Shown in pieces: positions 1 to 64,000 of a stretch of DNA of 64,000 bases; the stretch's first letter is position 1, and each line of letters begins with the position of its first letter. Source of the DNA: Allosphingosinicella sp. Its GTDB lineage: Bacteria > Pseudomonadota > Alphaproteobacteria > Sphingomonadales > Sphingomonadaceae. Location: positions 1,988 through 65,987 of the forward strand of contig JBAWCC010000047.1 in NCBI GenBank assembly GCA_049590095.1. The letters are read 5' to 3'. A model generated the notes under the pieces. That model was given only the letters and a program-made list of their open reading frames with translations, was not told the origin of the DNA and made no database searches. Both the position numbers and the translations under genes were made by a program.

Positions 1-3000
1 CGCTCGACAATCGGCCCGTCGTCTATGCGCTGTCGCTGCTTCTCACCCTGCTCGGCGTCGTCACCGCCCTGCGCACCCCGGTCGACGTGCTGCCCGATCT
101 CACCGCCCCGACCGTCGTCGTCGTGGTCGACGCCCGCGGCTATACGCCGACCGAAGCCGAGCAGCTCATCACCATCCCGCTCGAGACGGCGCTGAACGGC
201 GCGCCCGGGCTGCGGCGGATCCGCTCCAACTCCGCCACCGGCCTCTCCGTCGTCACGCTCGAGTTCGGCTGGGAGACCGCGCCGCCCGAGGCCCGGCGGA
301 TCGTTTCCGAGCGGCTGATCTCGGCGGCCGGGGCTCTGCCCGAGGACGTACCGCCGCCGGTGATGACTCCGGCCTCGTCGGTGATGGGCGAGATCATGTT
401 CGTAGCCCTGCGCTCCAACAGCGTCGCGCCGGCCGAGCTGAAGAGTCTCGCCGACTGGACGATCCGCCGGCGCCTGCTCGCCATCCCCGGAATCGCCGAG
501 GTGATGACGATCGGCGGGGACGAGCGGCAGGTGCAGCTCCTGCTCGACCCGGCGCGGATGAGCGCGCGCGGGGTCGGGGTCAATCAGGTGATCGAGGCGG
601 TCCGGCAGGCCAGCTCCAACCGCTCGGCGGGCGTGGTCGTCGAGGGCGGCCAGGAGGTGCTGGTCGAAGGCGTCGGCCGAGCCCGGACCCCGGCGGAGTT
701 CGGTGATGTCGTCGTGGGCGAGCAGGGCGGCCTCCCGGTCCTCGCCCGCGACGTCGCCGACATCCGCATCGGCGAGGGGCTGAAGCGCGGGACCGGCTCG
801 TTCAACGGCAAGCCAGCCGTCATCCTCGCCATCCAGAAGCAGCCGAGCGCCAACACGCTCGAGCTGACCGAGCGACTGGACTCGACCTTCGCGGAGATCC
901 AGCGGACGCTGCCGCGCGGGGTGGCGCTGGAGACCCACGTCTTCCGCCAGTCCGACTTCATCGAGCGCGCCGTCGACAATGTGACGGAGGCGCTGGTCGA
1001 GGGCCTGATCCTCGTCTCGATCATCGTCCTGGTCTTCCTCGCCTCCTGGCGCGCGACGATCGTCACCCTGGCGGCGATCCCGGTGTCGGTCGTCTCGGCA
1101 CTCCTCGCGGTCAACCTCGTCGGCGGCACAATCAACACTATGACCCTTGGGGGTATCGCCATCGCACTCGGCGTGCTCGTCGACGACGCTATCATCGTCG
1201 TCGAGAACGTCGTCCGAAGGCTCCGGCTGGAACGTGAGAAGCCTGAGCCGGAGCGGGCGCCGCTGCTCCGGGTCGTCGGCAACGCAACGGTGGAGGTGCA
1301 GGGATCGATCGTCTTCGCCACCCTCATCATCCTGCTCGTCTTCCTGCCTCTGTTCGGTTTGTCCGGAATCGAGGGCCGGCTTCTCCAGCCGCTGGCCCTG
1401 GCCTACGGCGTTGCCCTCCTGGCGAGCCTGGTAGTCGCTCTGACGCTTACCCCCGCCCTTGGCTTCGACGTGCTCTCTCGAAGTGACCGGGCGCTCGGCC
1501 GCGAGCCGCGGTGGGTGCACGGAATGAAGGAGCGTTACGGGCGGCTTTTGCAGCGGCTGCTGCCCCGCTGGCGGGCACTCGCCCTCGGCGCAGTCGCCTT
1601 GGTGGCGGTCGCCGCGGTCGGCCTCGCTTTGTCGGGCCAGGCCTTCCTGCCGGAGTTCAACGAAGGCAGCCTCACCGTCAACATTACCACCCTGCCGGGC
1701 ACCTCACTCGCCGAATCCGACCGAGTGGCGGCGGAGGTAGAAGCGGCGATCCTCGCTCAGCCGGAAGTCGTGACGACCGCCCGCCGTACCGGCCGAGCGC
1801 CGGGCGATCCGCATGCCCAGGAGGTCTTCGCCTCGGAGATCGAGGTGACCCTCAAGCCGGGCGGGCGCGACCGGGAGGCGCTTCTGACCGGCCTGCGCGC
1901 CGATGTCGCGCGGGTCCCCGGAATCCAGGCCATCTACGGCCAGCCCATCTCCCACCGCATCGACCACATCCTTTCGGGCGCTCGGGCGAACATCGCCGTC
2001 AAGGTCTTCGCTCCGGACCCCGCGACCCTGACGCGCCTGGCAGGCGAAGTGCAGCGGCGGGTGACCGCCGTCCCCGGCGCCGTCGATGTCCAGACCGACA
2101 CCCAGGCCCAGGTGCCCTATCTCCGCCTCCAGTTCCGTCGCCCGGAGCTGGCGCAGGCAGGTCTTACCGTCCAGGAAGCGGCCGACGCGGTCGGAGCGGC
2201 GATCGGCGGCACCACCGTCGGCACTCTTGTCGAGCGGCCGGTTATCACGGACGTCGTCGTCCGCTACGACCCCTCGCTGGTCGGCGGCGAAGGGACCCTC
2301 GACACGATGCTGATCGCCACGCGCGACGGCCGCCTGATTCCGCTCGGGGCCATCGCCGACGTCGTCCGCGACCAGGGGCCGAACGCCATCACCCGCGAGA
2401 GCGTCGAACGGGTCCAGCTCGTCCTCGCCAACGTCTCTGGCCGCGATCTCGGCGCGGTGGTCGACGACATTCGCGCCGCCCTGGCGCCGATCGCTCTGCC
2501 GCAGGGCGCCCGGATCGAGCTGGGCGGCCAGTTCGAGAGCGCAGCTTCAGCGACTCAGACCTTGCTCGCCCTGGGGCTGGTCGTCCTCGTCGGCATGTTC
2601 CTGCTCTTGCGGCAGGCGTTCCATTCGAGCCGCGACGCCGCGATCGTCATGCTGAATCTGCCGCTGGCGCTGGTCGGCGGGGTCATCGGCCTATGGGTGA
2701 CGGGCGGCGTCCTCTCGGTGGCGACGATCATCGGCTTCATCACCCTGTTCGGAATCGCCACCCGCAACGGCGTCATGCTGATCTCGCACATCAAGCACCT
2801 GCGCGAGGTGGAAGGCGTCACGGACCTCGAGTCCGCCGTCCGCCGTGCCGCCGAGGAAAGGCTGGTGCCGATCCTGATGACCGCGCTCGCCGCCGGCCTC
2901 GCCCTCGTCCCGCTCGCCCTCGCCATGGGCGAGCCGGGGAGCGAGATCCAGGCGCCGATGGCGATCGTCATCCTCTGCGGCCTCGCCAGCTCGACCGCTC

Positions 3001-3107
3001 TGAACATGCTGGTGCTTCCGGCCGTTTACCTCCGCATCGCCAAGCAAGGCTTCAGCCTGCCGACTTTCCGGCGACCGCTTTCGCAGACAAGCAAAGGAAC
3101 AGCATGA
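1..3107 (+). CDS. CusA/CzcA-family heavy-metal efflux RND inner-membrane permease (5' end upstream of window)
   Basis: Frame is open from base 3 (..RPVVYALSLLLTLLGVVTALRTPVDVLPDL..) to TGA 3105-3107. Over 1,000 aa with RND/HME-type stretches (GGIAIALGVLVDDAIIVVENV, ITLFGIATRNGVMLISH). ATGA stop/start overlap with the next gene. Confidence 0.85.
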   Translation, partial: LDNRPVVYALSLLLTLLGVVTALRTPVDVLPDLTAPTVVVVVDARGYTPTEAEQLITIPLETALNGAPGLRRIRSNSATGLSVVTLEFGWETAPPEARRIVSERLISAAGALPEDVPPPVMTPASSVMGEIMFVALRSNSVAPAELKSLADWTIRRRLLAIPGIAEVMTIGGDERQVQLLLDPARMSARGVGVNQVIEAVRQASSNRSAGVVVEGGQEVLVEGVGRARTPAEFGDVVVGEQGGLPVLARDVADIRIGEGLKRGTGSFNGKPAVILAIQKQPSANTLELTERLDSTFAEIQRTLPRGVALETHVFRQSDFIERAVDNVTEALVEGLILVSIIVLVFLASWRATIVTLAAIPVSVVSALLAVNLVGGTINTMTLGGIAIALGVLVDDAIIVVENVVRRLRLEREKPEPERAPLLRVVGNATVEVQGSIVFATLIILLVFLPLFGLSGIEGRLLQPLALAYGVALLASLVVALTLTPALGFDVLSRSDRALGREPRWVHGMKERYGRLLQRLLPRWRALALGAVALVAVAAVGLALSGQAFLPEFNEGSLTVNITTLPGTSLAESDRVAAEVEAAILAQPEVVTTARRTGRAPGDPHAQEVFASEIEVTLKPGGRDREALLTGLRADVARVPGIQAIYGQPISHRIDHILSGARANIAVKVFAPDPATLTRLAGEVQRRVTAVPGAVDVQTDTQAQVPYLRLQFRRPELAQAGLTVQEAADAVGAAIGGTTVGTLVERPVITDVVVRYDPSLVGGEGTLDTMLIATRDGRLIPLGAIADVVRDQGPNAITRESVERVQLVLANVSGRDLGAVVDDIRAALAPIALPQGARIELGGQFESAASATQTLLALGLVVLVGMFLLLRQAFHSSRDAAIVMLNLPLALVGGVIGLWVTGGVLSVATIIGFITLFGIATRNGVMLISHIKHLREVEGVTDLESAVRRAAEERLVPILMTALAAGLALVPLALAMGEPGSEIQAPMAIVILCGLASSTALNMLVLPAVYLRIAKQGFSLPTFRRPLSQTSKGTA

Positions 3108-3814
3108 CCTGGCAACGACTGCGCATTCCGGCCCACTGGGGCGCCGCGCTCACCGTCCTACTGCTGGCCGCGGGAACGGCCCTCGCGCACGGCGTCGCCG
3201 AAGGCGACCAGGCCTATATCGAGCAGACCAGCGGCCCTCAGATCGGCGCCTTCCTTTACCTCGGCGCCAAGCACATGGTCACCGGCTACGACCATCTGCT
3301 CTTCTTGTTTGGGGTCATCTTCTTCCTCTACCGGATGAAGCATGTCGCGACCTACGTGACGCTCTTCGCGATCGGCCACAGCACCACCCTGCTCGCAGGC
3401 GTCCTCCTCGGCACCAACGTCAGCTCGCACCTCGTCGACGCGATCATCGGCCTCTCCATCGTCTACAAGGCGCTGGACAACATGCGCGCCTACGAGCGCT
3501 GGTTCGGCATAAGACCGAACACCAAGGCGGCGGTGCTGATCTTCGGCTTCTTCCACGGCTTCGGCCTGGCGACGAAGCTCCAGGAGTTCTCGCTCTCGCC
3601 CGACGGCCTCGTCGTCAACCTCCTCGCGTTCAATGTCGGAGTCGAGATCGGCCAGATGCTCGCGCTGGGCGCCATCCTCATCGCGATGAGCTACTGGCGC
3701 TGGACGCCCAGCTTCCGCCGCCACGCCTTCACCGCCAACGCCGTGCTGATGACGGCCGGCTTCATCCTCTTCGGCTACCAGTTGGCCGGATATTTCGTTC
3801 TCGAAGGAGCCTGA
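3104..3814 (+). CDS. HupE/UreJ-family metal (Ni/Co-type) transporter-like membrane protein
   Basis: ATG 3104 overlaps the RND stop. 236 aa with a signal-like N-terminus, multiple TM segments and HupE-like motifs (HMVTGYDHLLF, FGFFHGFGLA, GVEIGQ). Only the 3' third of track ORF 1511..3814 is credible. Confidence 0.75.
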   Translation: MTWQRLRIPAHWGAALTVLLLAAGTALAHGVAEGDQAYIEQTSGPQIGAFLYLGAKHMVTGYDHLLFLFGVIFFLYRMKHVATYVTLFAIGHSTTLLAGVLLGTNVSSHLVDAIIGLSIVYKALDNMRAYERWFGIRPNTKAAVLIFGFFHGFGLATKLQEFSLSPDGLVVNLLAFNVGVEIGQMLALGAILIAMSYWRWTPSFRRHAFTANAVLMTAGFILFGYQLAGYFVLEGA

Positions 3815-3817
3815 TCC

Positions 3818-4450
3818 ATGGAAGAGCCCATCCACGCCCCCGCCATCGACGAGCTTCCCTCGAAGGCCCAACTCAACCGCGCCACCCTCATTGCCGCGGG
3901 CGTCGCCGCGGTAGTGCTGGTCACCACCGTCCTGCCGGCCGAATATGGCGTCGATCCCACCGGCATCGGCCGGGTGCTCGGGCTTACGCCAATGGGAGAG
4001 ATGAAGCGGGACGCTGCGACGGGAGCCGAAGCCGAGCCCACGCCCGCGACTGAGACGGCGGCGGCCGACACCGGCGACCTTACCCTTGATCCCGAACCCG
4101 CATCGCCCGCTGCGGCGGTTGGCGGCTCCATCGGCCGGGTGCAGCTCACTCTCGCGCCCGGCCAGGGCGAGGAGGTAAAGGCCACCATGAATGCCGGCGA
4201 CGAGTTCACTTACGACTGGTCCACGGGCGGCCCCGTCATCCGCTTCGAGCTTCACGGCGAGCCGATCCCCGCCAAAGGCGACGAGTTCACCAGCTTCGAA
4301 AAGGGAAGCTCGGCCGGCGCCAAGGGCAAGTTCCGCGCGCCCTTCAACGGCACCCACGGCTGGTACTGGCGCAACAACACCAACGCGCCCGTGACGGTCA
4401 CTGTCAGCGCCACCGGCACCTTCAGCAAGTTCGCCAAGGTCGGCGATTAG
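3818..4450 (+). CDS. membrane-anchored protein of unknown function (metal-module associated)
   Basis: AAGGAG-type RBS just upstream. One N-terminal TM helix (ATLIAAGVAAVVLVTTVL), an Ala/Glu/Pro linker, then a ~90-aa C-terminal domain. Family not recognised. Confidence 0.6.
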   Translation: MEEPIHAPAIDELPSKAQLNRATLIAAGVAAVVLVTTVLPAEYGVDPTGIGRVLGLTPMGEMKRDAATGAEAEPTPATETAAADTGDLTLDPEPASPAAAVGGSIGRVQLTLAPGQGEEVKATMNAGDEFTYDWSTGGPVIRFELHGEPIPAKGDEFTSFEKGSSAGAKGKFRAPFNGTHGWYWRNNTNAPVTVTVSATGTFSKFAKVGD

Positions 4451-4509
4451 CCTCAGGACCCGTTCATTCCCGCTCGACTAACAAACTTGCGACTTTTCAG
4501 GAGATTAGC

Positions 4510-4851
4510 ATGCGCCTCGTCCTCATCGCCGCCGCCGCCGCTGCTGTCGGCACCCTCTCGGCCCCGGCCCTCGGCCACCCCGGCGGCCATGCCGACGAAT
4601 ACCAGCCCCAGCGCCGCCCGATCACCGAGATCGCCCAGGAATCGGTGGTCAAGCTCGTCACCCAGGCAAAGCTTCCGGCGAGCTGGTCGAAGGCGAAGGT
4701 CGTGAAGAGCGATCTGCGCGTCAAAGGCGGCGCCCAGCAATGGGTCGTCACCTTCCAGAACCTCGCGGAACGCAACCGCGCCAAGCGCATGCTCTACGTC
4801 ATCATGAGCACGGACGGCACCTTCATCTCGGCCAATCACCGGCCGACTTGA
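4510..4851 (+). CDS. small secreted protein of unknown function
   Basis: AGGAG RBS at ~4497. Sec-type signal peptide (MRLVLIAAAAAAVGTLSAPALG). Followed by a hairpin plus T-run at 4924-4954. Confidence 0.6.
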   Translation: MRLVLIAAAAAAVGTLSAPALGHPGGHADEYQPQRRPITEIAQESVVKLVTQAKLPASWSKAKVVKSDLRVKGGAQQWVVTFQNLAERNRAKRMLYVIMSTDGTFISANHRPT

Positions 4852-4922
4852 TACGCTAAAGTGCTGCGGCCCGGTTCTTGAGAAGGCGACATAGGCTACT
4901 TGCTTGCCCCACCTACGAGAAT

Positions 4923-5065
4923 GGCCGGCGGCGGGAATCGCAGCCGGCTTTTTTCACCGCTAAGTGATTGATTTCATTAGCGCAAAAACGCGGTTTACGC
5001 CGCGAACGTACAGTGAATTGGCACAATTTTTCAAGGGTCCTTTTCACTGTTTTCGAGGGGGTCAA
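4923..5065 (+). repeat. Copy A of the dispersed intergenic element (short form)
   Basis: GCCGGC..GCCGGC hairpin plus TTTTTT (4924-4954), then a conserved core (GCTAAGTGATTGATTTCATTAGCGCAAAAACGCGGTTTACGCCGCGAACGTACAGTGAATTGGCACAATTTTTCAAG..TTTTCACTGTTTTCGA). It aligns by eye to copies B-D. Confidence 0.85.
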
Positions 5066-5186
5066 CACCGGCCTTTCGGCCGGGATCAGGCGAATTCGCG
5101 CTCACAGGCCTAGGCTTTGCGACCCCGCGGCAGTTCCTCGGTTTCCAGCGGCCAGCTCGGGCATCTGATCGCCACGCTTCAGTGAT

Positions 5187-6425
5187 TTAGTTGGGCTTGG
5201 CGGTCCATGCCGGAGCGCTGGAAGCGGCCATTCCGGGCCAAATGACCTCCTGCGTAGCGACTCCGGCAAACAGCGTCCGGTCGTCGTCCGCCACCTGGCG
5301 CCAGGTTCGGTCGAACGAGGCCAGCATTCTCAGCTCGCTCGGCCTGGCCGTCATCGCACGGCTCGTCTCGATCACGATATGGGCAATCTTCGCCGGCGCG
5401 ACGGCGAATGCCGGGTCGAGCGGCAAGGCGCTGAACATCGTCAACCTTGTTCCATTGGGGCGCCCGGACAAGAGAATCTCCAGCGATCCGATCGCCACGG
5501 TCCGAAGGCCGACATAAAGCTGAGGCACGGCGGCGCATTGCCGGGTCAGGGGCGCGCGCGCAGACACGACGATCACGGCCAGCCCGGCTCCGTCGCGGCA
5601 GGCGTCGCCGCCGACGAGGGCGATCTCTTCGGCCGCGGCCAGGAGCTCGACCTGCTCCGGCGACGGCCCGGTTTCGCCCTCGTCGATCCACCGGATCCGG
5701 CTTATCCCGAGCGCCTTGAGGTGATTGATCAGCGCCGCGGCTTCGTCCTCGGCCGTCGATTCGATGCCGCGCGCGGCCGGATCGCCGCTCGTTTCGCGCA
5801 GCCCTATTCGGATAGCCGTGGCGCTATCCAATGGCCCCGTCGGGGCGAAAGATATGAGGAATGCGGCGGGGCCTGGACCCTCTTCGAGGACGATCCTTCT
5901 GTCATAGAGGCCGCCGCCGCGATTGATTTCGGAAAATTGGCTCGCGAGGACGTCGCGCCACCGTCTCTGCGAAGCCGTCGCCGGGGTCGGCAGCATTCGA
6001 ACGACGATCCGCCCGGCATCGACGCCGGGCGGGAGGCTCGATCCCCGATATGCCAGATATCGCCAGAGCGAGCCGCATTGATCGGCGTCGAGCGCGTAAC
6101 GCGGCATCGATCGGGCCAGCGTGCGCCCATCGGCGCCCCGGCCCGACTTCAGCGCGCGACACAGCGCGGACGGATCGCGATACGGCTGCCCATCGCCGAA
6201 CATGCCCTGAATGGGCGGGATCGCCGTGCCCCCCTCCGTGCCGCCTTCGCCCGACAAACCGTGGCAGGACGCGCAGGCCTGTCCGGCGGCTGCGAGCCCG
6301 TGATAGAGGTTCCTTCCCTCCGCAGGAAGGTCGACAGGGGCCGCGCCGACGGCGGCGACGCCCAGGAGCCCGACACCAATGAGCCCCAGCCGACAGCCGA
6401 GCGGCCGGCGGCTAGCGCGCGGCAA
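5187..6425 (-). CDS. periplasmic c-type cytochrome domain fused to a solute-binding-protein-like domain
   Basis: Signal peptide (LGLIGVGLLGVAAVGA) and haem-binding CASCH motif near the N-terminus. The ~300-aa C-terminal part looks like a periplasmic binding fold. The start is TTG and overlaps the SCO1-like gene, so the exact start is uncertain. Confidence 0.6.
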   Translation of the reverse strand: MPRASRRPLGCRLGLIGVGLLGVAAVGAAPVDLPAEGRNLYHGLAAAGQACASCHGLSGEGGTEGGTAIPPIQGMFGDGQPYRDPSALCRALKSGRGADGRTLARSMPRYALDADQCGSLWRYLAYRGSSLPPGVDAGRIVVRMLPTPATASQRRWRDVLASQFSEINRGGGLYDRRIVLEEGPGPAAFLISFAPTGPLDSATAIRIGLRETSGDPAARGIESTAEDEAAALINHLKALGISRIRWIDEGETGPSPEQVELLAAAEEIALVGGDACRDGAGLAVIVVSARAPLTRQCAAVPQLYVGLRTVAIGSLEILLSGRPNGTRLTMFSALPLDPAFAVAPAKIAHIVIETSRAMTARPSELRMLASFDRTWRQVADDDRTLFAGVATQEVIWPGMAASSAPAWTAKPN

Positions 6426-6957
6426 TGCGGACGGCGGCGGCGAGCTTGGCCGGATCGGGTAGATCGTCGAAGCGCTTCACGAGACGTCCCGATTGGTCGA
6501 GCACCAGAATCTGGGAGGAGTGGAGCTGCACGTCGGCGGCGGTCTCGCCATAATGGCGCATCAGCCCTCCGACATCCCGCGGGCCGACATAGAGAGCGAC
6601 CCAGCCCGGTTTCGCGCCATGCTGACGAAGCCATCCGGTCAGCCTGGCAGGGGTCGTCTCGCGCGGCAGGATCGAGACCGAGACGATCCTGAACGGCTTA
6701 GCGGGCGGGCGCTTGGCCAGGATCGCCTGGGTGCGCGAAAGAACCGCGCCGGAAAGGGGGCAGAAGCTCTGGCAGCTGGGAAACATGAAATGCAGCACCG
6801 TCACCTGACCGCCGACGACTTGGTGGAAACCCCGCCGCCCACCGGACTGATCTATCGTCAGCGGATTTGGACCGGCCATCCGTGCGGCCAGCGGCTGCGG
6901 CACCGTGGCAGCCAGCGCCAGCAGCGCAGCAAGACAGGAACCCGCCCGCGACCTCAC
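6412..6957 (-). CDS. SCO1/SenC-family thioredoxin-like copper chaperone
   Basis: GTG 6957 forms a GTGA overlap with the upstream stop. Signal-like N-terminus (SCLAALLALAATV) and CxxxC motif (FPSCQSFCP) in a thioredoxin-like context. The longer track ORF (to 7302) overlaps the upstream gene and is rejected. Confidence 0.7.
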   Translation of the reverse strand: MRSRAGSCLAALLALAATVPQPLAARMAGPNPLTIDQSGGRRGFHQVVGGQVTVLHFMFPSCQSFCPLSGAVLSRTQAILAKRPPAKPFRIVSVSILPRETTPARLTGWLRQHGAKPGWVALYVGPRDVGGLMRHYGETAADVQLHSSQILVLDQSGRLVKRFDDLPDPAKLAAAVRIAAR

Positions 6958-8699
6958 GGCGCCACCCGAATCGTCGCAACCGGCCGCCCCGCAAGCCTGG
7001 CCGGAAGGGTTACAGGGTCCGGCATCACCAGAAAGGTGCCCGCCCGCATCATCGTGACCTCCGCCTCGAATGTGCCCTTCCCGAGGGACCGCGCCGCTAC
7101 GCGTTGCTGCATCCCGACCCCGCTCACGTCCATGATCAATACGCCCACCGTCGACGGCATGTTGCCACCGTCCTCGAGCGTGAAGCGGATCGGCACTGTC
7201 TGTCCGGCCTTTGCTTCGTGGGTGCCCGCGGCGAGGACCACTCGAGTCTGACGCTCTTCCGCTGCCAGCTTCGCCTGGCCCCGGACCTCGAACGCGGCGC
7301 ATTGCACGAAGCGCGGCTGCGTCCCCGCAACGACGGCGACGTAGCGGCCGGGCCGCTCGAGCCTGAACCCAGCCTCGAACCGGCCGGCTCCGACCGGGCG
7401 GATCGTCGGCCCCACCAGCAGCAACCGCTCGGGCATCAAACCGGGGCTTCGCAACGTGCCCGACGGGATGTTCATGCCTTCATGATAAAGATAGATCAGG
7501 TTGCGCTCGGCATCCGCCCAGGCCGAGAGCCCGTCGGGAGACACGGTAAGCGGCGCTCCGGACCGGGTCGGAGAGACGGGCTCGCCGCCCGCGATCCAGC
7601 GCGGTCCGCCGCCGTTCGGCTGAGCCAATTCGGCCAGCGGCATCACCATCGTCTCGCCGCGACCTTCGGTCCTGACGAACAGGAAGCTGTCCGATGCGGC
7701 CAGGCTCACCGGCCGGTCGGCCTCGATGGTCCGGACGAACGCGCCCTGCTCGAGATTGGCGACGTGAAGGCCCGAAGCGCTTCGGTCATGGATCACGGCG
7801 GCATCGCCGCTGGGCGAGAGCCAGAGGCGGGCCTTGCCGGGCCGTGCGGCCGGCATTCCGCGAACGGGGGTAATCTTGCCCGACCGACCGACAATGACCA
7901 GCGCACCGTCCGCGGTCAGCCCCGCCAGCCCATCCGCCCGTCGCGACCAGGCGGCATCCTTGAGCGCGATGTCGATGGTGCGTGCCCCGCTCCCGCCGCC
8001 GATACGGCGAACATTGCTCTCGCCGATCGCCCAAAGCTCGCCGTCCTCGCCGGGCGCGACCATGACGGCCCCTTCGGTACCGTCCAGCCACTTGTCGGAC
8101 CCAGCGCCGATCTTGCGGAGGCGGCGGCCCGGAGCGCGCGCGTACAGCGCCCCGTCGCCCGCGGCCGCCAGCTGGGTCACCGCTCCGGCGTCGCCGATGG
8201 TTCGGGCTATTCGCCAGCGGGCCACATCCACCGCCACGATCTTTCCGGCGGTGGGCAGAGCCACCCAGATGAGACCGTCGGCCGCCGCCCAGTGCCACGC
8301 GGACGGCGCGCTGCCGAGCGCGAGATGCGCCAGCGAGCGCGCGCCGCGTATGCCGTTGCGCGGATCGAGGACATGCAGGCTGCCGGCCGGATCCAGCATC
8401 GCGACGTGGATATTGTTGAAGTCCCGGGCGGCCGGCTGGAACGGACCCGAGCTCAGCAGGCGTTCTGCACGCCGCTCGCACGTCGCTGCGGCCGGATCGG
8501 CGGTTTCCTCGTAGTCGATCCAGGCGAAGGGCGGCTGGGCGGCATTGCCCGCCTCCGATCGCGGCGCGGTGGTGACGCTGAGCCGCATCGCCGAGCTGGT
8601 ATCCAGGCCCCCCTGGACCGCCGTTACCTTCACTTCGGGACCCGCACCGGAGAGGATAACCGCCGCCGCGACGATCGATGCCTGTTTCAGTACCGTCAC
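6954..8699 (-). CDS. periplasmic beta-propeller-repeat protein with Ig-like C-terminal domain (unknown function)
   Basis: GTG 8699 forms a GTGA overlap with the multicopper oxidase stop. Signal-like start (VTVLKQASIVAAAVILSGAG). Repetitive Gly/Asp/Trp-containing blocks typical of YVTN/cd1-type propellers. Family call is tentative. Confidence 0.5.
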   Translation of the reverse strand: MTVLKQASIVAAAVILSGAGPEVKVTAVQGGLDTSSAMRLSVTTAPRSEAGNAAQPPFAWIDYEETADPAAATCERRAERLLSSGPFQPAARDFNNIHVAMLDPAGSLHVLDPRNGIRGARSLAHLALGSAPSAWHWAAADGLIWVALPTAGKIVAVDVARWRIARTIGDAGAVTQLAAAGDGALYARAPGRRLRKIGAGSDKWLDGTEGAVMVAPGEDGELWAIGESNVRRIGGGSGARTIDIALKDAAWSRRADGLAGLTADGALVIVGRSGKITPVRGMPAARPGKARLWLSPSGDAAVIHDRSASGLHVANLEQGAFVRTIEADRPVSLAASDSFLFVRTEGRGETMVMPLAELAQPNGGGPRWIAGGEPVSPTRSGAPLTVSPDGLSAWADAERNLIYLYHEGMNIPSGTLRSPGLMPERLLLVGPTIRPVGAGRFEAGFRLERPGRYVAVVAGTQPRFVQCAAFEVRGQAKLAAEERQTRVVLAAGTHEAKAGQTVPIRFTLEDGGNMPSTVGVLIMDVSGVGMQQRVAARSLGKGTFEAEVTMMRAGTFLVMPDPVTLPARLAGRPVATIRVAP

Positions 8700-11600
8700 T
8701 CGCACTTGCTGCTGACCCTGAGCACCGCCCAGAGGCCGCCGTCGAAGCCCCAGCTGTAGGTGTCGCGAATTTGATAGTCGCCCGCAACCCGGCCGGAACC
8801 GCCGGCACCGTGCGCCAGCAGCAGGTTCCAGTTGCTTCCCGGCCCGACCACGTCTCGGGTGCCCAGATAGGTGCTCAGCAGGTCGGGTCCGAGCTCGGTG
8901 GAGTTGTTGATGAACGGCTGGTCGTCCCAATTGTGGCCGGCCACCTCGATCACATGGTTGCGGCCATGCCCGTTGGGGAACAGCACCCGCATCCGCACCG
9001 GATCGCCGGGAAGGGCGCAGAACCTCGGCGTCTGGTTGCGGCTGTTGATGCCGTTGAAGCTGTCGCTCAGCAGATCGTTCTGGCGCTGGAGCACCGTCTC
9101 CGACCGAGGCATGGCCGCCGAGTGGACCCGGCGCATCCAGCCGGCCTCGCTTCGATAGTTGAACGCCTTGTGGGCGGCGTCGACGGCGTCGACCTCCTCA
9201 TCGCGCACTTCGCACATCGTCTTGATCGCATCGTCGGCGGCGCCGACGCACTGGGCGACCCGGCGGACCGGCTCGTCGAAGTTCGTCGCCGCGAACTTGA
9301 CGGAAGGCGCCAGCCCATCCTGCTGCGGATCGAGCGTCTCCGTTCGAGCACTCCGCGAGCCCGACAGACGCAGGTTGGCGTCATCCTGGCCGACCAGCAC
9401 GAAGTCGCGGAACGGCTTGCGGCTGTTGCTGAAGACGACCGCCGAGGCGCGGGTCGCCAGCGGCACGGTGTCGCTCGAGAACGGCTCGGGCGGGGTCGTG
9501 TCGAAGCCCCAATAGGCATCCGCCGGCTGGATCACGAGCGCTCCGAACAGTCCCTTGCCGCCCTGCTTGATCGGATCGGCCGGCATCAGGTTGAGCGCTC
9601 CGAACTCGACGGGCTGGAATTTCGGCCTGTTGCGGTTCTCCCAGTTCACCACGCCCGCATACCATTCGTAGCGGCGCGACTGCCCCGGCAGGATCGTCTG
9701 GACCGGATTGCGGCCGGCATTGATGCCGTCGTTGGTGCCGACGTGCTTGCGCATGGACTGGGCGTGGATTCCGACCCGCTCGGTGGTGCGAAGCTGGTTG
9801 ATGTTGAAGCTCGGCGAGGGGAGATTGGCGAAGCTGTTCAGGTCGCTCGGCTTCATCGCGTTGGTCAGCATCACGCTCAGGCATTCACCCGCTCGGCCGT
9901 GCAGGATGAGAGGCTCGATCTTGCGATCCTTGCGCAGCTTTCCAGTCATCGGATCCAGATCGATCACCCTCACATACATCAGCCCCGTCGGATCGTGGGC
10001 CGTCTTCCAGGAGTCGCTGGTGCTCAGCGCCGGGTTGGCGAAGACCGTCCCCGGCCGGAAGCGGTGATAGATCAGGGTTCCGTCGGTCAGCACGGACTTC
10101 GCGTCGACCGCCGCGATCCAGTAGTAGCGCACCGGCGCCCTCGGCGCGCACACGGGCAGCGATTGCGGATCGTTCAGGTCGACGAAGCGCGGGAGGTTGG
10201 CCCGGATCTGCTCGAAACGATCCTTCTGCGCGGCGACGTCGTTGAGCGCAGCCGGTGCCGCCGAACGCGCGGCGGTGGCGCTGCGTCCGATCGGAACTCC
10301 GGGCATCCGGGTCGGGTCGTTCAGATAGGAGGCCGCGTCGAGCCGAAGCGCATGCAGGGTCTCGACCATCTCCTCATATTGGGCCTCGAGCACCGCCGAC
10401 GCGTAATAGCCGCTCTGCGAGATCGGCGGAGTGGCCATTCCGGTGGCGGCGGCCGCGCCGGAGCGGAAGTTCGCGGGCTGGGGCGAGGTAGGCGTCCTGG
10501 CGGCGGCGCCCGTCGAGTCGGAAACGGCTTTCGCGGTGGAGAAGGCGCGGTCCTGGTCCGCCGTCTCGTCGCCCGACACGGCGGTTGCGGACACCAGGCC
10601 GACGTCGACCGCCAGGCCGAGCGATCTCGCCTCGCCGACCAGTTGCGCTTCGACCTGCTCGGTATCGGCGATCAGGTTGCGCAGGTAAGTCTCGTCGACC
10701 GCCTCATACTCGGCGGCGATCTCCGCCTGGCCGGCCTGGGCCGTTGCGTCGATCTCGGCTTCAAGTGCATTGACCGAAGCCAGCTCGGCCGCCGACGCCA
10801 GCCGAGCGGCGTCGGCAAGGGTCGCCAGATAGGACGGCCGGGCACCTTCGCGGTAGGTCCGGATCAGTCCCCAATTGCCGTACCACACGTCCTCGATGCT
10901 CGCGCCGATCCGGTAGAGATGGTCGAGCTGGCTGAACTTCGGCTTGGCCCAATTCGTCGGGGCGAGGCTGCTGGGAATGTCGAGCACTCCGTTGAACTCG
11001 AAATGCTCCGAAAGGGCGGTGCCGATGAAGCTCCGGTAGCCTGAATTGGGCTCGTGGGGCGAGTTTCTCCAGGTGAGGCCGTTGATCGTGAAGCTGCGCT
11101 CATGCTCGTGCGCTCCGGCCAGCAGGCGGATCCGGAACGGCTCACGCTCTCCGACCTCGAGCAGCGGCGTGAAGGGATCGTGGGTAAGCATTCCCGGCGA
11201 CGGCAGCGGCCAGGAAGTCCGGCTGACGCCCCCGACCAAAGGATAGCTCGGGATCGGGTTGTTAAGATCGCTGTCGACCCGCGAGATCGAGCGGAAGGCG
11301 TGGGCGAGATCGCCCCGCACGCCGGCCGACGAGGCGAGTTGGCTGGCGTCCCACAGCCGCGGGGGCAGCGGTTCGGAGCGGTAGTTGATGCTCATCTGTC
11401 CGATGTCGTCGGCGGAAACCAGCTCCGGGGCGCACGGGATCGTCCCGGCCGGACAGTCGTCGCCCGGCATCCATTCGTGCTTGACCAGGCGCGGCAGGCT
11501 CGAGCCGGTATAATCGCCGGGGTCGGCGTCGGCGACCTGGTACGGATGGTTGAGTCCGTTGACCTGGACGAAAGATCCGTCGTTCTGCTGCTCGAACCGG

Positions 11601-14600
11601 TCGTCCTTCGAGAAGGCGATGTGGAAATCCTGGAATTCGAGCGCGAACTCGCGGAAATTGTCCTGCTTCCGGTCGCCGACCACCAGCGCCTTCCAGCTGG
11701 TCGGCCCGCCGTCGCGTCGCACGCCGAGCTCGGTTAGCGAGCCGCGGCCGAGATCGTCGAACCAGCGCGTGCGCGAGGGCTCGACGATCAGCCCGGCGTA
11801 AAGCCCGACCTGCTGATGATTGGACGCCCCGAAATGGTCGTGGGTGAACACCGTCTCGAGCGTCTTGTCGAAAGTCTGGCCGCTGGCGAGGTCGCTCGCC
11901 TCCTGGGTGTCGGCATACCAGCGCTGGATGGTCGCCTGGCCGCCGACCCAGGCGCTTTGGCCGGGGAACCAGGGATGCGGCTCGGCGATCGGACACTGCG
12001 GAGTGGCGACTCGCGTATCGCCCGAGCCTCGGGTCGGGCTTCCGCTGCAGCCGTTGGCGGCGCGGATCGCCTTGATCCGTGCGACGACTTCTTCCGCGGC
12101 CGGGGTCCCGTCCTCGTAGTTGAACCCGTTGGCGCCGCCGTCGGACGCCTGGACGTCGAACTTCACCAGATGGATGTGCTGACCGATGATGTCGGTCGGA
12201 ACCTCGAGCTGGAAGGCGTCGCGCTTCATCTTCTTCGGCACCACGTTGGTGTGCTCGACGACGACGCAATTGCCCGAATTGACGCGCATGAACAAAGGCT
12301 GAGGCAGCCGATCGCCGGACAAGGTCGGAAGGATGTCGTCGCGAAACGCGAGAATGCGCGCCTGCGGCGTATGCCATCCCTTTTTGTTGATGATCATGTC
12401 GTACTGGAACGCGCCGATCTGGAAGCGCCGGGTGGTGGTTCCCGTCGCGGGCAAGCAGGGCTCGGCGAACGGAGCACCCTCCACGGGAGCAAGCGAGTTG
12501 GTCAGGAAGGTCGCCGCCGAACCGTCGGAGCGGAAGCTGGCATGGTTCTGAGCGTGGAACTGCATCGCGGATTTCTCGAGCGCAGTGCCGGCTTCGGGCA
12601 GATAGCTGGGCTGGAGAGTGACATATTCCTTGACCATGCTCGGCGGGAAGCTGGCCGGGAAATTCGTCGGGGTGGTGATTCCGCCGACGATGATGTGCCG
12701 CTTGAGACCGCCGTCGATCGGGTTGCCGGAAGCGTCGTGCGCGATGTCCAGCGGCGGCGGCGGCGGCCGGCCGCCCGCTCTGGCGGGAACGTGAAAGGGG
12801 TAACCGGGATAGCGGGTGGGATCGATGCTCCCCGTATTGATCTGGCCGCCCGTGATGGTGACCGGGCCCGGCACAGGCGCCATGACGGCCCCGGGCAGCG
12901 GAACGAGCGCCGGGATCGGCGATCCGCGCTCCATCTCGCCGTCGGGCAAGGCGCGCGCGTTCAGCGCCACCCGGCCGTCGGAGTCGAGCTTGGTGCCGGC
13001 CTCGAACACGTCGTGGACCCGCCACAGCGCCCACATGCCTTGCGCGAAATGCGGATAGAAATGGCAGTGGAAGATCGAATCGCCGGCGGTCCGGTTGCGG
13101 TTGCCGCTGCCGCCATAGGCGATCTCGTAGGTATAGCCGCCGCCCGGGCCGATCGTCTGGCTGTCGAGATAGGGCGAGCGCGGATTTGTCTGGATCTGCA
13201 GCCACTGATGGGCGTGCAGATGGAAGACGTGATGCTCCTTGGGGCCGGCGTGAAGATTGCGGATCACTACGCGGTCGTTGAGGTAGCTATGGTAGACGTT
13301 CGACGGATCGTCGGGGAAATAGGCCTTTTCCGCGGGCTGGTTCTCGAACGGCATGCTCCGGATCTGCATGTTGGCCGGCTTGTCGACCACCATCGCCGGG
13401 TCGCCGACCGCCCAGGACGACAGGAAATATTCCTCCATCTGGCAGTCGACGCAGTCCTTGACCGGGCCGACCTTCTTGCGGTTCGAAAGTACTTCGGCGG
13501 CGATCCCGGCGGTGCCGTAGTTGATCGCGAACCCGTCGCGGCCACTATGCAGCGAGCGGGCGAGCGCGCGCTCGGCGACCGGCGCGTCGTCGGGGGCGTC
13601 GAACTCCTTGAACGCCTGCACCGCGCCCGATTCGTCATGGAATATGACGGTGAACTCGCGGTACGGCTTGGTTCGGTCGCCGCATACCGGGAACGGCTTG
13701 CCGGCGCTGTCGAGGCAGAGGAAATCCTTAGCGATCTCGGCCTTGCTGACGTCGATGATCGCGGTCAGGTCGCTGTGGACCAGCTCGCGGCCCTTCAGCA
13801 TCGCGAACGGCGAGTAATCGGCGAACAGCGGGTGGCCCGCCGGGGACGTGCCGGTCGCCGCCTTCGCCATTTCGGCGCGGCTGGTCTGCGACCGGTACCA
13901 GACCGACCCCTTCGGCTCCACCGTCACGGCGGCGAACAGGCCGGCGTGGATCGCCCCGCCATTGCCGTCCGATCCGATGGTCGCGGCCGGGCTGTAGGCG
14001 AAGAAGGTGCCTTCCTCCTCGGCGATCAGGCGATAGGTGATCGTCTGGTCGGGCGCGACCAGCGACGACGGATTGCCGCCGACATGCTGCGCCATAGCCA
14101 GGATCGAGGCGTCGGGGGCGAGGCCGGTGACGTGAAGCCCGGCCATCCTGTCCTTCGGCTGGTCGCCGCAACCCCCTTCGCCGACCGGCGCGTTGTCCGG
14201 CCTGGGCGGGCAGACCGCATGCTCGGGCTTGGTCGTGACGAACTGGTTGCGGCGGTCTTTGTCCAAAAGGTTGGTGAAGACGATCTCAAGGCAGTCGCCC
14301 TTGTTCACCCGGAGCACCAGCGGGCGCGGGCGCTTCCCCGGCCGAAGCGCGACCTTGCCGGACGACAGGGTCTCGCCGAGGCCCGGCGGGCGGATGCCGT
14401 CGGGCGCCGTCGGGTCGGCGACCCAAAGGTCCTTGGTCAGGGCGAACATCATCCCGTGCGGCTGGACTGCGCCGTAGCGGTTCCAGACCCAGGCCTGATC
14501 GAGCGCGGCAACCCGGGCGACGACGGTGTTCGTGGAATTACATTGCGGTACCGTATCGACCAGCTGCGCTTCCGCAGGTGCGCAAAGCCCTAAGCCGATT

Positions 14601-14635
14601 GCAGCGAGGAAAAACCCGATCAACCAACGCGCCAT
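8696..14635 (-). CDS. giant (1,979 aa) secreted multicopper-oxidase-family protein
   Basis: Sec signal peptide (MARWLIGFFLAAIGLGLCAPAEA/Q). Copper-ligand motifs HVFHLHAHQW, SIFHCHFYPHFAQGMW, GQHIHLVKFD and FTHDHFGASNHQQ. Single uninterrupted ORF; the long opposite-strand and alternate-frame ORFs are shadows. Confidence 0.85.
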   Translation of the reverse strand: MARWLIGFFLAAIGLGLCAPAEAQLVDTVPQCNSTNTVVARVAALDQAWVWNRYGAVQPHGMMFALTKDLWVADPTAPDGIRPPGLGETLSSGKVALRPGKRPRPLVLRVNKGDCLEIVFTNLLDKDRRNQFVTTKPEHAVCPPRPDNAPVGEGGCGDQPKDRMAGLHVTGLAPDASILAMAQHVGGNPSSLVAPDQTITYRLIAEEEGTFFAYSPAATIGSDGNGGAIHAGLFAAVTVEPKGSVWYRSQTSRAEMAKAATGTSPAGHPLFADYSPFAMLKGRELVHSDLTAIIDVSKAEIAKDFLCLDSAGKPFPVCGDRTKPYREFTVIFHDESGAVQAFKEFDAPDDAPVAERALARSLHSGRDGFAINYGTAGIAAEVLSNRKKVGPVKDCVDCQMEEYFLSSWAVGDPAMVVDKPANMQIRSMPFENQPAEKAYFPDDPSNVYHSYLNDRVVIRNLHAGPKEHHVFHLHAHQWLQIQTNPRSPYLDSQTIGPGGGYTYEIAYGGSGNRNRTAGDSIFHCHFYPHFAQGMWALWRVHDVFEAGTKLDSDGRVALNARALPDGEMERGSPIPALVPLPGAVMAPVPGPVTITGGQINTGSIDPTRYPGYPFHVPARAGGRPPPPPLDIAHDASGNPIDGGLKRHIIVGGITTPTNFPASFPPSMVKEYVTLQPSYLPEAGTALEKSAMQFHAQNHASFRSDGSAATFLTNSLAPVEGAPFAEPCLPATGTTTRRFQIGAFQYDMIINKKGWHTPQARILAFRDDILPTLSGDRLPQPLFMRVNSGNCVVVEHTNVVPKKMKRDAFQLEVPTDIIGQHIHLVKFDVQASDGGANGFNYEDGTPAAEEVVARIKAIRAANGCSGSPTRGSGDTRVATPQCPIAEPHPWFPGQSAWVGGQATIQRWYADTQEASDLASGQTFDKTLETVFTHDHFGASNHQQVGLYAGLIVEPSRTRWFDDLGRGSLTELGVRRDGGPTSWKALVVGDRKQDNFREFALEFQDFHIAFSKDDRFEQQNDGSFVQVNGLNHPYQVADADPGDYTGSSLPRLVKHEWMPGDDCPAGTIPCAPELVSADDIGQMSINYRSEPLPPRLWDASQLASSAGVRGDLAHAFRSISRVDSDLNNPIPSYPLVGGVSRTSWPLPSPGMLTHDPFTPLLEVGEREPFRIRLLAGAHEHERSFTINGLTWRNSPHEPNSGYRSFIGTALSEHFEFNGVLDIPSSLAPTNWAKPKFSQLDHLYRIGASIEDVWYGNWGLIRTYREGARPSYLATLADAARLASAAELASVNALEAEIDATAQAGQAEIAAEYEAVDETYLRNLIADTEQVEAQLVGEARSLGLAVDVGLVSATAVSGDETADQDRAFSTAKAVSDSTGAAARTPTSPQPANFRSGAAAATGMATPPISQSGYYASAVLEAQYEEMVETLHALRLDAASYLNDPTRMPGVPIGRSATAARSAAPAALNDVAAQKDRFEQIRANLPRFVDLNDPQSLPVCAPRAPVRYYWIAAVDAKSVLTDGTLIYHRFRPGTVFANPALSTSDSWKTAHDPTGLMYVRVIDLDPMTGKLRKDRKIEPLILHGRAGECLSVMLTNAMKPSDLNSFANLPSPSFNINQLRTTERVGIHAQSMRKHVGTNDGINAGRNPVQTILPGQSRRYEWYAGVVNWENRNRPKFQPVEFGALNLMPADPIKQGGKGLFGALVIQPADAYWGFDTTPPEPFSSDTVPLATRASAVVFSNSRKPFRDFVLVGQDDANLRLSGSRSARTETLDPQQDGLAPSVKFAATNFDEPVRRVAQCVGAADDAIKTMCEVRDEEVDAVDAAHKAFNYRSEAGWMRRVHSAAMPRSETVLQRQNDLLSDSFNGINSRNQTPRFCALPGDPVRMRVLFPNGHGRNHVIEVAGHNWDDQPFINNSTELGPDLLSTYLGTRDVVGPGSNWNLLLAHGAGGSGRVAGDYQIRDTYSWGFDGGLWAVLRVSSKCE

Positions 14636-15410
14636 GAACCTCAGCCCCTATTGAGGATTATATGCGATCGTTACTCAGCACCGGCGCAGCCATTGGCCCC
14701 GCGATTCCACTTATTCTCTACTATATACCTTCAAGCACCACGCTTTTGATGAGTCGATCGAGGATAGACCCTTCCCGACGAATCATTAACTGCATCTATA
14801 TTTGCAGCTATACAGTTAGTCACCACTTTTCAGCGCTGTAGGATAAATTGTGCAATGCTGCTCTTCGCTTTTAACGAAACAGGATTGTTTCGTCTCCGGT
14901 TTCCAGTCGCTAATGCTAGGTGAACCAAAGCCCCGCTATCGCGTCAGCTCCTCTTCACGAACAAGTCGGTCCGGTCTCCTACGTGCGCGTCGGCAGTCAA
15001 GGGGCTGCCAAGTGGATGTGAAGCGATTGCCTCAACAGGAGAGACCTTTCCTACCTTGATATTGGCACGCCTTCCGGCCCGGACGCACAGGCCGGAGTCC
15101 GGCGCGGCACTTTGTCGAGACGGTGCAAAAGGCGCGGCTCCCGCGAAACTTGGCTGAAAGGGCGATCGAAGAGGTGCGCGGCGCCGAAGGCCCGGCTTTC
15201 GACACTTTGGAAAGCCTGCTACAGTTTGCCTTCCCCGGCGCGATCCACGACGCCGTTCGGGCGGCTGCAGCAACTGGAGTGGGAGGCGGCCTAGCTGCGC
15301 GTGGCGGCATGCGATGTTTAGCTGGTTTACGTACTCCGGTCATCGTCCCGTGTGGCAGGACTTTTAGACCGTCTCATAAACTCTCTCTGGAGTTTGGAGC
15401 CAACGAAATC

Positions 15411-15580
15411 AACCACTTAGCTAATGCTTGGCTGGGGCGGCAGGATTCGCAGCCGGTTTTTTCTGAGGCTAAGTTGTTGATTTCGTTGACGCAAAAAACG
15501 CAATTTACGCCGCAGATGTACAGCGAATTGGCACAATTTTTCAAGCCGCTTTTTCACTGCTTTTCGATGGGTCGAAGCGG
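15411..15580 (+). repeat. Copy B of the dispersed intergenic element
   Basis: GGCT..AGCC hairpin plus TTTTTT (15430-15462). Core is ..TTGACGCAAAAAACGCAATTTACGCCGCAGATGTACAGCGAATTGGCACAATTTTTCAAGCCGCTTTTTCACTGCTTTTCGATGGGTCGAAGC. Confidence 0.85.
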
Positions 15581-16242
15581 TCACGAAAGGCCTCCGGCCC
15601 GGGCCTATTCCGCGTCGAAGAGGCCGTTGCGCGTTAGATGGTCAGACAGTCGCGCCAACTCGAGCCACTCCTCAAGGGTGGCCGCATTGTCTGTCTAGCC
15701 GCATATCCGTTCGGCTCGAGCCGCTGAAGGACGGAAGAGCGGAGGCTCTTTCCCGGACGTCCCTCAGGCCATCGCTGAGGGCCGAGATGCTTGACCTTAG
15801 CTTCACGAGGGGGCACCTCCCACAGGGGTCGCCATCTAAACAAATTAGCTACCGCGCCTTGTGCGCAGTCTCGCAGTCGCTGCAAATTTGCTGCAAAGCC
15901 GGAACTGGATTCCAAGCAATAAGCGCGCCGCTCGGTGAGTCGCCGCGTGACGTTACGCGCCGCCTCGGCAGATAGTCACTCATTCGGGTTATTTGTTACG
16001 ACGCATGGCTGTCTCGGCGGATCGTCGCGTGGGTTCGCGAGGGTCGCGGCGTATGAATGAGATCGAGAGGCATGGGCGCGGCCGCGGCGGGGGTCTCGCC
16101 CGCTCTATCTCCTGCAGCTCAACGCCGAGGAATTCGGCCAAGCCAGCCATCGGGATCAGCTTGATCGCGGCACCTCGCGGGTAGTCGCGACGGCAAATAG
16201 CGCTAAAACGTTACCGGCCCGAATCATCCGGTAGGTTGGACA

Positions 16243-17841
16243 ATGCGAAGCCCGCTTGCGATGACGATCCTTGAGCAACTGCCGGAACCGCTCAGGAAAG
16301 AAGTAGCTGCGATAGACTTTCGCCGTTCGCCAATGGGCGTTGCCGACGCCGTGGTCGTTTTCCACCGATGTACTCCAAATATCGATGATTTGCCTCGACT
16401 GCTCTTCGGCTCAAAGGTGTTCGAATCCGTCGTTCGAAAGTCACACGAACTCAAGGTACGGCTACGGGACGAGATTATTACCGATCTGCGGGCCGATATG
16501 GCTCCGGTCGCGCCTGCGGCCGCGGTGCCCACCAAGGTACGCGTTGCCTTTTGCGATCCCAATCTTAATAAAGCCCTTCATGCGGGACATCTTCGCAACA
16601 TTGCGATCGGCCACGCTGCCGCATCACTCTGGCGCTATTCGGGAGCCGCCGTCACCACTCAGAGCGTCGCGTGCGATATCGGCCGCAACATGGCCGAAGC
16701 GCTGGCTGGGCTTGAGCAGTCCGGTATGGCAGAACAAGCATTTGCGGGACGGCTCGACCGCCGTGTCGGCCAGCTCTACGCCGAGTATGTGCAGGCTGCT
16801 GGCGTTGACGAACAGCTCGCGAATCGCGCTGATCAGGTCATTTCACGCGAGCTCCAAGTACATCGGGACGAGGCCGACGATTATCTGACTCGCTGGCGCA
16901 CGGGAGAGCCGCAAGCACGTGCTTTATGGGCCAAGGTCGTCGACCGGATGCTCCGCGAGCAGGCAGAAACGCTGGACCGTCTCGGAGTGGCATTCGATAG
17001 GGTCGTCCTAGAATCAAACGCGCTCACGGGCGAGGCCGCGCTAGTCGACGAGCTCACCCGGCTCCGCATGGCGCGAGCGGAGTCTTCGGGCGCTGTGCTC
17101 ATCGAGACGGGACGGGAGGACTATCCACATTGCCCACTTCGCCGGTCCGATGGGTTTCCAACCGAGCATCTACGCGCGTTGAGCCTCTGGCGCGACCTCG
17201 CGCGGGAAGCGTATGACCTCACCATCCACGTCATGGGCGACGAGTGGCGGACCAGCACGGAGGTGAGGGTAGCTATTCTCGACCGATTGCAGGACACGAA
17301 GTTCGCCAAACGCTACGCCATCGTCACTCACGCACTAGTACGATTTAACTCGTCAACGATGAAATCGAGCAGTGGGAATGTACTGCTGATTGACGACGTG
17401 CTCGATGCGATCAGCCGCCGAGCCGAATCCGCCGACGCATGCGAGAGCGCACGGCCGGGCTGCCGCGGCATCCGCGCCGCGGCGCTGATACCGCTCCTGG
17501 CTATGCCGGCAGATCGGATCATCGACTTGAACGAAGCGACCTTCACCGAGACCGACACGAATCTCGGGTGGCAGCTTGCATGTACCGCCACGCGAGCGGG
17601 CGATGACCGAGCGCCGGGTATCGATCCCCGCTGTCCCGTCGAGCGCTACCTGGCGCTCCAGACGGAAAGGCTGTGCGAAGCAATCCCGCGGGCAGCACGC
17701 GCCAACGACCCGTTTTCCGTGGTGCGGGCATGTCGCCACCTGCTCGAGATCGACAAGCGGTTCGAATTGTCCGCCCGGGCGCAGTTATGGCGCGCAACGC
17801 TCATCGATGAAGGCATGTGCGCACTGGGGATCAAGCGGTAA
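16243..17841 (+). CDS. arginyl-tRNA-synthetase-like class I aaRS paralog (532 aa)
   Basis: HIGH-type motif in an ArgRS-like context (FCDPNLNKALHAGHLRNIAIGHAAAS). KMSKS-equivalent (STMKSSSGNVLLIDDVLD). C-terminal helical region compatible with a DALR-type domain. Shorter than a housekeeping ArgRS and located in an accessory cluster. Confidence 0.65.
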   Translation: MRSPLAMTILEQLPEPLRKEVAAIDFRRSPMGVADAVVVFHRCTPNIDDLPRLLFGSKVFESVVRKSHELKVRLRDEIITDLRADMAPVAPAAAVPTKVRVAFCDPNLNKALHAGHLRNIAIGHAAASLWRYSGAAVTTQSVACDIGRNMAEALAGLEQSGMAEQAFAGRLDRRVGQLYAEYVQAAGVDEQLANRADQVISRELQVHRDEADDYLTRWRTGEPQARALWAKVVDRMLREQAETLDRLGVAFDRVVLESNALTGEAALVDELTRLRMARAESSGAVLIETGREDYPHCPLRRSDGFPTEHLRALSLWRDLAREAYDLTIHVMGDEWRTSTEVRVAILDRLQDTKFAKRYAIVTHALVRFNSSTMKSSSGNVLLIDDVLDAISRRAESADACESARPGCRGIRAAALIPLLAMPADRIIDLNEATFTETDTNLGWQLACTATRAGDDRAPGIDPRCPVERYLALQTERLCEAIPRAARANDPFSVVRACRHLLEIDKRFELSARAQLWRATLIDEGMCALGIKR

Positions 17842-17876
17842 CCGCAGGGTGCCGCGAAGCCGCAGCACCCTGTGGC

Positions 17877-17932
17877 CATTTCCAGGGCATCGTTCCAGGG
17901 CATCATTTCCAGGGCATCATTTCCAGGGCATC
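17877..17932. repeat. four tandem copies of a 13-14 bp unit (ATTTCCAGGGCATC)
   Basis: Read directly: cATTTCCAGGGCATC g-TTCCAGGGCATC ATTTCCAGGGCATC ATTTCCAGGGCATC. Lies between two convergent genes, just after an 8-bp stem-loop (CAGGGTGC..GCACCCTG, 17845-17872). Confidence 0.9.
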
Positions 17933-17968
17933 CAGTATCACGAAAGCGGTCCGATCATGCCGGCGCGA

Positions 17969-18310
17969 TCAACGCGCTGGCACGGCATCGAACTGAGCCA
18001 GCGCGAAAGCAACCTTTGGAGCTGCTTCTGCCGCTGGCGCCGCTTCCCGGGCCAGTGGGTGCGCCGCTGGCACATTGAGGTCGTCCAGATCCCGTAATGG
18101 GACACGTGCTGGAACACCGACTGGTGCCCGCACTGGACTACTCACTGGAACGCCTTTGGCACCCGGTGGCGCGCTTAGTTTTGGCGCCGCCGCTGGCACG
18201 CCCGAAGCTGGAACCGCCAGATTGGCAAATGGTGCAGCAACGGAAGAGAGTCGAGCGCCCGCGAGCGCGAGCGACGACTTGATCTCACGTACAGCAAGAA
18301 CTTTGTCCAT
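17969..18310 (-). CDS. small Pro/Ala/Val-rich protein (113 aa), unknown function
   Basis: ATG 18310 is preceded by a strong GGAGAGGAGGTGA RBS. Loose G-V-P-x-x-x-P repeats (SGVPAAAP, KGVPVSSP, VGVPARVP). No recognisable family. Confidence 0.45.
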   Translation of the reverse strand: MDKVLAVREIKSSLALAGARLSSVAAPFANLAVPASGVPAAAPKLSAPPGAKGVPVSSPVRAPVGVPARVPLRDLDDLNVPAAHPLAREAAPAAEAAPKVAFALAQFDAVPAR

Positions 18311-18375
18311 TCTTATCACCTCCTCTCCATTCCCGGACGGAATTTCGGAGCGCGGCCTTGCGGCCGCGCAAGATA

Positions 18376-18430
18376 TGGCGCACCCGACGGGATTCGAACC
18401 CGCACCTTCCAACTCCCAAAGCTGGAGCTC
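18376..18430 (-). pseudogene. 3' fragment of a tRNA (anticodon loop UUUGGGA, Pro-UGG-like) without a 5' half
   Basis: Reverse complement reads GAGCT-CCAGC-TTTGGGA-GTTGG-AAGGT-GCGGG-TTCGAAT-CCCGT-CGGGTGC-G-CCA. That is an anticodon arm, variable loop, canonical T-arm, 3' acceptor strand and CCA. Upstream there is no matching D-arm or 5' acceptor strand (GCACCCG). Confidence 0.55.
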
Positions 18431-18568
18431 TTTAGCAGTCGATTTCCACCCTTCGTTGCACAGGTCCGGCCGATCCGATGATGCCCTGGAGAATCGGTCC
18501 GTTCTTCTCTGCGCTCTAGGAGCTTCCGTGTTCCGCCAATTGACCGGTTGAGCTACGGATGCGTAAAC

Positions 18569-19336
18569 TTAATCTCCTCTCTTTCTTGCGATCAGAATGG
18601 CATTTTCCTGCCCGTCCAGCGCGATGTAGCTGGGAGTGTTGCGGCGGTGAATGAAGCGAGCCTCGACAACCTCCAGACCCACCGCCGTCGCCGAGCGTGC
18701 AAGCACATCGGGATCGAGCAGGTGAAGCTCGGCGGGTAATTCGAGCAGGGTTGGATCGTCGGACAGGTGGTGAAGGCGGCGGCAATAGCCGGGCCAGCGG
18801 TCGCCCTCTGCCCGTCTGCGCTCGTATTCGACAATGAACGGCATTACGTTGCGGGCGTAAGGACTGCCGGAAATGGACAGAAACATGCCGCCTTCCTCAA
18901 GCCAGTCGGCAACCCGCACCAGGCCTTTTTCGATCTCGGACCCCGTCAGGAAGTTCAGCAAATTGGCGGCATGGATATGCGAGAGCGATCCGCTCGCGAA
19001 ATCGAGCTCCTCAGGAAAGCGGCGAGAGTCCAGCACAAGCCGGCTGAGCGCCTCCTCCGGCGCCGCGAGTCGCGTCGCTTCGAGATGATCGGGCGATATA
19101 TCGTTTGCAACGACGGTAGCGCCGGCATCGAGCGCAGCCAGCGCTACGACGCCGGTAGCACACCCGATGTCCAATACCGGCTGACGCGCCCGGGCAGCGA
19201 GCGCGACGAACCGCTCGTTGACCTCGTTCAAGATGCCCGACGTACGGCCAAGCCGGTTGAGCGTGACTAGGCTGGCGGCATCGCCCTGAGCACGGCCGTC
19301 TTCAACGGATAGCACCGGTTCGTAACTACAACTCAT
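18569..19336 (-). CDS. class I SAM-dependent methyltransferase
   Basis: Motif I VLDIGCATGVVALA followed by an acidic loop (VVANDIS). 4-nt overlap with the upstream gene. Confidence 0.75.
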   Translation of the reverse strand: MSCSYEPVLSVEDGRAQGDAASLVTLNRLGRTSGILNEVNERFVALAARARQPVLDIGCATGVVALAALDAGATVVANDISPDHLEATRLAAPEEALSRLVLDSRRFPEELDFASGSLSHIHAANLLNFLTGSEIEKGLVRVADWLEEGGMFLSISGSPYARNVMPFIVEYERRRAEGDRWPGYCRRLHHLSDDPTLLELPAELHLLDPDVLARSATAVGLEVVEARFIHRRNTPSYIALDGQENAILIARKRGD

Positions 19337-20472
19337 GCCGCCATCCGCTGCGCAACTGAATAGTAACGCGCCTGCAGATCGTCAGCCCATTCCTTCGCAT
19401 CCTCCACATGCATTTCTGAGCAGCGGTAGCCGAAGGTGGTGCCGAGTATCTCCATTTGCTCGGGTACAAACCGGATGACCCCGTTCGGCTGGATGCATTC
19501 GATACCCTCCAGCCGTTGACCGTCCAGGTTGATCGCAACGGCTTCCTCGCGGGAGACGCTCCCGGGCAGATCCAAGGTAACGGTCCTGTTGCCCACCACT
19601 ACGGGATATCCGCCAGGAAGTCCGCCCACTCCGGGTGCGTGCATCGGACGCGGCACATCTTCCAGCAATGTGTCGGCCATGGCCGCAGCTGCCGACGCGG
19701 CGACGATTTGACCTTCGATGCCGCGAACACGGGCGAAATCGCGATGGACGGCCATGAAGATCGCAGCCGGGTCTATGGCGGCGTCCGCCGGAGCGCTGCG
19801 GACTCGCACATGCAGCGCAGTCGGAGCCCCCCCGGGATGACCGTGCGAGGATATCGCATTGCATGCATAATGATGCCCGACGAACTTGACGGAGAGGTCG
19901 GCCACGGGGGCACCGATCGCAACGCTTGCCGCACGCGACAGCGTCGGCACCAGATTAGCAATGTTCCCGGCGCCGACCAATGGCGCGAGTCCAATGGTCG
20001 CGAGGGCCGGATTAACAGCATCCGGGAATGACGTGTTCACCACCGTCGGATTCATTCCGGTAAGCCGGACAGCTCGCATGACTGCCAGAGCGGTCGCCAG
20101 ATGGTTGGGCAGCCAAGGTCCGATTCGAGCCCGATTAAGGGTCTCGAAAAGCGACGGCGGCAGCAGCGATATCCGCCAGAAGGTCTGCATGCTTGTGGCA
20201 TTTATGATGAGGTCCGGATCGACCTGCGCGATAAGCTCGGTGGTCCGGTCGCAATCGAACACGTCGCTGCCTCGCGCCTCGACCATCGGAGCGAGGCCGA
20301 GGTTCATCGCGACCGTTATCGCAAGATTGGCGCGCTGCTTGACCTGCTCCAGGTCTCGTGCAGCGAGGACGACGCGGTACCGGTCGTTCATTCGGGCCAG
20401 CAAGTCAGCCGCCTGCCCGCCAATGACCCCCGCACCGAAGATCAATATGGTTCGCCGTGGCGAGGTCACCAT
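19333..20472 (-). CDS. saccharopine-dehydrogenase-like NAD(P)-binding oxidoreductase
   Basis: ATG 20472 overlaps the upstream stop. N-terminal Rossmann motif ILIFGAGVIGGQAADLL. Length and layout resemble the saccharopine/carboxynorspermidine dehydrogenase family (tentative). Confidence 0.55.
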   Translation of the reverse strand: MVTSPRRTILIFGAGVIGGQAADLLARMNDRYRVVLAARDLEQVKQRANLAITVAMNLGLAPMVEARGSDVFDCDRTTELIAQVDPDLIINATSMQTFWRISLLPPSLFETLNRARIGPWLPNHLATALAVMRAVRLTGMNPTVVNTSFPDAVNPALATIGLAPLVGAGNIANLVPTLSRAASVAIGAPVADLSVKFVGHHYACNAISSHGHPGGAPTALHVRVRSAPADAAIDPAAIFMAVHRDFARVRGIEGQIVAASAAAAMADTLLEDVPRPMHAPGVGGLPGGYPVVVGNRTVTLDLPGSVSREEAVAINLDGQRLEGIECIQPNGVIRFVPEQMEILGTTFGYRCSEMHVEDAKEWADDLQARYYSVAQRMAA

Positions 20473-21305
20473 TTCAGCGCCCCCATTGTCCAGGTCGGCA
20501 GGTACATGAACTCGCGCATGCAACCGCTGCCGCCTGCGCGGATCAGGAGGCTGTCAATTCCGATCTGGGTCGCCCCTCGGATATCCGTCTCGAGGGAATC
20601 GCCGATCATTAAAGGGCGCTGCGCCGCCGGTCCAAGTCGTGCCGCGGTCGCCAAGGCCTGCTTGAAGATCGGACTGTGCGGCTTGCCGGTTTCGATCACG
20701 CGTCCACCGAGCGGCCTCAGAAGGTCGGTGAGCAAGCCGACGCAATCGTGGAGCACCCCGTCGACCATCACGCGGCGATCCGGATTGCTCACGAGGAAGG
20801 GAAGACCCTGCTGCAGTGCCCGTTCGACCATGACACCAGTCCGATCGTTGTGCCAGCCGCACGGAAGAATGCCTAACGCGAGAACGAAATCGGCCTGCAT
20901 CGGGTCGTCAGTCACCACGGCGCCTGCCTCTTCAGCCCAATGTCCGCCAGGCTGCTCCCCGACAACGACGCAGCGGCGCGCTCCGGACAGCACCGGATGA
21001 CGCTCGGCAACGATCTCGAAGGCGGCGTCTCCAGCGGTAATTGCGGCGGTATAAGAATCGGGTTCAAGCCCGATCCCGGCAAGCATCTGCTGCAGGTCCG
21101 AGCCCCGTCGCGACGTGTTGGACACAAGAATGGTGGGGACACGATTGTCAGCGAGCCGGGCTAGGCACGAAGTGGCGGCGGGGAATGTGCGAGCTCCATC
21201 GATCAGCACGCCCCAAACGTCCAGCAGGACGCAGTCGTAGCGCTCCGCGACCTCGGATAGGCCGAGGAGGGTACCGCCATATGCATCGGCGAGCCCGGGC
21301 ATCAT
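20466..21305 (-). CDS. HAD-superfamily (subfamily IIA-like) hydrolase
   Basis: ATGA overlap with the aminotransferase stop. Nucleophile motif YDCVLLDVWGVLIDG and C-terminal MIGDSLETDI motif. Confidence 0.7.
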   Translation of the reverse strand: MMPGLADAYGGTLLGLSEVAERYDCVLLDVWGVLIDGARTFPAATSCLARLADNRVPTILVSNTSRRGSDLQQMLAGIGLEPDSYTAAITAGDAAFEIVAERHPVLSGARRCVVVGEQPGGHWAEEAGAVVTDDPMQADFVLALGILPCGWHNDRTGVMVERALQQGLPFLVSNPDRRVMVDGVLHDCVGLLTDLLRPLGGRVIETGKPHSPIFKQALATAARLGPAAQRPLMIGDSLETDIRGATQIGIDSLLIRAGGSGCMREFMYLPTWTMGALKW

Positions 21306-22741
21306 TGGACAGACCTGGAGAGCAGCTGTGGCTGCGCGCAACCGTCGATCGTGCGATGTCGGATCGCCCCCAGGATTGCAGGCCGAACCCGCTCGACAAG
21401 CGTCTGGGCAATCAACGCCCATGCCTGCGCAAAGGGAAACGCAAAGCGCTCCTCGCAACTTCGGTCCCAAACGACCGGCCAGTCCTCCTCGATCTCTCTC
21501 GAGATCGGGTAAGTGAAGGCGGTCCCGACCGACACCAGATTCGCACGCAGCAGCGGGCCGGCAATGCCCTGTGAAGAGACCGGCGCGAAGGCTGTCGCCG
21601 CATTTACGAGGAAGAAGCGCGTCAGCATGGCACCGACCTCAGGCCCACTCAATCCGCAGATCCGGGCGAAGCCGGAGAAGTCGAGCAGAACGGAATGACC
21701 ACATTGAGGCGAGTAGGCGACGCGGATGATTGGCTCCGAGTGCCCGGTGATATTGCGGATTTCAGAGTCTAGGTCGGCGATCAGCGAGTCGAACAGTCGA
21801 AGCCTCCGGAAGGCCTCGGCCACATTTGCGCGTCTATAAATTGGCGGAGCCGCAAGCGCGCCGAGTGCCGCTGCCTTGGCGACATGCGGGATGGATGCCG
21901 CTAGATCGCAAACGCGCTCCAGCACGAGGCGCACGAGGGCGTCTGGTCCGCAGCCCCAACCGATCCGCAGATTCGCCAGGCAATGCTGCTTGCTCGCGCC
22001 TGCGACCGTGAAAGTTTGGTCGTGCGCAACGGATCGCGCAAGCCTACCAGCCGGGCTCGCAGCCTCTCCATCTCCGGTATCCAGAAGCACGTCTTCGATC
22101 GCTAACGCGCCATGCGCCGAGACGACTTCAGCTATCTGTTCAATATGCGCCTGCGAATAAGCCGCACCAATCAACGTTGGGTTGAACAGTAGGAGCAACG
22201 CACGCTGCCCGAAGCGCCTCGCTCTGAGCTTGAGGTCTAGTTCGTCTCGGGAAAGGCGGAGACCGTCATCATTGTTAGCACTGACTACCACGAGTTCTAG
22301 ACCAAGCGCATCGCACCAAGCTGCAAGCGGATGGTAGAACCCCGGGCCGGTGAGGACCAAATCACCCTTGGACAAGAAGACAGAGAGCGCAACGTATATC
22401 AGTCTTGTGGATCCCGCGTCGATAACAACGTTGTTCGCACATTCCCCCGGCACTCCCAGTCGTTCAAACTCGGCAGCAATCTGGACGTCGAGCGCAGCGA
22501 ACGATTGGCGATAGAGGTAATTTTCAACGGGAGAATTGACTTCGTCGAACAAAGACCGACGCGCGTTGTGAAGAGCTTCCGGATAGGGCCGGCGCAGGCC
22601 TTCTCCATGGGCGAACGATACGACGCCCGGATCAAACATCGAAGGTCCGGATCGCGTGCCATCACCATTCAGGCCAGAGAGAGCGCTCCTCGCTGCACGA
22701 AGCGATGCCATCGGCGAGAAACTGTCCGCATTTATGGGCAT
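21302..22741 (-). CDS. PLP-dependent aminotransferase (class I/II fold)
   Basis: Fold-type I layout with a probable PLP lysine in TVAGASKQHCLANLRIGW. Start is uncertain (ATG 22741 chosen; GTG 22819 is the longest option). Confidence 0.65.
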   Translation of the reverse strand: MPINADSFSPMASLRAARSALSGLNGDGTRSGPSMFDPGVVSFAHGEGLRRPYPEALHNARRSLFDEVNSPVENYLYRQSFAALDVQIAAEFERLGVPGECANNVVIDAGSTRLIYVALSVFLSKGDLVLTGPGFYHPLAAWCDALGLELVVVSANNDDGLRLSRDELDLKLRARRFGQRALLLLFNPTLIGAAYSQAHIEQIAEVVSAHGALAIEDVLLDTGDGEAASPAGRLARSVAHDQTFTVAGASKQHCLANLRIGWGCGPDALVRLVLERVCDLAASIPHVAKAAALGALAAPPIYRRANVAEAFRRLRLFDSLIADLDSEIRNITGHSEPIIRVAYSPQCGHSVLLDFSGFARICGLSGPEVGAMLTRFFLVNAATAFAPVSSQGIAGPLLRANLVSVGTAFTYPISREIEEDWPVVWDRSCEERFAFPFAQAWALIAQTLVERVRPAILGAIRHRTIDGCAQPQLLSRSVQ

Positions 22742-23817
22742 AGTGCTGTCGGCATACGCGAAACATCTCCAAAGTATGCTGTAGAACGCGCACTCGCACG
22801 ACTGAACCGCGAACGTCACTTGCCCCGACTCGTGTCGCGTCCTGTTCAGATTATGCCTTCGCTGAGCGGAGTCAACCCCACCAGCCTAAGGTAAAGTTCG
22901 CGGCAAGATCAGACACTTTGCCTTGTCTACTAGACTTTGATGACAAGTCGTCTCCTGTCGGTTGTCTGTAGACCGGGACGTGGATCGAAGGGGGAGAGTC
23001 GTGAGGTGCGGTGCGCCTTCTTACTTTGAACGCGCAGCGTCGAGAGATCACGTCGGCTCAGTCGATAGCTGCTCGTCGGGGGAGCAGGACAACTAGGCGC
23101 ACTGGCGGTCAATCTTGAATGCCAAGTATCTTCTAGTAAGTAATGCGAATTGATTATCTGCCGTAGCCAAATCGCCTAAGCCTAAAATAATAGTGCAAAA
23201 TCGAAAGAGGGTAGAGTCTCTGATAAAAAGAAGCCTTACGGAAGGACCGACAAGTTTTTCTCAAAGTCAGCCCAGCCTAGTGTCAGGACACAACGGAAGA
23301 CTTGCAGTTGCGAACCAGATTGGCAGAAGCGCGCCCACTGCGCCCTCCTCGACCATTATTCGGCGGCAATGCTGGCGGGCGGCTCTGTGAAAACACATCT
23401 GGAGGGAATTCGGCACCAGGCCTACGCTCAACCCAAACAGCCTTCTCAGCATTCGCCCATATGTCGATTAGATGTCTCGGCCCTCGATCTATACGTCACG
23501 GTCGTCCACCATTGTCACCGACGTGCGCACCTTTATGCACCATGGCCGCGCTGCTGGCTGAGACACTCGGGAGCTGCGAGTTGGCGGCCACCGGATCTCG
23601 CGCATTGTTACGACGTCCACATGCTTATGCAGGCCGAGGTAGGGCAACACGCGATAGCCGCTCCAGCTTTAAGCCCGATTGCGTGCTCCACGCCGGATGC
23701 TCAGCGACCAGCCGGATTTCGGCGCCGCGAGCGACGCTCCGCGAACTTTCGCGCTGGTTCCCGAAGGCGCGATGCACGACGCCCTCCGCCGCGACAAATC
23801 CTGACGCTCAACGGCTT

Positions 23818-24130
23818 GCAACAGCTGGCACAAAACGGTAGTACAAAAAGACACAAAGGCGGACTCAGCGCTGCGGTTAAATCACTGGCTTTGAAGTGCT
23901 AATTGCTCGAAGTGCCTCCTCCCCGTAGGGGTCACCACCTAGCACTTTAGCCATCCAGATAAGTGTTCCGTCCGCAGGAAGTGGCTGGGCGCTAGGATTC
24001 GCAGCCGGATTTTATCGGGACTAAGTCGTTGATTTTGTTGACGCAAAAAACGCGATTTACGCCACAAATGTACAGCGAATTGGCACAATTTTTCAAGCCA
24101 CTTTTTCACTGTTTTTCGATGGGTCGAGGC
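23818..24130 (+). repeat. Copy C of the dispersed intergenic element (long form)
   Basis: Aligns with copy D over ~310 bp: GCAACAGCTGGCACAAAAC.., CCTCCTCCCC at 23915-23924, hairpin GGCTG..CAGCC (23983-24006) plus T-rich run, then the common core up to TTTTCGATGGGTCGAGGC. Confidence 0.85.
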
Positions 24131-24274
24131 AGCCATCACAGGGCTCGGCCCGCGTCTCGTCAAACACCCCCGACGGCGCGTAGCTGACTTGGCGACCGAT
24201 CGACGCCGAGAAGACGGTTCGCTGCCGAAACCTCGGTTGTTAGCCTTAGCCTGAAATCAAGGTGACCTGGACGA

Positions 24275-27200
24275 CTACTGGGAGAGGATGGCCTCGATCC
24301 GCTTGAGATGGGTCAGGTATTCGACGTGGTAGGAAAGATCGCGCGCGCGGAGCAGCAGGGTGCGGGCTTCCGGCAGGTCGAGCTTGGACATAGCGGTGCC
24401 GAGCAGGGTCATGGCGCCGATCTTGCGAAGCTCCATGTCGTGGCGCGTGGCGATCTGCATGGCCGCCTGGGCGGATGAGGCGGCGGCGCGATAATCGCCG
24501 AGCTGGAGCGCGAGCTCGCTCCGGAGCAGCGCGACCCGGCAGACGATCCGCGGCGCTCCCATGGTCCGGGCGTAGGCCTCGACCTCGGCCAGCTGATCTT
24601 CGTAGGTTCTTCGGCTGGCCAGCGGCAGAACCGGGCCCGGACGAGCTATCTCGATCGCGAGCCCGGCAAGATGGGCGAGGTGCCGTATGTCCTCGTGCCC
24701 TCCCTTGGCGGCGAAACTCGCGGCCTGGTCCGCGAGCAATGCCGCCCGTTCCAAATTGGGCCCGCCGAGCCGCTGCAGGCATTCCGCCCACTGGACCGAG
24801 AAGATCGCCGCCGAACGATAGCGCCTGATCCGGATCAGCTCGGAGATCACGGCCTTATATTCGGCGTCGGCCGAGCGCTGGTCTCCCTGCAAATCGCGAA
24901 TCAGCGCCAGATAGCCTCGGGCGATGGCGCGCAGCGCTGGCGTTTCGTCGCTTTCGTCGCGGACCCGGCCAAGTATCTCCTTCGCCTCCCCAAGCCGTCC
25001 GCGCTCGATCTGGGCGATCGCGCGATTGACGCCGATGCGCGCCTGGAGCGCGCCCCAGCCGCGAGTCTCGATACGCTCGCGCGCGATTCGGCTGGCATGG
25101 ACGAGCAGCGCGACGGCGTCCGAGAACCGCCCCTGCGCAAGGCTGATCACTCCGCACTCGTTGAACAGCCAAACGATCTCCTCGGCATGGAAGGTGCCGC
25201 GGAAATCGAGCGGCCCTGCCCTAGTCAGGCGGGTGGCCAGCCGAAGCATCCAGCGGACGCGCAAGCGGTGGCTTTCGAAATAGCCGCTTTCGGGCGTCTC
25301 CAGCCCCTCATGCTCGTAGGTGCTGAAGCGGGAGACGACCCCGACCGAATAGATCGACCTCAAGGCTCCGTAAGCCGCCCGAAGGCGGGCGCTTCGGAGC
25401 TCGCGGGTCTGCTTGCCGTCCGTCGATCGGTCGAGACGCTGGGCGAGATCCAGATAGGGATCCGGCGAGCCGTGCGCCCGCTCGTCGAGCGCCTTCTCGA
25501 ACAGCGATAATTGGTCGATGAGGTTGCGGACCCGCCGGTGGCCCTCGGCCGTCGGACGCGGCAGGTCGTCGGGCTGAGTGGCGTAGAGCGACACGGTGAG
25601 CTGGTCGACCTGCGAATAGTCAATGTTGGGCGCCTTGAACTGAAGGAATATGTGGCGCCGGATCGCCTTGTGCGTGGCGTAGCGATGGCCGCGCAGCGAG
25701 TCGGCCTCGTCCTCGGGGCCCTTGGCCGCCACCCGGTAGACGAGGCAGCGCTGGACAAGCAGGTCCATCATCCTTTCGAGAATTTCCCTCGCCTCGTCGT
25801 CTTCCTCGCGCTCGGCGGTCGGCGCCGGCAGCTTCGCGACCACCCGCTGCAGGGCGGTGGCGATCTTCTCGATGCCGGTCAGCACCCGCAGCTCGACCGG
25901 CTGGCCGATCAGCGCCAGCGAGACCAGGATGTTCTCCTGAAGCTCGAACAGCAGCGCGGCCGGCACGCCGCTCAGCTCTTGCGTCCCAGGCACCGCGACC
26001 GCGAGCTTCTTGCCCAGAGCGGAAAACTCGTCCGAACAATAGTTTTCGAGGACAAGCTTAACGGCGATCTCGTCGCGCGTGTCCGGCGCGCGGCCCACGG
26101 TGTTGCGGCGAAGCCGCTCGACGAAATCGCGCACCGGATAGAGGTCGACCACATTCTCCGGCGTGCCGGGCAGCCTTCGGACGATCATGTCGTCGATCGC
26201 CGCGAGCACGACCGTCATCGCGTAGCGATTGTGGCCCACGGCCACGTCGATCATGTTGAAAAAAGTCCAGGCCTCAGGGCGGACCTTGACGGAGCCCTTG
26301 TCGAGTATCTCCTCGACGGACGCCCGCACCCGCGCGCCGCCATTTTGCCACGTCGTCCGGTTCGAGCCGAGATCCTTCTGATAGGCATTGAGGACCTCGA
26401 GCATCACCGCCTCAATCCCGGCTCCCGCAAGCCAGGCGCCGGAAGCGCGGGATTTCCCCGCTCCGGCGAGCCTCGCCTCGAAGGCGTCGCGAACGCCGAT
26501 CTGGAATTCGAGCACCGATTGGTCGGTGCCGAAGCGCAATCTCGTGGCGTCGGGATATGCGTCGTCCAATTCGTCCGCGAAGGTGACGCAGGCGTCATCG
26601 GAGGGCTTCAGACTTCCCAGGTGCGCGAGTGCGGCGGCGGTACGCGGAAAGAAGCGGACGGCTAGCGTGACCGGCCGCATCCGGTCCAGAAAATGGATAT
26701 ATGTATCGAGCCGGTCGCGCTCCTCACTGCTGATCTCGGCCTCGCGGCCGTCGGCGATGGCGGTCGCCGCCTCGTGGCCGAACGCGTGCTCCATGCGTCG
26801 CTGGAGGACAGTCGTCGCCTTCGCAGAAAGGCCGACGGGCCTCAGGAATCCGACGGTCCGCCCGTCTTCCCGTGCGGCCGCCTCGCGCAGCGTCGTCGGC
26901 AGATGCTTTTCGTTGACGAAGAAGATGAAGTCGATCGGGGCCTCGTCGTATTTCGACGAGGTCAGAATCTCGAACAGCCGACCGACCTGGGCATTCTTGC
27001 GCCCGCCCTCGCCGTCGAAGAAGACGCTGACATGGTTCGTGATGACGACCAGCCGCTCCACCTCGCTGGCCGGTTTGGGCCCGACGGCGTGCAGTCGCTC
27101 CAGGGCGTGCTCAAGCCGTCCAAGCCGGTCGCCCCGGAGCTTCTCGCACTCCTTCAGGAAGCGCTCGGACTCGCGGCCGGAGCCCGGCATCGTCCGTTCG

Positions 27201-29803
27201 AGGATCCAGGTCAGGCGATCGAAGGTCGAGATGACCTCGTGCGACAGGCCGAGATTGAAGAAGATCCTCGCAATCCCCTTGGTCGACACCGCGTCCGCAC
27301 GCCGGCCCGCGGGCGCTTTGACGAGCCCCAGCCACTCGCACAGCTGCGCAAATCGCCGCGGGGAGCGCATCGCCGCGAAAACGTGGCCCCTCCCCGTGCC
27401 TCTTTCCCCCAGCAGGTAGAAAATACGTCTGCCGATCTTGGGCGGACGGACGATCGGCTGGCGCGGTCGGCGATTCGGAAAAAGAGCCCGGATCGGACCG
27501 CACGGCCGGACCCCGCATTCGGAGCGCAGGGAATCGCGCAGCGTCTCCATGGCGGGCGACGGGGCGCCGACGAAGAAGCGGTCGCTGGCCGGCGCCGCCT
27601 CCTGCCGCGCCTCCGCGTGAACGGCCCCGGCGGCTTCGACGCCGGCTTCGCTGTCCAAGTCCCGCAACAGGGTGCGATGCCGCGTGTATTCGAGTCCGTC
27701 CGTACCGCCGAGCGGTGAGCACTCGCCATCGGGCTCGCGCGAATCCGGTTCGCTTCCCCAATCTTCCAGCCACTCGGTCCACCGCTTCGCCATGTGCGCG
27801 AGCCAGGCGGTCAGGAAGGTGGTCAGGATCACGCTCTTCATCCCGTCGTTCAGCGCTCTCAGCGCCGGCAGCAGGGATTTGGGCAGGTCGGGCTGCCTCG
27901 AGATCGAATCAATCTGCTTCAGATGGCGGATGATCGTTTTCAGAGCCTTGACGGCACTCCTTTCCCCTTCGACGTCTTTGAGATTCGCTTCCACCTCCAT
28001 CAGCTCGCTCGCCGTCACCATTACGCTGCCCGGCTTGGTCGGCGGATCTTTCAATGGAAGCTGGTCCGATTTCAGCCGGTCATATAGCCGCTGCTGAAAG
28101 GCGAGGAGTTTGGTCATGAAGGGTTCGGAACCGGCCGCGGCTACCGGGTTCACGGTTCGGTTGATATGGCCGTAATAGAGCTGGTAGACACCGTAGCGGC
28201 TCAGGTTCAGCCGCTGCCTCTCCCGGCGCTTCTCCTCGGGGTCCATCGCCGGGAGCACCGCCACCGCGGGCCGGTCGCATAGCCTCGACACGCCCTCGCT
28301 GAAGGCTCGCAGCGGCCTCAAAATGTCGGGCTCGCTCATGCCCAGGCCGACGAACAGCAGCGGATTGGCGGTGAAAATCAGCCGCATCGCGTCGTCGGCG
28401 CATCCGCTGGGATCGTCGTCGCGGGCGTAACGCTCGCGATAGTCGCGCTCGCTCAGCACCAGCCACGAGCCGGGAGTCTTCGCGCGACCGTGGAGGTGCA
28501 GGATCTGTGGCCGATGCTCGCGCGTGTCTGCGCCGTAATCGTAGAGGAAGGCGGCCGAGCCCGGCTCGTAGGCCATCACCTCGGCCCGTTCCGAGCTCGG
28601 CGTCATCAGCATGCTTCGCGATCGCGAGCTTTTCCCCGCCGGCGACGACGACGGGATTTCGCCTGCCAGTGGGGCCGTCTCCGTTAGCTCCTCGAAGCCG
28701 CGCGAGGCCAGCAGGCGGGTAATCTCGTCGTCATAATTGGTGGTGAGGAACCGCTTCACGTTGCATTCGTCGAGAAGCACCGCGAGTGGGTCGCGATGCC
28801 TCGGCATATCCGGCCGGGGAAGCGGCTTGACGGGCCGGACGGACGCCTCGGTCTGCTCTTCCTTCCTGGATTTGGCCGCCTGCCTCGCGCGTTGCTGCGC
28901 CTGTCGAAGAACCGAATCGAGCCGGGCCGGCGTGAGCAGGTGCAGCGCCGCCTCGACGACGTGGCGGGTATCGGGTCCATCCTCCGAAACGGAATTGAGC
29001 TGCTTGCGCAGCAGCGACCTCAACCCCTTCTCGGCAAGACCGCAACTTCTTGGCGGTGCCAGGTACTTTGCAACCTGCCGCCGAAATTTTTCGTCCTCGT
29101 AGATCAGGCGCGCGAGCCGGCTGGCGAACTCATCCGCAAACGGACTGAGCGGCTCCTCGACGGTGACGGGGAAGCGCAAGCTCCTTTGCAACTCCTTCAG
29201 GACAGCAACTGCCTCCGATTTTTTCCGTATCTCCAGCAACCGCCCGATCATCAGCTCGATACGCCCGCGCCCGTCCTTGATCTGCCACCGCAGGCGATCG
29301 CGGAGGGCGGCGGCGGCGCGCTTCGCCTCGCGCCGACTGTCGGCGTCACGATCGCCGAGCCGCTTCAGCTTCAGGCGGCGCAGAGCGACGAGGACGTTTT
29401 CGCAAGCCTCGAACCAGAAAGGTATCGAATCCGCATCTAACTTATCCTTGGGAAGGGCTCCGAGGACGCTCACCGCCGCGTTCAGGACAGGGTGCGCCTC
29501 CCGCCACTGTTTCGAGCCTCCGTGGGCCTTTTGCTCCTGCTCGACCGCCTCGTGGACCGCCGCGGCCGCGTTGCGGAGAAGCTCCTCCCAGGACGGCTGG
29601 CCATAGCCATTGCTCACTCCGGAGCCGACCACGGCGATCAGCCGGCGGCCGTTCAGCGCCCGGGCGAGCTGTGCGATGGCGTGACGCTCGAGCAACTTGA
29701 CGTCGAACGAGCCGAGCAGCCTTTGCTCCGCATAGACCCAGTCGTGGAGGACCTGGCCGGGCTCTTCGTTAGATATCTCGGCCGAAGCCGATGGTCCGGT
29801 CAC
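24275..29803 (-). CDS. giant cytoplasmic SIR2-like / degenerate P-loop NTPase-like / TPR protein (~1,842 aa)
   Basis: No signal peptide. SIR2_2-type motifs LIAVVGSGVSNGYGQPSWEELL, FLTTNYDDEI, ILHLHGRAKTPGSWLVLSERDY and LLFVGLGMSEPDIL. P-loop-like FYLLGERGTGRGH. Helical-repeat (TPR-like) C-terminal ~300 aa. GTG 29803 forms a GTGA overlap with the TpsA stop (longest ORF start is 29908). Confidence 0.75.
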   Translation of the reverse strand: MTGPSASAEISNEEPGQVLHDWVYAEQRLLGSFDVKLLERHAIAQLARALNGRRLIAVVGSGVSNGYGQPSWEELLRNAAAAVHEAVEQEQKAHGGSKQWREAHPVLNAAVSVLGALPKDKLDADSIPFWFEACENVLVALRRLKLKRLGDRDADSRREAKRAAAALRDRLRWQIKDGRGRIELMIGRLLEIRKKSEAVAVLKELQRSLRFPVTVEEPLSPFADEFASRLARLIYEDEKFRRQVAKYLAPPRSCGLAEKGLRSLLRKQLNSVSEDGPDTRHVVEAALHLLTPARLDSVLRQAQQRARQAAKSRKEEQTEASVRPVKPLPRPDMPRHRDPLAVLLDECNVKRFLTTNYDDEITRLLASRGFEELTETAPLAGEIPSSSPAGKSSRSRSMLMTPSSERAEVMAYEPGSAAFLYDYGADTREHRPQILHLHGRAKTPGSWLVLSERDYRERYARDDDPSGCADDAMRLIFTANPLLFVGLGMSEPDILRPLRAFSEGVSRLCDRPAVAVLPAMDPEEKRRERQRLNLSRYGVYQLYYGHINRTVNPVAAAGSEPFMTKLLAFQQRLYDRLKSDQLPLKDPPTKPGSVMVTASELMEVEANLKDVEGERSAVKALKTIIRHLKQIDSISRQPDLPKSLLPALRALNDGMKSVILTTFLTAWLAHMAKRWTEWLEDWGSEPDSREPDGECSPLGGTDGLEYTRHRTLLRDLDSEAGVEAAGAVHAEARQEAAPASDRFFVGAPSPAMETLRDSLRSECGVRPCGPIRALFPNRRPRQPIVRPPKIGRRIFYLLGERGTGRGHVFAAMRSPRRFAQLCEWLGLVKAPAGRRADAVSTKGIARIFFNLGLSHEVISTFDRLTWILERTMPGSGRESERFLKECEKLRGDRLGRLEHALERLHAVGPKPASEVERLVVITNHVSVFFDGEGGRKNAQVGRLFEILTSSKYDEAPIDFIFFVNEKHLPTTLREAAAREDGRTVGFLRPVGLSAKATTVLQRRMEHAFGHEAATAIADGREAEISSEERDRLDTYIHFLDRMRPVTLAVRFFPRTAAALAHLGSLKPSDDACVTFADELDDAYPDATRLRFGTDQSVLEFQIGVRDAFEARLAGAGKSRASGAWLAGAGIEAVMLEVLNAYQKDLGSNRTTWQNGGARVRASVEEILDKGSVKVRPEAWTFFNMIDVAVGHNRYAMTVVLAAIDDMIVRRLPGTPENVVDLYPVRDFVERLRRNTVGRAPDTRDEIAVKLVLENYCSDEFSALGKKLAVAVPGTQELSGVPAALLFELQENILVSLALIGQPVELRVLTGIEKIATALQRVVAKLPAPTAEREEDDEAREILERMMDLLVQRCLVYRVAAKGPEDEADSLRGHRYATHKAIRRHIFLQFKAPNIDYSQVDQLTVSLYATQPDDLPRPTAEGHRRVRNLIDQLSLFEKALDERAHGSPDPYLDLAQRLDRSTDGKQTRELRSARLRAAYGALRSIYSVGVVSRFSTYEHEGLETPESGYFESHRLRVRWMLRLATRLTRAGPLDFRGTFHAEEIVWLFNECGVISLAQGRFSDAVALLVHASRIARERIETRGWGALQARIGVNRAIAQIERGRLGEAKEILGRVRDESDETPALRAIARGYLALIRDLQGDQRSADAEYKAVISELIRIRRYRSAAIFSVQWAECLQRLGGPNLERAALLADQAASFAAKGGHEDIRHLAHLAGLAIEIARPGPVLPLASRRTYEDQLAEVEAYARTMGAPRIVCRVALLRSELALQLGDYRAAASSAQAAMQIATRHDMELRKIGAMTLLGTAMSKLDLPEARTLLLRARDLSYHVEYLTHLKRIEAILSQ

Positions 29804-32800
29804 CGGCAGCTCCCCGCAAGCGGCCTCGGATCGTTCGGAAACGGATAGGGGCCTCGCGCCCTTAGGCCCAGTTGGCTCACCAAGCCGTCGTTGCGGGTCC
29901 CCGCGCACTGACTAATGAGGATTCCGAAGGCGTCGACGAACGAAGTAACCAGCTCTTGCGTGCCTTCGCTGACGTCCTCGACGTCGCTGTCGAGGAGCAG
30001 GTCCCCATCCACCAGCAGCACGTTAGGGACGTCGGCGGATCGAATGAAGAAGCCGCTGGTGATCCGAACGTTGGCCCCGCCCGCCTGGCCCAAAGCGAGG
30101 ATCGTGGCGCCGTCGGAAATGATCGCCAGCGGCTCGCCGATGGTGATTCGGCCGCCGGTCAGCGACGACGACGAGGTCGTGATCAGAACCGGGTTGAGGC
30201 GGCCGCGAAGGATCATGAGGCCGTCGCTCGGAAGTCGGATATTGATGTCGCCGGCCGGTCCCACGGCGTTGGTCGTCAGCACCGCGCCGTCGGTCAGTAT
30301 GACTCGGTCGGCGGCGATATTGATCGAGCCCGCCGCCCCCCCACCCAGCGCCGCCGCCTCGATTCCCGACCGCGTTCCGTCCGCCAGAAACGTCCGGGCC
30401 GAGACGTTGATGTTACCGCCGTTGCTCGGGGTGCCGGTGGTGGCGGAAGCGATCAGAACCCCGCCGTCGAGCAATTCCAACCGGTCGACGTCGATCGTCA
30501 GGGTGCCGCCGTTCGGGGCCGCGCCCGTGCTCGTGGAGATGGCCGATCGCCCCGTCGAGTCGAACCCGGAAACCCGCAGGGTCGCGTCCGGACCGACGAT
30601 CCGCACGTTGCCGGCAGCGCTGGCCGTACCGCTTATGTCGGACTGGATTCGGCTGAAGCCGGTAACCGTGCCGAGACGGCCGATCGCCACGTCGACCGCT
30701 CCGGCCGCGCCGGACCCGCTCGACGAGGTGGAGATGGTCGACCGGTCTTCGAGCAGCAGGTCCCGACGCGCGTTGACCAGGATCGCGCCGGCATCGCCCG
30801 TGCTCGCCGGGCGCGCGACGTCGGGATCGCCGCCGATGCTCTCCGAGCGCACCGATGCATTGCGCAAGGTGACGTCGGCGGCGTCGATCGCGACACGCCC
30901 GGCGTCGCCGCTCGCCGGCGCCCCCCCCTGCGGTGAGACCGTCTGCGAGATGATGTTGGCGCGATCGATGAGAAGGCCGGCCTGGGCAGTGACGGCGATC
31001 GGCCCGCTCGATTGCGAGCCGGTCGTCTCCGCAGCGATCCGGGTGCGTCGCGGCGCGTCTCCGGTGGGCTGGTCGCGCTGCCCGAGCAACTCGATCTCGC
31101 GGCCGCTGATGCTGATGCCGGCCGGCGGCGCCGCCCCCTGAGGGCCGGTCGAGCTCGACACGATCTGGATCAGGCCGCCGGGCGATCCGTCCGGAAGGGT
31201 GCCCGTCGACAGCTGGTCCGACGGCAGGAAGCCGATCGCGATCTGGTCCGCCGCCTCGATGCGGATGCCGCCGGTGCCGGCCGACAGACCCAGCGCGTTA
31301 GAGGAGATGTTGGAATTCGACAGCGTGATATCGTCGGCCGATCGGATCGTGATCGAGCCGGCTCGGCCCGAGGCCCCGGTAACCGGCGAGGGGTCGGTTC
31401 CGGTCGCCGTCGTGCTGATCAGCGTGCGCGAGGCGGCGATCGAGCCCTGGGTCGAGGTCAGCGAGACGTCGCCGCCGCTTCCGCGTCCCGTGGCAAGGCT
31501 CTCGATTCGGAATCCGGCGTCCATGGTGATCGACCCGGCCTGCAGGCGCAGCGCCCCTCCCGGCGCATCGCCTTCGGTGCGGCTGATCAAATTGGCCGGA
31601 CTCACGGGGGCCAGCAAGGACTGGCCGGTCAGGACCATCGCCCCGGAGACAGTGACTTCGATGTCCCCCGCCCGACCGGCGGCGACCGCGGTGCTCGCGA
31701 GCCGTCCCCCGGTCATCTGGAACGTGGCCGCGTCGATCCTAAGATTGCCGGCGCGGCCGCCGGCGTCGGAAGCGGTGTCGAAGATGGCATTGCTCAACCT
31801 CACCGTGCCGACATCGATCCTGATGTCGCCCGCATCGGCGGCGCCGGTCCGCCCGCTGATCGAGGCGTTGGCCATGTCCAAAGTGGCGGCCGGCCCGACG
31901 ATCTCGATTCTCGAATGCGTAAAGTCGAGGGGGATCTCGCCATTGTACAGGGCGCCGACCTGCGCTCCCCGGGTCGACGAGGGAGCGCCGCGCATCTGCA
32001 GCAGGTCCCGGACCTGCAGGCTGAGGAGATAAGGCGCTCCGGCGCCGTCACCCAGTATGCCGATATGGCTCGGGCCATCCATGATAAGGCGCGTAGCCCG
32101 AAGGAAGATGTCGCCGCCATCGATGCCGCCGCCGGGGGAGCCGAAGCCGCCGGCTCGGATCGAGCTGGAATCGAAATTGCGCGGATCGCTGACCACGCGC
32201 AGGTCGCCGGCCGACAGCGCGATCGCGGCGCGGTCCCCGCGCAAGTCGGTTGCCGGGCTCCAGACCGCTATTCGCGACTCGGAGATGAGGATCTGGCCGG
32301 CGGCGTCCGGCAGGGCTTGGCGGGGGTCGACCGCAATCTGGGCCGCGCCGCCGCCGACTGCCGCCATCCGAACCATCGTGTCCTCGAACAGGAGGTCGGC
32401 GCGGTCGAGGTTGATATTGCGGGCGGTAAAATGGGCGGCATCGCCGATGCCGGTCCGGATGCGAGCGCCGCCGGTCACGAAATTGCCCAGGAATTCGATG
32501 TTGCCGCTGCCGCCGCCGGAGAGGAAGCCGAAGCTGGCGGGCGAGGCCATGGCGAAGGTCGAGCCGTCGGCCGAGGCCGCGCGCAGCTGAGTCCCGTCGA
32601 CGAAGTTCAGCGAGTCCGCGGTGGAGGCGTAGAAGGCGCGCGGAACGTCGACCCGCGCGTCGGGGCCGAAGACGATGCCGGCAGGATTGATGAAGTAGAA
32701 ATCGGCATTGGCGAAGGCGGTCGAATCGATCCGGCCGTAGAGGTCCGAAGGGTCGCCGCCGGTGACCCGGTTGATTACGTTTCGGACGTCCGCCGCCCCG

Positions 32801-33135
32801 GGGCCGAACCAGCGTGCGGTGTCGCTAGCGCCGAGGTCGAAGCGGTTGAAGCTGTGGAACAGGTTTTGCGAGGGATTGGAGGCCGGACCGCTATAGCGGC
32901 CGCCGCCGATCGTATAGGTCCCCGCCGGTCCCGGCGGCGGCGCGATGGTGGTGCCGGTGGTCAATTGCGGGGCGGTATCGGGGATGATGGCGGTCGGCGG
33001 CTGGGCCGGCGCGGGGAAGGCGGCGAGCGCGAGGGCGAGTGCGATGAAGCTGGCCCTGGAGCGGCAGGATGTGGAGCAGCACCTCTTGAGCGTTCTTTTC
33101 TCGACGCTCCGCGCTGCATCGCCGTTACTCCTCAT
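29800..33135 (-). CDS. TpsA-type exoprotein (filamentous-haemagglutinin-like, 1,111 aa)
   Basis: Extended signal peptide (..SFIALALALAAFPAPAQ). TPS secretion-domain motifs NLFHSFNRFDL, VINRVTGG and FYFINPAGIVFG. The remainder is Gly/Ala/Ser/Asp-rich beta-helix-type repeats. No VENN/CT-toxin boundary seen. Confidence 0.85.
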   Translation of the reverse strand: MRSNGDAARSVEKRTLKRCCSTSCRSRASFIALALALAAFPAPAQPPTAIIPDTAPQLTTGTTIAPPPGPAGTYTIGGGRYSGPASNPSQNLFHSFNRFDLGASDTARWFGPGAADVRNVINRVTGGDPSDLYGRIDSTAFANADFYFINPAGIVFGPDARVDVPRAFYASTADSLNFVDGTQLRAASADGSTFAMASPASFGFLSGGGSGNIEFLGNFVTGGARIRTGIGDAAHFTARNINLDRADLLFEDTMVRMAAVGGGAAQIAVDPRQALPDAAGQILISESRIAVWSPATDLRGDRAAIALSAGDLRVVSDPRNFDSSSIRAGGFGSPGGGIDGGDIFLRATRLIMDGPSHIGILGDGAGAPYLLSLQVRDLLQMRGAPSSTRGAQVGALYNGEIPLDFTHSRIEIVGPAATLDMANASISGRTGAADAGDIRIDVGTVRLSNAIFDTASDAGGRAGNLRIDAATFQMTGGRLASTAVAAGRAGDIEVTVSGAMVLTGQSLLAPVSPANLISRTEGDAPGGALRLQAGSITMDAGFRIESLATGRGSGGDVSLTSTQGSIAASRTLISTTATGTDPSPVTGASGRAGSITIRSADDITLSNSNISSNALGLSAGTGGIRIEAADQIAIGFLPSDQLSTGTLPDGSPGGLIQIVSSSTGPQGAAPPAGISISGREIELLGQRDQPTGDAPRRTRIAAETTGSQSSGPIAVTAQAGLLIDRANIISQTVSPQGGAPASGDAGRVAIDAADVTLRNASVRSESIGGDPDVARPASTGDAGAILVNARRDLLLEDRSTISTSSSGSGAAGAVDVAIGRLGTVTGFSRIQSDISGTASAAGNVRIVGPDATLRVSGFDSTGRSAISTSTGAAPNGGTLTIDVDRLELLDGGVLIASATTGTPSNGGNINVSARTFLADGTRSGIEAAALGGGAAGSINIAADRVILTDGAVLTTNAVGPAGDINIRLPSDGLMILRGRLNPVLITTSSSSLTGGRITIGEPLAIISDGATILALGQAGGANVRITSGFFIRSADVPNVLLVDGDLLLDSDVEDVSEGTQELVTSFVDAFGILISQCAGTRNDGLVSQLGLRARGPYPFPNDPRPLAGSCR

Positions 33136-33991
33136 CGGGCATCTCCCGCTCGGCCTGCGCAGCCCTTTGGTTCCGAGCTTCGACCGCAGCCGGCGTCATT
33201 CGGTCACATGCGGCTTGGCGCTGGCCAGTGATGTAATTCCCCTCGGCGGCTTTGAGCTCGTTTCGCAATTCGTCCCTGAAGGCCGCGATTAAGGCTTCTT
33301 CGCCCAACCGCTTGTCTTCCGGATCCTCGGACCAAGGCCACCAGGAGCGAGAACGACTATTGCTATCGAGCTGAGCGGCGCATCGCTCCGCCATCTGGCC
33401 GATATCAGTTCCATAAGCCCGGTCACTGAATATGGCCTGCTGTCTTGCAAAGTAGGGGCCGAAGTTCCTGGCAAGATCAATGGCCTTCTGCCCGAAAAGC
33501 AGACAACTGGTTTTCTCGTTGCACACACCAGATTCCACGCAATTATTTACTGAGTCATAGAAGTCGTTGAAACTTGAAAAGTCTTCTATAAGGCCTCTGT
33601 AGTGATCAGATGGATATATTATTTTTAGATAAAACTCATAACGCTGGTCTGCCGACAACGAGTTAGGATCTATCATATCGAGCTCTTGACTAGCGCCGCC
33701 AGTAGATCTTTGCACAAACAACGCTTTGCACAGCAGGGCATCATCTACTCGAGAGCGTAGAGCCTCCATCGTTGGTGATGTCCATTTCTTCTGAAGTTCC
33801 ATCGCCTTGTCGCTGGTCCATTGATCATAGGCGACCCAACCTGCGTAAGCGAGAATTGCGGCCTGGAGGAGCGTAGCAATGGCTACCCAGCCCTCCGCGC
33901 TTTGCCGGATCAGCCATGCGGGCCGGCCCATCACCCATTGGAGCGCGCGGCCGAGCCATTTTCGCACCCGGATCAACCATTTTCGGTTCAT
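33125..33991 (-). CDS. single-pass membrane protein, unknown function (288 aa)
   Basis: ATG 33991 lies 3 nt after the upstream stop, and the 3' end overlaps the TpsA start by 11 nt. One TM helix (WVAIATLLQAAILAYAGWVAY). Contains a clearly AT-richer stretch (~33500-33760). No family recognised. Confidence 0.6.
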   Translation of the reverse strand: MNRKWLIRVRKWLGRALQWVMGRPAWLIRQSAEGWVAIATLLQAAILAYAGWVAYDQWTSDKAMELQKKWTSPTMEALRSRVDDALLCKALFVQRSTGGASQELDMIDPNSLSADQRYEFYLKIIYPSDHYRGLIEDFSSFNDFYDSVNNCVESGVCNEKTSCLLFGQKAIDLARNFGPYFARQQAIFSDRAYGTDIGQMAERCAAQLDSNSRSRSWWPWSEDPEDKRLGEEALIAAFRDELRNELKAAEGNYITGQRQAACDRMTPAAVEARNQRAAQAEREMPDEE

Positions 33992-33994
33992 GAC

Positions 33995-34375
33995 CTAGGG
34001 CCGCCTGATGGAACCGCAGTGCCTCTCGATTAATGAGAGCAGCGCCGGAGGAATTATCCCGCGCTTGAGCAAATCGCGGATGCATTTAGCTGTTCTAGAT
34101 GAGAGGTAGATGTCGGCACCGGGTTTCCTATCAGGATCGTTCGGATCGAGCGTGACGGGATCGCAGTCCAGGGTGACTTCACGGATACCCGGTGACTTTT
34201 CTTCATCAGCGGCCGTGCGAGCCATCCACGCCTCGAAGCATTCGCGGTCCTTGGCCTCGGGCATCAAAAGCTCATTGCCATCGGTCGAGAGGACGGCGCG
34301 TTGCGCCCGGCCTGCCTCAGCGGATCCAAGGCAAAGACATGCCGCCAAGGCGATCCTGCCAATCAATTTCATCAT
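33995..34375 (-). CDS. small secreted 4-Cys protein, unknown function (~126 aa)
   Basis: ATG 34375/34372 is preceded by GAGGAGGAGG. Signal peptide MMKLIGRIALAACLCLGSAEA. Four Cys in the mature part. An alternative GTG at 34405 would overlap the TpsB stop. Confidence 0.6.
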   Translation of the reverse strand: MMKLIGRIALAACLCLGSAEAGRAQRAVLSTDGNELLMPEAKDRECFEAWMARTAADEEKSPGIREVTLDCDPVTLDPNDPDRKPGADIYLSSRTAKCIRDLLKRGIIPPALLSLIERHCGSIRRP

Positions 34376-34401
34376 AGCCTCCTCCTCGAGGTGGTACGCA
34401 T

Positions 34402-36426
34402 TCACAATCGGAGCGGCCGCAGCGTCACGCCGAAGTGCAGGCCGTCATTCACCAGTGCGGGACCGGGGCCGGCAAGATCCCTGCCCAGACGCAATCCATA
34501 ATCAACGCGGACGGTGATCGCTTGCGATGGGATCCAGGCGAGACCCGCGCCGATGGCTCCGAGCTCGTCGTCCCGGCGGGTCGCCGGATTGAGATTCGAA
34601 GCCCAGGCGGCGTCAGCGAACAATGTGACTCGGAAGCGCTGCGGGTCGAAGCCGCCACCTTGGCCGAACGGCGCCCGCTCGCGGCCCAGGCTGAAATAGC
34701 GACTCAGCTCGACTGAGCCGACCAGCCCGCGATCGACCAGCAGAGCCGCCTGGGGGTAGCCGCGCACGGAATTCGGTCCGCCGACGGGCAGCCTTTCCGA
34801 CGTGTAGAGCAGTTGGTTCGACCATTGCCCCGACAGACGGGCCGTCAACAACAACTCCTTCCAGCGCAGCTGGCGGGAATAACCGATCTGGCCGCTGATC
34901 AGGACGAAGTGGCGGGACGGGGTCGCGAGTCCGGCGATGTCCGTCGCACTCCCGTCCAAGCCGAAGGACAAGCGGAGGCGCCCACCGAGCGTCCAGCCGC
35001 GTTCTCCGCCGGGAGTCGTGCGGCCGCGTTGAAGCCAGTCCGCTGACGCCCGGATCGCGGTGACGTGGGAACGTCCGTCGACGGACCCGGGCGCGAAGGA
35101 AAAGGGCTCGCCGAGCAGGAAGGATTGCGAGCTTCGATGGGAGAGGGTGAGCCCCAGCGTGAGGTCGCGCGCGCTCGCCCATCCGACCGGCGCATCGCCA
35201 ATGCGGCGCGCCGCGAGCCGGCAGGACTCGATGCCATCGCCGGCCGTGGCGCGCCGGGCTTCGCGCAGCAACGGCTCGCCGAACAACGGCGTCAGCGGGC
35301 AGCGTATCGCCCCGTAATAGAGAGATCCCTCGAAGCCCCAGCCTCGCGAGCGAATGTCGAGCGGGCGAAGCGCCGGATCGACGATCTCGGCTTCGTTGAA
35401 GTCTGCGGCGAGCCGCGCCGACCATCGCGGCCGAAGCGCTACGAGCAGGGATCCGGCGCCGTCCAGAGCGCCTTCCGTCGCGCCGGCATCCGCCGAGAAG
35501 AGAAAGCCGGCAGGCCCACGCAGCGTCAGACCCGCGAATGCGCGGATGCTTCCCGTCGATGGCGGCCGGTCATTGGCTACGCCGATCTCGGCTTCGATCC
35601 ACGGCTTGGTGACCACGAATGGCGGCGGGGTGGGCGCGTCGTCGGCGGTCCGGTCGCTCGGCAGCGCTATAGCCTGCCCGCCCAGGCCGTCACTCGCGTC
35701 GCGAGGGGAGACCAGCTCTGCTTTGCCTCTGCCTTCCGTGCCGGGACGGGGCCTCAGGCCCATGTTGACGTTGTCGATCCACGGGTCATTGTCATCGGCG
35801 AGTCGTCTGAAATCCCGCTCCAGCAGATAGACGTTGAAAGGCGCCTTCGGATTGCAGCCCTGCATAAGCCGCCGCCGCACGTAAGGGTACGAACCGGAAG
35901 GAAGACCGCGACCTCTGGCCTCGCGAGCAATTGCGGAAGCATCCAAAGGGCGATCGAACGCGCAAGCTCTGTCTTCGCCGTCGACCAGCCGGCCTTCGAC
36001 GGGCTCGATATGCAACTTTTCCCCCTCCTCCTTCAGAAGGATCCCGGAATTGACATAGCCATTTTCGTAAAAGGCTGTGTTGGCCTTCTCGATGTTCGCG
36101 TAGAGCTGCGGCAGGCGCTCGCGGTCGATCGCGAAGTCGGTCTCCTTTCCGGTAACGTCGGCGCCCGTGCCGTTGGCGAGACAATCGCGGAGCCAGTCGA
36201 CGTTCAGAAACCGCCGGCCGCTGGGCTTGCAGGGGTCGGCCGGCTTGGCCCCTCCGCGCCTCGGCGGCCGGATCATGACCGGGAATACGGTCTGCCAGCG
36301 CGATTTGGGCGGCAAGACGACCATTGCCTGAGCCGATTTTCGGGCGGCGGGCTCGCCAGCAACCTGGGCCGGCGCGCACAGAGCGACCCAGGCCAGAAGT
36401 GCCGCGAGGCCGGCCCGGCTCGACAT
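34402..36426 (-). CDS. TpsB (ShlB/FhaC/HecB-family) Omp85-type outer-membrane transporter
   Basis: Signal peptide MSSRAGLAALLAWVALCAPAQVAG. POTRA-like N-terminal region (LHIEPVEGRLVD). Conserved loop-6 motif GGPNSVRGYP and beta-barrel-type alternating C-terminal region. Confidence 0.8.
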   Translation of the reverse strand: MSSRAGLAALLAWVALCAPAQVAGEPAARKSAQAMVVLPPKSRWQTVFPVMIRPPRRGGAKPADPCKPSGRRFLNVDWLRDCLANGTGADVTGKETDFAIDRERLPQLYANIEKANTAFYENGYVNSGILLKEEGEKLHIEPVEGRLVDGEDRACAFDRPLDASAIAREARGRGLPSGSYPYVRRRLMQGCNPKAPFNVYLLERDFRRLADDNDPWIDNVNMGLRPRPGTEGRGKAELVSPRDASDGLGGQAIALPSDRTADDAPTPPPFVVTKPWIEAEIGVANDRPPSTGSIRAFAGLTLRGPAGFLFSADAGATEGALDGAGSLLVALRPRWSARLAADFNEAEIVDPALRPLDIRSRGWGFEGSLYYGAIRCPLTPLFGEPLLREARRATAGDGIESCRLAARRIGDAPVGWASARDLTLGLTLSHRSSQSFLLGEPFSFAPGSVDGRSHVTAIRASADWLQRGRTTPGGERGWTLGGRLRLSFGLDGSATDIAGLATPSRHFVLISGQIGYSRQLRWKELLLTARLSGQWSNQLLYTSERLPVGGPNSVRGYPQAALLVDRGLVGSVELSRYFSLGRERAPFGQGGGFDPQRFRVTLFADAAWASNLNPATRRDDELGAIGAGLAWIPSQAITVRVDYGLRLGRDLAGPGPALVNDGLHFGVTLRPLRL

Positions 36427-36455
36427 CTGCGTGATCGGGCTCGGCCTCCCCCCCC

Positions 36456-38261
36456 TCACCGCCAATTTCCGATCACCACGAACACGCCCCAATTGGCCGG
36501 GTAGCTTAGATCATTGGACTGACGCCGCGTCGTCTCGGTGCCCGCATAAGCAAGCTGCACTCGCCTCAGCGCCTGAGCCGCGGATTGCGCGGAGTCCGAA
36601 TCGTAATAGAGGCTCAGGAAGTCGGAATTCCTGTCCAGCTTGCTGTTGAAATAGCTGCTTGCTGTCTTGGCTTGTACCGGCGCGAGGGCCCCCACCGTAC
36701 TCAAGGCCCCGCCCCGCAGCGCCGCGCCGGCGAGGCCAAGGTCCCCGGCGCCTCCGACCGCACCCTCGCAAGCGAGGAAAATCAGCAGATCCAGGCCGCG
36801 AGACTTGCGCCGCCCCTCGCGCAACCATTCCTCGATCCGGCTCACCGGCATCCTGATCGACCCCGAGCCGGTTTCCGGATGAATCTGAAAATAACTGGTA
36901 CCGGGCAGATATTGCGCATGAGTAGCGAGCAACAGGGTCGAAAAATCGCCTCGCCTCAACGCCGTCTGCAATCCCTCGCGCGTGAACGGCCTCAGCCGTA
37001 CGGAGCCCACCTCGTCCCCCGCCGGAAGGGAAGCGATGGCGAGACCGGCCGAGCCGGAAAGTGCGGGCTCGACGATCCAAGGCGAAATATCCTCTTCTTT
37101 GGAGACCGCTGGCACGAAGCCGGAAAGGGCGGCTATTCCCAAGCCGCCGAGCATCAAGCCGCCGCGTACTCCCGGTCTCGGCGAGGGTCGAACATAAGCG
37201 AGGCCGGGACCCACGGCGATCGCGACCCGCCGGACAAGGTAGTCGGGCTCGCCGGAAGGGAGATCCGGTTTGCCGTGAAGGAGGGCCCAGGGAACATTTC
37301 GAAGCACAGGATCGGGAAAGAATATCAGGGTGGGGACCTTCTCTACCTCCGCTCCGGTCGAGTCCGTCCTGGGTGGGTCCGGCGGAATGAAACGCCGATT
37401 CAAAGGCTGGATGAGCAGTTCATAGAGGTTGTGCGCATCTGCCGAACCCCAGTCGGCTCGTGGACCGCTCAAGGTCGGATTGGAAAATTCGCGTGCGGCG
37501 AGAGGGAGACGCAGGAACAACTGTTTGGCGATGGGGGAAAGTATCGAGGCGCCGCTACCCTCACCCGCTCCCAGCAGCGTCCAGCCGTCTCCGGCTGTGG
37601 CCCTTCCTGCCCTGTCCGGTTTTCTCCCGACCAGCAAATAGGTGCGGCGGCTGCCGACGATCGGATAGACGATCGTCTCTCCGTCCAGCAGATGCTTGGG
37701 CGCCAGGGAGACCTGGAGCGGTTCGCACGAATCCGCGAGAACGAGGTCGATCTGCGCGCGCCGCGCCGTCTCGCCGAGATCGAGCAGCGAGGCGATCAGC
37801 CGCCGGTCCGTCGGTGTGGAACCGTCGGCGACCCGCTCGTAGGCGAGAGCGTCGGCGGCGGCCTGGAAAATCGGCAGAAGGCGAAGGGTGAACAGGTCGG
37901 CGTCGCGGCCGGCCGAATCCGCCGACCTCGTCCCCCGATCCTGCGCGAGCACGAGCTTGACGGTCTCGAACGCCTTGAGGACATGTCGCGGGTTCGGCTT
38001 CCCGCCCTCACCACCGAGCTCGGCCAGCTTCATCCAGGCCTGCGCCGTCGCGTAGGTCGGCCCGTCGTTCGCCGCTTGGGCCAGCAGGCGCTCGCATTGC
38101 AACTGACTCGCGCAGACACTCGCGGCAGGCGTTGCGGACGCTTGGCCAAGCGCTAGGTCTGCCTGCCCCGGCGCGGCGACGGCCGCGGGCCAACAGAGCC
38201 CCGACCCTGTCGCGGCAAGCAGAAGCGACAAGACTAGCTTCAGTTTCCCACCAAGTACCAC
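36456..38261 (-). CDS. secreted CHAT-domain (caspase-like) protease
   Basis: Signal peptide (KLKLVLSLLLAATGSGLCWPAAVAAP). C-terminal CHAT-type dyad context with His in FSTLLLATHAQ and Cys in LDLLIFLACEGA. First gene of the operon; GTG start. Confidence 0.7.
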   Translation of the reverse strand: MVLGGKLKLVLSLLLAATGSGLCWPAAVAAPGQADLALGQASATPAASVCASQLQCERLLAQAANDGPTYATAQAWMKLAELGGEGGKPNPRHVLKAFETVKLVLAQDRGTRSADSAGRDADLFTLRLLPIFQAAADALAYERVADGSTPTDRRLIASLLDLGETARRAQIDLVLADSCEPLQVSLAPKHLLDGETIVYPIVGSRRTYLLVGRKPDRAGRATAGDGWTLLGAGEGSGASILSPIAKQLFLRLPLAAREFSNPTLSGPRADWGSADAHNLYELLIQPLNRRFIPPDPPRTDSTGAEVEKVPTLIFFPDPVLRNVPWALLHGKPDLPSGEPDYLVRRVAIAVGPGLAYVRPSPRPGVRGGLMLGGLGIAALSGFVPAVSKEEDISPWIVEPALSGSAGLAIASLPAGDEVGSVRLRPFTREGLQTALRRGDFSTLLLATHAQYLPGTSYFQIHPETGSGSIRMPVSRIEEWLREGRRKSRGLDLLIFLACEGAVGGAGDLGLAGAALRGGALSTVGALAPVQAKTASSYFNSKLDRNSDFLSLYYDSDSAQSAAQALRRVQLAYAGTETTRRQSNDLSYPANWGVFVVIGNWR

Positions 38262-38418
38262 GATCGACGCCCCAAATTCGATTCGCCCCCGCTAATAGTA
38301 AACGTAAGTGCGCCTTTGGAAAGCCTGTTGAGCCTCCTTTCGATTCACTCAATCACTATGTCGTTGCGATTGCGGCGGAAGCGCCGAAAGGTTCCTTGGC
38401 CATAGAACCGGAACGCTG

Positions 38419-38690
38419 GCAACAGCTGGTACAAAACAGTAGTACAAGTAGCCACAAACGACGGACTCGCCAGCGCGGCTAAGCCACTGGTTTCAATCGC
38501 CAAAAGCGGCTCCTCCTGTAGAGGTCACCTAACCACTTTAGCCATCCAGATGAGTGTCGTGTCCGCAGGAAGTGGCCGGGCGGCAGGATTCGCAGTCGGT
38601 TTTTCCGTGGGCTAAGTCATTGGTTTTATTGACGCAAAAAACGCGATTTACGCCGCAGATGTACAGCGAATTGGCACAATTCTTCAAGCC
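38419..38690 (+). repeat. Copy D of the dispersed intergenic element (long form)
   Basis: GCAACAGCTGGTACAAAAC.., CTCCTCCT at 38510-38517, hairpin plus TTTTT (~38575-38604), and core ..TTGACGCAAAAAACGCGATTTACGCCGCAGATGTACAGCGAATTGGCACAATTCTTCAAGCC. Confidence 0.85.
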
Positions 38691-38825
38691 GAAATGTGAG
38701 CACCTGAGGGACCAACGATGCATCGCTGCTGGCGGTGAATCAGGACCCGTCCGGCGATAGGACCCGAGCTAACGAGCCTCACAGCTGGCGCTCGTCTCCC
38801 AGGCATTTCGTCACGCGGACGCACG

Positions 38826-39413
38826 TCAGCCAGGAGCGCCCTGATAAGCCCCGTATGCTTCAACGGCGGCGGCCACTGCCTCGGCCCGCTTGCCGTTATG
38901 CAACAAACGACGGTGGGGGATGTATCGGTCGACAACGCCTGCCACTTTCGCCCCGGCAAGCCGCCGGAAGACCGTGTCGTCATCACGTCCCTCGCCGAGC
39001 GGCACGTCCGGATCGAGCACCGTCAGAAAGACCAGGTCATACTCCGCGGACCAGGCCCGACAGATACTCTCGAGCCGATTGAGACGGCCCGGCTCCAATT
39101 CCCGATCTGTGTGTTCTAACGCCGCAAGGAGATATCCGAGTGCATCGGGGACCGGGCGGTCGACGAGGATCACCTCGGCAGCCAGCGTCGCCTGGGTTTC
39201 AAGTTCAATCGCATGGGCCATCAACCAAGCCGTGCTTTCAAAGGTATGCTGGGAAAGAATCGGAAAGCCCAGCTCCCGTGCTTTGGCAGCGCTGTCGTGA
39301 ACGTACCTCACCACCACTCCGCGAGCTTCGAATTCGTTTTGAAGCACGCCTAGAAACGTCGACTTGCCCGTAGAGTGCGTGCCCGCGACGGCGATCCTAT
39401 AAGGCCGCATCAC
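38826..39413 (-). CDS. small P-loop ATPase (NadR/AAA_28-like)
   Basis: Walker A IAVAGTHSTGKSTF and Walker B-like VILVDR. The GTGATG start region overlaps the exonuclease stop. Confidence 0.65.
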   Translation of the reverse strand: MMRPYRIAVAGTHSTGKSTFLGVLQNEFEARGVVVRYVHDSAAKARELGFPILSQHTFESTAWLMAHAIELETQATLAAEVILVDRPVPDALGYLLAALEHTDRELEPGRLNRLESICRAWSAEYDLVFLTVLDPDVPLGEGRDDDTVFRRLAGAKVAGVVDRYIPHRRLLHNGKRAEAVAAAVEAYGAYQGAPG

Positions 39414-39991
39414 AACAACGACGGCTGCTCGCCGCGCCGAATGTCGGCTTCTGCCAACAATGCCGTCCGCCGCGGCTCGTCGAGCGGCGCAAGCAGGTGT
39501 CGCAATAATAGCGCTGAAAGAACGGCATCATAGGGAGCAGAATGTACCAAGGCGCCGGTGATCCGTGCGGCTTCAGCGTCCAGCTTCAAGGCTGATCCCA
39601 GGTGCTCGAGTCCGTACTTAGGCTGGTCGGGCAAAAGCCTGCGGGCGAGCTTTAAGGTATCGTAAGCTGCTGAGGGCTCCCACCCCTCCAAGGCATCCGT
39701 AAGAATGCCGAGCTCCACTCGCACATTATGACCGACGATCGGCTTGTCTTCGAGCCAAGTCAGGAGGTCGTCGACGACATCTTCGACTTCCGGCGCGTCC
39801 TCCACATCGCGATCCCAGATTCCGTGAATGCGGGACGCTATCGGCGAGATGCCGTTGCGTGGCCGTAGGCGCCAATGCTTGCGGTGTCCCGTCAGTTCGA
39901 GGCCGTCCATCTCAACGATAGCGAGCTCAACGATCTCAGGCGGTGACTTGCCGCTGCCTTCGACGTCGACGGCCCACATCCGCTCAGCCAT
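39410..39991 (-). CDS. DEDDh-type 3'-5' exonuclease (DnaQ-like)
   Basis: Exo I WAVDVEGSG, Exo II IVGHNVRVELGIL and Exo III HSAPYDAV. The ATG overlaps the radical-SAM stop by 1 nt. Confidence 0.7.
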   Translation of the reverse strand: MAERMWAVDVEGSGKSPPEIVELAIVEMDGLELTGHRKHWRLRPRNGISPIASRIHGIWDRDVEDAPEVEDVVDDLLTWLEDKPIVGHNVRVELGILTDALEGWEPSAAYDTLKLARRLLPDQPKYGLEHLGSALKLDAEAARITGALVHSAPYDAVLSALLLRHLLAPLDEPRRTALLAEADIRRGEQPSLL

Positions 39992-41124
39992 TACCAGCCC
40001 TCCTCTGCGCGTCCGTGGCGGCCGGGCAAGTGCGGCAGCTTCCGGTCGTGGACCTGATATCCCAGCGAATGTTGGACGAAATATCGCTGCTGCTCGTTGC
40101 TATCTTCCACAAGAATGCGCCCGTCACAAATTTCGATCCGCCGTTCGTCTAGTCCTGCCGTTCGCGCGAGGTCAGCGAGTGCGAGAGGAACGGGCGCGCG
40201 ATGGGCGCCGGCACAGAGTCTCAATTGCGCCGCAGGACAGATGTCACAGATATCCTTGACCCCGAAGTGACCGTTGTAGTCTGCAACGCCGTGAGCAAAC
40301 GCCACACCGCACGATGTCTTGCGGAACAGCGGGCCACCTGAAAATCGCTCCAGCACTCGAGCTTCGAGATCGCGCGGCAGGATTTTGCGCCGAGGCGCCT
40401 GCTCATATAGGTCCTCCACGCCCGCATCCCGCAGGTAGGCCCTGATCTCCTGCCGATGAAATAGCCCCGTGAACACCGTGGCGTCGGCCAGTCGCGAAAG
40501 TTCGCCCGCTCGGCGGATGTTCGCGTCACTGTCGTTAAGTCCCGCGATCAATGGCCTCCAATAGAGAATGCGCTTCGTTCGGCGCGCGTACTTCGCGAGG
40601 TGGGCAAGCGACTCCTCAGCCACTTCGCTATCGACCGGCTCAATCCGACGGTCTGTGATGCCCGACCAAGTGACCAGCACGGTGACACGCACATGCCTCA
40701 ACTGCTCGAGGCGGTAGATGTCATCGGAAGTTATCTTCCACCGGGTTATCACCAACACGTGATTAGTCAGCTCGCGCGCATCGAGGAGCTCGAGGGTTCG
40801 CATCAGATGGTCTTTGACGCGGGGCAAGAAAGGGTCGGTGGCCCGATTGAACAGTTGAACCGGAGTGGTATGAGGGCGGAACGCCCAATGGCCCGTCAGC
40901 TGCTCGACGGCATGTTCGTCGCTCATGACGAGATGCGGGCGCTTCATCTCGAAGTTGTCGAACAGGTGCCTCACACAGTAGCCACAATCGAGTGGGCAGC
41001 CCACCACGTGGTTGAGGCTTAGCCCGGACTTCCGGTATTCAACCACGTCCGCAAGTGACGCCGGAAGGTCGGCAGGAGCGGGGCGAAGCCGAGGGAAATA
41101 CTCGAGGCCGACGATCGCGTTCAC
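39991..41124 (-). CDS. radical SAM protein (SplB/COG1533-like layout)
   Basis: GTG start with AAGGAG 8 nt upstream. CxxxCxxC cluster motif VGCPLDCGYCVRH about 40 aa from the N-terminus. Confidence 0.7.
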   Translation of the reverse strand: MNAIVGLEYFPRLRPAPADLPASLADVVEYRKSGLSLNHVVGCPLDCGYCVRHLFDNFEMKRPHLVMSDEHAVEQLTGHWAFRPHTTPVQLFNRATDPFLPRVKDHLMRTLELLDARELTNHVLVITRWKITSDDIYRLEQLRHVRVTVLVTWSGITDRRIEPVDSEVAEESLAHLAKYARRTKRILYWRPLIAGLNDSDANIRRAGELSRLADATVFTGLFHRQEIRAYLRDAGVEDLYEQAPRRKILPRDLEARVLERFSGGPLFRKTSCGVAFAHGVADYNGHFGVKDICDICPAAQLRLCAGAHRAPVPLALADLARTAGLDERRIEICDGRILVEDSNEQQRYFVQHSLGYQVHDRKLPHLPGRHGRAEEGW

Positions 41125-41296
41125 TGAACAATCTCCTTAGCGGCTGGTCCGCTTTGTTGTGCCACTCTTAGCGAGCCTCTGGTCTACGGCACCAGGACCG
41201 TCGCTAGGGACTGTTATCTCCGCAACGAAGATACCCTGTCCGATGATCTGACGCGGAGATCAGTCTCCCTGGAGTCCCTTGATTCCGGCGCGAAGC

Positions 41297-41524
41297 CTAG
41301 AACACCGAGCGATGCGCTTCTGGCTCTCTGAGCTGGAGACGGCGCTTCAGGAAATCCAGCAGCGCTTGCCCCACTGCGGTCGGAGCAAGTTCATGGCCTT
41401 TACACTTTGGGCAGTTCAAGCTCGCCCGCATCTCGTACGGATCGGCTTTCGGAGAATCTCCCGTGCCGCCGCACGCATCGCAAGGCTTCTCAAGGGCCGG
41501 TAGCTCCCAGTCACTGCTGTCCAT
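41297..41524 (-). CDS. small zinc-ribbon protein (75 aa)
   Basis: Two CxxC pairs (CDACGGTG ... CPKC). ATG 41524 with a purine-rich stretch upstream. Confidence 0.45.
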   Translation of the reverse strand: MDSSDWELPALEKPCDACGGTGDSPKADPYEMRASLNCPKCKGHELAPTAVGQALLDFLKRRLQLREPEAHRSVF

Positions 41525-41670
41525 GCGCACCCCTTTCAATGGAGCGCGTCGCAAAATACGAGGCGCTGCTGCCTGTGTATGCGACCCCACGGGAAATGGC
41601 GACGGGCCCGCAACGAGCAGCGCGGATCAGCGACGCAAGGATCGGCCGCACTGTCCCTCACAAGCAGCGC

Positions 41671-42465
41671 CTATTCTGCGGGAAACACGAACATGGGCGG
41701 AAGCGGATGCTTGGCGGCGAACGCAGCCGCCATTGCGCTAAAGGGCGAGGAAGGATCTGCAGCGCGCTCGTAAAATTCTCTGCGGCGCGTGACCAATTCT
41801 CTCAGCTCTGGATGCGGGTCCTCGTTGTTCTGGACGATGAACGCGTGATAGTCGCGCAGCTTGGCGATCAGTTTGTCACGCGGCTTGTGCTCAAGCCGGT
41901 CGAGCCCAAGTACCTTTATTGTCGCTTTCCCCCTCGCGCTGATCCCGCGGGGCATCTCGTCGACAAACTCGATATGCTCGGTGGGGTCTTCCGCGTCCGG
42001 CTTGAGAAGCTGCGGCGCTTCGGCCGCGATGGCCCGATGATGGTTGCGGGCGCGGGCGGCTGGGTCATCAAGTGGAAACTGCGTGCCCTTGTTGCTGCTG
42101 TTGCAGAATTGGCACGCGAGCAGCAGGTTATCCCACGCATAAGCCAGCCAATAATAGCCCGGCGGGGATGCCTTGATTCCTCGCGCCTGCTTGAAGCTTC
42201 CCTTTGGACGCCAATGCTCCACATGCGCGACCGCGTAGGGCCTGGGTATGCGAACCTCGCAAAATGCGCACTTCCCATGATGCGACACGTCGAGCGCGTC
42301 CCTGACCGTCTTGTGCCCGTAAATGGAGTCCTTGATCGTCAGGGTCTTAAGACCGCCGTCATAGGCCGCCGGGTCCTTATCATAGGCTTCGCAAAGCTCC
42401 TGCGCGCCCTCGACGCCGAGCGTCAACAGAACTGCAGGCGCGTCCCCTTTGTCGATCCGGATCAT
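41671..42465 (-). CDS. ptuB: HNH endonuclease, Septu PtuB-like
   Basis: HNH core (GKCAFCE ... HVEHWRPK ... NLLLACQFCNSSNKG). Starts 5 nt downstream of an AAA ATPase gene, the gene pair typical of Septu. Confidence 0.55.
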   Translation of the reverse strand: MIRIDKGDAPAVLLTLGVEGAQELCEAYDKDPAAYDGGLKTLTIKDSIYGHKTVRDALDVSHHGKCAFCEVRIPRPYAVAHVEHWRPKGSFKQARGIKASPPGYYWLAYAWDNLLLACQFCNSSNKGTQFPLDDPAARARNHHRAIAAEAPQLLKPDAEDPTEHIEFVDEMPRGISARGKATIKVLGLDRLEHKPRDKLIAKLRDYHAFIVQNNEDPHPELRELVTRRREFYERAADPSSPFSAMAAAFAAKHPLPPMFVFPAE

Positions 42466-42470
42466 CCGCC

Positions 42471-43859
42471 TTAGCCTTGCGAGTCTTCCGCAGCTCCGGA
42501 CATGAGCTGCTCAATATCTGCTTCCATACTGACCGAGCCGCTTTGCACCGCGTGAGCGAACCGGCTTAGCTCGGTGAGGCGATCGCTCTCCGGCGGGGAC
42601 AGGTCGCCTTTCTGAATCAAGTCGCGCCGCTCCGCGAGCAGCGCCTCGAAACGCAAGGGCAGCGAGGTCTCAAGCTCGAAAGCGCCAGTCATGACCTCAT
42701 CGAGCCTAACCGCCGCCGCTGGAAACGGATCAGGCTTGATGACAGCATGGTCGCCTTCCCAGCGCACGATCGAGACGGGATCGCCCGCAGCGATGCTCTC
42801 CTGCGCGATCACGGGCGAGTGGGTCGACACGATGAACTGAATTCTGGGAAAATGCTTCAACAGCTGGTGGCGCAAGCTGCGTTGCCAAACCGGATGCAGA
42901 TGCAGCTCGACCTCGTCGACCAGCACGATCGCGCTCTCCCTAAATGGGTCTAGGCTGTCAGGAAATTTGGTGCGCAGTCTCCATGCAAGGTCGACTAGCC
43001 ATGCGACCGTCGTTTGAGCGCCGAGGCTCAGCTGAGCGAGAGGGGCGAAGCCGGACGGCGTCCTGACGCTTATTCCACTTCCCTCAAGCTTCAGATCCTC
43101 TGGCGAGAGCTTTGGGATCAAGGCGGCGATAGCTGCCAGCATGGAGTCGCGGAAACCTTCCCAGCGACCCTGCTCCTCTGCATTATCGGCACGCTTAGCG
43201 AGCAGCGCATTATAATCAATGCGATCAGGCACTTCATCAGGATCGACTAGCTTGATCTCCTCGTCGAACAAAGCTTCTGTCGGGTCAAGCTCCTCGAACG
43301 CGGACAGGTTGCCATGGCCTGCGTGCCGAAAGGCACTGTAGGCGATAACCAGCGGCCCATCTCCGGATAGCAGCCGCCTGGCGAGCTTGGGCTCCGCTGA
43401 TTCCAACTCTCCGCATCTTGTGACCACGTCATAGCCAAAGCTGAACGCCTCGCCTTGCTCGGAGACCATATCGACATAGAGGCCAGCGGTCATCGCATCG
43501 CCACGGCGAACAAGGCTTTCAATGCGGGCATTCTCATAGTCCGCCAACGCGGGCGCGATCGCGTCCGGAGGACCGGCTTCCTTGCCCGGCGCGCTAGCCT
43601 GCTCCGGCTGCTGCTCCGCCGGATCCTTCTTGAGGACCGGATCCTCGTTTAGGAAGGCGGACGCGGGCGTGCTGACCGTGGGCACGGGGCGCATCGCCGC
43701 CAAGGCTTGCAAAAGCGTGGTCTTGCCAACGCCGTTCTCGCCGATGATCACGCACCAGCGCGCCGGCTTGCCATCCTTGGAGAGGTCGAGAGTCTGCCGC
43801 CCGCTAAACGCCCGCACATTGGCCAGCGACAGGCCGAGATAGTGGATAGGGTCGGACAT
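42471..43859 (-). CDS. ptuA: AAA15/21-type ATPase, Septu PtuA-like
   Basis: ATG 43859 with GAGGAG RBS. Walker A CVIIGENGVGKTTLL and Walker B-like AIVLVDEVELHLHP. ABC/SMC-like layout. Confidence 0.55.
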   Translation of the reverse strand: MSDPIHYLGLSLANVRAFSGRQTLDLSKDGKPARWCVIIGENGVGKTTLLQALAAMRPVPTVSTPASAFLNEDPVLKKDPAEQQPEQASAPGKEAGPPDAIAPALADYENARIESLVRRGDAMTAGLYVDMVSEQGEAFSFGYDVVTRCGELESAEPKLARRLLSGDGPLVIAYSAFRHAGHGNLSAFEELDPTEALFDEEIKLVDPDEVPDRIDYNALLAKRADNAEEQGRWEGFRDSMLAAIAALIPKLSPEDLKLEGSGISVRTPSGFAPLAQLSLGAQTTVAWLVDLAWRLRTKFPDSLDPFRESAIVLVDEVELHLHPVWQRSLRHQLLKHFPRIQFIVSTHSPVIAQESIAAGDPVSIVRWEGDHAVIKPDPFPAAAVRLDEVMTGAFELETSLPLRFEALLAERRDLIQKGDLSPPESDRLTELSRFAHAVQSGSVSMEADIEQLMSGAAEDSQG

Positions 43860-44282
43860 CGGCTCCTCGGACGGCAGCAAGTGCGTCGTGCCTAGACGCA
43901 TCCATCGGCTCTGACCACGTTGATGTTGGGCTTGACGCCTCCGATCTGCCTTTCGATCGAACTTTTCGGTTTGTGTCGGGCAGTAGCAATTTTCAGTATT
44001 TATCGCTGAGATGTGTCAAATAATATGGCTAAGGCTTACATTCAGTCTCCATATGTTTTAAGATGAATTATCACGCATCCCCAGTCTTTCAGCCAAAATG
44101 TGCCTAGAGTTAATTTGGACAACGCAGCTATACTGCGACTGCGTTTGCTACATGCTGGAAGCTCGCCGTGATCGGCGTTTCGACGAGGGGCGAGGCACGC
44201 ACGACATGCCGTCGCATAGGCACTTACACGCGTCCGACGCGCATGATATGGGATTTACAGAATCCTGCCACGGAGAGACACA

Positions 44283-44438
44283 ATGGAAGCGACGCCGATC
44301 CCGGCTCCCAAAGACGTTGCCCCCGATCCGCTTGGAGTCGACAGCGTCGTGCTGGCGCGACTGCTCGAGGAGGTGCGCAACAACATGGCAAGCGCGCCGA
44401 CGGCGTACAATCGGATGCACAACCGCCATAACCGCTAG
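44283..44438 (+). CDS. RiPP precursor peptide (51 aa) with C-terminal YNR-M-HNR-HNR core; not in ORF track
   Basis: GGAGAG RBS 7 nt upstream of ATG 44283. Translation is MEATPIPAPKDVAPDPLGVDSVVLARLLEEVRNNMASAPTAYNRMHNRHNR. TAG 44436-44438 lies 4 nt before the rSAM/SPASM gene. The leader resembles Fxs-type leaders. Confidence 0.65.
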   Translation: MEATPIPAPKDVAPDPLGVDSVVLARLLEEVRNNMASAPTAYNRMHNRHNR

Positions 44439-44442
44439 CGGC

Positions 44443-45579
44443 GTGCTGAGCGGAAAACTTCCCTCGACGAAGATCGATACCGTGCTCGTCAAGCTTGCGA
44501 GCCGTTGCAATCTCGACTGCGATTATTGCTACGTCTACAATATGGGCGACGACGCTTGGAGGCGTCAACCTAAGCTCATGTCGCTCGAGCTGATTGACGC
44601 GCTTGGCCGAGGACTGGCGCGGCTGATCGTGGCACAGAACGCGCCCCTTAGCGTGGTCTTTCACGGCGGCGAGCCGCTGCTGATGGGGCCTGCTCGCTTT
44701 GAGGCGATCTGCGCTGCGATACGCGCGCACGTCGGCCCTGAGATAGGCCTGCACGTGCAAACCAATGGCGTGCTGCTGACGGACGGCGTGATAGATGTCT
44801 GCGAGCGCTATGACGTCGGCATCAGCATCAGCATCGATGGCCCGGCGCAAGTCCACGATCGCCACCGCGTCACCCGGACTGGGCGCGGCTCGCACGCGGC
44901 TGTGCTGGCGGCGATCGCGCGGCTCGCCGCCCATCGGGCCGGAGGCACGTTGTTCTCGGGCCTGCTGTGCGTGATCGATCTCGCAGCGGATCCCGCGGAG
45001 GTGTATCGGTTTTTGAAGGCGACCGGAGCGCCGAGCATCGACTTTCTGTACCGGGATGGAAACCACGATCAGCTGCCCGTTGGCAAAACGCATCGTGACT
45101 CCGCCGAATATGGTACCTGGATGGCCCAGCTCCTCGACGTCTACCTTGGCGATCCCGCACCCATTCGCGTTCGCGTCCTCGACGACATGCTTCGCCTCCT
45201 GCTTGGCGGGCATGCGGTGAAGGAAGGCATAGGCGAGAACGCTTTCGGGATCCTGGTGGTCGACACCGATGGCACGGTGGCTAAGAACGACACCCTTAAA
45301 TCGGCAGCGAGTGGTGACCGGTTCAGTGGCAGCTGGTCGGTGCAGGATGGCCTTGACGCGCTTGTCGCATCGGCTGAGTTCGCTGCCTATCATCGCTCAC
45401 AGAGTCCGAGCGCGGCCGCCTGCATCGCCTGTACGGATCTGGCCATTTGCGGCGGCGGTATGCCAACCCACCGCTGGAGCGCTGAGCGCGGCCTTGATAA
45501 TCCGTCGGTGTTCTGCGCCGATCAGAAGCTGCTGATCGGGCAGATGCGCGCACGGATAGGATGCCGAGACGCAGCATGA
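44443..45579 (+). CDS. radical SAM/SPASM peptide maturase (FxsB / three-residue-cyclophane-forming type)
   Basis: CxxxCxxC motif ASRCNLDCDYCYV and Cys-rich SPASM tail (ACIACTDLAICGGG ... VFCADQ). GTG 44443 is chosen because the upstream part of track ORF 44098.. overlaps the precursor. Confidence 0.75.
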   Translation: MLSGKLPSTKIDTVLVKLASRCNLDCDYCYVYNMGDDAWRRQPKLMSLELIDALGRGLARLIVAQNAPLSVVFHGGEPLLMGPARFEAICAAIRAHVGPEIGLHVQTNGVLLTDGVIDVCERYDVGISISIDGPAQVHDRHRVTRTGRGSHAAVLAAIARLAAHRAGGTLFSGLLCVIDLAADPAEVYRFLKATGAPSIDFLYRDGNHDQLPVGKTHRDSAEYGTWMAQLLDVYLGDPAPIRVRVLDDMLRLLLGGHAVKEGIGENAFGILVVDTDGTVAKNDTLKSAASGDRFSGSWSVQDGLDALVASAEFAAYHRSQSPSAAACIACTDLAICGGGMPTHRWSAERGLDNPSVFCADQKLLIGQMRARIGCRDAA

Positions 45580-46157
45580 TCCTGGCGGATTTCACAAGCA
45601 GACAAGTTAAGGCGACGCCCTTTCCGCATGTCCGTGCCGTCCATGCCTTGCCGGAAGCGCTTGCGTCCAACGTGCTCGACTGGCTCGATGCGGACGCACC
45701 TTGGTCGCTGACGGAGGCCTCCTTCTACGAGCAGCAGGAGTTCTCGCTGCTCAGCGCCGACCTCCCTGAGGCCGTGGAGCCGCTCACCTCGTGCGCGCTC
45801 GTCGCCTCGATCGCTAGGGAGCTGGGCGCGTCGCTCAGCTCGGGACCGCTGGAGCTGGTCGACGTTAACGCGCACCGGCTTCTCTCGGGCATGACAATTC
45901 GGCTGCACAATGACTTTCTCGGGACCGCCGAGGAGTCGCACCGCATGCTCATCCAGCTCAATCGCGGCTGGTCGCAGGAGCAAGGCGGCCTGCTGATGCT
46001 GTTCGAGGAGGACCGCCCGGAAAGCGTGGCCGACATGGTGTTGCCGGTCCACCGCAGCGCCTTTGGATTCGAGATTTCCGAGTGCTCGCATCATGCGGTC
46101 TCGACGGTGCACAATGGCGTCCGCGACACGATAGTCTACACCTTCAAGAAAACGTGA
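45576..46157 (+). CDS. 2OG-Fe(II) oxygenase-superfamily protein
   Basis: ATGA overlap with the rSAM stop. HxD motif (IRLHNDF) and a distal His (CSHHAVSTV). Confidence 0.6.
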   Translation: MILADFTSRQVKATPFPHVRAVHALPEALASNVLDWLDADAPWSLTEASFYEQQEFSLLSADLPEAVEPLTSCALVASIARELGASLSSGPLELVDVNAHRLLSGMTIRLHNDFLGTAEESHRMLIQLNRGWSQEQGGLLMLFEEDRPESVADMVLPVHRSAFGFEISECSHHAVSTVHNGVRDTIVYTFKKT

Positions 46158-47041
46158 TGACCGCACGCGCGCGCGTTCTAGCAGCGATCGCTGGCACCTC
46201 GACACGATGGTATCCTAGCCTCGCGCCGCAGCTCGCCGATGCCAAATGGGATGCGCTGGCGACCTTGGGGCTTAACTCTGAAAGCTATGGCACGACCCGC
46301 ATGATTACCGCGGACCCGTTCGGTCCGCGGCGCATCGAGGGCACGGTGGAAATCGACGGACGCGAGATAAAGATCGAGGAGTTCAGCGATGCGATGGAAG
46401 CGCGTTACGCCTCGCTCGGCATAGCTTCGGCAGATGCGGGTCTCGTGCCGGATGCGGCGATTGGCCGGCTGTCGCGAGCGCTCAAGCTTCTCGAGCACGT
46501 GCCCGGACTGTCGCTCACGATAGGCGCGCTTGTGCGCTCGCTGCATCTGATACGGGTCGGCGAGCCGGAGTATGATGCAAGCTACAGCGATCCCGAGGTG
46601 CCCTTCTCGATTTTCATCGGGCTGCATCCTGAAGCCACTGAGATGGATGCGTTCCGCTTGGCGGAAAGTGTAGTGCACGAGGCCATGCATCTGCAGCTCT
46701 CATTGATCGAGGCGCAGGTTCCGCTGGTCGCGGGCGCACGCACGCTCGATCACTCGCCATGGCAGGATGGGCCGCGCCCAGCGCAGGGGCTGCTGCACGG
46801 ACTCTACGTCTTTCGCGCGATCCAAGATTTTCTGGCGGCGATCCCGTCGAACCAGCTCGACGAGGCTGGCACGCAGCATGTGCGGCGGCGGGTCGCGCTC
46901 ATCGACGATGAATGCGAGCAACTTGCGGGGTTCGATCAGACCTCAGACTTGACCGCTGAAGGCCGCATGCTCGCCGCTGGGCTTCTGCTGGGAGGACGAT
47001 ATAGACCAACGCGTGTGTCGGCTTCAGCTGCATCGATCTGA
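46157..47041 (+). CDS. HExxH-motif peptide-modification protein (FxsC-like)
   Basis: TGATG overlap with the upstream stop. HEAMH motif (SVVHEAMHLQLS). Genomic context is an rSAM/SPASM RiPP cluster. Confidence 0.65.
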   Translation: MTARARVLAAIAGTSTRWYPSLAPQLADAKWDALATLGLNSESYGTTRMITADPFGPRRIEGTVEIDGREIKIEEFSDAMEARYASLGIASADAGLVPDAAIGRLSRALKLLEHVPGLSLTIGALVRSLHLIRVGEPEYDASYSDPEVPFSIFIGLHPEATEMDAFRLAESVVHEAMHLQLSLIEAQVPLVAGARTLDHSPWQDGPRPAQGLLHGLYVFRAIQDFLAAIPSNQLDEAGTQHVRRRVALIDDECEQLAGFDQTSDLTAEGRMLAAGLLLGGRYRPTRVSASAASI

Positions 47042-47115
47042 ACGAAGTCGCTCAAGCGAATGACCGCTTGTATGACAGGCCATTTCATGACCGACAATTG
47101 GCGCCAAGCGGACGT

Positions 47116-47147
47116 CCTACAGCGATTTTGCACAAATTTCTCAAGCC
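47116..47147 (+). repeat. Copy E (degenerate remnant) of the dispersed intergenic element
   Basis: CCTACAGCGATTTTGCACAAATTTCTCAAGCC compared with the core ATGTACAGCGAATTGGCACAATTTTTCAAGCC. Confidence 0.55.
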
Positions 47148-47301
47148 CTTTAGGCGGTTTGAGGCCTCCTGCAGCGGCCGGAAAAGGTGTTGGCGACGCC
47201 CATGATCGGTCGACTCGTTGCCGCCGGAAGGTGGTAGAACGCGGCTTCGCGTTCAACTCGAGAATCCAGGGAATCGAAACAGGTGGTCAGGAGGGCCAAC
47301 T

Positions 47302-48576
47302 ATGATTTCGCGCGACGAGCTCTATCGGCTGGTCTGGTCCGAGCCGATGACCAGGATAGCTCAGCGGTTTGATGTGTCCGGCAGTTATCTCGCGAGAATC
47401 TGTAATTTGCTCAACGTGCCTCGGCCGGAGCGCGGCTATTGGGCCAAGTTCGCTCACGGCAAAGCACCGCCGCAACCACCCTTGTCACCGCCGCAACCTG
47501 GCGACCCCCTGCATTGGAGCAAGGAGGGCGAGCGCCTGGCCGTTCCAAAGCCCGAGGCGCCGCCGCGCCGGAGGCCGGAGAAGAAGGTGCGGATCGCCCG
47601 CCGGCAGGTTCATGCCTTGATCCGAGGGGCAAGGTCGCATTTCGAGAATGGCAGGCCGGTCGACGAAGGGGCGTATCTCAAGCCGTACAAGAAGCTGCTG
47701 GTGGACGTGACCGCCTCGAGGACCGGCCTCGACAAGGCGCTCGGTCTCGCCAACGATCTCTTCAACGCGCTCGAATCTGTCGGCTACCGTGTTGTTCTAG
47801 CACCGGCCGACGCTCGGCTTAGTCGGGAGCAGGTCGACGAGCGCGAGGTGGCCGCCAAGGCGCGCGAGCCCTGGCAATATAACGGCCTCTGGTCACCATA
47901 CCGGCCCACGGTCGTCAATGTCGGCTCGGTCGCCATCGGCCTCGCGATCGTCGAGATGTCGGAGAATGTCACCCTGCGCTATGTGAACGGCAAGTACATT
48001 CGCGACAGCGAGTATGTCCGCCCGCGCGGCCGTTATCATGTCGACCACAGCTGGACGACGACCCGCGATCTTCCGTCCGGGCGTATGCGCATCATGGCCT
48101 ATTCGCCCTACGGCCGGGTGGTTTGGTCAAAGCAGTGGCAGGAGACCAGGTCTGCATTGCTCCGCGGCCAGATCAGGACGATCGTGGAGGCGATCGAGGC
48201 GTCGGCGCCCGATCTCGTTGTCAAGCTGGAAGAGGCCGATCGCCAAGATGAGATCCGCCGCCAGCAATGGCTGGCAGAAGAAGAGCGGCGTCGGCAGGAG
48301 GAGGACCGTAGACGCGTCGAGCAGTCGATTGCCGACAGCAGGGCCGAGCTGCGGCACGTTATCGAGCGCTGGTCGGACGTCACGAGCATCGAACGCTTCC
48401 TGGCGGGCGTGGAACAGAAGGCTGATGACCTCGCAGAGACGGAGAGACGTCAGGTGCTCGGGCGACTCGCGCTTGCCCGCGCCTTCCTCGGAACTCAGGA
48501 TCCGCTGGATTTCTTCCGCGGTTGGAAGACGCCGAAGGAGCGCTATATTTCGCGATACGCTCGCGGGGACCAGTGA
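47302..48576 (+). CDS. hypothetical protein with Arg/Glu-rich coiled-coil segment (424 aa)
   Basis: AGGAGGG RBS upstream of ATG 47302. Conserved-looking N-terminus (ELYRLVWSEPMTRIAQRFDVSGSYLARICNLLNVPRPERGYWAK). No family recognised. Confidence 0.6.
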   Translation: MISRDELYRLVWSEPMTRIAQRFDVSGSYLARICNLLNVPRPERGYWAKFAHGKAPPQPPLSPPQPGDPLHWSKEGERLAVPKPEAPPRRRPEKKVRIARRQVHALIRGARSHFENGRPVDEGAYLKPYKKLLVDVTASRTGLDKALGLANDLFNALESVGYRVVLAPADARLSREQVDEREVAAKAREPWQYNGLWSPYRPTVVNVGSVAIGLAIVEMSENVTLRYVNGKYIRDSEYVRPRGRYHVDHSWTTTRDLPSGRMRIMAYSPYGRVVWSKQWQETRSALLRGQIRTIVEAIEASAPDLVVKLEEADRQDEIRRQQWLAEEERRRQEEDRRRVEQSIADSRAELRHVIERWSDVTSIERFLAGVEQKADDLAETERRQVLGRLALARAFLGTQDPLDFFRGWKTPKERYISRYARGDQ

Positions 48577-48684
48577 TCGCCGCGGCCGACCTGGTGTCGG
48601 TGAAGGCCCGGCCCGGCCCGGCCGGCGAAGAGTGGGCCTTTGACGACCGCAAGGTGATTCAGGATCGCGCCGTACACTCCTCCG

Positions 48685-49551
48685 TCAGGCAGCCATCGGT
48701 ACCTCAGTGGTGAACTTCAGTACCGCGGTCAGCTCCGTCTCAATGCGCTGGAGCAGGCAGCGCCGGGTTTCCTGGTTAGCGTCAGCGTCCAGTGGCTTGA
48801 TCGTGAGGACGTAGGCGCCCTTGGCAGATCTCTTGAGAACCGCCTGCCCCGGCTCGGAGCCAAGCTCCACGACATAATCGGCGCCTTCGCCGTCGATGTC
48901 CAAGAGCGTCCGCAAGAGCTCGCTCGGGCTGCACCTTCGGTCCGATGACGCGATCTCTTTCGCCTTATCGATCATGGCCTGGCCGCGATCGGATTTCAGC
49001 GCCTGAAGAAGCTTTGACCCGAAACTGACACTTATCGCCTCCGGATCTTTCAGGGCGAAGCGCACCTCGTCGGGGATCGCGAGCAACGCCAGCGTGTGCG
49101 AGACAGTGGTCTTGTTCTTCTGGACGCGCTCGGCGAGCCTGTCCTGGACGCCGCCGCAGAGGTTGACGAGCGCGTAGTGCCATGCCCTCGCGGTCTGGAA
49201 TGCGGTGATGCCCTTGCGGTCCTCGTTTTCCGAATAGGCGATCCGCCACGCCGTGCGATCGTCCGCCTCTACCAGATACGCTCGCAGCTTGGGCCCCTTG
49301 TCGGCTTGTTGAAGGAAGCGGACCGCCCCCAGACGCCGAGTGCCTGCGAGCACCTCGTAGCTTCCGTCGGCAAGCTTGCGGACCGGCACGGGGGTCATCT
49401 GGCCGTGTTGGCGTATGCTCTCGATCAACGCCTTGTTCTTCTCTTTGTCAAAAGGCGTGTCGCACCGTGCATTGGCCGGCGAGATCGTTACGTTGGAGGC
49501 ATCCATGAAGAGAAGTTTGCGGGGCGTCGCCGCTTCTGTATTCGAGGCCAT
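48685..49551 (-). CDS. ParB/Srx-domain protein (partition- or nuclease-type ParB-like)
   Basis: ParB box-like YEVLAGTRRLGAVRF followed by an HTH-like segment (KTTVSHTLALLAIP). Confidence 0.65.
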   Translation of the reverse strand: MASNTEAATPRKLLFMDASNVTISPANARCDTPFDKEKNKALIESIRQHGQMTPVPVRKLADGSYEVLAGTRRLGAVRFLQQADKGPKLRAYLVEADDRTAWRIAYSENEDRKGITAFQTARAWHYALVNLCGGVQDRLAERVQKNKTTVSHTLALLAIPDEVRFALKDPEAISVSFGSKLLQALKSDRGQAMIDKAKEIASSDRRCSPSELLRTLLDIDGEGADYVVELGSEPGQAVLKRSAKGAYVLTIKPLDADANQETRRCLLQRIETELTAVLKFTTEVPMAA

Positions 49552-49557
49552 GACGCA

Positions 49558-49890
49558 TTACTCCTGATTGCCGCCGGCACGGGCCGCCGAGTTGGGGCTT
49601 TCGGGCGCCTGGACCGGATCGCTCACCAACCCCGCGGCGAGCGCGGCTTTGATCGTCTCGCGCTTTCGCATCGCGATATTAAGCCTTTCCTCAAGACCTT
49701 CCCGCTTGTGGCAGAGCCGAGAGACCGCGCTGGGGTCCGCGGCGATCCGGGCGTCGATCTGCGAAATTTCCGTGTTGAGCGTGGCGACTAAGGTATCCAT
49801 CACCAGCAGCGAGTCCTGCCATCCCTGTGCGGTGGGAAGCCTGCCGTCGTGGACAGCGTCCACCAGGCCCGGAAAATGCTCGAACTGCAT
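49558..49890 (-). CDS. hypothetical protein (110 aa)
   Basis: ATG 49890 with AAGGAGG 6 nt upstream. Lies 6 nt upstream of the ParB-like gene. Confidence 0.5.
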   Translation of the reverse strand: MQFEHFPGLVDAVHDGRLPTAQGWQDSLLVMDTLVATLNTEISQIDARIAADPSAVSRLCHKREGLEERLNIAMRKRETIKAALAAGLVSDPVQAPESPNSAARAGGNQE

Positions 49891-50247
49891 GCTCGCCTCC
49901 TTCTGCCTTTGTCCTGACGCAGCGCCGTTCCCCATCCACAACAGGAGACCGTCGCCGCTTGGGCCCAATTGTACAGGATGATCTACGACAACAAAAGCCA
50001 CCCCTCACAGGATTAGTGAAATAAAGATTTTCGGTCGATGGATTGGGGGAGAGAATGTCTACGTTAATGAAATTGAAAGGTTGGAGCCATGCGAGGCAAC
50101 CTATTACAGTTGTAGTGACACATTGATGGGGGGAAGGCGTTTGCGGTCAGTAAATATTTCGTCTTCTCGGTATTGACAGCTCGACAACCTTGATATCCTC
50201 TGTTTCTGGGCTCGTAGGTGGTCTCTGGTCTTGCCGGGAGGCGTAGC

Positions 50248-52077
50248 GTGGCGTTTGGAATCGATTGGACGGACGGCAGAGAAGCCGTGACAGAGGCGCT
50301 CAAGGAAGCCCATCGCAGGCGGCATCGCGAGGGTCGCCTCGAGGGCCGGCGATGGCGGGAGGCGCAGGGGGTCGCACGTGAGGAGCGTTCGTCCCGGCGC
50401 GCGCGCGATGAGTGGCAGCGCGGGTTCGCCGCGATGCGCCGGCGTCGCCTTCGCCAGCAGGCCGAAGATGAACGGGACGGCCGCCGCCTCGGGGCTGCCT
50501 TAAGGAAGGCCGCTCGGGAAATGGAGGCGCAGGGTCGGGACACCTCTTTCTACGCCGGCTTCGAGCAGAGACTGATCGACTACATCCCGGGCGAGGGCCG
50601 GCACGCCCGCGATCTCATCGTCGATTGGTACAGCCGCGGCTTCGACTCCGGCCGCGAGCGGACCGATGCCGGTCGGAGGAAGCCGAACAGCGCCCGCACC
50701 GCCGAATGGTCGCCGGGCGAGTTCGCCGACAAGATCGGGTACATCTATCGCGACGGAGCCAGAGAGGATGTCAGCGGCAGCTTCCTCTCCAACATGGGCG
50801 AAGACGAGGCGGAGGCCGTCGCCTGCGCCCACGCCGTCGAAGAGGCCGAAGGAATGGGCCGCGGCAATGGCGGGGTCTACAAACACGTCATCATCGCCCT
50901 TCCTCACCAGCTGACGCCGCTGGAGCGGCTGGCGCTTCTCGAGGAGCTTGTCGCCCCGCTGCGCGAGATGGGCCTTCCTTTTTGCGCGGCGCCTCACCGG
51001 CCGGATCCAAAGGGCGACCCGCGCAATTTTCACGCGCACATCCTTCACTCCCAGCGGCCGATGACTCGCGGGGGGCCCAATCAATGGAGCTTCGGCGCGA
51101 GCAAGCTGACTTGGTTCGATTGCCGGGAAGGCGTGCTCCTCCAGCGCCGGCTCATCGCCGCGGCGTTCAACCGGGCTCTGGAGCGGGCTGGCCATGAGGA
51201 GCGCTGGACCTCCAGGTCTCGCGAAAACCGCGGCCTTCCTTCGCCTGGAAACACAAAGAAGGGCCCGGAGCGGACCAGGGCGGAACGTGACGCAACGGCG
51301 GCAGAGGCGGCGGCAGAGGCCGTGCGCTCGGAGCTGCGCGAGCGTGAAGCGGTCGCCGCAGGCGCCGAAGCCTTGCTGGAGTTGTCCGATCGTCTCGAGG
51401 ACATCTTCAGCCACCGCATGAAGGAACGTCGCGAGCGTGACGCGGACGAGCCGCCGACCTGGGAGGAGGAAGAGGCCTGGCAGATGCGCCTAGCCGATGA
51501 GCGCGCCCGTGCGGAAGGGCGTCCTCTGCCGAGCAACATCTTCTACGGGATAGAGGAGCCGGAGGAGGAGCCTCCTGGCTCCACGCCCGCCCCGGCTATC
51601 GCGGTCGACGCCGGGAGAATAGCTCGCGAGGATGCGGAACGCCGCCGTGAGGAGGTTCGCCGCGAGGAGGCGGCGAAAGAAGAGGCCGAACGGCGTCAGA
51701 AGCGAAAGAAGCTGCTGGCCCGAGAGGCTCAAGTCGCTCGCAGCATCGAGAACTTTCCAACGCCGATGAACGACCCGGATGTCTACTTCAGGGTGAGGGC
51801 CGCCGTAACCGGCAACCTAAAGCTTTACTCAGCCAGGAGCATTGCAGGCGATGTCATCATCGGCACCGTTGACGGCCTCTTCGCTGAGGACGCCGTTCGA
51901 ATATCGGAATGCGAGGCGGGGAGGCGCTATTTGGTTGCGGTCTCGCAGGGGCTTGATGCCTGGCCGACGGTCGAACCTCCGGGGCTCCGCCATGTCTATG
52001 TTCCGGGTCAGCCCCATCCGACGGCGTCCGTCGCCGAGCAGCACCAGCACCGGACGCGCGGACGGCGCGGCCGTTAA
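50248..52077 (+). CDS. MobA/MobL (MOBQ)-family relaxase-like protein with Arg/Glu-rich C-terminal half
   Basis: GTG 50248 with GGGAGG 6 nt upstream. Motifs resemble the relaxase family: IGYIYRDGA (Tyr region), VIIALPHQLTP and GDPRNFHAHILHS (His triad). Confidence 0.6.
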   Translation: MAFGIDWTDGREAVTEALKEAHRRRHREGRLEGRRWREAQGVAREERSSRRARDEWQRGFAAMRRRRLRQQAEDERDGRRLGAALRKAAREMEAQGRDTSFYAGFEQRLIDYIPGEGRHARDLIVDWYSRGFDSGRERTDAGRRKPNSARTAEWSPGEFADKIGYIYRDGAREDVSGSFLSNMGEDEAEAVACAHAVEEAEGMGRGNGGVYKHVIIALPHQLTPLERLALLEELVAPLREMGLPFCAAPHRPDPKGDPRNFHAHILHSQRPMTRGGPNQWSFGASKLTWFDCREGVLLQRRLIAAAFNRALERAGHEERWTSRSRENRGLPSPGNTKKGPERTRAERDATAAEAAAEAVRSELREREAVAAGAEALLELSDRLEDIFSHRMKERRERDADEPPTWEEEEAWQMRLADERARAEGRPLPSNIFYGIEEPEEEPPGSTPAPAIAVDAGRIAREDAERRREEVRREEAAKEEAERRQKRKKLLAREAQVARSIENFPTPMNDPDVYFRVRAAVTGNLKLYSARSIAGDVIIGTVDGLFAEDAVRISECEAGRRYLVAVSQGLDAWPTVEPPGLRHVYVPGQPHPTASVAEQHQHRTRGRRGR

Positions 52078-52092
52078 GGAGGAGAAGAATCT

Positions 52093-52764
52093 ATGTACGC
52101 GATCGCCCCGTCGGACGAGGAACGGGCTCAGATGACCAGCGCCCTCAAGGAACGGCTGTCGGTGCTTCGCGCACGCGCCAATGCGGCTATCGCCGGGCGT
52201 CGCCCCGAAGCGGCCGAGAAGGAACGCATTGTATTCCATGCTCGGCAGCAGGAGCTGATGCGGGCGGAGAAGCGCGGCCGGGACCAGAAGCTGTTCGCCC
52301 ACGGCTCCAACGCCGAGGTCGGCGGCTATCTGGAGCTCGATCAATATGCGATCCGCGGGCTTGAAGCCCACGGCCACCTCTATGGCTACTGGATGGCTCA
52401 GGCAGCCTTGCTGAGCGGCGGCACGACCCGGGCCGATCTTTTGCGGTGTATTTTCAGCGATCCTCGAAGACTGGATTATTGCGTGAAGCTGGGACTGGCC
52501 ATCAGCTGGGAATTCGCCCGCGACGCTCGCGCGCGTGAGACGGCCGAGTTCCTCGCCCGCGATGCGGAGGATCGGCGCAAGCTCTGGCGCAAGAGGGAGG
52601 TCACGCCGCTGCAGCGCTACGACATCCATTTGATCGAGATGCGCCTTGGTATCAAGGCTCCGAAGAAGCTTCGGCGAGGGACTGCGCACGACTGGATTGC
52701 CGAAATGGGCGGCCACCCCGATTTTTGGACGGCCCCGGAGCGACCGCGGGAATGGAAAATCTGA
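52093..52764 (+). CDS. hypothetical protein (223 aa)
   Basis: AAGGAGGAG RBS. Starts 16 nt after the relaxase-like gene. Followed by a terminator hairpin. Confidence 0.55.
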   Translation: MYAIAPSDEERAQMTSALKERLSVLRARANAAIAGRRPEAAEKERIVFHARQQELMRAEKRGRDQKLFAHGSNAEVGGYLELDQYAIRGLEAHGHLYGYWMAQAALLSGGTTRADLLRCIFSDPRRLDYCVKLGLAISWEFARDARARETAEFLARDAEDRRKLWRKREVTPLQRYDIHLIEMRLGIKAPKKLRRGTAHDWIAEMGGHPDFWTAPERPREWKI

Positions 52765-52779
52765 CGCGGCGTGCCCCAC

Positions 52780-52797
52780 AGTTGCGACCTCGCAACT
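52780..52797. repeat. 18-bp palindrome AGTTGCGA-CC-TCGCAACT, copy 1
   Basis: Read directly: 8-bp arms with a 2-nt spacer. The same sequence recurs at 53145-53161. Confidence 0.9.
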
Positions 52798-52802
52798 GAA
52801 CC

Positions 52803-52826
52803 GCGCCGCCGTTCGGCGGCGCTTTC
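52803..52826 (+). terminator. Rho-independent terminator-like hairpin
   Basis: GCGCCGCC-GTTC-GGCGGCGC followed by TTTC, 39 nt after the stop of 52093..52764. Confidence 0.5.
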
Positions 52827-52840
52827 AGGATTGAGCCAAG

Positions 52841-52921
52841 GAGGGTAAAGAGAGGGGGGTGTTGTCTGAGCTGTAGGGCTCCAGAAACAACACGTTGACG
52901 CGCCCCCCTCTCTTTACCCTC
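52841..52921. other. 81-nt extended hairpin/cruciform (19-bp perfect arms), oriT- or origin-like
   Basis: GAGGGTAAAGAGAGGGGGG (52841-52859) is the exact reverse complement of CCCCCCTCTCTTTACCCTC (52903-52921). Inner imperfect arms GTGTTGTCTG..CAGAAACAACAC. Confidence 0.85.
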
Positions 52922-53144
52922 TTCTGCCCTTCCTTCCCTGGCGCAGACATCAACCTCTGCGCCTCTTCCTGAAATTCTACGGTCCCGGCCTCGCTGCCGG
53001 GGGACCGCGAGTGGTGGGGTGGGCGGGTGGGTTCTACCTTCATCTCTCTTGAGGCAGGCATGGGGCGGAAGGCGGGGCCGGCGGCACTCACCCGCCGACA
53101 CGGGCCTGCCGCCTTTGTCGTTCAATTGGAAAGGGCCAAGCGCG

Positions 53145-53161
53145 GTTGCGACCTCGCAACT
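53145..53161. repeat. palindrome GTTGCGA-CC-TCGCAACT, copy 2
   Basis: Direct repeat of the 52780-52797 palindrome. Together the two copies bracket the 52.80-53.14 kb non-coding segment. Confidence 0.9.
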
Positions 53162-53241
53162 GCTCGGCAACTTCAACTCTGGCTGCTGGGATGAGTCTGC
53201 CAAGTGCTGTCCTGGCTAGCAGCCCCGAGGAGCGATCCGCG

Positions 53242-53850
53242 TCAGCGGCCGGAGCGGGTCAGCCAGGAATCGTAGATCGTCTTCTGCGCTCCATCTTCCG
53301 TGAGATCGTCGTCGCAATAGGCGCCCCAGCCCAGACCGGTCGCCATTCTTGGAATTACCAGGCAATGGACATGATGGGGGCGCGGCGAGCCGACCATGTG
53401 AGGCGCGTGCTGAATGAGGAGCACGGGCGCGCCATGTTGCTCCACGAACTCCCTCATCGCCCAGGCGCGAACGGCCTCGAAAGCCGCGTGCAAACGATCC
53501 TCGTCGGGGAAACGAAGGGTCACATAAGTGAGCAGGCTTCTGCGCCATTCCAGCCCTTGCGCGTCGTACGTGGTCAAGAGGTGGCTCGGATCCAGAAAGG
53601 CATCGGGTGCCCTGGGTGGGATGAGACATTCCCATCTCGCCGCCGTCGGCCGGAACGGAGCGGATGCCGGCGGCGGATCGACGGGATGGAGCTTGGCACG
53701 CCCAAAATCCGTCGCGGTATTGACCTTACCCTTCGCGGTACGCCGGCGCAGGACGCCGAATGCGTAGTCCGGCCAGTTGCCGAGCGGATTGAGGAACAGA
53801 AACTCCGACCAGGGGGCGCCGGCCGCGCGGCGCTGTGCGGCGCGCTTCAT
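53242..53850 (-). CDS. hypothetical protein with relaxase-like His-rich motif (202 aa)
   Basis: ATG 53850 with GGGGAGGA RBS. LRFPDEDRL ... LLIQHAPHMVGSPRPHHVHCLVIPR resembles the IALPxEL / HxxxxNPHxH region of the neighbouring MobA/MobL-like protein. Confidence 0.45.
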   Translation of the reverse strand: MKRAAQRRAAGAPWSEFLFLNPLGNWPDYAFGVLRRRTAKGKVNTATDFGRAKLHPVDPPPASAPFRPTAARWECLIPPRAPDAFLDPSHLLTTYDAQGLEWRRSLLTYVTLRFPDEDRLHAAFEAVRAWAMREFVEQHGAPVLLIQHAPHMVGSPRPHHVHCLVIPRMATGLGWGAYCDDDLTEDGAQKTIYDSWLTRSGR

Positions 53851-54383
53851 CACAATCCTCCCCACAATTGGCGTTTGAAGAACTCGGAGGCTCGGGCCAT
53901 CCCGGCGTCGCGTTCGTCCGCCTCGAGCGGATTGCCGAGCGGCGCCAGGCGCAGCCCATCTGGGCCGAGGCGGAGGTCGTCCGTTTGGAATCCCTCCCGC
54001 AGCAGCCAGAGCCCGCCGTCCGAGACGATGCAGGGGCGCAGGTCGCAGAACAGTTCGAAGCTGCCGTAACGCCTTACAATGGCATCGAAGGTCACGAAGC
54101 TCGCGGGATTGAGCGCAGTGTCGAGCCGCATCACGAGCACGTCGAGCCCGGTCGCCTCGGCGAGATCGAGCGCCTCCCGCATCAGAAGCGGGCGCTGGCA
54201 CGTGCTCGGCATGAGGAGGACGGGCCAATCCGCACAGTGGATACATCCGGAAGGCTGCGTGGGGTCACCGATTGTGCAGGCCTCCAGCGGTCCGCCGGCC
54301 TGGGCGATCGTCAGAGCCGCCGCGCGGAGGGCGCGTCGGCTCGGGAAGCCCAACTCGGGCAGTGGAGTTGTCGCTAATTGCAT
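53850..54383 (-). CDS. hypothetical protein (177 aa)
   Basis: ATG 54383 with AAGGA upstream. The stop overlaps the downstream start by 1 nt. Confidence 0.45.
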   Translation of the reverse strand: MQLATTPLPELGFPSRRALRAAALTIAQAGGPLEACTIGDPTQPSGCIHCADWPVLLMPSTCQRPLLMREALDLAEATGLDVLVMRLDTALNPASFVTFDAIVRRYGSFELFCDLRPCIVSDGGLWLLREGFQTDDLRLGPDGLRLAPLGNPLEADERDAGMARASEFFKRQLWGGL

Positions 54384-54521
54384 GAAGATAGTCCTTGGTG
54401 GTTCCAGCTACTCGCCTCGGCCGCGGGGCGCATTTTTCCCTTTCGAGCGAAGCCAAGCCTGTCTGTCGTCTGCATTCTTCATCCGGCCCGCCCGCGCGGG
54501 ACGGACCGGTCAGCGCCGGTG

Positions 54522-55070
54522 CTAGTTTTCCCAGATATAAGCGGAGAGAAGCCTATCGGCGGTCGTGATGCCCCTCCAGGGCTCACGCTCGGCGGCGCCG
54601 CCGGTGTCGTTGATCCAGGGCTGGGTCAGGGTTGGAATGAGACCGTGCCGCGTCAAGCGGAACAGGATCTCACCCGGACCCGTCCGTCCCACCAGCCAGA
54701 AGCGCTTCGAATCCGTGAACAGGCTGAGCCGACGTATCAGTGTTACCGGGCCTCCGTCCGTGTACGCCACATCGAACGTGACTTCGGCGATGTCGGCTAT
54801 GGGGTCCCGCATTCGCGCCAATATGGTCGTCGTCTTCCGCCAGTCCGCCGAGCCAACCAACTCGCGCTGGAAGACCGGTGCTACGGCCCGAGTAGCGCAC
54901 ACGTCGACCGCCGGTCCCGGGAGGTGATTCAGTTCGGGAAGCTTCCAACCGATGGTTGTCACCCGCCGACTCTCGGATTCCGACATGGCGGCGGCGAGAA
55001 AGTCAGATGTGCGGCGAAGCCGTCGGACTTCATCGAGCGAGACTATATTGGATCTTGGCAGCGGGTTCAT
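54522..55070 (-). CDS. hypothetical protein, paralog of 56154..56672
   Basis: N-termini align (SNIVSLDEVRRLRRTSDFLAAAMS versus SEVISLEDTRRAKRAVLFLAATMS). Similar length (182 versus 172 aa). Confidence 0.5.
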   Translation of the reverse strand: MNPLPRSNIVSLDEVRRLRRTSDFLAAAMSESESRRVTTIGWKLPELNHLPGPAVDVCATRAVAPVFQRELVGSADWRKTTTILARMRDPIADIAEVTFDVAYTDGGPVTLIRRLSLFTDSKRFWLVGRTGPGEILFRLTRHGLIPTLTQPWINDTGGAAEREPWRGITTADRLLSAYIWEN

Positions 55071-55264
55071 TCTCGAGGGCCTTCGCGACTGGAGTTCGCT
55101 GGGACCGTTTTTCCTTCCGGCCCGCAGCAGCGGCCCTTCCCCTCACCCTCCAGCGCGTTCCGCCGGCTTCGCCCTTGCGCAGTCTCCAAATAATTCGCGT
55201 AATCGCGGAACGCCTTGCCTTGATTAGTCGAAATGCATAGGCTTCCGGAACCCCGGCATCAGCA

Positions 55265-55432
55265 GGGGTCGAGGCGTGACAACCTCGCGACTATGAACCG
55301 GCTTTCGACCTCCTGGTCGACCGGATGGCGAGCGCGCATGTCCAGGGCCCCACGGCCTAAAGGCGCTCGCGGCTGGACATGGTCGCAGCTTGTCAACGTC
55401 CGGTTCCAGCAGCCGGCGCCGCCTCGTTCGAG
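55265..55432 (+). repeat. left arm of a ~165-bp imperfect inverted repeat
   Basis: Its reverse complement aligns by eye (~75-80% identity) with 57358-57518. Shared blocks include TCATAGTCGCGAGGTTGTCA, GCGCGCTCGCCAT and GAACCGGACGT(T/C)GACAAGCTGCGACC. Confidence 0.8.
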
Positions 55433-55478
55433 GTGACGCCGTCGGCCATCCGCCGTCGGTCAGCGACGGGGACAGATC

Positions 55479-56144
55479 ATGGCCGCCTACAAGATTATCA
55501 TGCTGCTGCTTGCCGTTGGCGCCGCCGCGACGGTGCAACCATCGCTGGCTGCCTCCGCTGAGAGAAGCGTTGCCGCACCCTGGAAGGTGGCCGGCGTGGC
55601 GCTGGGGATGAGCCCGCGCGAGGTCGAGCTTGCGATGCAGGCCGCGGGCTATTCCCGGGCAGGCCGCTCGACCAGCCGCTCCTGGCAGGGCGAAGTGGCG
55701 AGCCAGGCGCGTGTCCTGCGGGGCGTGATCGTCCCCGAAGGCCCCGAGGCGGTCAAATACGAAGACTTCAAGACGGGGCAGGAGCGAATCTCGATCGAAT
55801 ATGCTCCGAGCCGCGCCGGACCCCGGGTGGCGAAAGCCAAATATCAGATCAGCGTCACGGGAATCGATGCGGACACATTCCGCTCGGCGATCATGTCTCG
55901 CTACGGAGCGCCGACCAGGAAATGGGAGGTCGAGCTTCATTATTGCTCGGCCGGGGAAACCCATTGCGACACGCCCTTCCCCTTCTACAATCCCCAGCTT
56001 CCAAACCTCACCGTCTTCCTCACCGACGGAATGCGCCGATCGATCGATCTCTGGGAAGGCCGAAAGGCTCGCGACGCCCGCGAGCTCGCAATCCGCGCCG
56101 AGGTCGACCGGCTTTATCCCAAGAAGGACAAGCCGACCTTCTGA
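55479..56144 (+). CDS. secreted protein of unknown function (221 aa)
   Basis: Signal peptide MAAYKIIMLLLAVGAAATVQPSLAA. Starts 47 nt after the left IR arm. Confidence 0.55.
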   Translation: MAAYKIIMLLLAVGAAATVQPSLAASAERSVAAPWKVAGVALGMSPREVELAMQAAGYSRAGRSTSRSWQGEVASQARVLRGVIVPEGPEAVKYEDFKTGQERISIEYAPSRAGPRVAKAKYQISVTGIDADTFRSAIMSRYGAPTRKWEVELHYCSAGETHCDTPFPFYNPQLPNLTVFLTDGMRRSIDLWEGRKARDARELAIRAEVDRLYPKKDKPTF

Positions 56145-56153
56145 CGAAGCTCA

Positions 56154-56672
56154 TCAGCTTTCGAGAAACGCCACGAGTTGCTCGTCGGCTCTCGCCTTGG
56201 CGGCGACAAGCTCGATCTCATCGGTGAACGGAGCCGAAACCGTAGGGATCGGCCCCTCCGGGCGGAGTCGCAGCGCCACCGGATCCTCGGCTCCGCCGAT
56301 GAGCCAACGCTGGCCGTCTTGCGAGAAGGCGAGCCTGTATCCCGTGAGGGCCACAATGCCGCCATCGGCGAGATAGACGTCGATCAACAGCGCCTGCTTC
56401 TCGCCACGCCGGCATAGCCGGCCAATCATGCACGTCGTCTGCCGGTGCCGGACCCAGGCCAGGATCTCGCGCTCTGGCGGCAAGCCGTCGGCGGCGACGG
56501 CGATATCTACTCTCGGGCCTGCGAAATACTTCAGGCCCCGAATGGGGCAGGCGGCCCCCCTTAGGCTGTGACCGTTCGCACCTGACATCGTTGCGGCGAG
56601 AAAGAGGACGGCGCGCTTGGCACGGCGGGTATCTTCAAGCGATATCACTTCGGATCTGGGACGACGGCTCAT
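56154..56672 (-). CDS. hypothetical protein, paralog of 54522..55070
   Basis: See the paralog alignment above. No family recognised. Confidence 0.5.
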   Translation of the reverse strand: MSRRPRSEVISLEDTRRAKRAVLFLAATMSGANGHSLRGAACPIRGLKYFAGPRVDIAVAADGLPPEREILAWVRHRQTTCMIGRLCRRGEKQALLIDVYLADGGIVALTGYRLAFSQDGQRWLIGGAEDPVALRLRPEGPIPTVSAPFTDEIELVAAKARADEQLVAFLES

Positions 56673-56834
56673 TGGAGGCTTTCAGTTCAAGGGACCGTCC
56701 CAGACCAATTTCATTCACCGGCCTGCGACGCAGAGCCGCCTCATCGACCTTCCCTCCGTCGCTTTGACGCGCGGCCACCTTGCCTGCAGGCGAGCGGCAG
56801 GGTTCATTTGCGCGTCGAGAGTACGGCAGGGCTT

Positions 56835-57164
56835 CTAGCGGTCGCGTCCCAAGGCCACGTTCGCTAGGAATTTTCTCATTTCCAGGCAGGTTGCCTCAAT
56901 GCGGCCTATGATCTGGCAATCCCCCTCCCGGATCATCCACACACGACCGTGCTCGTCGAACTCGAACTCGATCTCGACGTCCGTCCGCAGCTGCTGAGCG
57001 CTCAGCTCAGGGGCCGGACCTCGACTGATGGCATCGGCGCCCATGGAGACATGGGCCGCGGCCTGAAACAGGCGAACCTCGTCCAGCTCGGCCGCGAGCC
57101 GCATCGCGGCATTGCGGAGGCGCTCGACGGACGCGGGCCCGTATTGCAGAGGTGTCTCGGGCAT
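56835..57164 (-). CDS. hypothetical protein (~109 aa)
   Basis: ATG 57164 with GGAG upstream (longest ORF starts at GTG 57263). Lies downstream, on the minus strand, of the right IR arm. Confidence 0.4.
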   Translation of the reverse strand: MPETPLQYGPASVERLRNAAMRLAAELDEVRLFQAAAHVSMGADAISRGPAPELSAQQLRTDVEIEFEFDEHGRVWMIREGDCQIIGRIEATCLEMRKFLANVALGRDR

Positions 57165-57357
57165 GGCCGCTCCGAAAAAAGAGGAAGGGCTTCGGTCTAG
57201 CGACAGGCCAGCGCTGCCTTGAGCGAGGCAGGCGATCGGCGGGAGAGGCCCGTTCTCAAGCACCGGCCGCCACTAGCGCCGCCCGAAATTCTGCAATCCG
57301 CTCGCATCGGCCTTCTCCACGATCGGAGACGCCCCGCCCCCGGGGTCCTGTCTCCAT

Positions 57358-57518
57358 GTTTCGAGGCGGTGCCGCCGGCGAGAACCGGACGTCGACAAGC
57401 TGCGACCTAATAGCCGCGAGCGTCTGCAGGCCGAATGACCTGAATGTGCGCGCTCGCCATCGGTCGACCCGGAGGGTCGAGGCCGGCTCATAGTCGCGAG
57501 GTTGTCAAGCCTCGGCCC
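57358..57518 (-). repeat. right arm of the ~165-bp imperfect inverted repeat
   Basis: See 55265-55432. Both arms face inward toward genes 55479..56144 (+) and 56835..57164 (-). Confidence 0.8.
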
Positions 57519-57650
57519 ACCAGGCGGTGGGCCAGGCGAGATAATCACGGATAATGTTGAAAGGCAATAGCCCACCTGTCGTTTTTCGACGGGCCCCGGA
57601 AAAGCCCTGCAAGGCTGTGCATTGCCCTCGCAGCGGGATAGGATCGGCCG

Positions 57651-58574
57651 ATGCGCACCGACCACGATCACCTTCCGGCCGCCAAGCGGCGCGAGCTGGA
57701 GCGCGTAGTCCAGATCCTGTTCGAGGAGTTCGCAGACTCGACCGCAATCGCCACCTCCGACTGGAAGAAGCAGGCGCGTATCCTCAAGGTCATCCTATAC
57801 GGCAGCTACGCCCGCGGCGGCTGGGTCGACGAGCCGCACACCGCCAAAGGCTATCAGTCGGACTTCGATCTCCTCATCATCGTCAATCATCACAAGCTGG
57901 CCTCCCGAGCGGAATTTTGGTCTGGCGCCGAGGAACGACTGAACCGCGAACTGGCGATCACAAAGTCGCTGAGAACGCCCGTCAACTTTATCGTGCACAG
58001 CCTCCACGAGGTGAACGATGGCCTTAGCCAGGGCCGCTACTTCTTCATGGACATCGCCCGCGACGGTATAGCGGTCTACCAGAGCGACGAGAGGGACTTG
58101 GTCGAACCGACGCCGCGGACGGCGGGCGAGGCCCTGGCACTGGCGAAGGAATATTTCGAGGAATGGCTACCGAGTGCCCGCCGATTTGAGCGCGCAGCGA
58201 AGGTGATGATCGAGGAAGGAGGGGTCAAGGAAGCCGCCTTCCAGCTTCATCAAGCTTCGGAACGTTACTACCATTGCGTCCTGCTGGTCTGCACTTTCTA
58301 TACACCCCACGTCCACAATCTCGGCTTCCTGCGCACCCAGGCGGAACGGATCGACATGCGCCTGTTCGACGTGTGGCCGCGCGAGGCGAAGCGGGAGCGC
58401 GCCATGTTCCAGAAGCTCAAGGAAGCATACGTCAAAGCCCGTTATTCAAAAAGTTTTCGCATCAACGAAGACGAGGTGGCCTGGCTAGGTGCTCGGGTTG
58501 AGGAACTCGGCCGAGTTATCGAAACGGTGTGCTCGGCGCGGCTCCACGACTTGAAGCGAATTGCTGGCGAGTAA
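57651..58574 (+). CDS. fused nucleotidyltransferase (MNT) - HEPN domain protein
   Basis: NTase motifs ILYGSYARGGW and DFDLLIIV. HEPN-like C-terminal half (AAFQLHQASERYYHCVLL ... AYVKARYSKSF). Confidence 0.7.
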   Translation: MRTDHDHLPAAKRRELERVVQILFEEFADSTAIATSDWKKQARILKVILYGSYARGGWVDEPHTAKGYQSDFDLLIIVNHHKLASRAEFWSGAEERLNRELAITKSLRTPVNFIVHSLHEVNDGLSQGRYFFMDIARDGIAVYQSDERDLVEPTPRTAGEALALAKEYFEEWLPSARRFERAAKVMIEEGGVKEAAFQLHQASERYYHCVLLVCTFYTPHVHNLGFLRTQAERIDMRLFDVWPREAKRERAMFQKLKEAYVKARYSKSFRINEDEVAWLGARVEELGRVIETVCSARLHDLKRIAGE

Positions 58575-58917
58575 GTTTCTCCTGCTCGGGACGCTTGGCG
58601 ACGACATCCAAATTTCGACGCCTTCTATCAAGCTCGGCGCGAGAGGCTCTGCGAGAGACTCATCGAACTGCTCGCAACTCCGCAGACGCGCCCGGCAGTT
58701 ACTCCCCAGGCGGCATAACCGCCCCTCCGTCTCACCAGTCATGCGCCGAGGACGCGCAGGCTATTGCTGTCTGTTGCGCCGAAGACAAAACTCTGTTCCC
58801 CCACACGGCCCGCCTCCACACCTGACTTTTCAGGTGGCGCTAGCTTCGCGGCAGGCTAATCTGGAAGAAAGCGCGGGACTCGCCGCGGCAGAATTTCCTG
58901 AGAGGGCGCAAGGGCAC

Positions 58918-59679
58918 GTGGGGATACAGGGGCTGAGGCCGTTCTTCGGCTACTACGGGGGCAAATGGCGGGACGCCCTGCGCAACTACCCGGCGCCGAA
59001 GCATGAGACGGTCGTCGAGCCCTTTGCGGGCTCCGCCGGCTATGCGCTGAGGTACCCGCACAAGAAGGTCGTCCTTTGCGAGCGGGACCCCCAGATCGCT
59101 GCGGTCTGGAGGTATCTGCTGAAGGTCAGGCCGAGCGAGGTCGGCGCCATCCCCGACGTCCCGCTCGACGGCACGGTCGACGACCTGCAGGTCTGCGAGG
59201 AGGCGAAATGGCTCGTCGGGCTGTGGCTCAACAGGGCGACTGCACGCCCGCGCAAAAGTCCGTCAAGCTGGATGCGGGCGAAGATCCGGCCAGGCTCGTT
59301 CTGGGGCGAGCGCGTCCGCTCGACGATCGCGTCGCAGGTCGAAACGATCCGCCATTGGCGGTTGATCGAGGGCGACTATACGGCCTGCGGGGCCGAGGGA
59401 TTAGCGACCTGGTTCATCGACCCGCCCTACCAGCTGGCGGGCCAGCATTATCATCACGGCTCGCGGGACATCGATTTTGAGGATCTCGGGCGTTGGTGCC
59501 GAAGCCGTCAGGGCCAAGTCATCGTCTGCGAGAATGAAGGGGCCGACTGGCTGCCTTTCAAGCTGCTCGACGCGGTGAAGACCACCCGGGCCGGCCGGCG
59601 CTCGGTCGAAGTCGTGTGGCTCGCCGACTCCCCTGGCGCAGCCCTGGACGACGAGACGGCCGTCAAAGCCGCGGCATGA
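58918..59679 (+). CDS. Dam-like (D12 class) N6-adenine DNA methyltransferase
   Basis: GTG 58918. N-terminal FFGYYGGKW, motif I EPFAGSAGYAL and motif IV WFIDPPYQ. Confidence 0.75.
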   Translation: MGIQGLRPFFGYYGGKWRDALRNYPAPKHETVVEPFAGSAGYALRYPHKKVVLCERDPQIAAVWRYLLKVRPSEVGAIPDVPLDGTVDDLQVCEEAKWLVGLWLNRATARPRKSPSSWMRAKIRPGSFWGERVRSTIASQVETIRHWRLIEGDYTACGAEGLATWFIDPPYQLAGQHYHHGSRDIDFEDLGRWCRSRQGQVIVCENEGADWLPFKLLDAVKTTRAGRRSVEVVWLADSPGAALDDETAVKAAA

Positions 59680-60242
59680 GCAAGGGCGAAAGAGCGGGTG
59701 ATCGCACGAGCGCCGTCACCGCGCGCCTGCACGAGGCCTTTCTCCAGCCGCTCGCCGGAGCGGTGGAGAGCAGCAGCGACATCGGCCGCAAACCTCTGCT
59801 GGTCGATCTCGGCCCTCCGCACCCTGCCCGCCTGCGGGTCTATCTCTATTCTCTCGTTCACGGAGCCGGCGAGCGGCAGAGACGCGAATACAAGATCGTG
59901 CTCCGGGTCCCTGGCCAATCGGTCGACAGATATGGCAGCTTTGACCATTCCGGCGGTCGTTTCACGATCCTCGCCGGCTACGATTCCACGCTCGACGTAT
60001 TCGTCCTCTGGGACGCGGTGCTCCATCCGCGGTTCACGAACGGCGGCAACCTCCAAGTACGGGACGAGGTCGTCCGCAAGGCCGCGGCGGTCGGCAGCGC
60101 GGAGCAGGTCCGGCGCCTCGGCAACGGCAGCCGCGAACTGGTGCTCGCGTGCCAGTCCCACAGCCTTGCCCGGGCACTGGCCGCGCGGGTGGCTTCGACG
60201 GGCGGCCTCGAGGAGGGCGAATGCGTCGGCTTTCTGACCTGA
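59676..60242 (+). CDS. hypothetical protein (188 aa) coupled to the MTase and PLD-helicase
   Basis: ATGA overlap with the MTase stop. The 3' end overlaps the next gene by 22 nt. No family recognised. Confidence 0.55.
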   Translation: MSKGERAGDRTSAVTARLHEAFLQPLAGAVESSSDIGRKPLLVDLGPPHPARLRVYLYSLVHGAGERQRREYKIVLRVPGQSVDRYGSFDHSGGRFTILAGYDSTLDVFVLWDAVLHPRFTNGGNLQVRDEVVRKAAAVGSAEQVRRLGNGSRELVLACQSHSLARALAARVASTGGLEEGECVGFLT

Positions 60243-62341
60243 CTCTCAAGACCGCCTACCACAAGGGCCGCGACGACATCGCGCGCGACTTCTACCTGCC
60301 GTGCATGGAGCGGGCGGCGCAGCTCGACCGCGCCGTCGGCTATTTCAGGAGCAGCGCCTTCATCATCTCCTGGCCTGCCTTGCGGGCGTTCGTGCGCGAC
60401 GGCGGCACCTATCGCATCCTGTGCTCGCAGGTGCTCGCCGACGACGACGTCGACGCCCTGAGCGAGGGCTATGAAGCCCGCATCGACCAGGATCTCGGCG
60501 CGAGATTCCGTGCCGAGGTGGAGGTCATGCTCGGCGACCCGGTCCTGCGCGCGCCGGCGCGGGTCCTTGCCGCGCTCGTCGCGCGCGGATCCCTCGATCT
60601 TCAGATTGCGATCCTCAGCGGCCAACAGCTTCGAAGCGCGAGCGGCCGCATCTTCCACGACAAGCTCGGCATCTTCCGGGACGCATCTGGCAACCGGGTG
60701 ATGTTCAAGGGTTCGATGAACGAGACCTGGAACGGCCTCGCCGCCGACGGAAACCTTGAGTCTGTGGACGTCGCCGCAAGCTGGATGGGACCCCGCGACC
60801 TGGAACGCGTCGACGTCGAGGACAGCTACTTCGGGGATCTTTGGAGCCGCACCTATCCGGGGCTGATCGTGCGGCCGTTCCCGGAGGTGGCGAGGGAAGA
60901 ATTCGTTAAGGCGGCCGACCCGAACTGGGAAGAGACGGTCGACTCCCTCCTTCTCGATCAGGAGAGGGAGAGCCGCCCGGACGTCCGCGGCCGGACGCTC
61001 AAGTCGCACCAGGCGAGCGGCCTCGCCTCCTGGACGGCGAACGGACGGCGCGGCATCCTCGCCTTTGCCACCGGCGCAGGCAAGACGTTCACCGCGATCA
61101 CGGCCATCCGCGAGTCCTTCTCTCACCGTTCGGAGCCGCTCCTCGTCGTCGTGCCGGACCAGACCCTCTTCGCGCAATGGTATGAGGAGCTGGCCGAGAC
61201 GACCGCCGATTTCGACCCGCAGATCCTGCGCGCCGGCGCCGGCCACTCCAACTGGCGCGGCCATGTGAGAAACTGGGTTAGCAAGAGCGACCGGCGCCGA
61301 ATCGTGCTCGCGACCGTGCAGACCGCCGGCTCGGACGAGTTCCTAGGCGAGCTGCCCCGATCGGGGGCCGTCTTCCTCGTCGCTGACGAGGTCCACCGCC
61401 TCGGCTCTCCCCGCTACAGGGCTCTGCTCGACGAGGAACGGTTCGGCGCGCGGCTCGGCCTCAGCGCCACGCCCGAACGCTACGGTGATCCCGAGGCCAC
61501 GGCGGCCATTCTCGATTTCTTCGGGGGCGTGCTTGAGCCGCGATACACGCTCGAGGACGCGATCCGCGACCAGGTGCTCTCGCCTTACTTCTACCGGCCG
61601 CATACGGTGAGACTCACCGACGACGAGGCGGGCCGTTGGCGAGTGCTGGCCGACGAGGCGTCGCGGCTGCGCGCGAGGATCGCTGCCGGCGACCAGACGC
61701 CGGGGCTTCAGCAAAAGCTTCAGAACCGGCTGATCGCCAGGGCGCGGATCGTCAAGCAGGCGGCCGGCAAGATCGGCCTGGCGGTCGAGGTCCTCCGATC
61801 CGAGTACCGAGCAGGACAGCGTTGGCTGGTCTATTGCGAGGAATCGGGCCAGCTCGCCTCCGTCACCGCCGCCCTCTCCGGCATCGGCCTGACCGTGCTT
61901 CCCTATCATTCCGCGATGGAGGGGGACCGAGAGCAGACGCTGCGGTGGCTCTCCCGCCGCGGCGGAATTGTAACGGCGATCAGGTGCCTCGACGAAGGCG
62001 TCGACATACCCTCCGTCACCCACGCCCTGATCCTCGCCTCCTCCCGCAATCCGCGCGAGTTCGTTCAACGGCGCGGGCGCGTGCTCCGCAAGGCGCCGGG
62101 CAAGGCGCTCGCTTATGTCCACGACGCCATCGTCCTGCCGCCGGAGCGACGCGCCGACGACGCCGGCGCGCGTGAGAGGGACACGGACTCCCTCACGACA
62201 GGCGAACTGACCCGCGCCATAGAATTCGCGCAATATGCCGATAATCCCGCTTCTGCGGCTGATCTAAAAGGGATAGCTCTGGCCGCCGGCCTCGACTGGC
62301 GCAGCCTGGCCGACATGGGAGACGAGGATGCTGACGAATGA
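60221..62341 (+). CDS. PLD-family (HKD) nuclease domain fused to SF2 DEAD/DEAH-box helicase
   Basis: GAGGAGGG RBS upstream of ATG 60221. HKD motif FHDKLGIFRD..FKGSMNET. Helicase motifs I FATGAGKTF, II LVADEVHRL, III LSATPER and VI VQRRGRVLR. Confidence 0.8.
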   Translation: MRRLSDLTLKTAYHKGRDDIARDFYLPCMERAAQLDRAVGYFRSSAFIISWPALRAFVRDGGTYRILCSQVLADDDVDALSEGYEARIDQDLGARFRAEVEVMLGDPVLRAPARVLAALVARGSLDLQIAILSGQQLRSASGRIFHDKLGIFRDASGNRVMFKGSMNETWNGLAADGNLESVDVAASWMGPRDLERVDVEDSYFGDLWSRTYPGLIVRPFPEVAREEFVKAADPNWEETVDSLLLDQERESRPDVRGRTLKSHQASGLASWTANGRRGILAFATGAGKTFTAITAIRESFSHRSEPLLVVVPDQTLFAQWYEELAETTADFDPQILRAGAGHSNWRGHVRNWVSKSDRRRIVLATVQTAGSDEFLGELPRSGAVFLVADEVHRLGSPRYRALLDEERFGARLGLSATPERYGDPEATAAILDFFGGVLEPRYTLEDAIRDQVLSPYFYRPHTVRLTDDEAGRWRVLADEASRLRARIAAGDQTPGLQQKLQNRLIARARIVKQAAGKIGLAVEVLRSEYRAGQRWLVYCEESGQLASVTAALSGIGLTVLPYHSAMEGDREQTLRWLSRRGGIVTAIRCLDEGVDIPSVTHALILASSRNPREFVQRRGRVLRKAPGKALAYVHDAIVLPPERRADDAGARERDTDSLTTGELTRAIEFAQYADNPASAADLKGIALAAGLDWRSLADMGDEDADE

Positions 62342-62519
62342 ACTGAGCGAATTGGCGACTGTCGTCGCCCGCATTCGCGGCGAGGCCCATCCCGAGATCG
62401 ACCAGCGCTTCGTCAGCGCCGTGCTCCAGGCCGAGGCCGATGCGGCTGGAAACCACGGAGCGGCTCTCCAGGCGATCCGGCGCGCGGTCGCCGATGCACT
62501 GGAGACGGATCCCGTCTGA
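62328..62519 (+). CDS. small protein (63 aa) translationally coupled on both sides
   Basis: The start overlaps the helicase 3' end by 14 nt. The stop TGA 62517-62519 overlaps the next ATG (62518). All-helical, acidic. No family recognised. Confidence 0.5.
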   Translation: MLTNELSELATVVARIRGEAHPEIDQRFVSAVLQAEADAAGNHGAALQAIRRAVADALETDPV

Positions 62520-64000
62520 TGCTTCGCCTGACGCGCCTCCAGATCGACGGGTTCGGGCCGTTCGCCGAGCCGCAGGAAATCATATTCCCGGCCGAGACGG
62601 GCGTTGTCGTCGTCTACGGCGAGAATATGCGCGGCAAGACAACCCTCCTGAACGCGATCCGCTACGCCTTCTTCGGCTATGCGCTCGGACGCGGCTCGCG
62701 CGAGCGCAAGCTCCATAGCCTTTCGAACCGCGAACGGGCCGCCCGCGGCGAATATGGCTTCAGCGTCAGTCTCTCCTTCGATTTCGACGGGGAGAGCTAC
62801 GAACTGGTACGCGAATGCCTGCCCCAGGTGGCCAAGCCGGAAACCGACGGCGACTACCGCCAGGACGCGATGCTCCGCTGCGGGGACCGCATCCTCGGGC
62901 CGGACCAGCGGGACGCGGCCCTGACGCGCATTTTCCCGAAGGAGATCTCCCGCTTCTTCCTGTTCGACGGCGAACTGCTCCAGGAATATGAGGAGCTGAT
63001 CATCGCCGAAAGCGAGGTCGGGCCGGACATCTCCGCCGCGATCGAACGCATCCTCGGCGTCCCGATCCTCAAGGCCGCCCGCAGCCACCTCGCCGAGCTG
63101 GCGCAGGAGGCGGACCAGGAAGCGGCGCGCGAGGCGAGCCGGCATACCGAGACGGTCGGCATCGGCAACGCGCTCAACACGAGCATCGCCCAGCGCGCCG
63201 CCCATCTTGCGGAACAGAAGCGCAAGCAGGACGAGTTGGAAGCGCTCACGCGCCGCCGCACCGAGCTCGAGGCGCAGCTCGCGGCCGACCGGCGCTACGC
63301 GGAGATCCTCGAGCGGCGCGACGAGGCTCTTCGGCAGGCGGACGCGGCGAAAGACAGGAAGGACCGGCTCGCGGCCGAGATCAGGACCGCGATGGCGGAA
63401 GCCTGGCGGACCCTCCTCAAGGAACCGATCCGCCGCGCCCGCACCGAGGCCCAGGCCGCGCTCGAGGCGGAACTCCAGCAGCTTCGGAGCAGCCTCAGGA
63501 GCAAGGCGCTGGAGACCGGCGAATGCGAGATCTGCCTCCAGCCGGTCGGCCCCGACGCGAAGGCTCACCTCGAAGGATCGACCGACGGAGCGTCTGCTGC
63601 CGCCCCGGCCCAGGGAAAGATAAGCCATCGCGACCTCGCCGCCCTAGTCGAGACGGACAATGCTGGCGAGATCCGCCAGCTCGTCCGCCAGCACGAGGAA
63701 GCGGCGGTCGAGGAGAAGACGGCCCGTGACCGGGCGGCGGACCTCGACGCCGCGCTCAAGGACGCCGACCCGGGCTCCATCAGGAGCACCCAGGCGGACT
63801 ATAGCGACGTCCAGGAGCAGATCGGATTCGCCAAGCAGGCGATCGAGCAGGAAGGAGCCAAGGTCGCTCAGCAGGATGCGGCGATCGAGCGCCTGCGCCA
63901 GAAGCTCAAGCAGACCAGCCCCGGCGACCTCGCCGCGATCGAGCGTCGCATCGAGCTTCTGCGCGCGGCGGAGGACGTCTTCCACCGCTCGATCGAGGCC
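62518..64000 (+). CDS. DndD/Rad50-like SMC-type ATPase (3' end beyond window; not in ORF track)
   Basis: I translated 62518 to 64000 by hand and found no stop. The protein begins MLRLTRLQIDGFGPFAEPQEIIFPAETGVVVVYGENMRGKTTLLNAIRY (Walker A). It also has FFLFDGELLQEY, long coiled-coil-like Ala/Glu/Arg/Gln text and a CxxC hook-like GECEICLQP. The minus-strand track ORFs 62264..63628 and 63644..63985 are shadows of it. Confidence 0.75.

Follow-up and report, generated by a model that had tools for sequence, protein, structure and literature searches.

Five overlapping, co-directional genes at the 3' end of the window, as we call the whole 64-kb stretch of DNA analysed here, probably make up, save for a sixth and last gene, a stand-alone and methylase-linked member of the CxC ABC-ATPase/PbeABCD systems that works as an analogue of restriction-modification (R-M), a reading to which we assign a probability of roughly 0.6. 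The predicted gene order is MTase-MTaX1-PbeA-PbeB-PbeC, followed by a PbeD-like gene that relatives lead us to expect past the window end; since PbeC is partial in the window and PbeD lies outside it, the completeness of the cassette is inferred from these relatives. Full-length matches to the PADLOC models of PbeA and PbeC, a Pfam match to MTaX1 and the module set known from the literature therefore identify the locus as the methylase-plus-MTaX1 form of PbeABCD, a form known from earlier computational descriptions (Rakesh et al. 2024; Xiong et al. 2019). Modestly new are its divergent Dam-fold methylase, where earlier reports had cytosine C5 or permuted N4 enzymes, and the fusion of MTaX1 also to McrB-like and GHKL ATPases.

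Results

The preliminary description of this DNA had placed five overlapping ORFs at 58918-64000, and all of them were found there on the plus strand, with junction overlaps of 4 nt (ATGA), 22 nt, 14 nt and 1 nt (TGATG). The gene caller used in the contig search returned the same starts for the proteins of 253, 188, 706 and 63 residues, and every motif named earlier was recovered by regular expression and in alignments. The fifth ORF has no stop codon within the window; its counterparts in relatives are 640-647 aa long, in agreement with the earlier view that it is cut by the window end and is not a pseudogene. No promoter-like site was detected in 57300-64000, and terminator-like sites were no more frequent there than in shuffled sequences. 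Defence models were taken from PADLOC-DB v2.0.0, and searches with Pfam and NCBIfam were run alongside.

The modification component is a DNA methyltransferase of 253 aa (58918-59679, plus strand, GTG start). It matches the PADLOC model MTase_II (PDLC03340) with an E-value of 5e-35, while its score against Pfam D12 (PF02086) is 18 bits, under the 22-bit cutoff, and that against TIGR00571 is 15.8, short of the cutoff of 114.85. Its motifs GGKW (residue 14), FAGSAG (36) and DPPY (168) are invariant in 25 sequences and follow the X-I-IV order of the alpha group; a word-index search collected 4874 homologues. A single-sequence search of the PDB gave chance-level matches only, and with a profile the best hit was E. 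coli Dam (E 0.026) in a collinear alignment. An AlphaFold2 (AF2) model of the protein (pLDDT 83) retrieved Dam (4rtj/2g1p) in Foldseek at an E-value of 1e-9, with the best TM-score, 0.66, for M.CbeI (7m6b). The modelled structure is thus that of a divergent Dam fold: the enzyme shares fold and motif order (GGK-W, FxGxxG, DPPY) with Dam and M.CbeI, but is only about 16% identical to them and falls under the Pfam D12 gathering score, and whereas those two are orphan or Type II partners, the methylase here is dedicated to a defence operon. Of its earlier designation as a Dam-type adenine methyltransferase, the Dam-like fold is borne out by Foldseek; adenine as the target cannot be read from DPPY. 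Since Dam produces m6A, and M.CbeI, which is annotated as D12 and has the same DPPY, produces N4-methylcytosine, this motif is compatible with either product.

The second gene (59676-60242, plus strand) encodes a basic protein of 188 aa (pI 9.3; AF2 pLDDT 87) that the preliminary description left unrecognised and commended to a profile search. Such a search identified it as MTaX1, or methylase-associated X1 (Pfam PF20296, E 5e-16; cutoff 25 bits). A sequence search of the PDB yielded no match, and the best fold match there, to the PD-(D/E)xK enzyme I-Ssp6803I, is weak (E 0.03). MTaX1 is located immediately 5' of PbeA in all 19 loci of relatives, down to a PbeA identity of 41%. Elsewhere it is fused to a PF01555 methyltransferase, to AAA_5 (McrB-like) and GHKL ATPases, or to a sigma-r4 HTH. 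In a sister clade (L014) the methylases are of the PF01555 type, one of them fused to MTaX1, so that the type of methylase differs between clades and the MTaX1-PbeA-PbeC-PbeD series remains constant; relatives from Acidimicrobiia encode this series with no recognisable methylase. The domain N-terminal to MTaX1 in the fusions from Acidimicrobiia was considered as a relative of the window methylase, to which it proved unrelated, and it belongs to no Pfam family. Because of its fusions to McrB-like and GHKL ATPases, a role for MTaX1 in DNA reading is suggested, and, judging from fusions and gene context only, it is probably a DNA reader or an adaptor between the methylase and the restriction module.

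PbeA, the effector (706 aa; 60221-62341, plus strand), is covered from residue 4 to 679 by the PADLOC PbeA model (PDLC02707, E 2e-194; model positions 2-668 of 672). It combines a single HKD nuclease domain of the PLD superfamily (residues ~1-250) with an SF2 helicase/translocase (~255-680), for which Pfam reports ResIII (E 8e-23) and Helicase_C; the score against TIGR04095 (dnd_restrict_1) is 330 bits, under the 600-bit cutoff. With HDKLGIFRD at residue 146, GSMNE at 164, GAGKT at 285, DEVH at 389, SAT at 415 and QRRGR at 616, the protein is the HKD-nuclease/SF2-helicase fusion that had been proposed, and across 11 homologues (41-79% identity) neither the HKD motif nor helicase motifs I, II, III and VI vary. 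PbeA relatives are numerous (1972 at E<=1e-20 among 8000 candidates scored).

The gene in the PbeB position (62328-62519, plus strand) overlaps both of its neighbours and encodes an acidic protein of 63 aa (pI 4.7). An acidic ORF of 63-69 codons lies between PbeA and PbeC in the nine relatives of the D12-MTase clade, as it does in annotated plasmid systems. Its divergence outpaces that of its neighbours, with 65% and 40% identity where PbeA has 80% and 62-65%, and it has no match in Pfam, PADLOC or NCBIfam; for lack of an HMM match, its identity as PbeB is deduced from position, size and charge only. We propose that this protein, the 'SP' of CxC systems, is a regulator.

PbeC (62519-64000, plus strand, no stop) is represented by residues 1-494 of approximately 641. 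Residues 2-493 match the PADLOC PbeC model (PDLC02747) with an E-value of 1e-121, compared to only 80 bits against the DndD model TIGR03185, whose cutoff is 246. The window contains GENMRGKT at residue 34, FLFDGE at ~148 and CEIC at 336-339; Walker A and CxxC are invariant, with both cysteines kept in eight homologues. The C-terminal half lies past the window end, and in full-length relatives it carries the signature and Walker B motifs. The earlier view of a DndD-like ATPase with a CxxC hook is upheld by the PbeC match and the invariant CxxC, and by sequence the protein is an ABC ATPase of the CxC clade, the sister of DndD, with a predicted coiled coil and CxxC zinc hook.

Directly 3' of PbeC, relatives carry a conserved gene for a protein of 114-116 aa, and this is the one further gene that we expect past position 64000, where additional genes had been suspected. 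In PbeABCD/CxC systems this place belongs to PbeD, a small DndE-like protein with a double ribbon-helix-helix. The 114-aa PbeD-like protein is homologous to the product of the gene following PbeC on an Aurantiacibacter plasmid (hhalign, 98%). It matches nothing in Pfam, PADLOC or NCBIfam, including canonical PbeD ('dnd-associated protein 4'), and searches of PDB sequences with the protein and with a PbeD profile found no match. An hhalign comparison with DndE and canonical PbeD, based on shallow alignments of sequences from annotated plasmids, was not significant; the test against DndE was low in power, because the control comparison of canonical PbeD with DndE went equally undetected.

The six-gene cassette, MTase(~253-290 aa)-MTaX1-PbeA-PbeB-PbeC(640-647)-PbeD-like(114-116), is shared by nine independent relatives, which belong to the Alphaproteobacteria, Myxococcota, Actinomycetota and Gemmatimonadota. 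With tight or overlapping gene junctions, the same order is seen in two metagenomic loci (L004/L005), in Mesorhizobium (L006), Gemmatimonadales (L008), L009, Archangium gephyra (L018), Symbioplanes lichenis (L019) and Bradyrhizobium (L020), and such recurrence of one gene order, methylase included, is far beyond chance. The genes 3' of the 114-aa gene are non-homologous between loci, indicating that the cassette ends there; a seventh conserved gene after PbeD was considered and rejected, as L004 and L018 have unrelated genes downstream. Likewise, an NTase-HEPN gene upstream was discarded as a part of the system, as it does not adjoin the cassette in L004, L006 or L018-L020. A second contig (L001) bears an identical copy. 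An identical PbeA was found on one contig only (Logan SRR28024120), which stops short of the window end, a scan of genome contigs yielded 11 loci, none of them identical, and a megablast search of 57600-64000 against plasmids matched the HEPN gene alone.

The cassette is part of a defence island, with Septu and the NTase-HEPN gene nearby, and the island is carried by a mobilisable element. Searches by tblastn found DndA, DndB, DndC and DndE neither in the 64 kb of the window nor in the 7-10 kb flanks of 15 relatives, DndD matched PbeC alone, and PAPS-reductase and Aminotran_5 domains were absent from 20 scanned ORFs of the window. Pbe and dnd clusters do occur together on plasmids, L021 and L026 among them.

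Discussion

The original description of CxC systems is said to be that of Krishnan et al. in 2020. In the methylase-linked version, the modules are an HKD-SF2 helicase, a small protein, a CxC ABC ATPase, a DndE-like protein, a methylase and MTaX1 (PMC10853773). This set is identical to that of our cassette, both are independent of dnd genes, and the MTaX1 gene likewise stands beside the methylase (PMC10853773, Fig. 4A iv). The two differ in the methylase, there a cytosine-C5 or a circularly permuted N4 (PF01555-like) enzyme, here a short, divergent one with a Dam fold and DPPY. For the 114-aa protein of the relatives, our low-power hhalign comparison did not reproduce a link to DndE. The haloarchaeal DndCDEA-PbeABCD system shares homologous PbeA and PbeC, the order A-B-C-D and a defence context on mobile DNA, with a PbeB of 66 aa compared to 63 aa here; its phosphorothioation (PT) module, however, is replaced by a methylase and MTaX1 upstream, its PbeD has 152 aa compared to the 114 aa of the PbeD-like protein in relatives, and Xiong et al. 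saw no nuclease motif in PbeA, whereas the HKD motif is clear here (PMC6459918). The preliminary description was right in its broad notion of a defence linked to methylation. Its view that the composition fits no named type is superseded: PADLOC identifies PbeA and PbeC, the 188-aa protein is Pfam MTaX1, the same modules are on record in PMC10853773, and the locus thus matches a named system, Pbe. BREX, DISARM and Ssp, then offered for comparison, are not appropriate, as no Drm or Pgl/Brx core model of PADLOC matches. For MADS, a methylation-associated system of eight mad genes, no model stood among the families matched in PADLOC-DB v2.0.0.

We envisage the cassette as an ATP-dependent R-M analogue, in which the Dam-fold methylase would mark a short motif in host DNA with m6A or m4C. 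A PbeC dimer, together with the small and presumably DNA-binding PbeD-like protein, would load on DNA and scan it, and MTaX1, as reader or adaptor, would report marked versus unmarked sites. On unmarked foreign DNA, PbeA would be licensed, leading to cleavage or to a replication block as reported for archaeal Pbe, and the acidic PbeB may restrain or tune the complex. The catalytic motifs are intact in the methylase, PbeA and PbeC, the same model has been proposed for the same module set (PMC10853773), and, of 320 'solitary' pbeAC pairs, 155 have a methylase gene no further than 10 kb away (PMC6459918). In haloarchaea, defence required all four pbe genes; this sole Pbe system tested is PT-dependent, and cleavage of viral DNA was not detectable (PMC6459918). 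It is also possible, if tentative, that the Pbe chassis (PbeA-D) is indifferent to the type of modification, with MTaX1 as an exchangeable reader of the mark, through which a hitherto unclassified clade of Dam-fold methylases would replace phosphorothioation; these systems would then form a distinct class of ATP-dependent R-M. If this is true, the scanning for sites, otherwise the task of a specificity subunit, would fall to a Zn-hook ATPase resembling Rad50 and its small DNA-binding partner.

Among the other ways of reading the locus, abortive infection deserves the most attention, although we consider it unlikely. PbeB would hold the PbeC/PbeD scanner and PbeA inactive until a phage trigger removes it, upon which host and phage DNA would both be cut; the methylase and MTaX1 would, with the same low likelihood, merely modulate or limit self-damage. 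Rakesh et al. offered this alternative (PMC10853773), a small, acidic and fast-evolving PbeB is what one expects of a trigger-facing regulator, the Acidimicrobiia relatives manage with no recognisable methylase, and the archaeal system halted viral replication with no visible degradation of DNA (PMC6459918). Yet the methylase is translationally coupled and conserved with the operon across four phyla in this clade, which is a signature of self-marking, and a PT-modified virus escaped restriction in the system tested (PMC6459918), which speaks for discrimination rather than suicide. Considerably less probable is a canonical PT-dependent PbeABCD whose dndCDEA genes reside elsewhere in the genome, the methylase and MTaX1 being a separate or orphan neighbouring unit. 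The 64 kb visible of this replicon and the co-occurrence of Pbe and dnd clusters on plasmids leave some room for it, and Xiong et al. raised the option of PT-dependent or inactive solitary pbeAC pairs (PMC6459918). Against it, the genes for the methylase, MTaX1 and PbeA overlap (ATGA, 22 nt) and are carried as a unit by mobile islands of unrelated phyla, a sister clade of this cassette has MTaX1 fused to a methylase, and the four missing Dnd components were found neither in the window nor in the flanks of relatives.

A modification-dependent, Type IV-like activity, with MTaX1 recruiting PbeA upon recognition of modified foreign DNA and the methylase serving another end, appears remote. It would accommodate the Acidimicrobiia versions and the N-terminal location of MTaX1 on McrB-like AAA_5 ATPases, the place of Type IV reader domains; but every cassette of this clade also encodes a methylase that looks active and is translationally coupled, and a system directed at its own mark would defeat itself. 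Least plausible of all is a divergent but ordinary Type I or Type III R-M system, or one of the DISARM/BREX class. Type I and III systems do pair a methylase with an ATP-dependent SF2 translocase-nuclease, as is the case here, with a methylation-based distinction of self and non-self as the likely principle, and PbeA has a ResIII-type motor with weak matches to HsdR and Type I/IIG models. They employ a PD-(D/E)xK nuclease and HsdS or Mod specificity, however, whereas the cassette has an HKD nuclease and no HsdS or Mod-type TRD subunit. Its Zn-hook ATPase (Rad50/DndD-like) and its small acidic protein are integral parts, and it carries MTaX1 as well. In PADLOC, the Type I/III, DISARM and BREX models reach E-values of 1e-8 or worse, compared to 1e-194 for Pbe. 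Type I R-M was rejected, as no ORF resembles HsdS and HsdR models match at only 1e-7, on the motor (PADLOC, NCBIfam), and so were DISARM and BREX, with no Drm or Pgl match and BrxHI alone at 1e-3, on the helicase C-domain (PADLOC).

Pbe/CxC systems are common, while experiments have been confined to one PT-linked archaeal version, the mechanism of which is disputed between replication arrest with no cleavage and HKD-mediated cutting; our literature search found no laboratory test of any methylase-linked Pbe system. For the window itself, the result is chiefly a correct annotation, that of a known system within the defence island of a mobilisable element. For the family, the occurrence of the cassette in cultured Mesorhizobium, Bradyrhizobium, Archangium and Symbioplanes means that a six-gene bacterial system with an ordinary methyl mark is at hand, which would be tractable for studying targeting by the ATPase and PbeD, cutting by PbeA and the role of MTaX1.

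The operon is a window-truncated Pbe/CxC cassette

Five same-strand ORFs occupy positions 58918-64000 (+), as the preliminary description had proposed, and every junction between them is indeed an overlap. The methylase gene runs from a GTG start at 58918 to 59679 (+) and shares an ATGA (4 nt) with a 188-aa ORF (59676-60242, +), which in turn overlaps a 706-aa ORF (60221-62341, +) by 22 nt. A 63-aa ORF (62328-62519, +) begins within the last 14 nt of the latter and is joined through TGATG, with 1 nt shared, to an ATPase ORF (62519-64000, +) that continues for 494 codons, with no stop, up to the window edge. These start codons agree with those of an independent gene caller run on an identical metagenomic contig. 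The suspicion that the window cuts the operon was correct: the ATPase, otherwise a normal copy, stops at residue 494 of about 641 and is complete in relatives. The motifs named at that stage were likewise all found, each invariant across alignments of diverse homologues.

Residues 4-679 of the 706-aa protein align to positions 2-668 of the 672 in the PADLOC PbeA model (E 2e-194); 1972 of 8000 candidates scored were PbeA homologues at E<=1e-20, many of them 60-80% identical. The HKD residues H146, K148, D154, N167 and E168 are invariant in the homologue alignment. The truncated ATPase matches PADLOC PbeC (E 1e-121), with DndD models scoring far lower, and the PbeC proteins of relatives retain an intact C-terminal ABC signature and Walker B, for example RSAGAEHVVALAL and GPIVMDSPFGRLD in locus L004. 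Both PbeA and PbeC remain below the NCBIfam equivalog cutoffs (dnd_restrict_1 and DndD, respectively), which fits a sister clade rather than the dnd-linked equivalogs. The 63-aa protein matched no HMM of Pfam, PADLOC or NCBIfam; it is PbeB-like in position, size and acidity (pI 4.7), as are the ORFs that separate PbeA from PbeC in relatives and on annotated plasmids; the plasmid counterpart bears the NCBI name 'CxC ATPase DNA modification system associated small protein'. A sixth, PbeD-like gene is known from relatives, 3' of PbeC, and the window ends before that position. Its 114-aa product is clearly homologous to that of the post-PbeC gene in the annotated Aurantiacibacter plasmid system; no significant similarity to DndE, a protein of two ribbon-helix-helix domains, was scored, in a comparison of low power in which canonical PbeD did not match DndE either.

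PbeABCD was defined alongside DndCDEA in haloarchaea (Xiong et al., PMC6459918), where defence required all four genes and viral DNA replication was blocked with no visible degradation. According to Rakesh et al. (PMC10853773), PbeABCD corresponds to the earlier 'CxC ABC-ATPase' systems, comprising an HKD nuclease fused to an SF2 helicase (PbeA), a small disordered protein (PbeB), a CxC Zn-hook ABC ATPase (PbeC) and a DndE cognate (PbeD); their account includes forms that carry a methylase and MTaX1. Because the module set in the window is exactly the same, the initial view that the operon fits no named type does not hold. PbeA was said by Xiong et al. to have no nuclease motif; the clear HKD motif in the aligned homologues supports the nuclease reading instead. 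The locus is a real Pbe/CxC ABC-ATPase defence cassette linked to a methylase and MTaX1, intact but for its truncation by the window edge.

The methylase and MTaX1

Among PADLOC models the methylase matches one for Type II MTases (E 5e-35), but it scores under the Pfam and TIGRFAM Dam cutoffs. When a profile of 25 sequences was compared with the PDB, E. coli Dam ranked first, at only E 0.026. An AlphaFold2 model (pLDDT 83) matched Dam structures in Foldseek with E 1e-9, and its highest TM-score, 0.66, was to M.CbeI (PDB 7m6b). Of the Dam-type adenine methylase originally proposed, the Dam fold stands, while the target base may be adenine or cytosine: M.CbeI is annotated as D12-class and carries DPPY, yet produces N4-methylcytosine, so that DPPY does not imply an adenine methylase.

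The 188-aa protein belongs to Pfam PF20296, MTaX1 or 'methylase-associated X1' (E 5e-16). The family is small: a search of 1.84 billion representatives yielded 361 clusters at the 50% identity level. Besides methylases, the fusion partners of MTaX1 (homologues P0443, P0479, P0498, P0389, P0390 and P0504) include McrB-like AAA_5 ATPases and a GHKL ATPase, where MTaX1 is N-terminal, as well as sigma-70 region 4 (sigma-r4)/HTH proteins and a 1862-aa DUF3427 protein, where it is C-terminal. Such a range of partners is typical of modules that read DNA or serve as adaptors, and MTaX1 seems to be one of them. The AlphaFold2 model of MTaX1 is confident (pLDDT 87) but matched the PD-(D/E)xK homing endonuclease I-Ssp6803I only weakly (E 0.03), a match to which we give no weight. 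Large genes annotated as 'sigma factor-like HTH DNA-binding' flank the plasmid Pbe cassettes of Aurantiacibacter and Pontibrevibacter (L022, 9359-10672, and L026, 3636-6689); they may be another recurrent Pbe accessory, echoing the sigma-r4-MTaX1 fusions.

Conservation and genomic setting

Gene order was compared in 19 recovered loci. In the closest clade (PbeA 60-80% identical), which comprises two metagenomic contigs, Mesorhizobium sp. M0904, a Gemmatimonadales MAG, an uncultured bacterium, Archangium gephyra (CP102578.1), Symbioplanes lichenis and Bradyrhizobium sp. 83012, the order is constant: methylase (~253-290 aa), MTaX1 (171-188), PbeA (703-706), PbeB (63-64), PbeC (640-647) and a small protein (114-116). 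The genes further downstream vary among loci and share no homology, so that the 114-aa ORF marks the end of the cassette. A Clostridia relative (L014) carries two PF01555 methylases, one of them an MTaX1 fusion. In two Acidimicrobiia loci (L013, 5914-6999; L016, 5761-6999), MTaX1 forms the C-terminal half of proteins 361-412 aa long. Their first ~190 aa have no Pfam match and show no relation to the methylase of the window, and upstream of them no recognisable methylase was found. These loci may represent a methylase-less, reader-only form of the cassette.

The relatives' cassettes adjoin integrases, transposases, relaxases and other defence systems, such as CBASS in L004 and an OLD/UvrD pair in L019. 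In the window, a MobA/MobL relaxase gene (50218-52077, +) lies ~6.8 kb upstream of the operon, with ParB (48685-49551, -), Septu and an NTase-HEPN gene nearby, and region 48685-52077 seems to belong to a mobilisable plasmid or an integrative element. Septu (PtuA, 42471-43901, -, PADLOC E 1e-136; PtuB, 41671-42465, -, E 1e-85) and the Pbe cassette together make the region a defence island.

The window holds further genes. The 307-aa nucleotidyltransferase-HEPN fusion (57651-58574, +), immediately 5' of the operon, has 71-74% identical DNA on Polymorphobacter plasmids and is unlinked to the cassette in other loci. Between relaxase and operon, the ORFs at 54522-55070 (-, 182 aa) and 56154-56672 (-, 172 aa) are paralogues (31% identity, E 3e-18); the annotation of the identical contig gives neither a Pfam hit. 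At 44098-46157 (+), a radical SAM gene (493 aa), whose viperin-like match in PADLOC is weak (E 1e-11), overlaps a 2OG-Fe(II) oxygenase gene. At 29800-38261 (-), a two-partner-secretion pair (TPS-domain protein, 1111 aa; ShlB-type transporter, 696 aa) precedes the gene for a 601-aa protein with a CHAT domain (caspase-like protease). A 1877-aa ORF (24275-29908, -) with a SIR2_2 domain (PF13289, E 3e-15) has no PADLOC match; its product could serve a SIR2-based defence not yet characterised, or deplete NAD. In addition, a 1979-aa ORF (8696-14635, -) has a strong coding signal (GC3 0.86), its sole domain match being a marginal multicopper oxidase.

Discussion

From the parts and their linkage, which we observe directly together with the integrity of the parts and the absence of dnd genes from window and flanks, we infer, with a probability of about 0.6, an ATP-dependent analogue of restriction-modification. 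The methylase would mark self DNA; PbeC, as a Rad50/DndD-like Zn-hook dimer, would scan DNA with the small PbeD-like protein; MTaX1 would couple methylation state to the effector, and PbeA would translocate and then cleave or stall unmarked DNA, with PbeB having a regulatory role. A suicide model in which the effector is released by a trigger, also put forward by Rakesh et al., is the less likely account. It is improbable that the system depends on phosphorothioation through dnd genes elsewhere in the genome: proteins of the DndA, DndB, DndC and DndE types, taken from two dnd clusters annotated on plasmids, gave no tblastn hit across the 64 kb of the window or in the flanks (7-10 kb) of 15 relatives, a DndD query matched PbeC itself only, and neither a PAPS reductase nor a class-V aminotransferase came up when 20 large window ORFs were scanned with Pfam. 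As far as window and flanks show, the system is thus not the DndCDEA-PbeABCD of Xiong et al., who counted 320 of 553 pbeAC pairs without dnd genes, 155 of these within 10 kb of methylases. We consider a modification-dependent (Type IV-like) reading very improbable, and an ordinary Type I/III or DISARM/BREX system the least credible of all.

While our literature search found no experimental study of a methylase-linked Pbe system, the kind has already been described computationally; modestly new here is the variant with a Dam-fold methylase, a short enzyme in the window clade, in contrast to the cytosine methylase types of the published CxC systems. Judged from gene content, the methylase is an exchangeable component, its type varying by clade and the Acidimicrobiia loci having no recognisable one, while the MTaX1-PbeA-PbeC-PbeD core is constant. 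The diverse fusion partners of MTaX1 suggest that it is itself a portable unit for DNA recognition, shared by several conflict systems.
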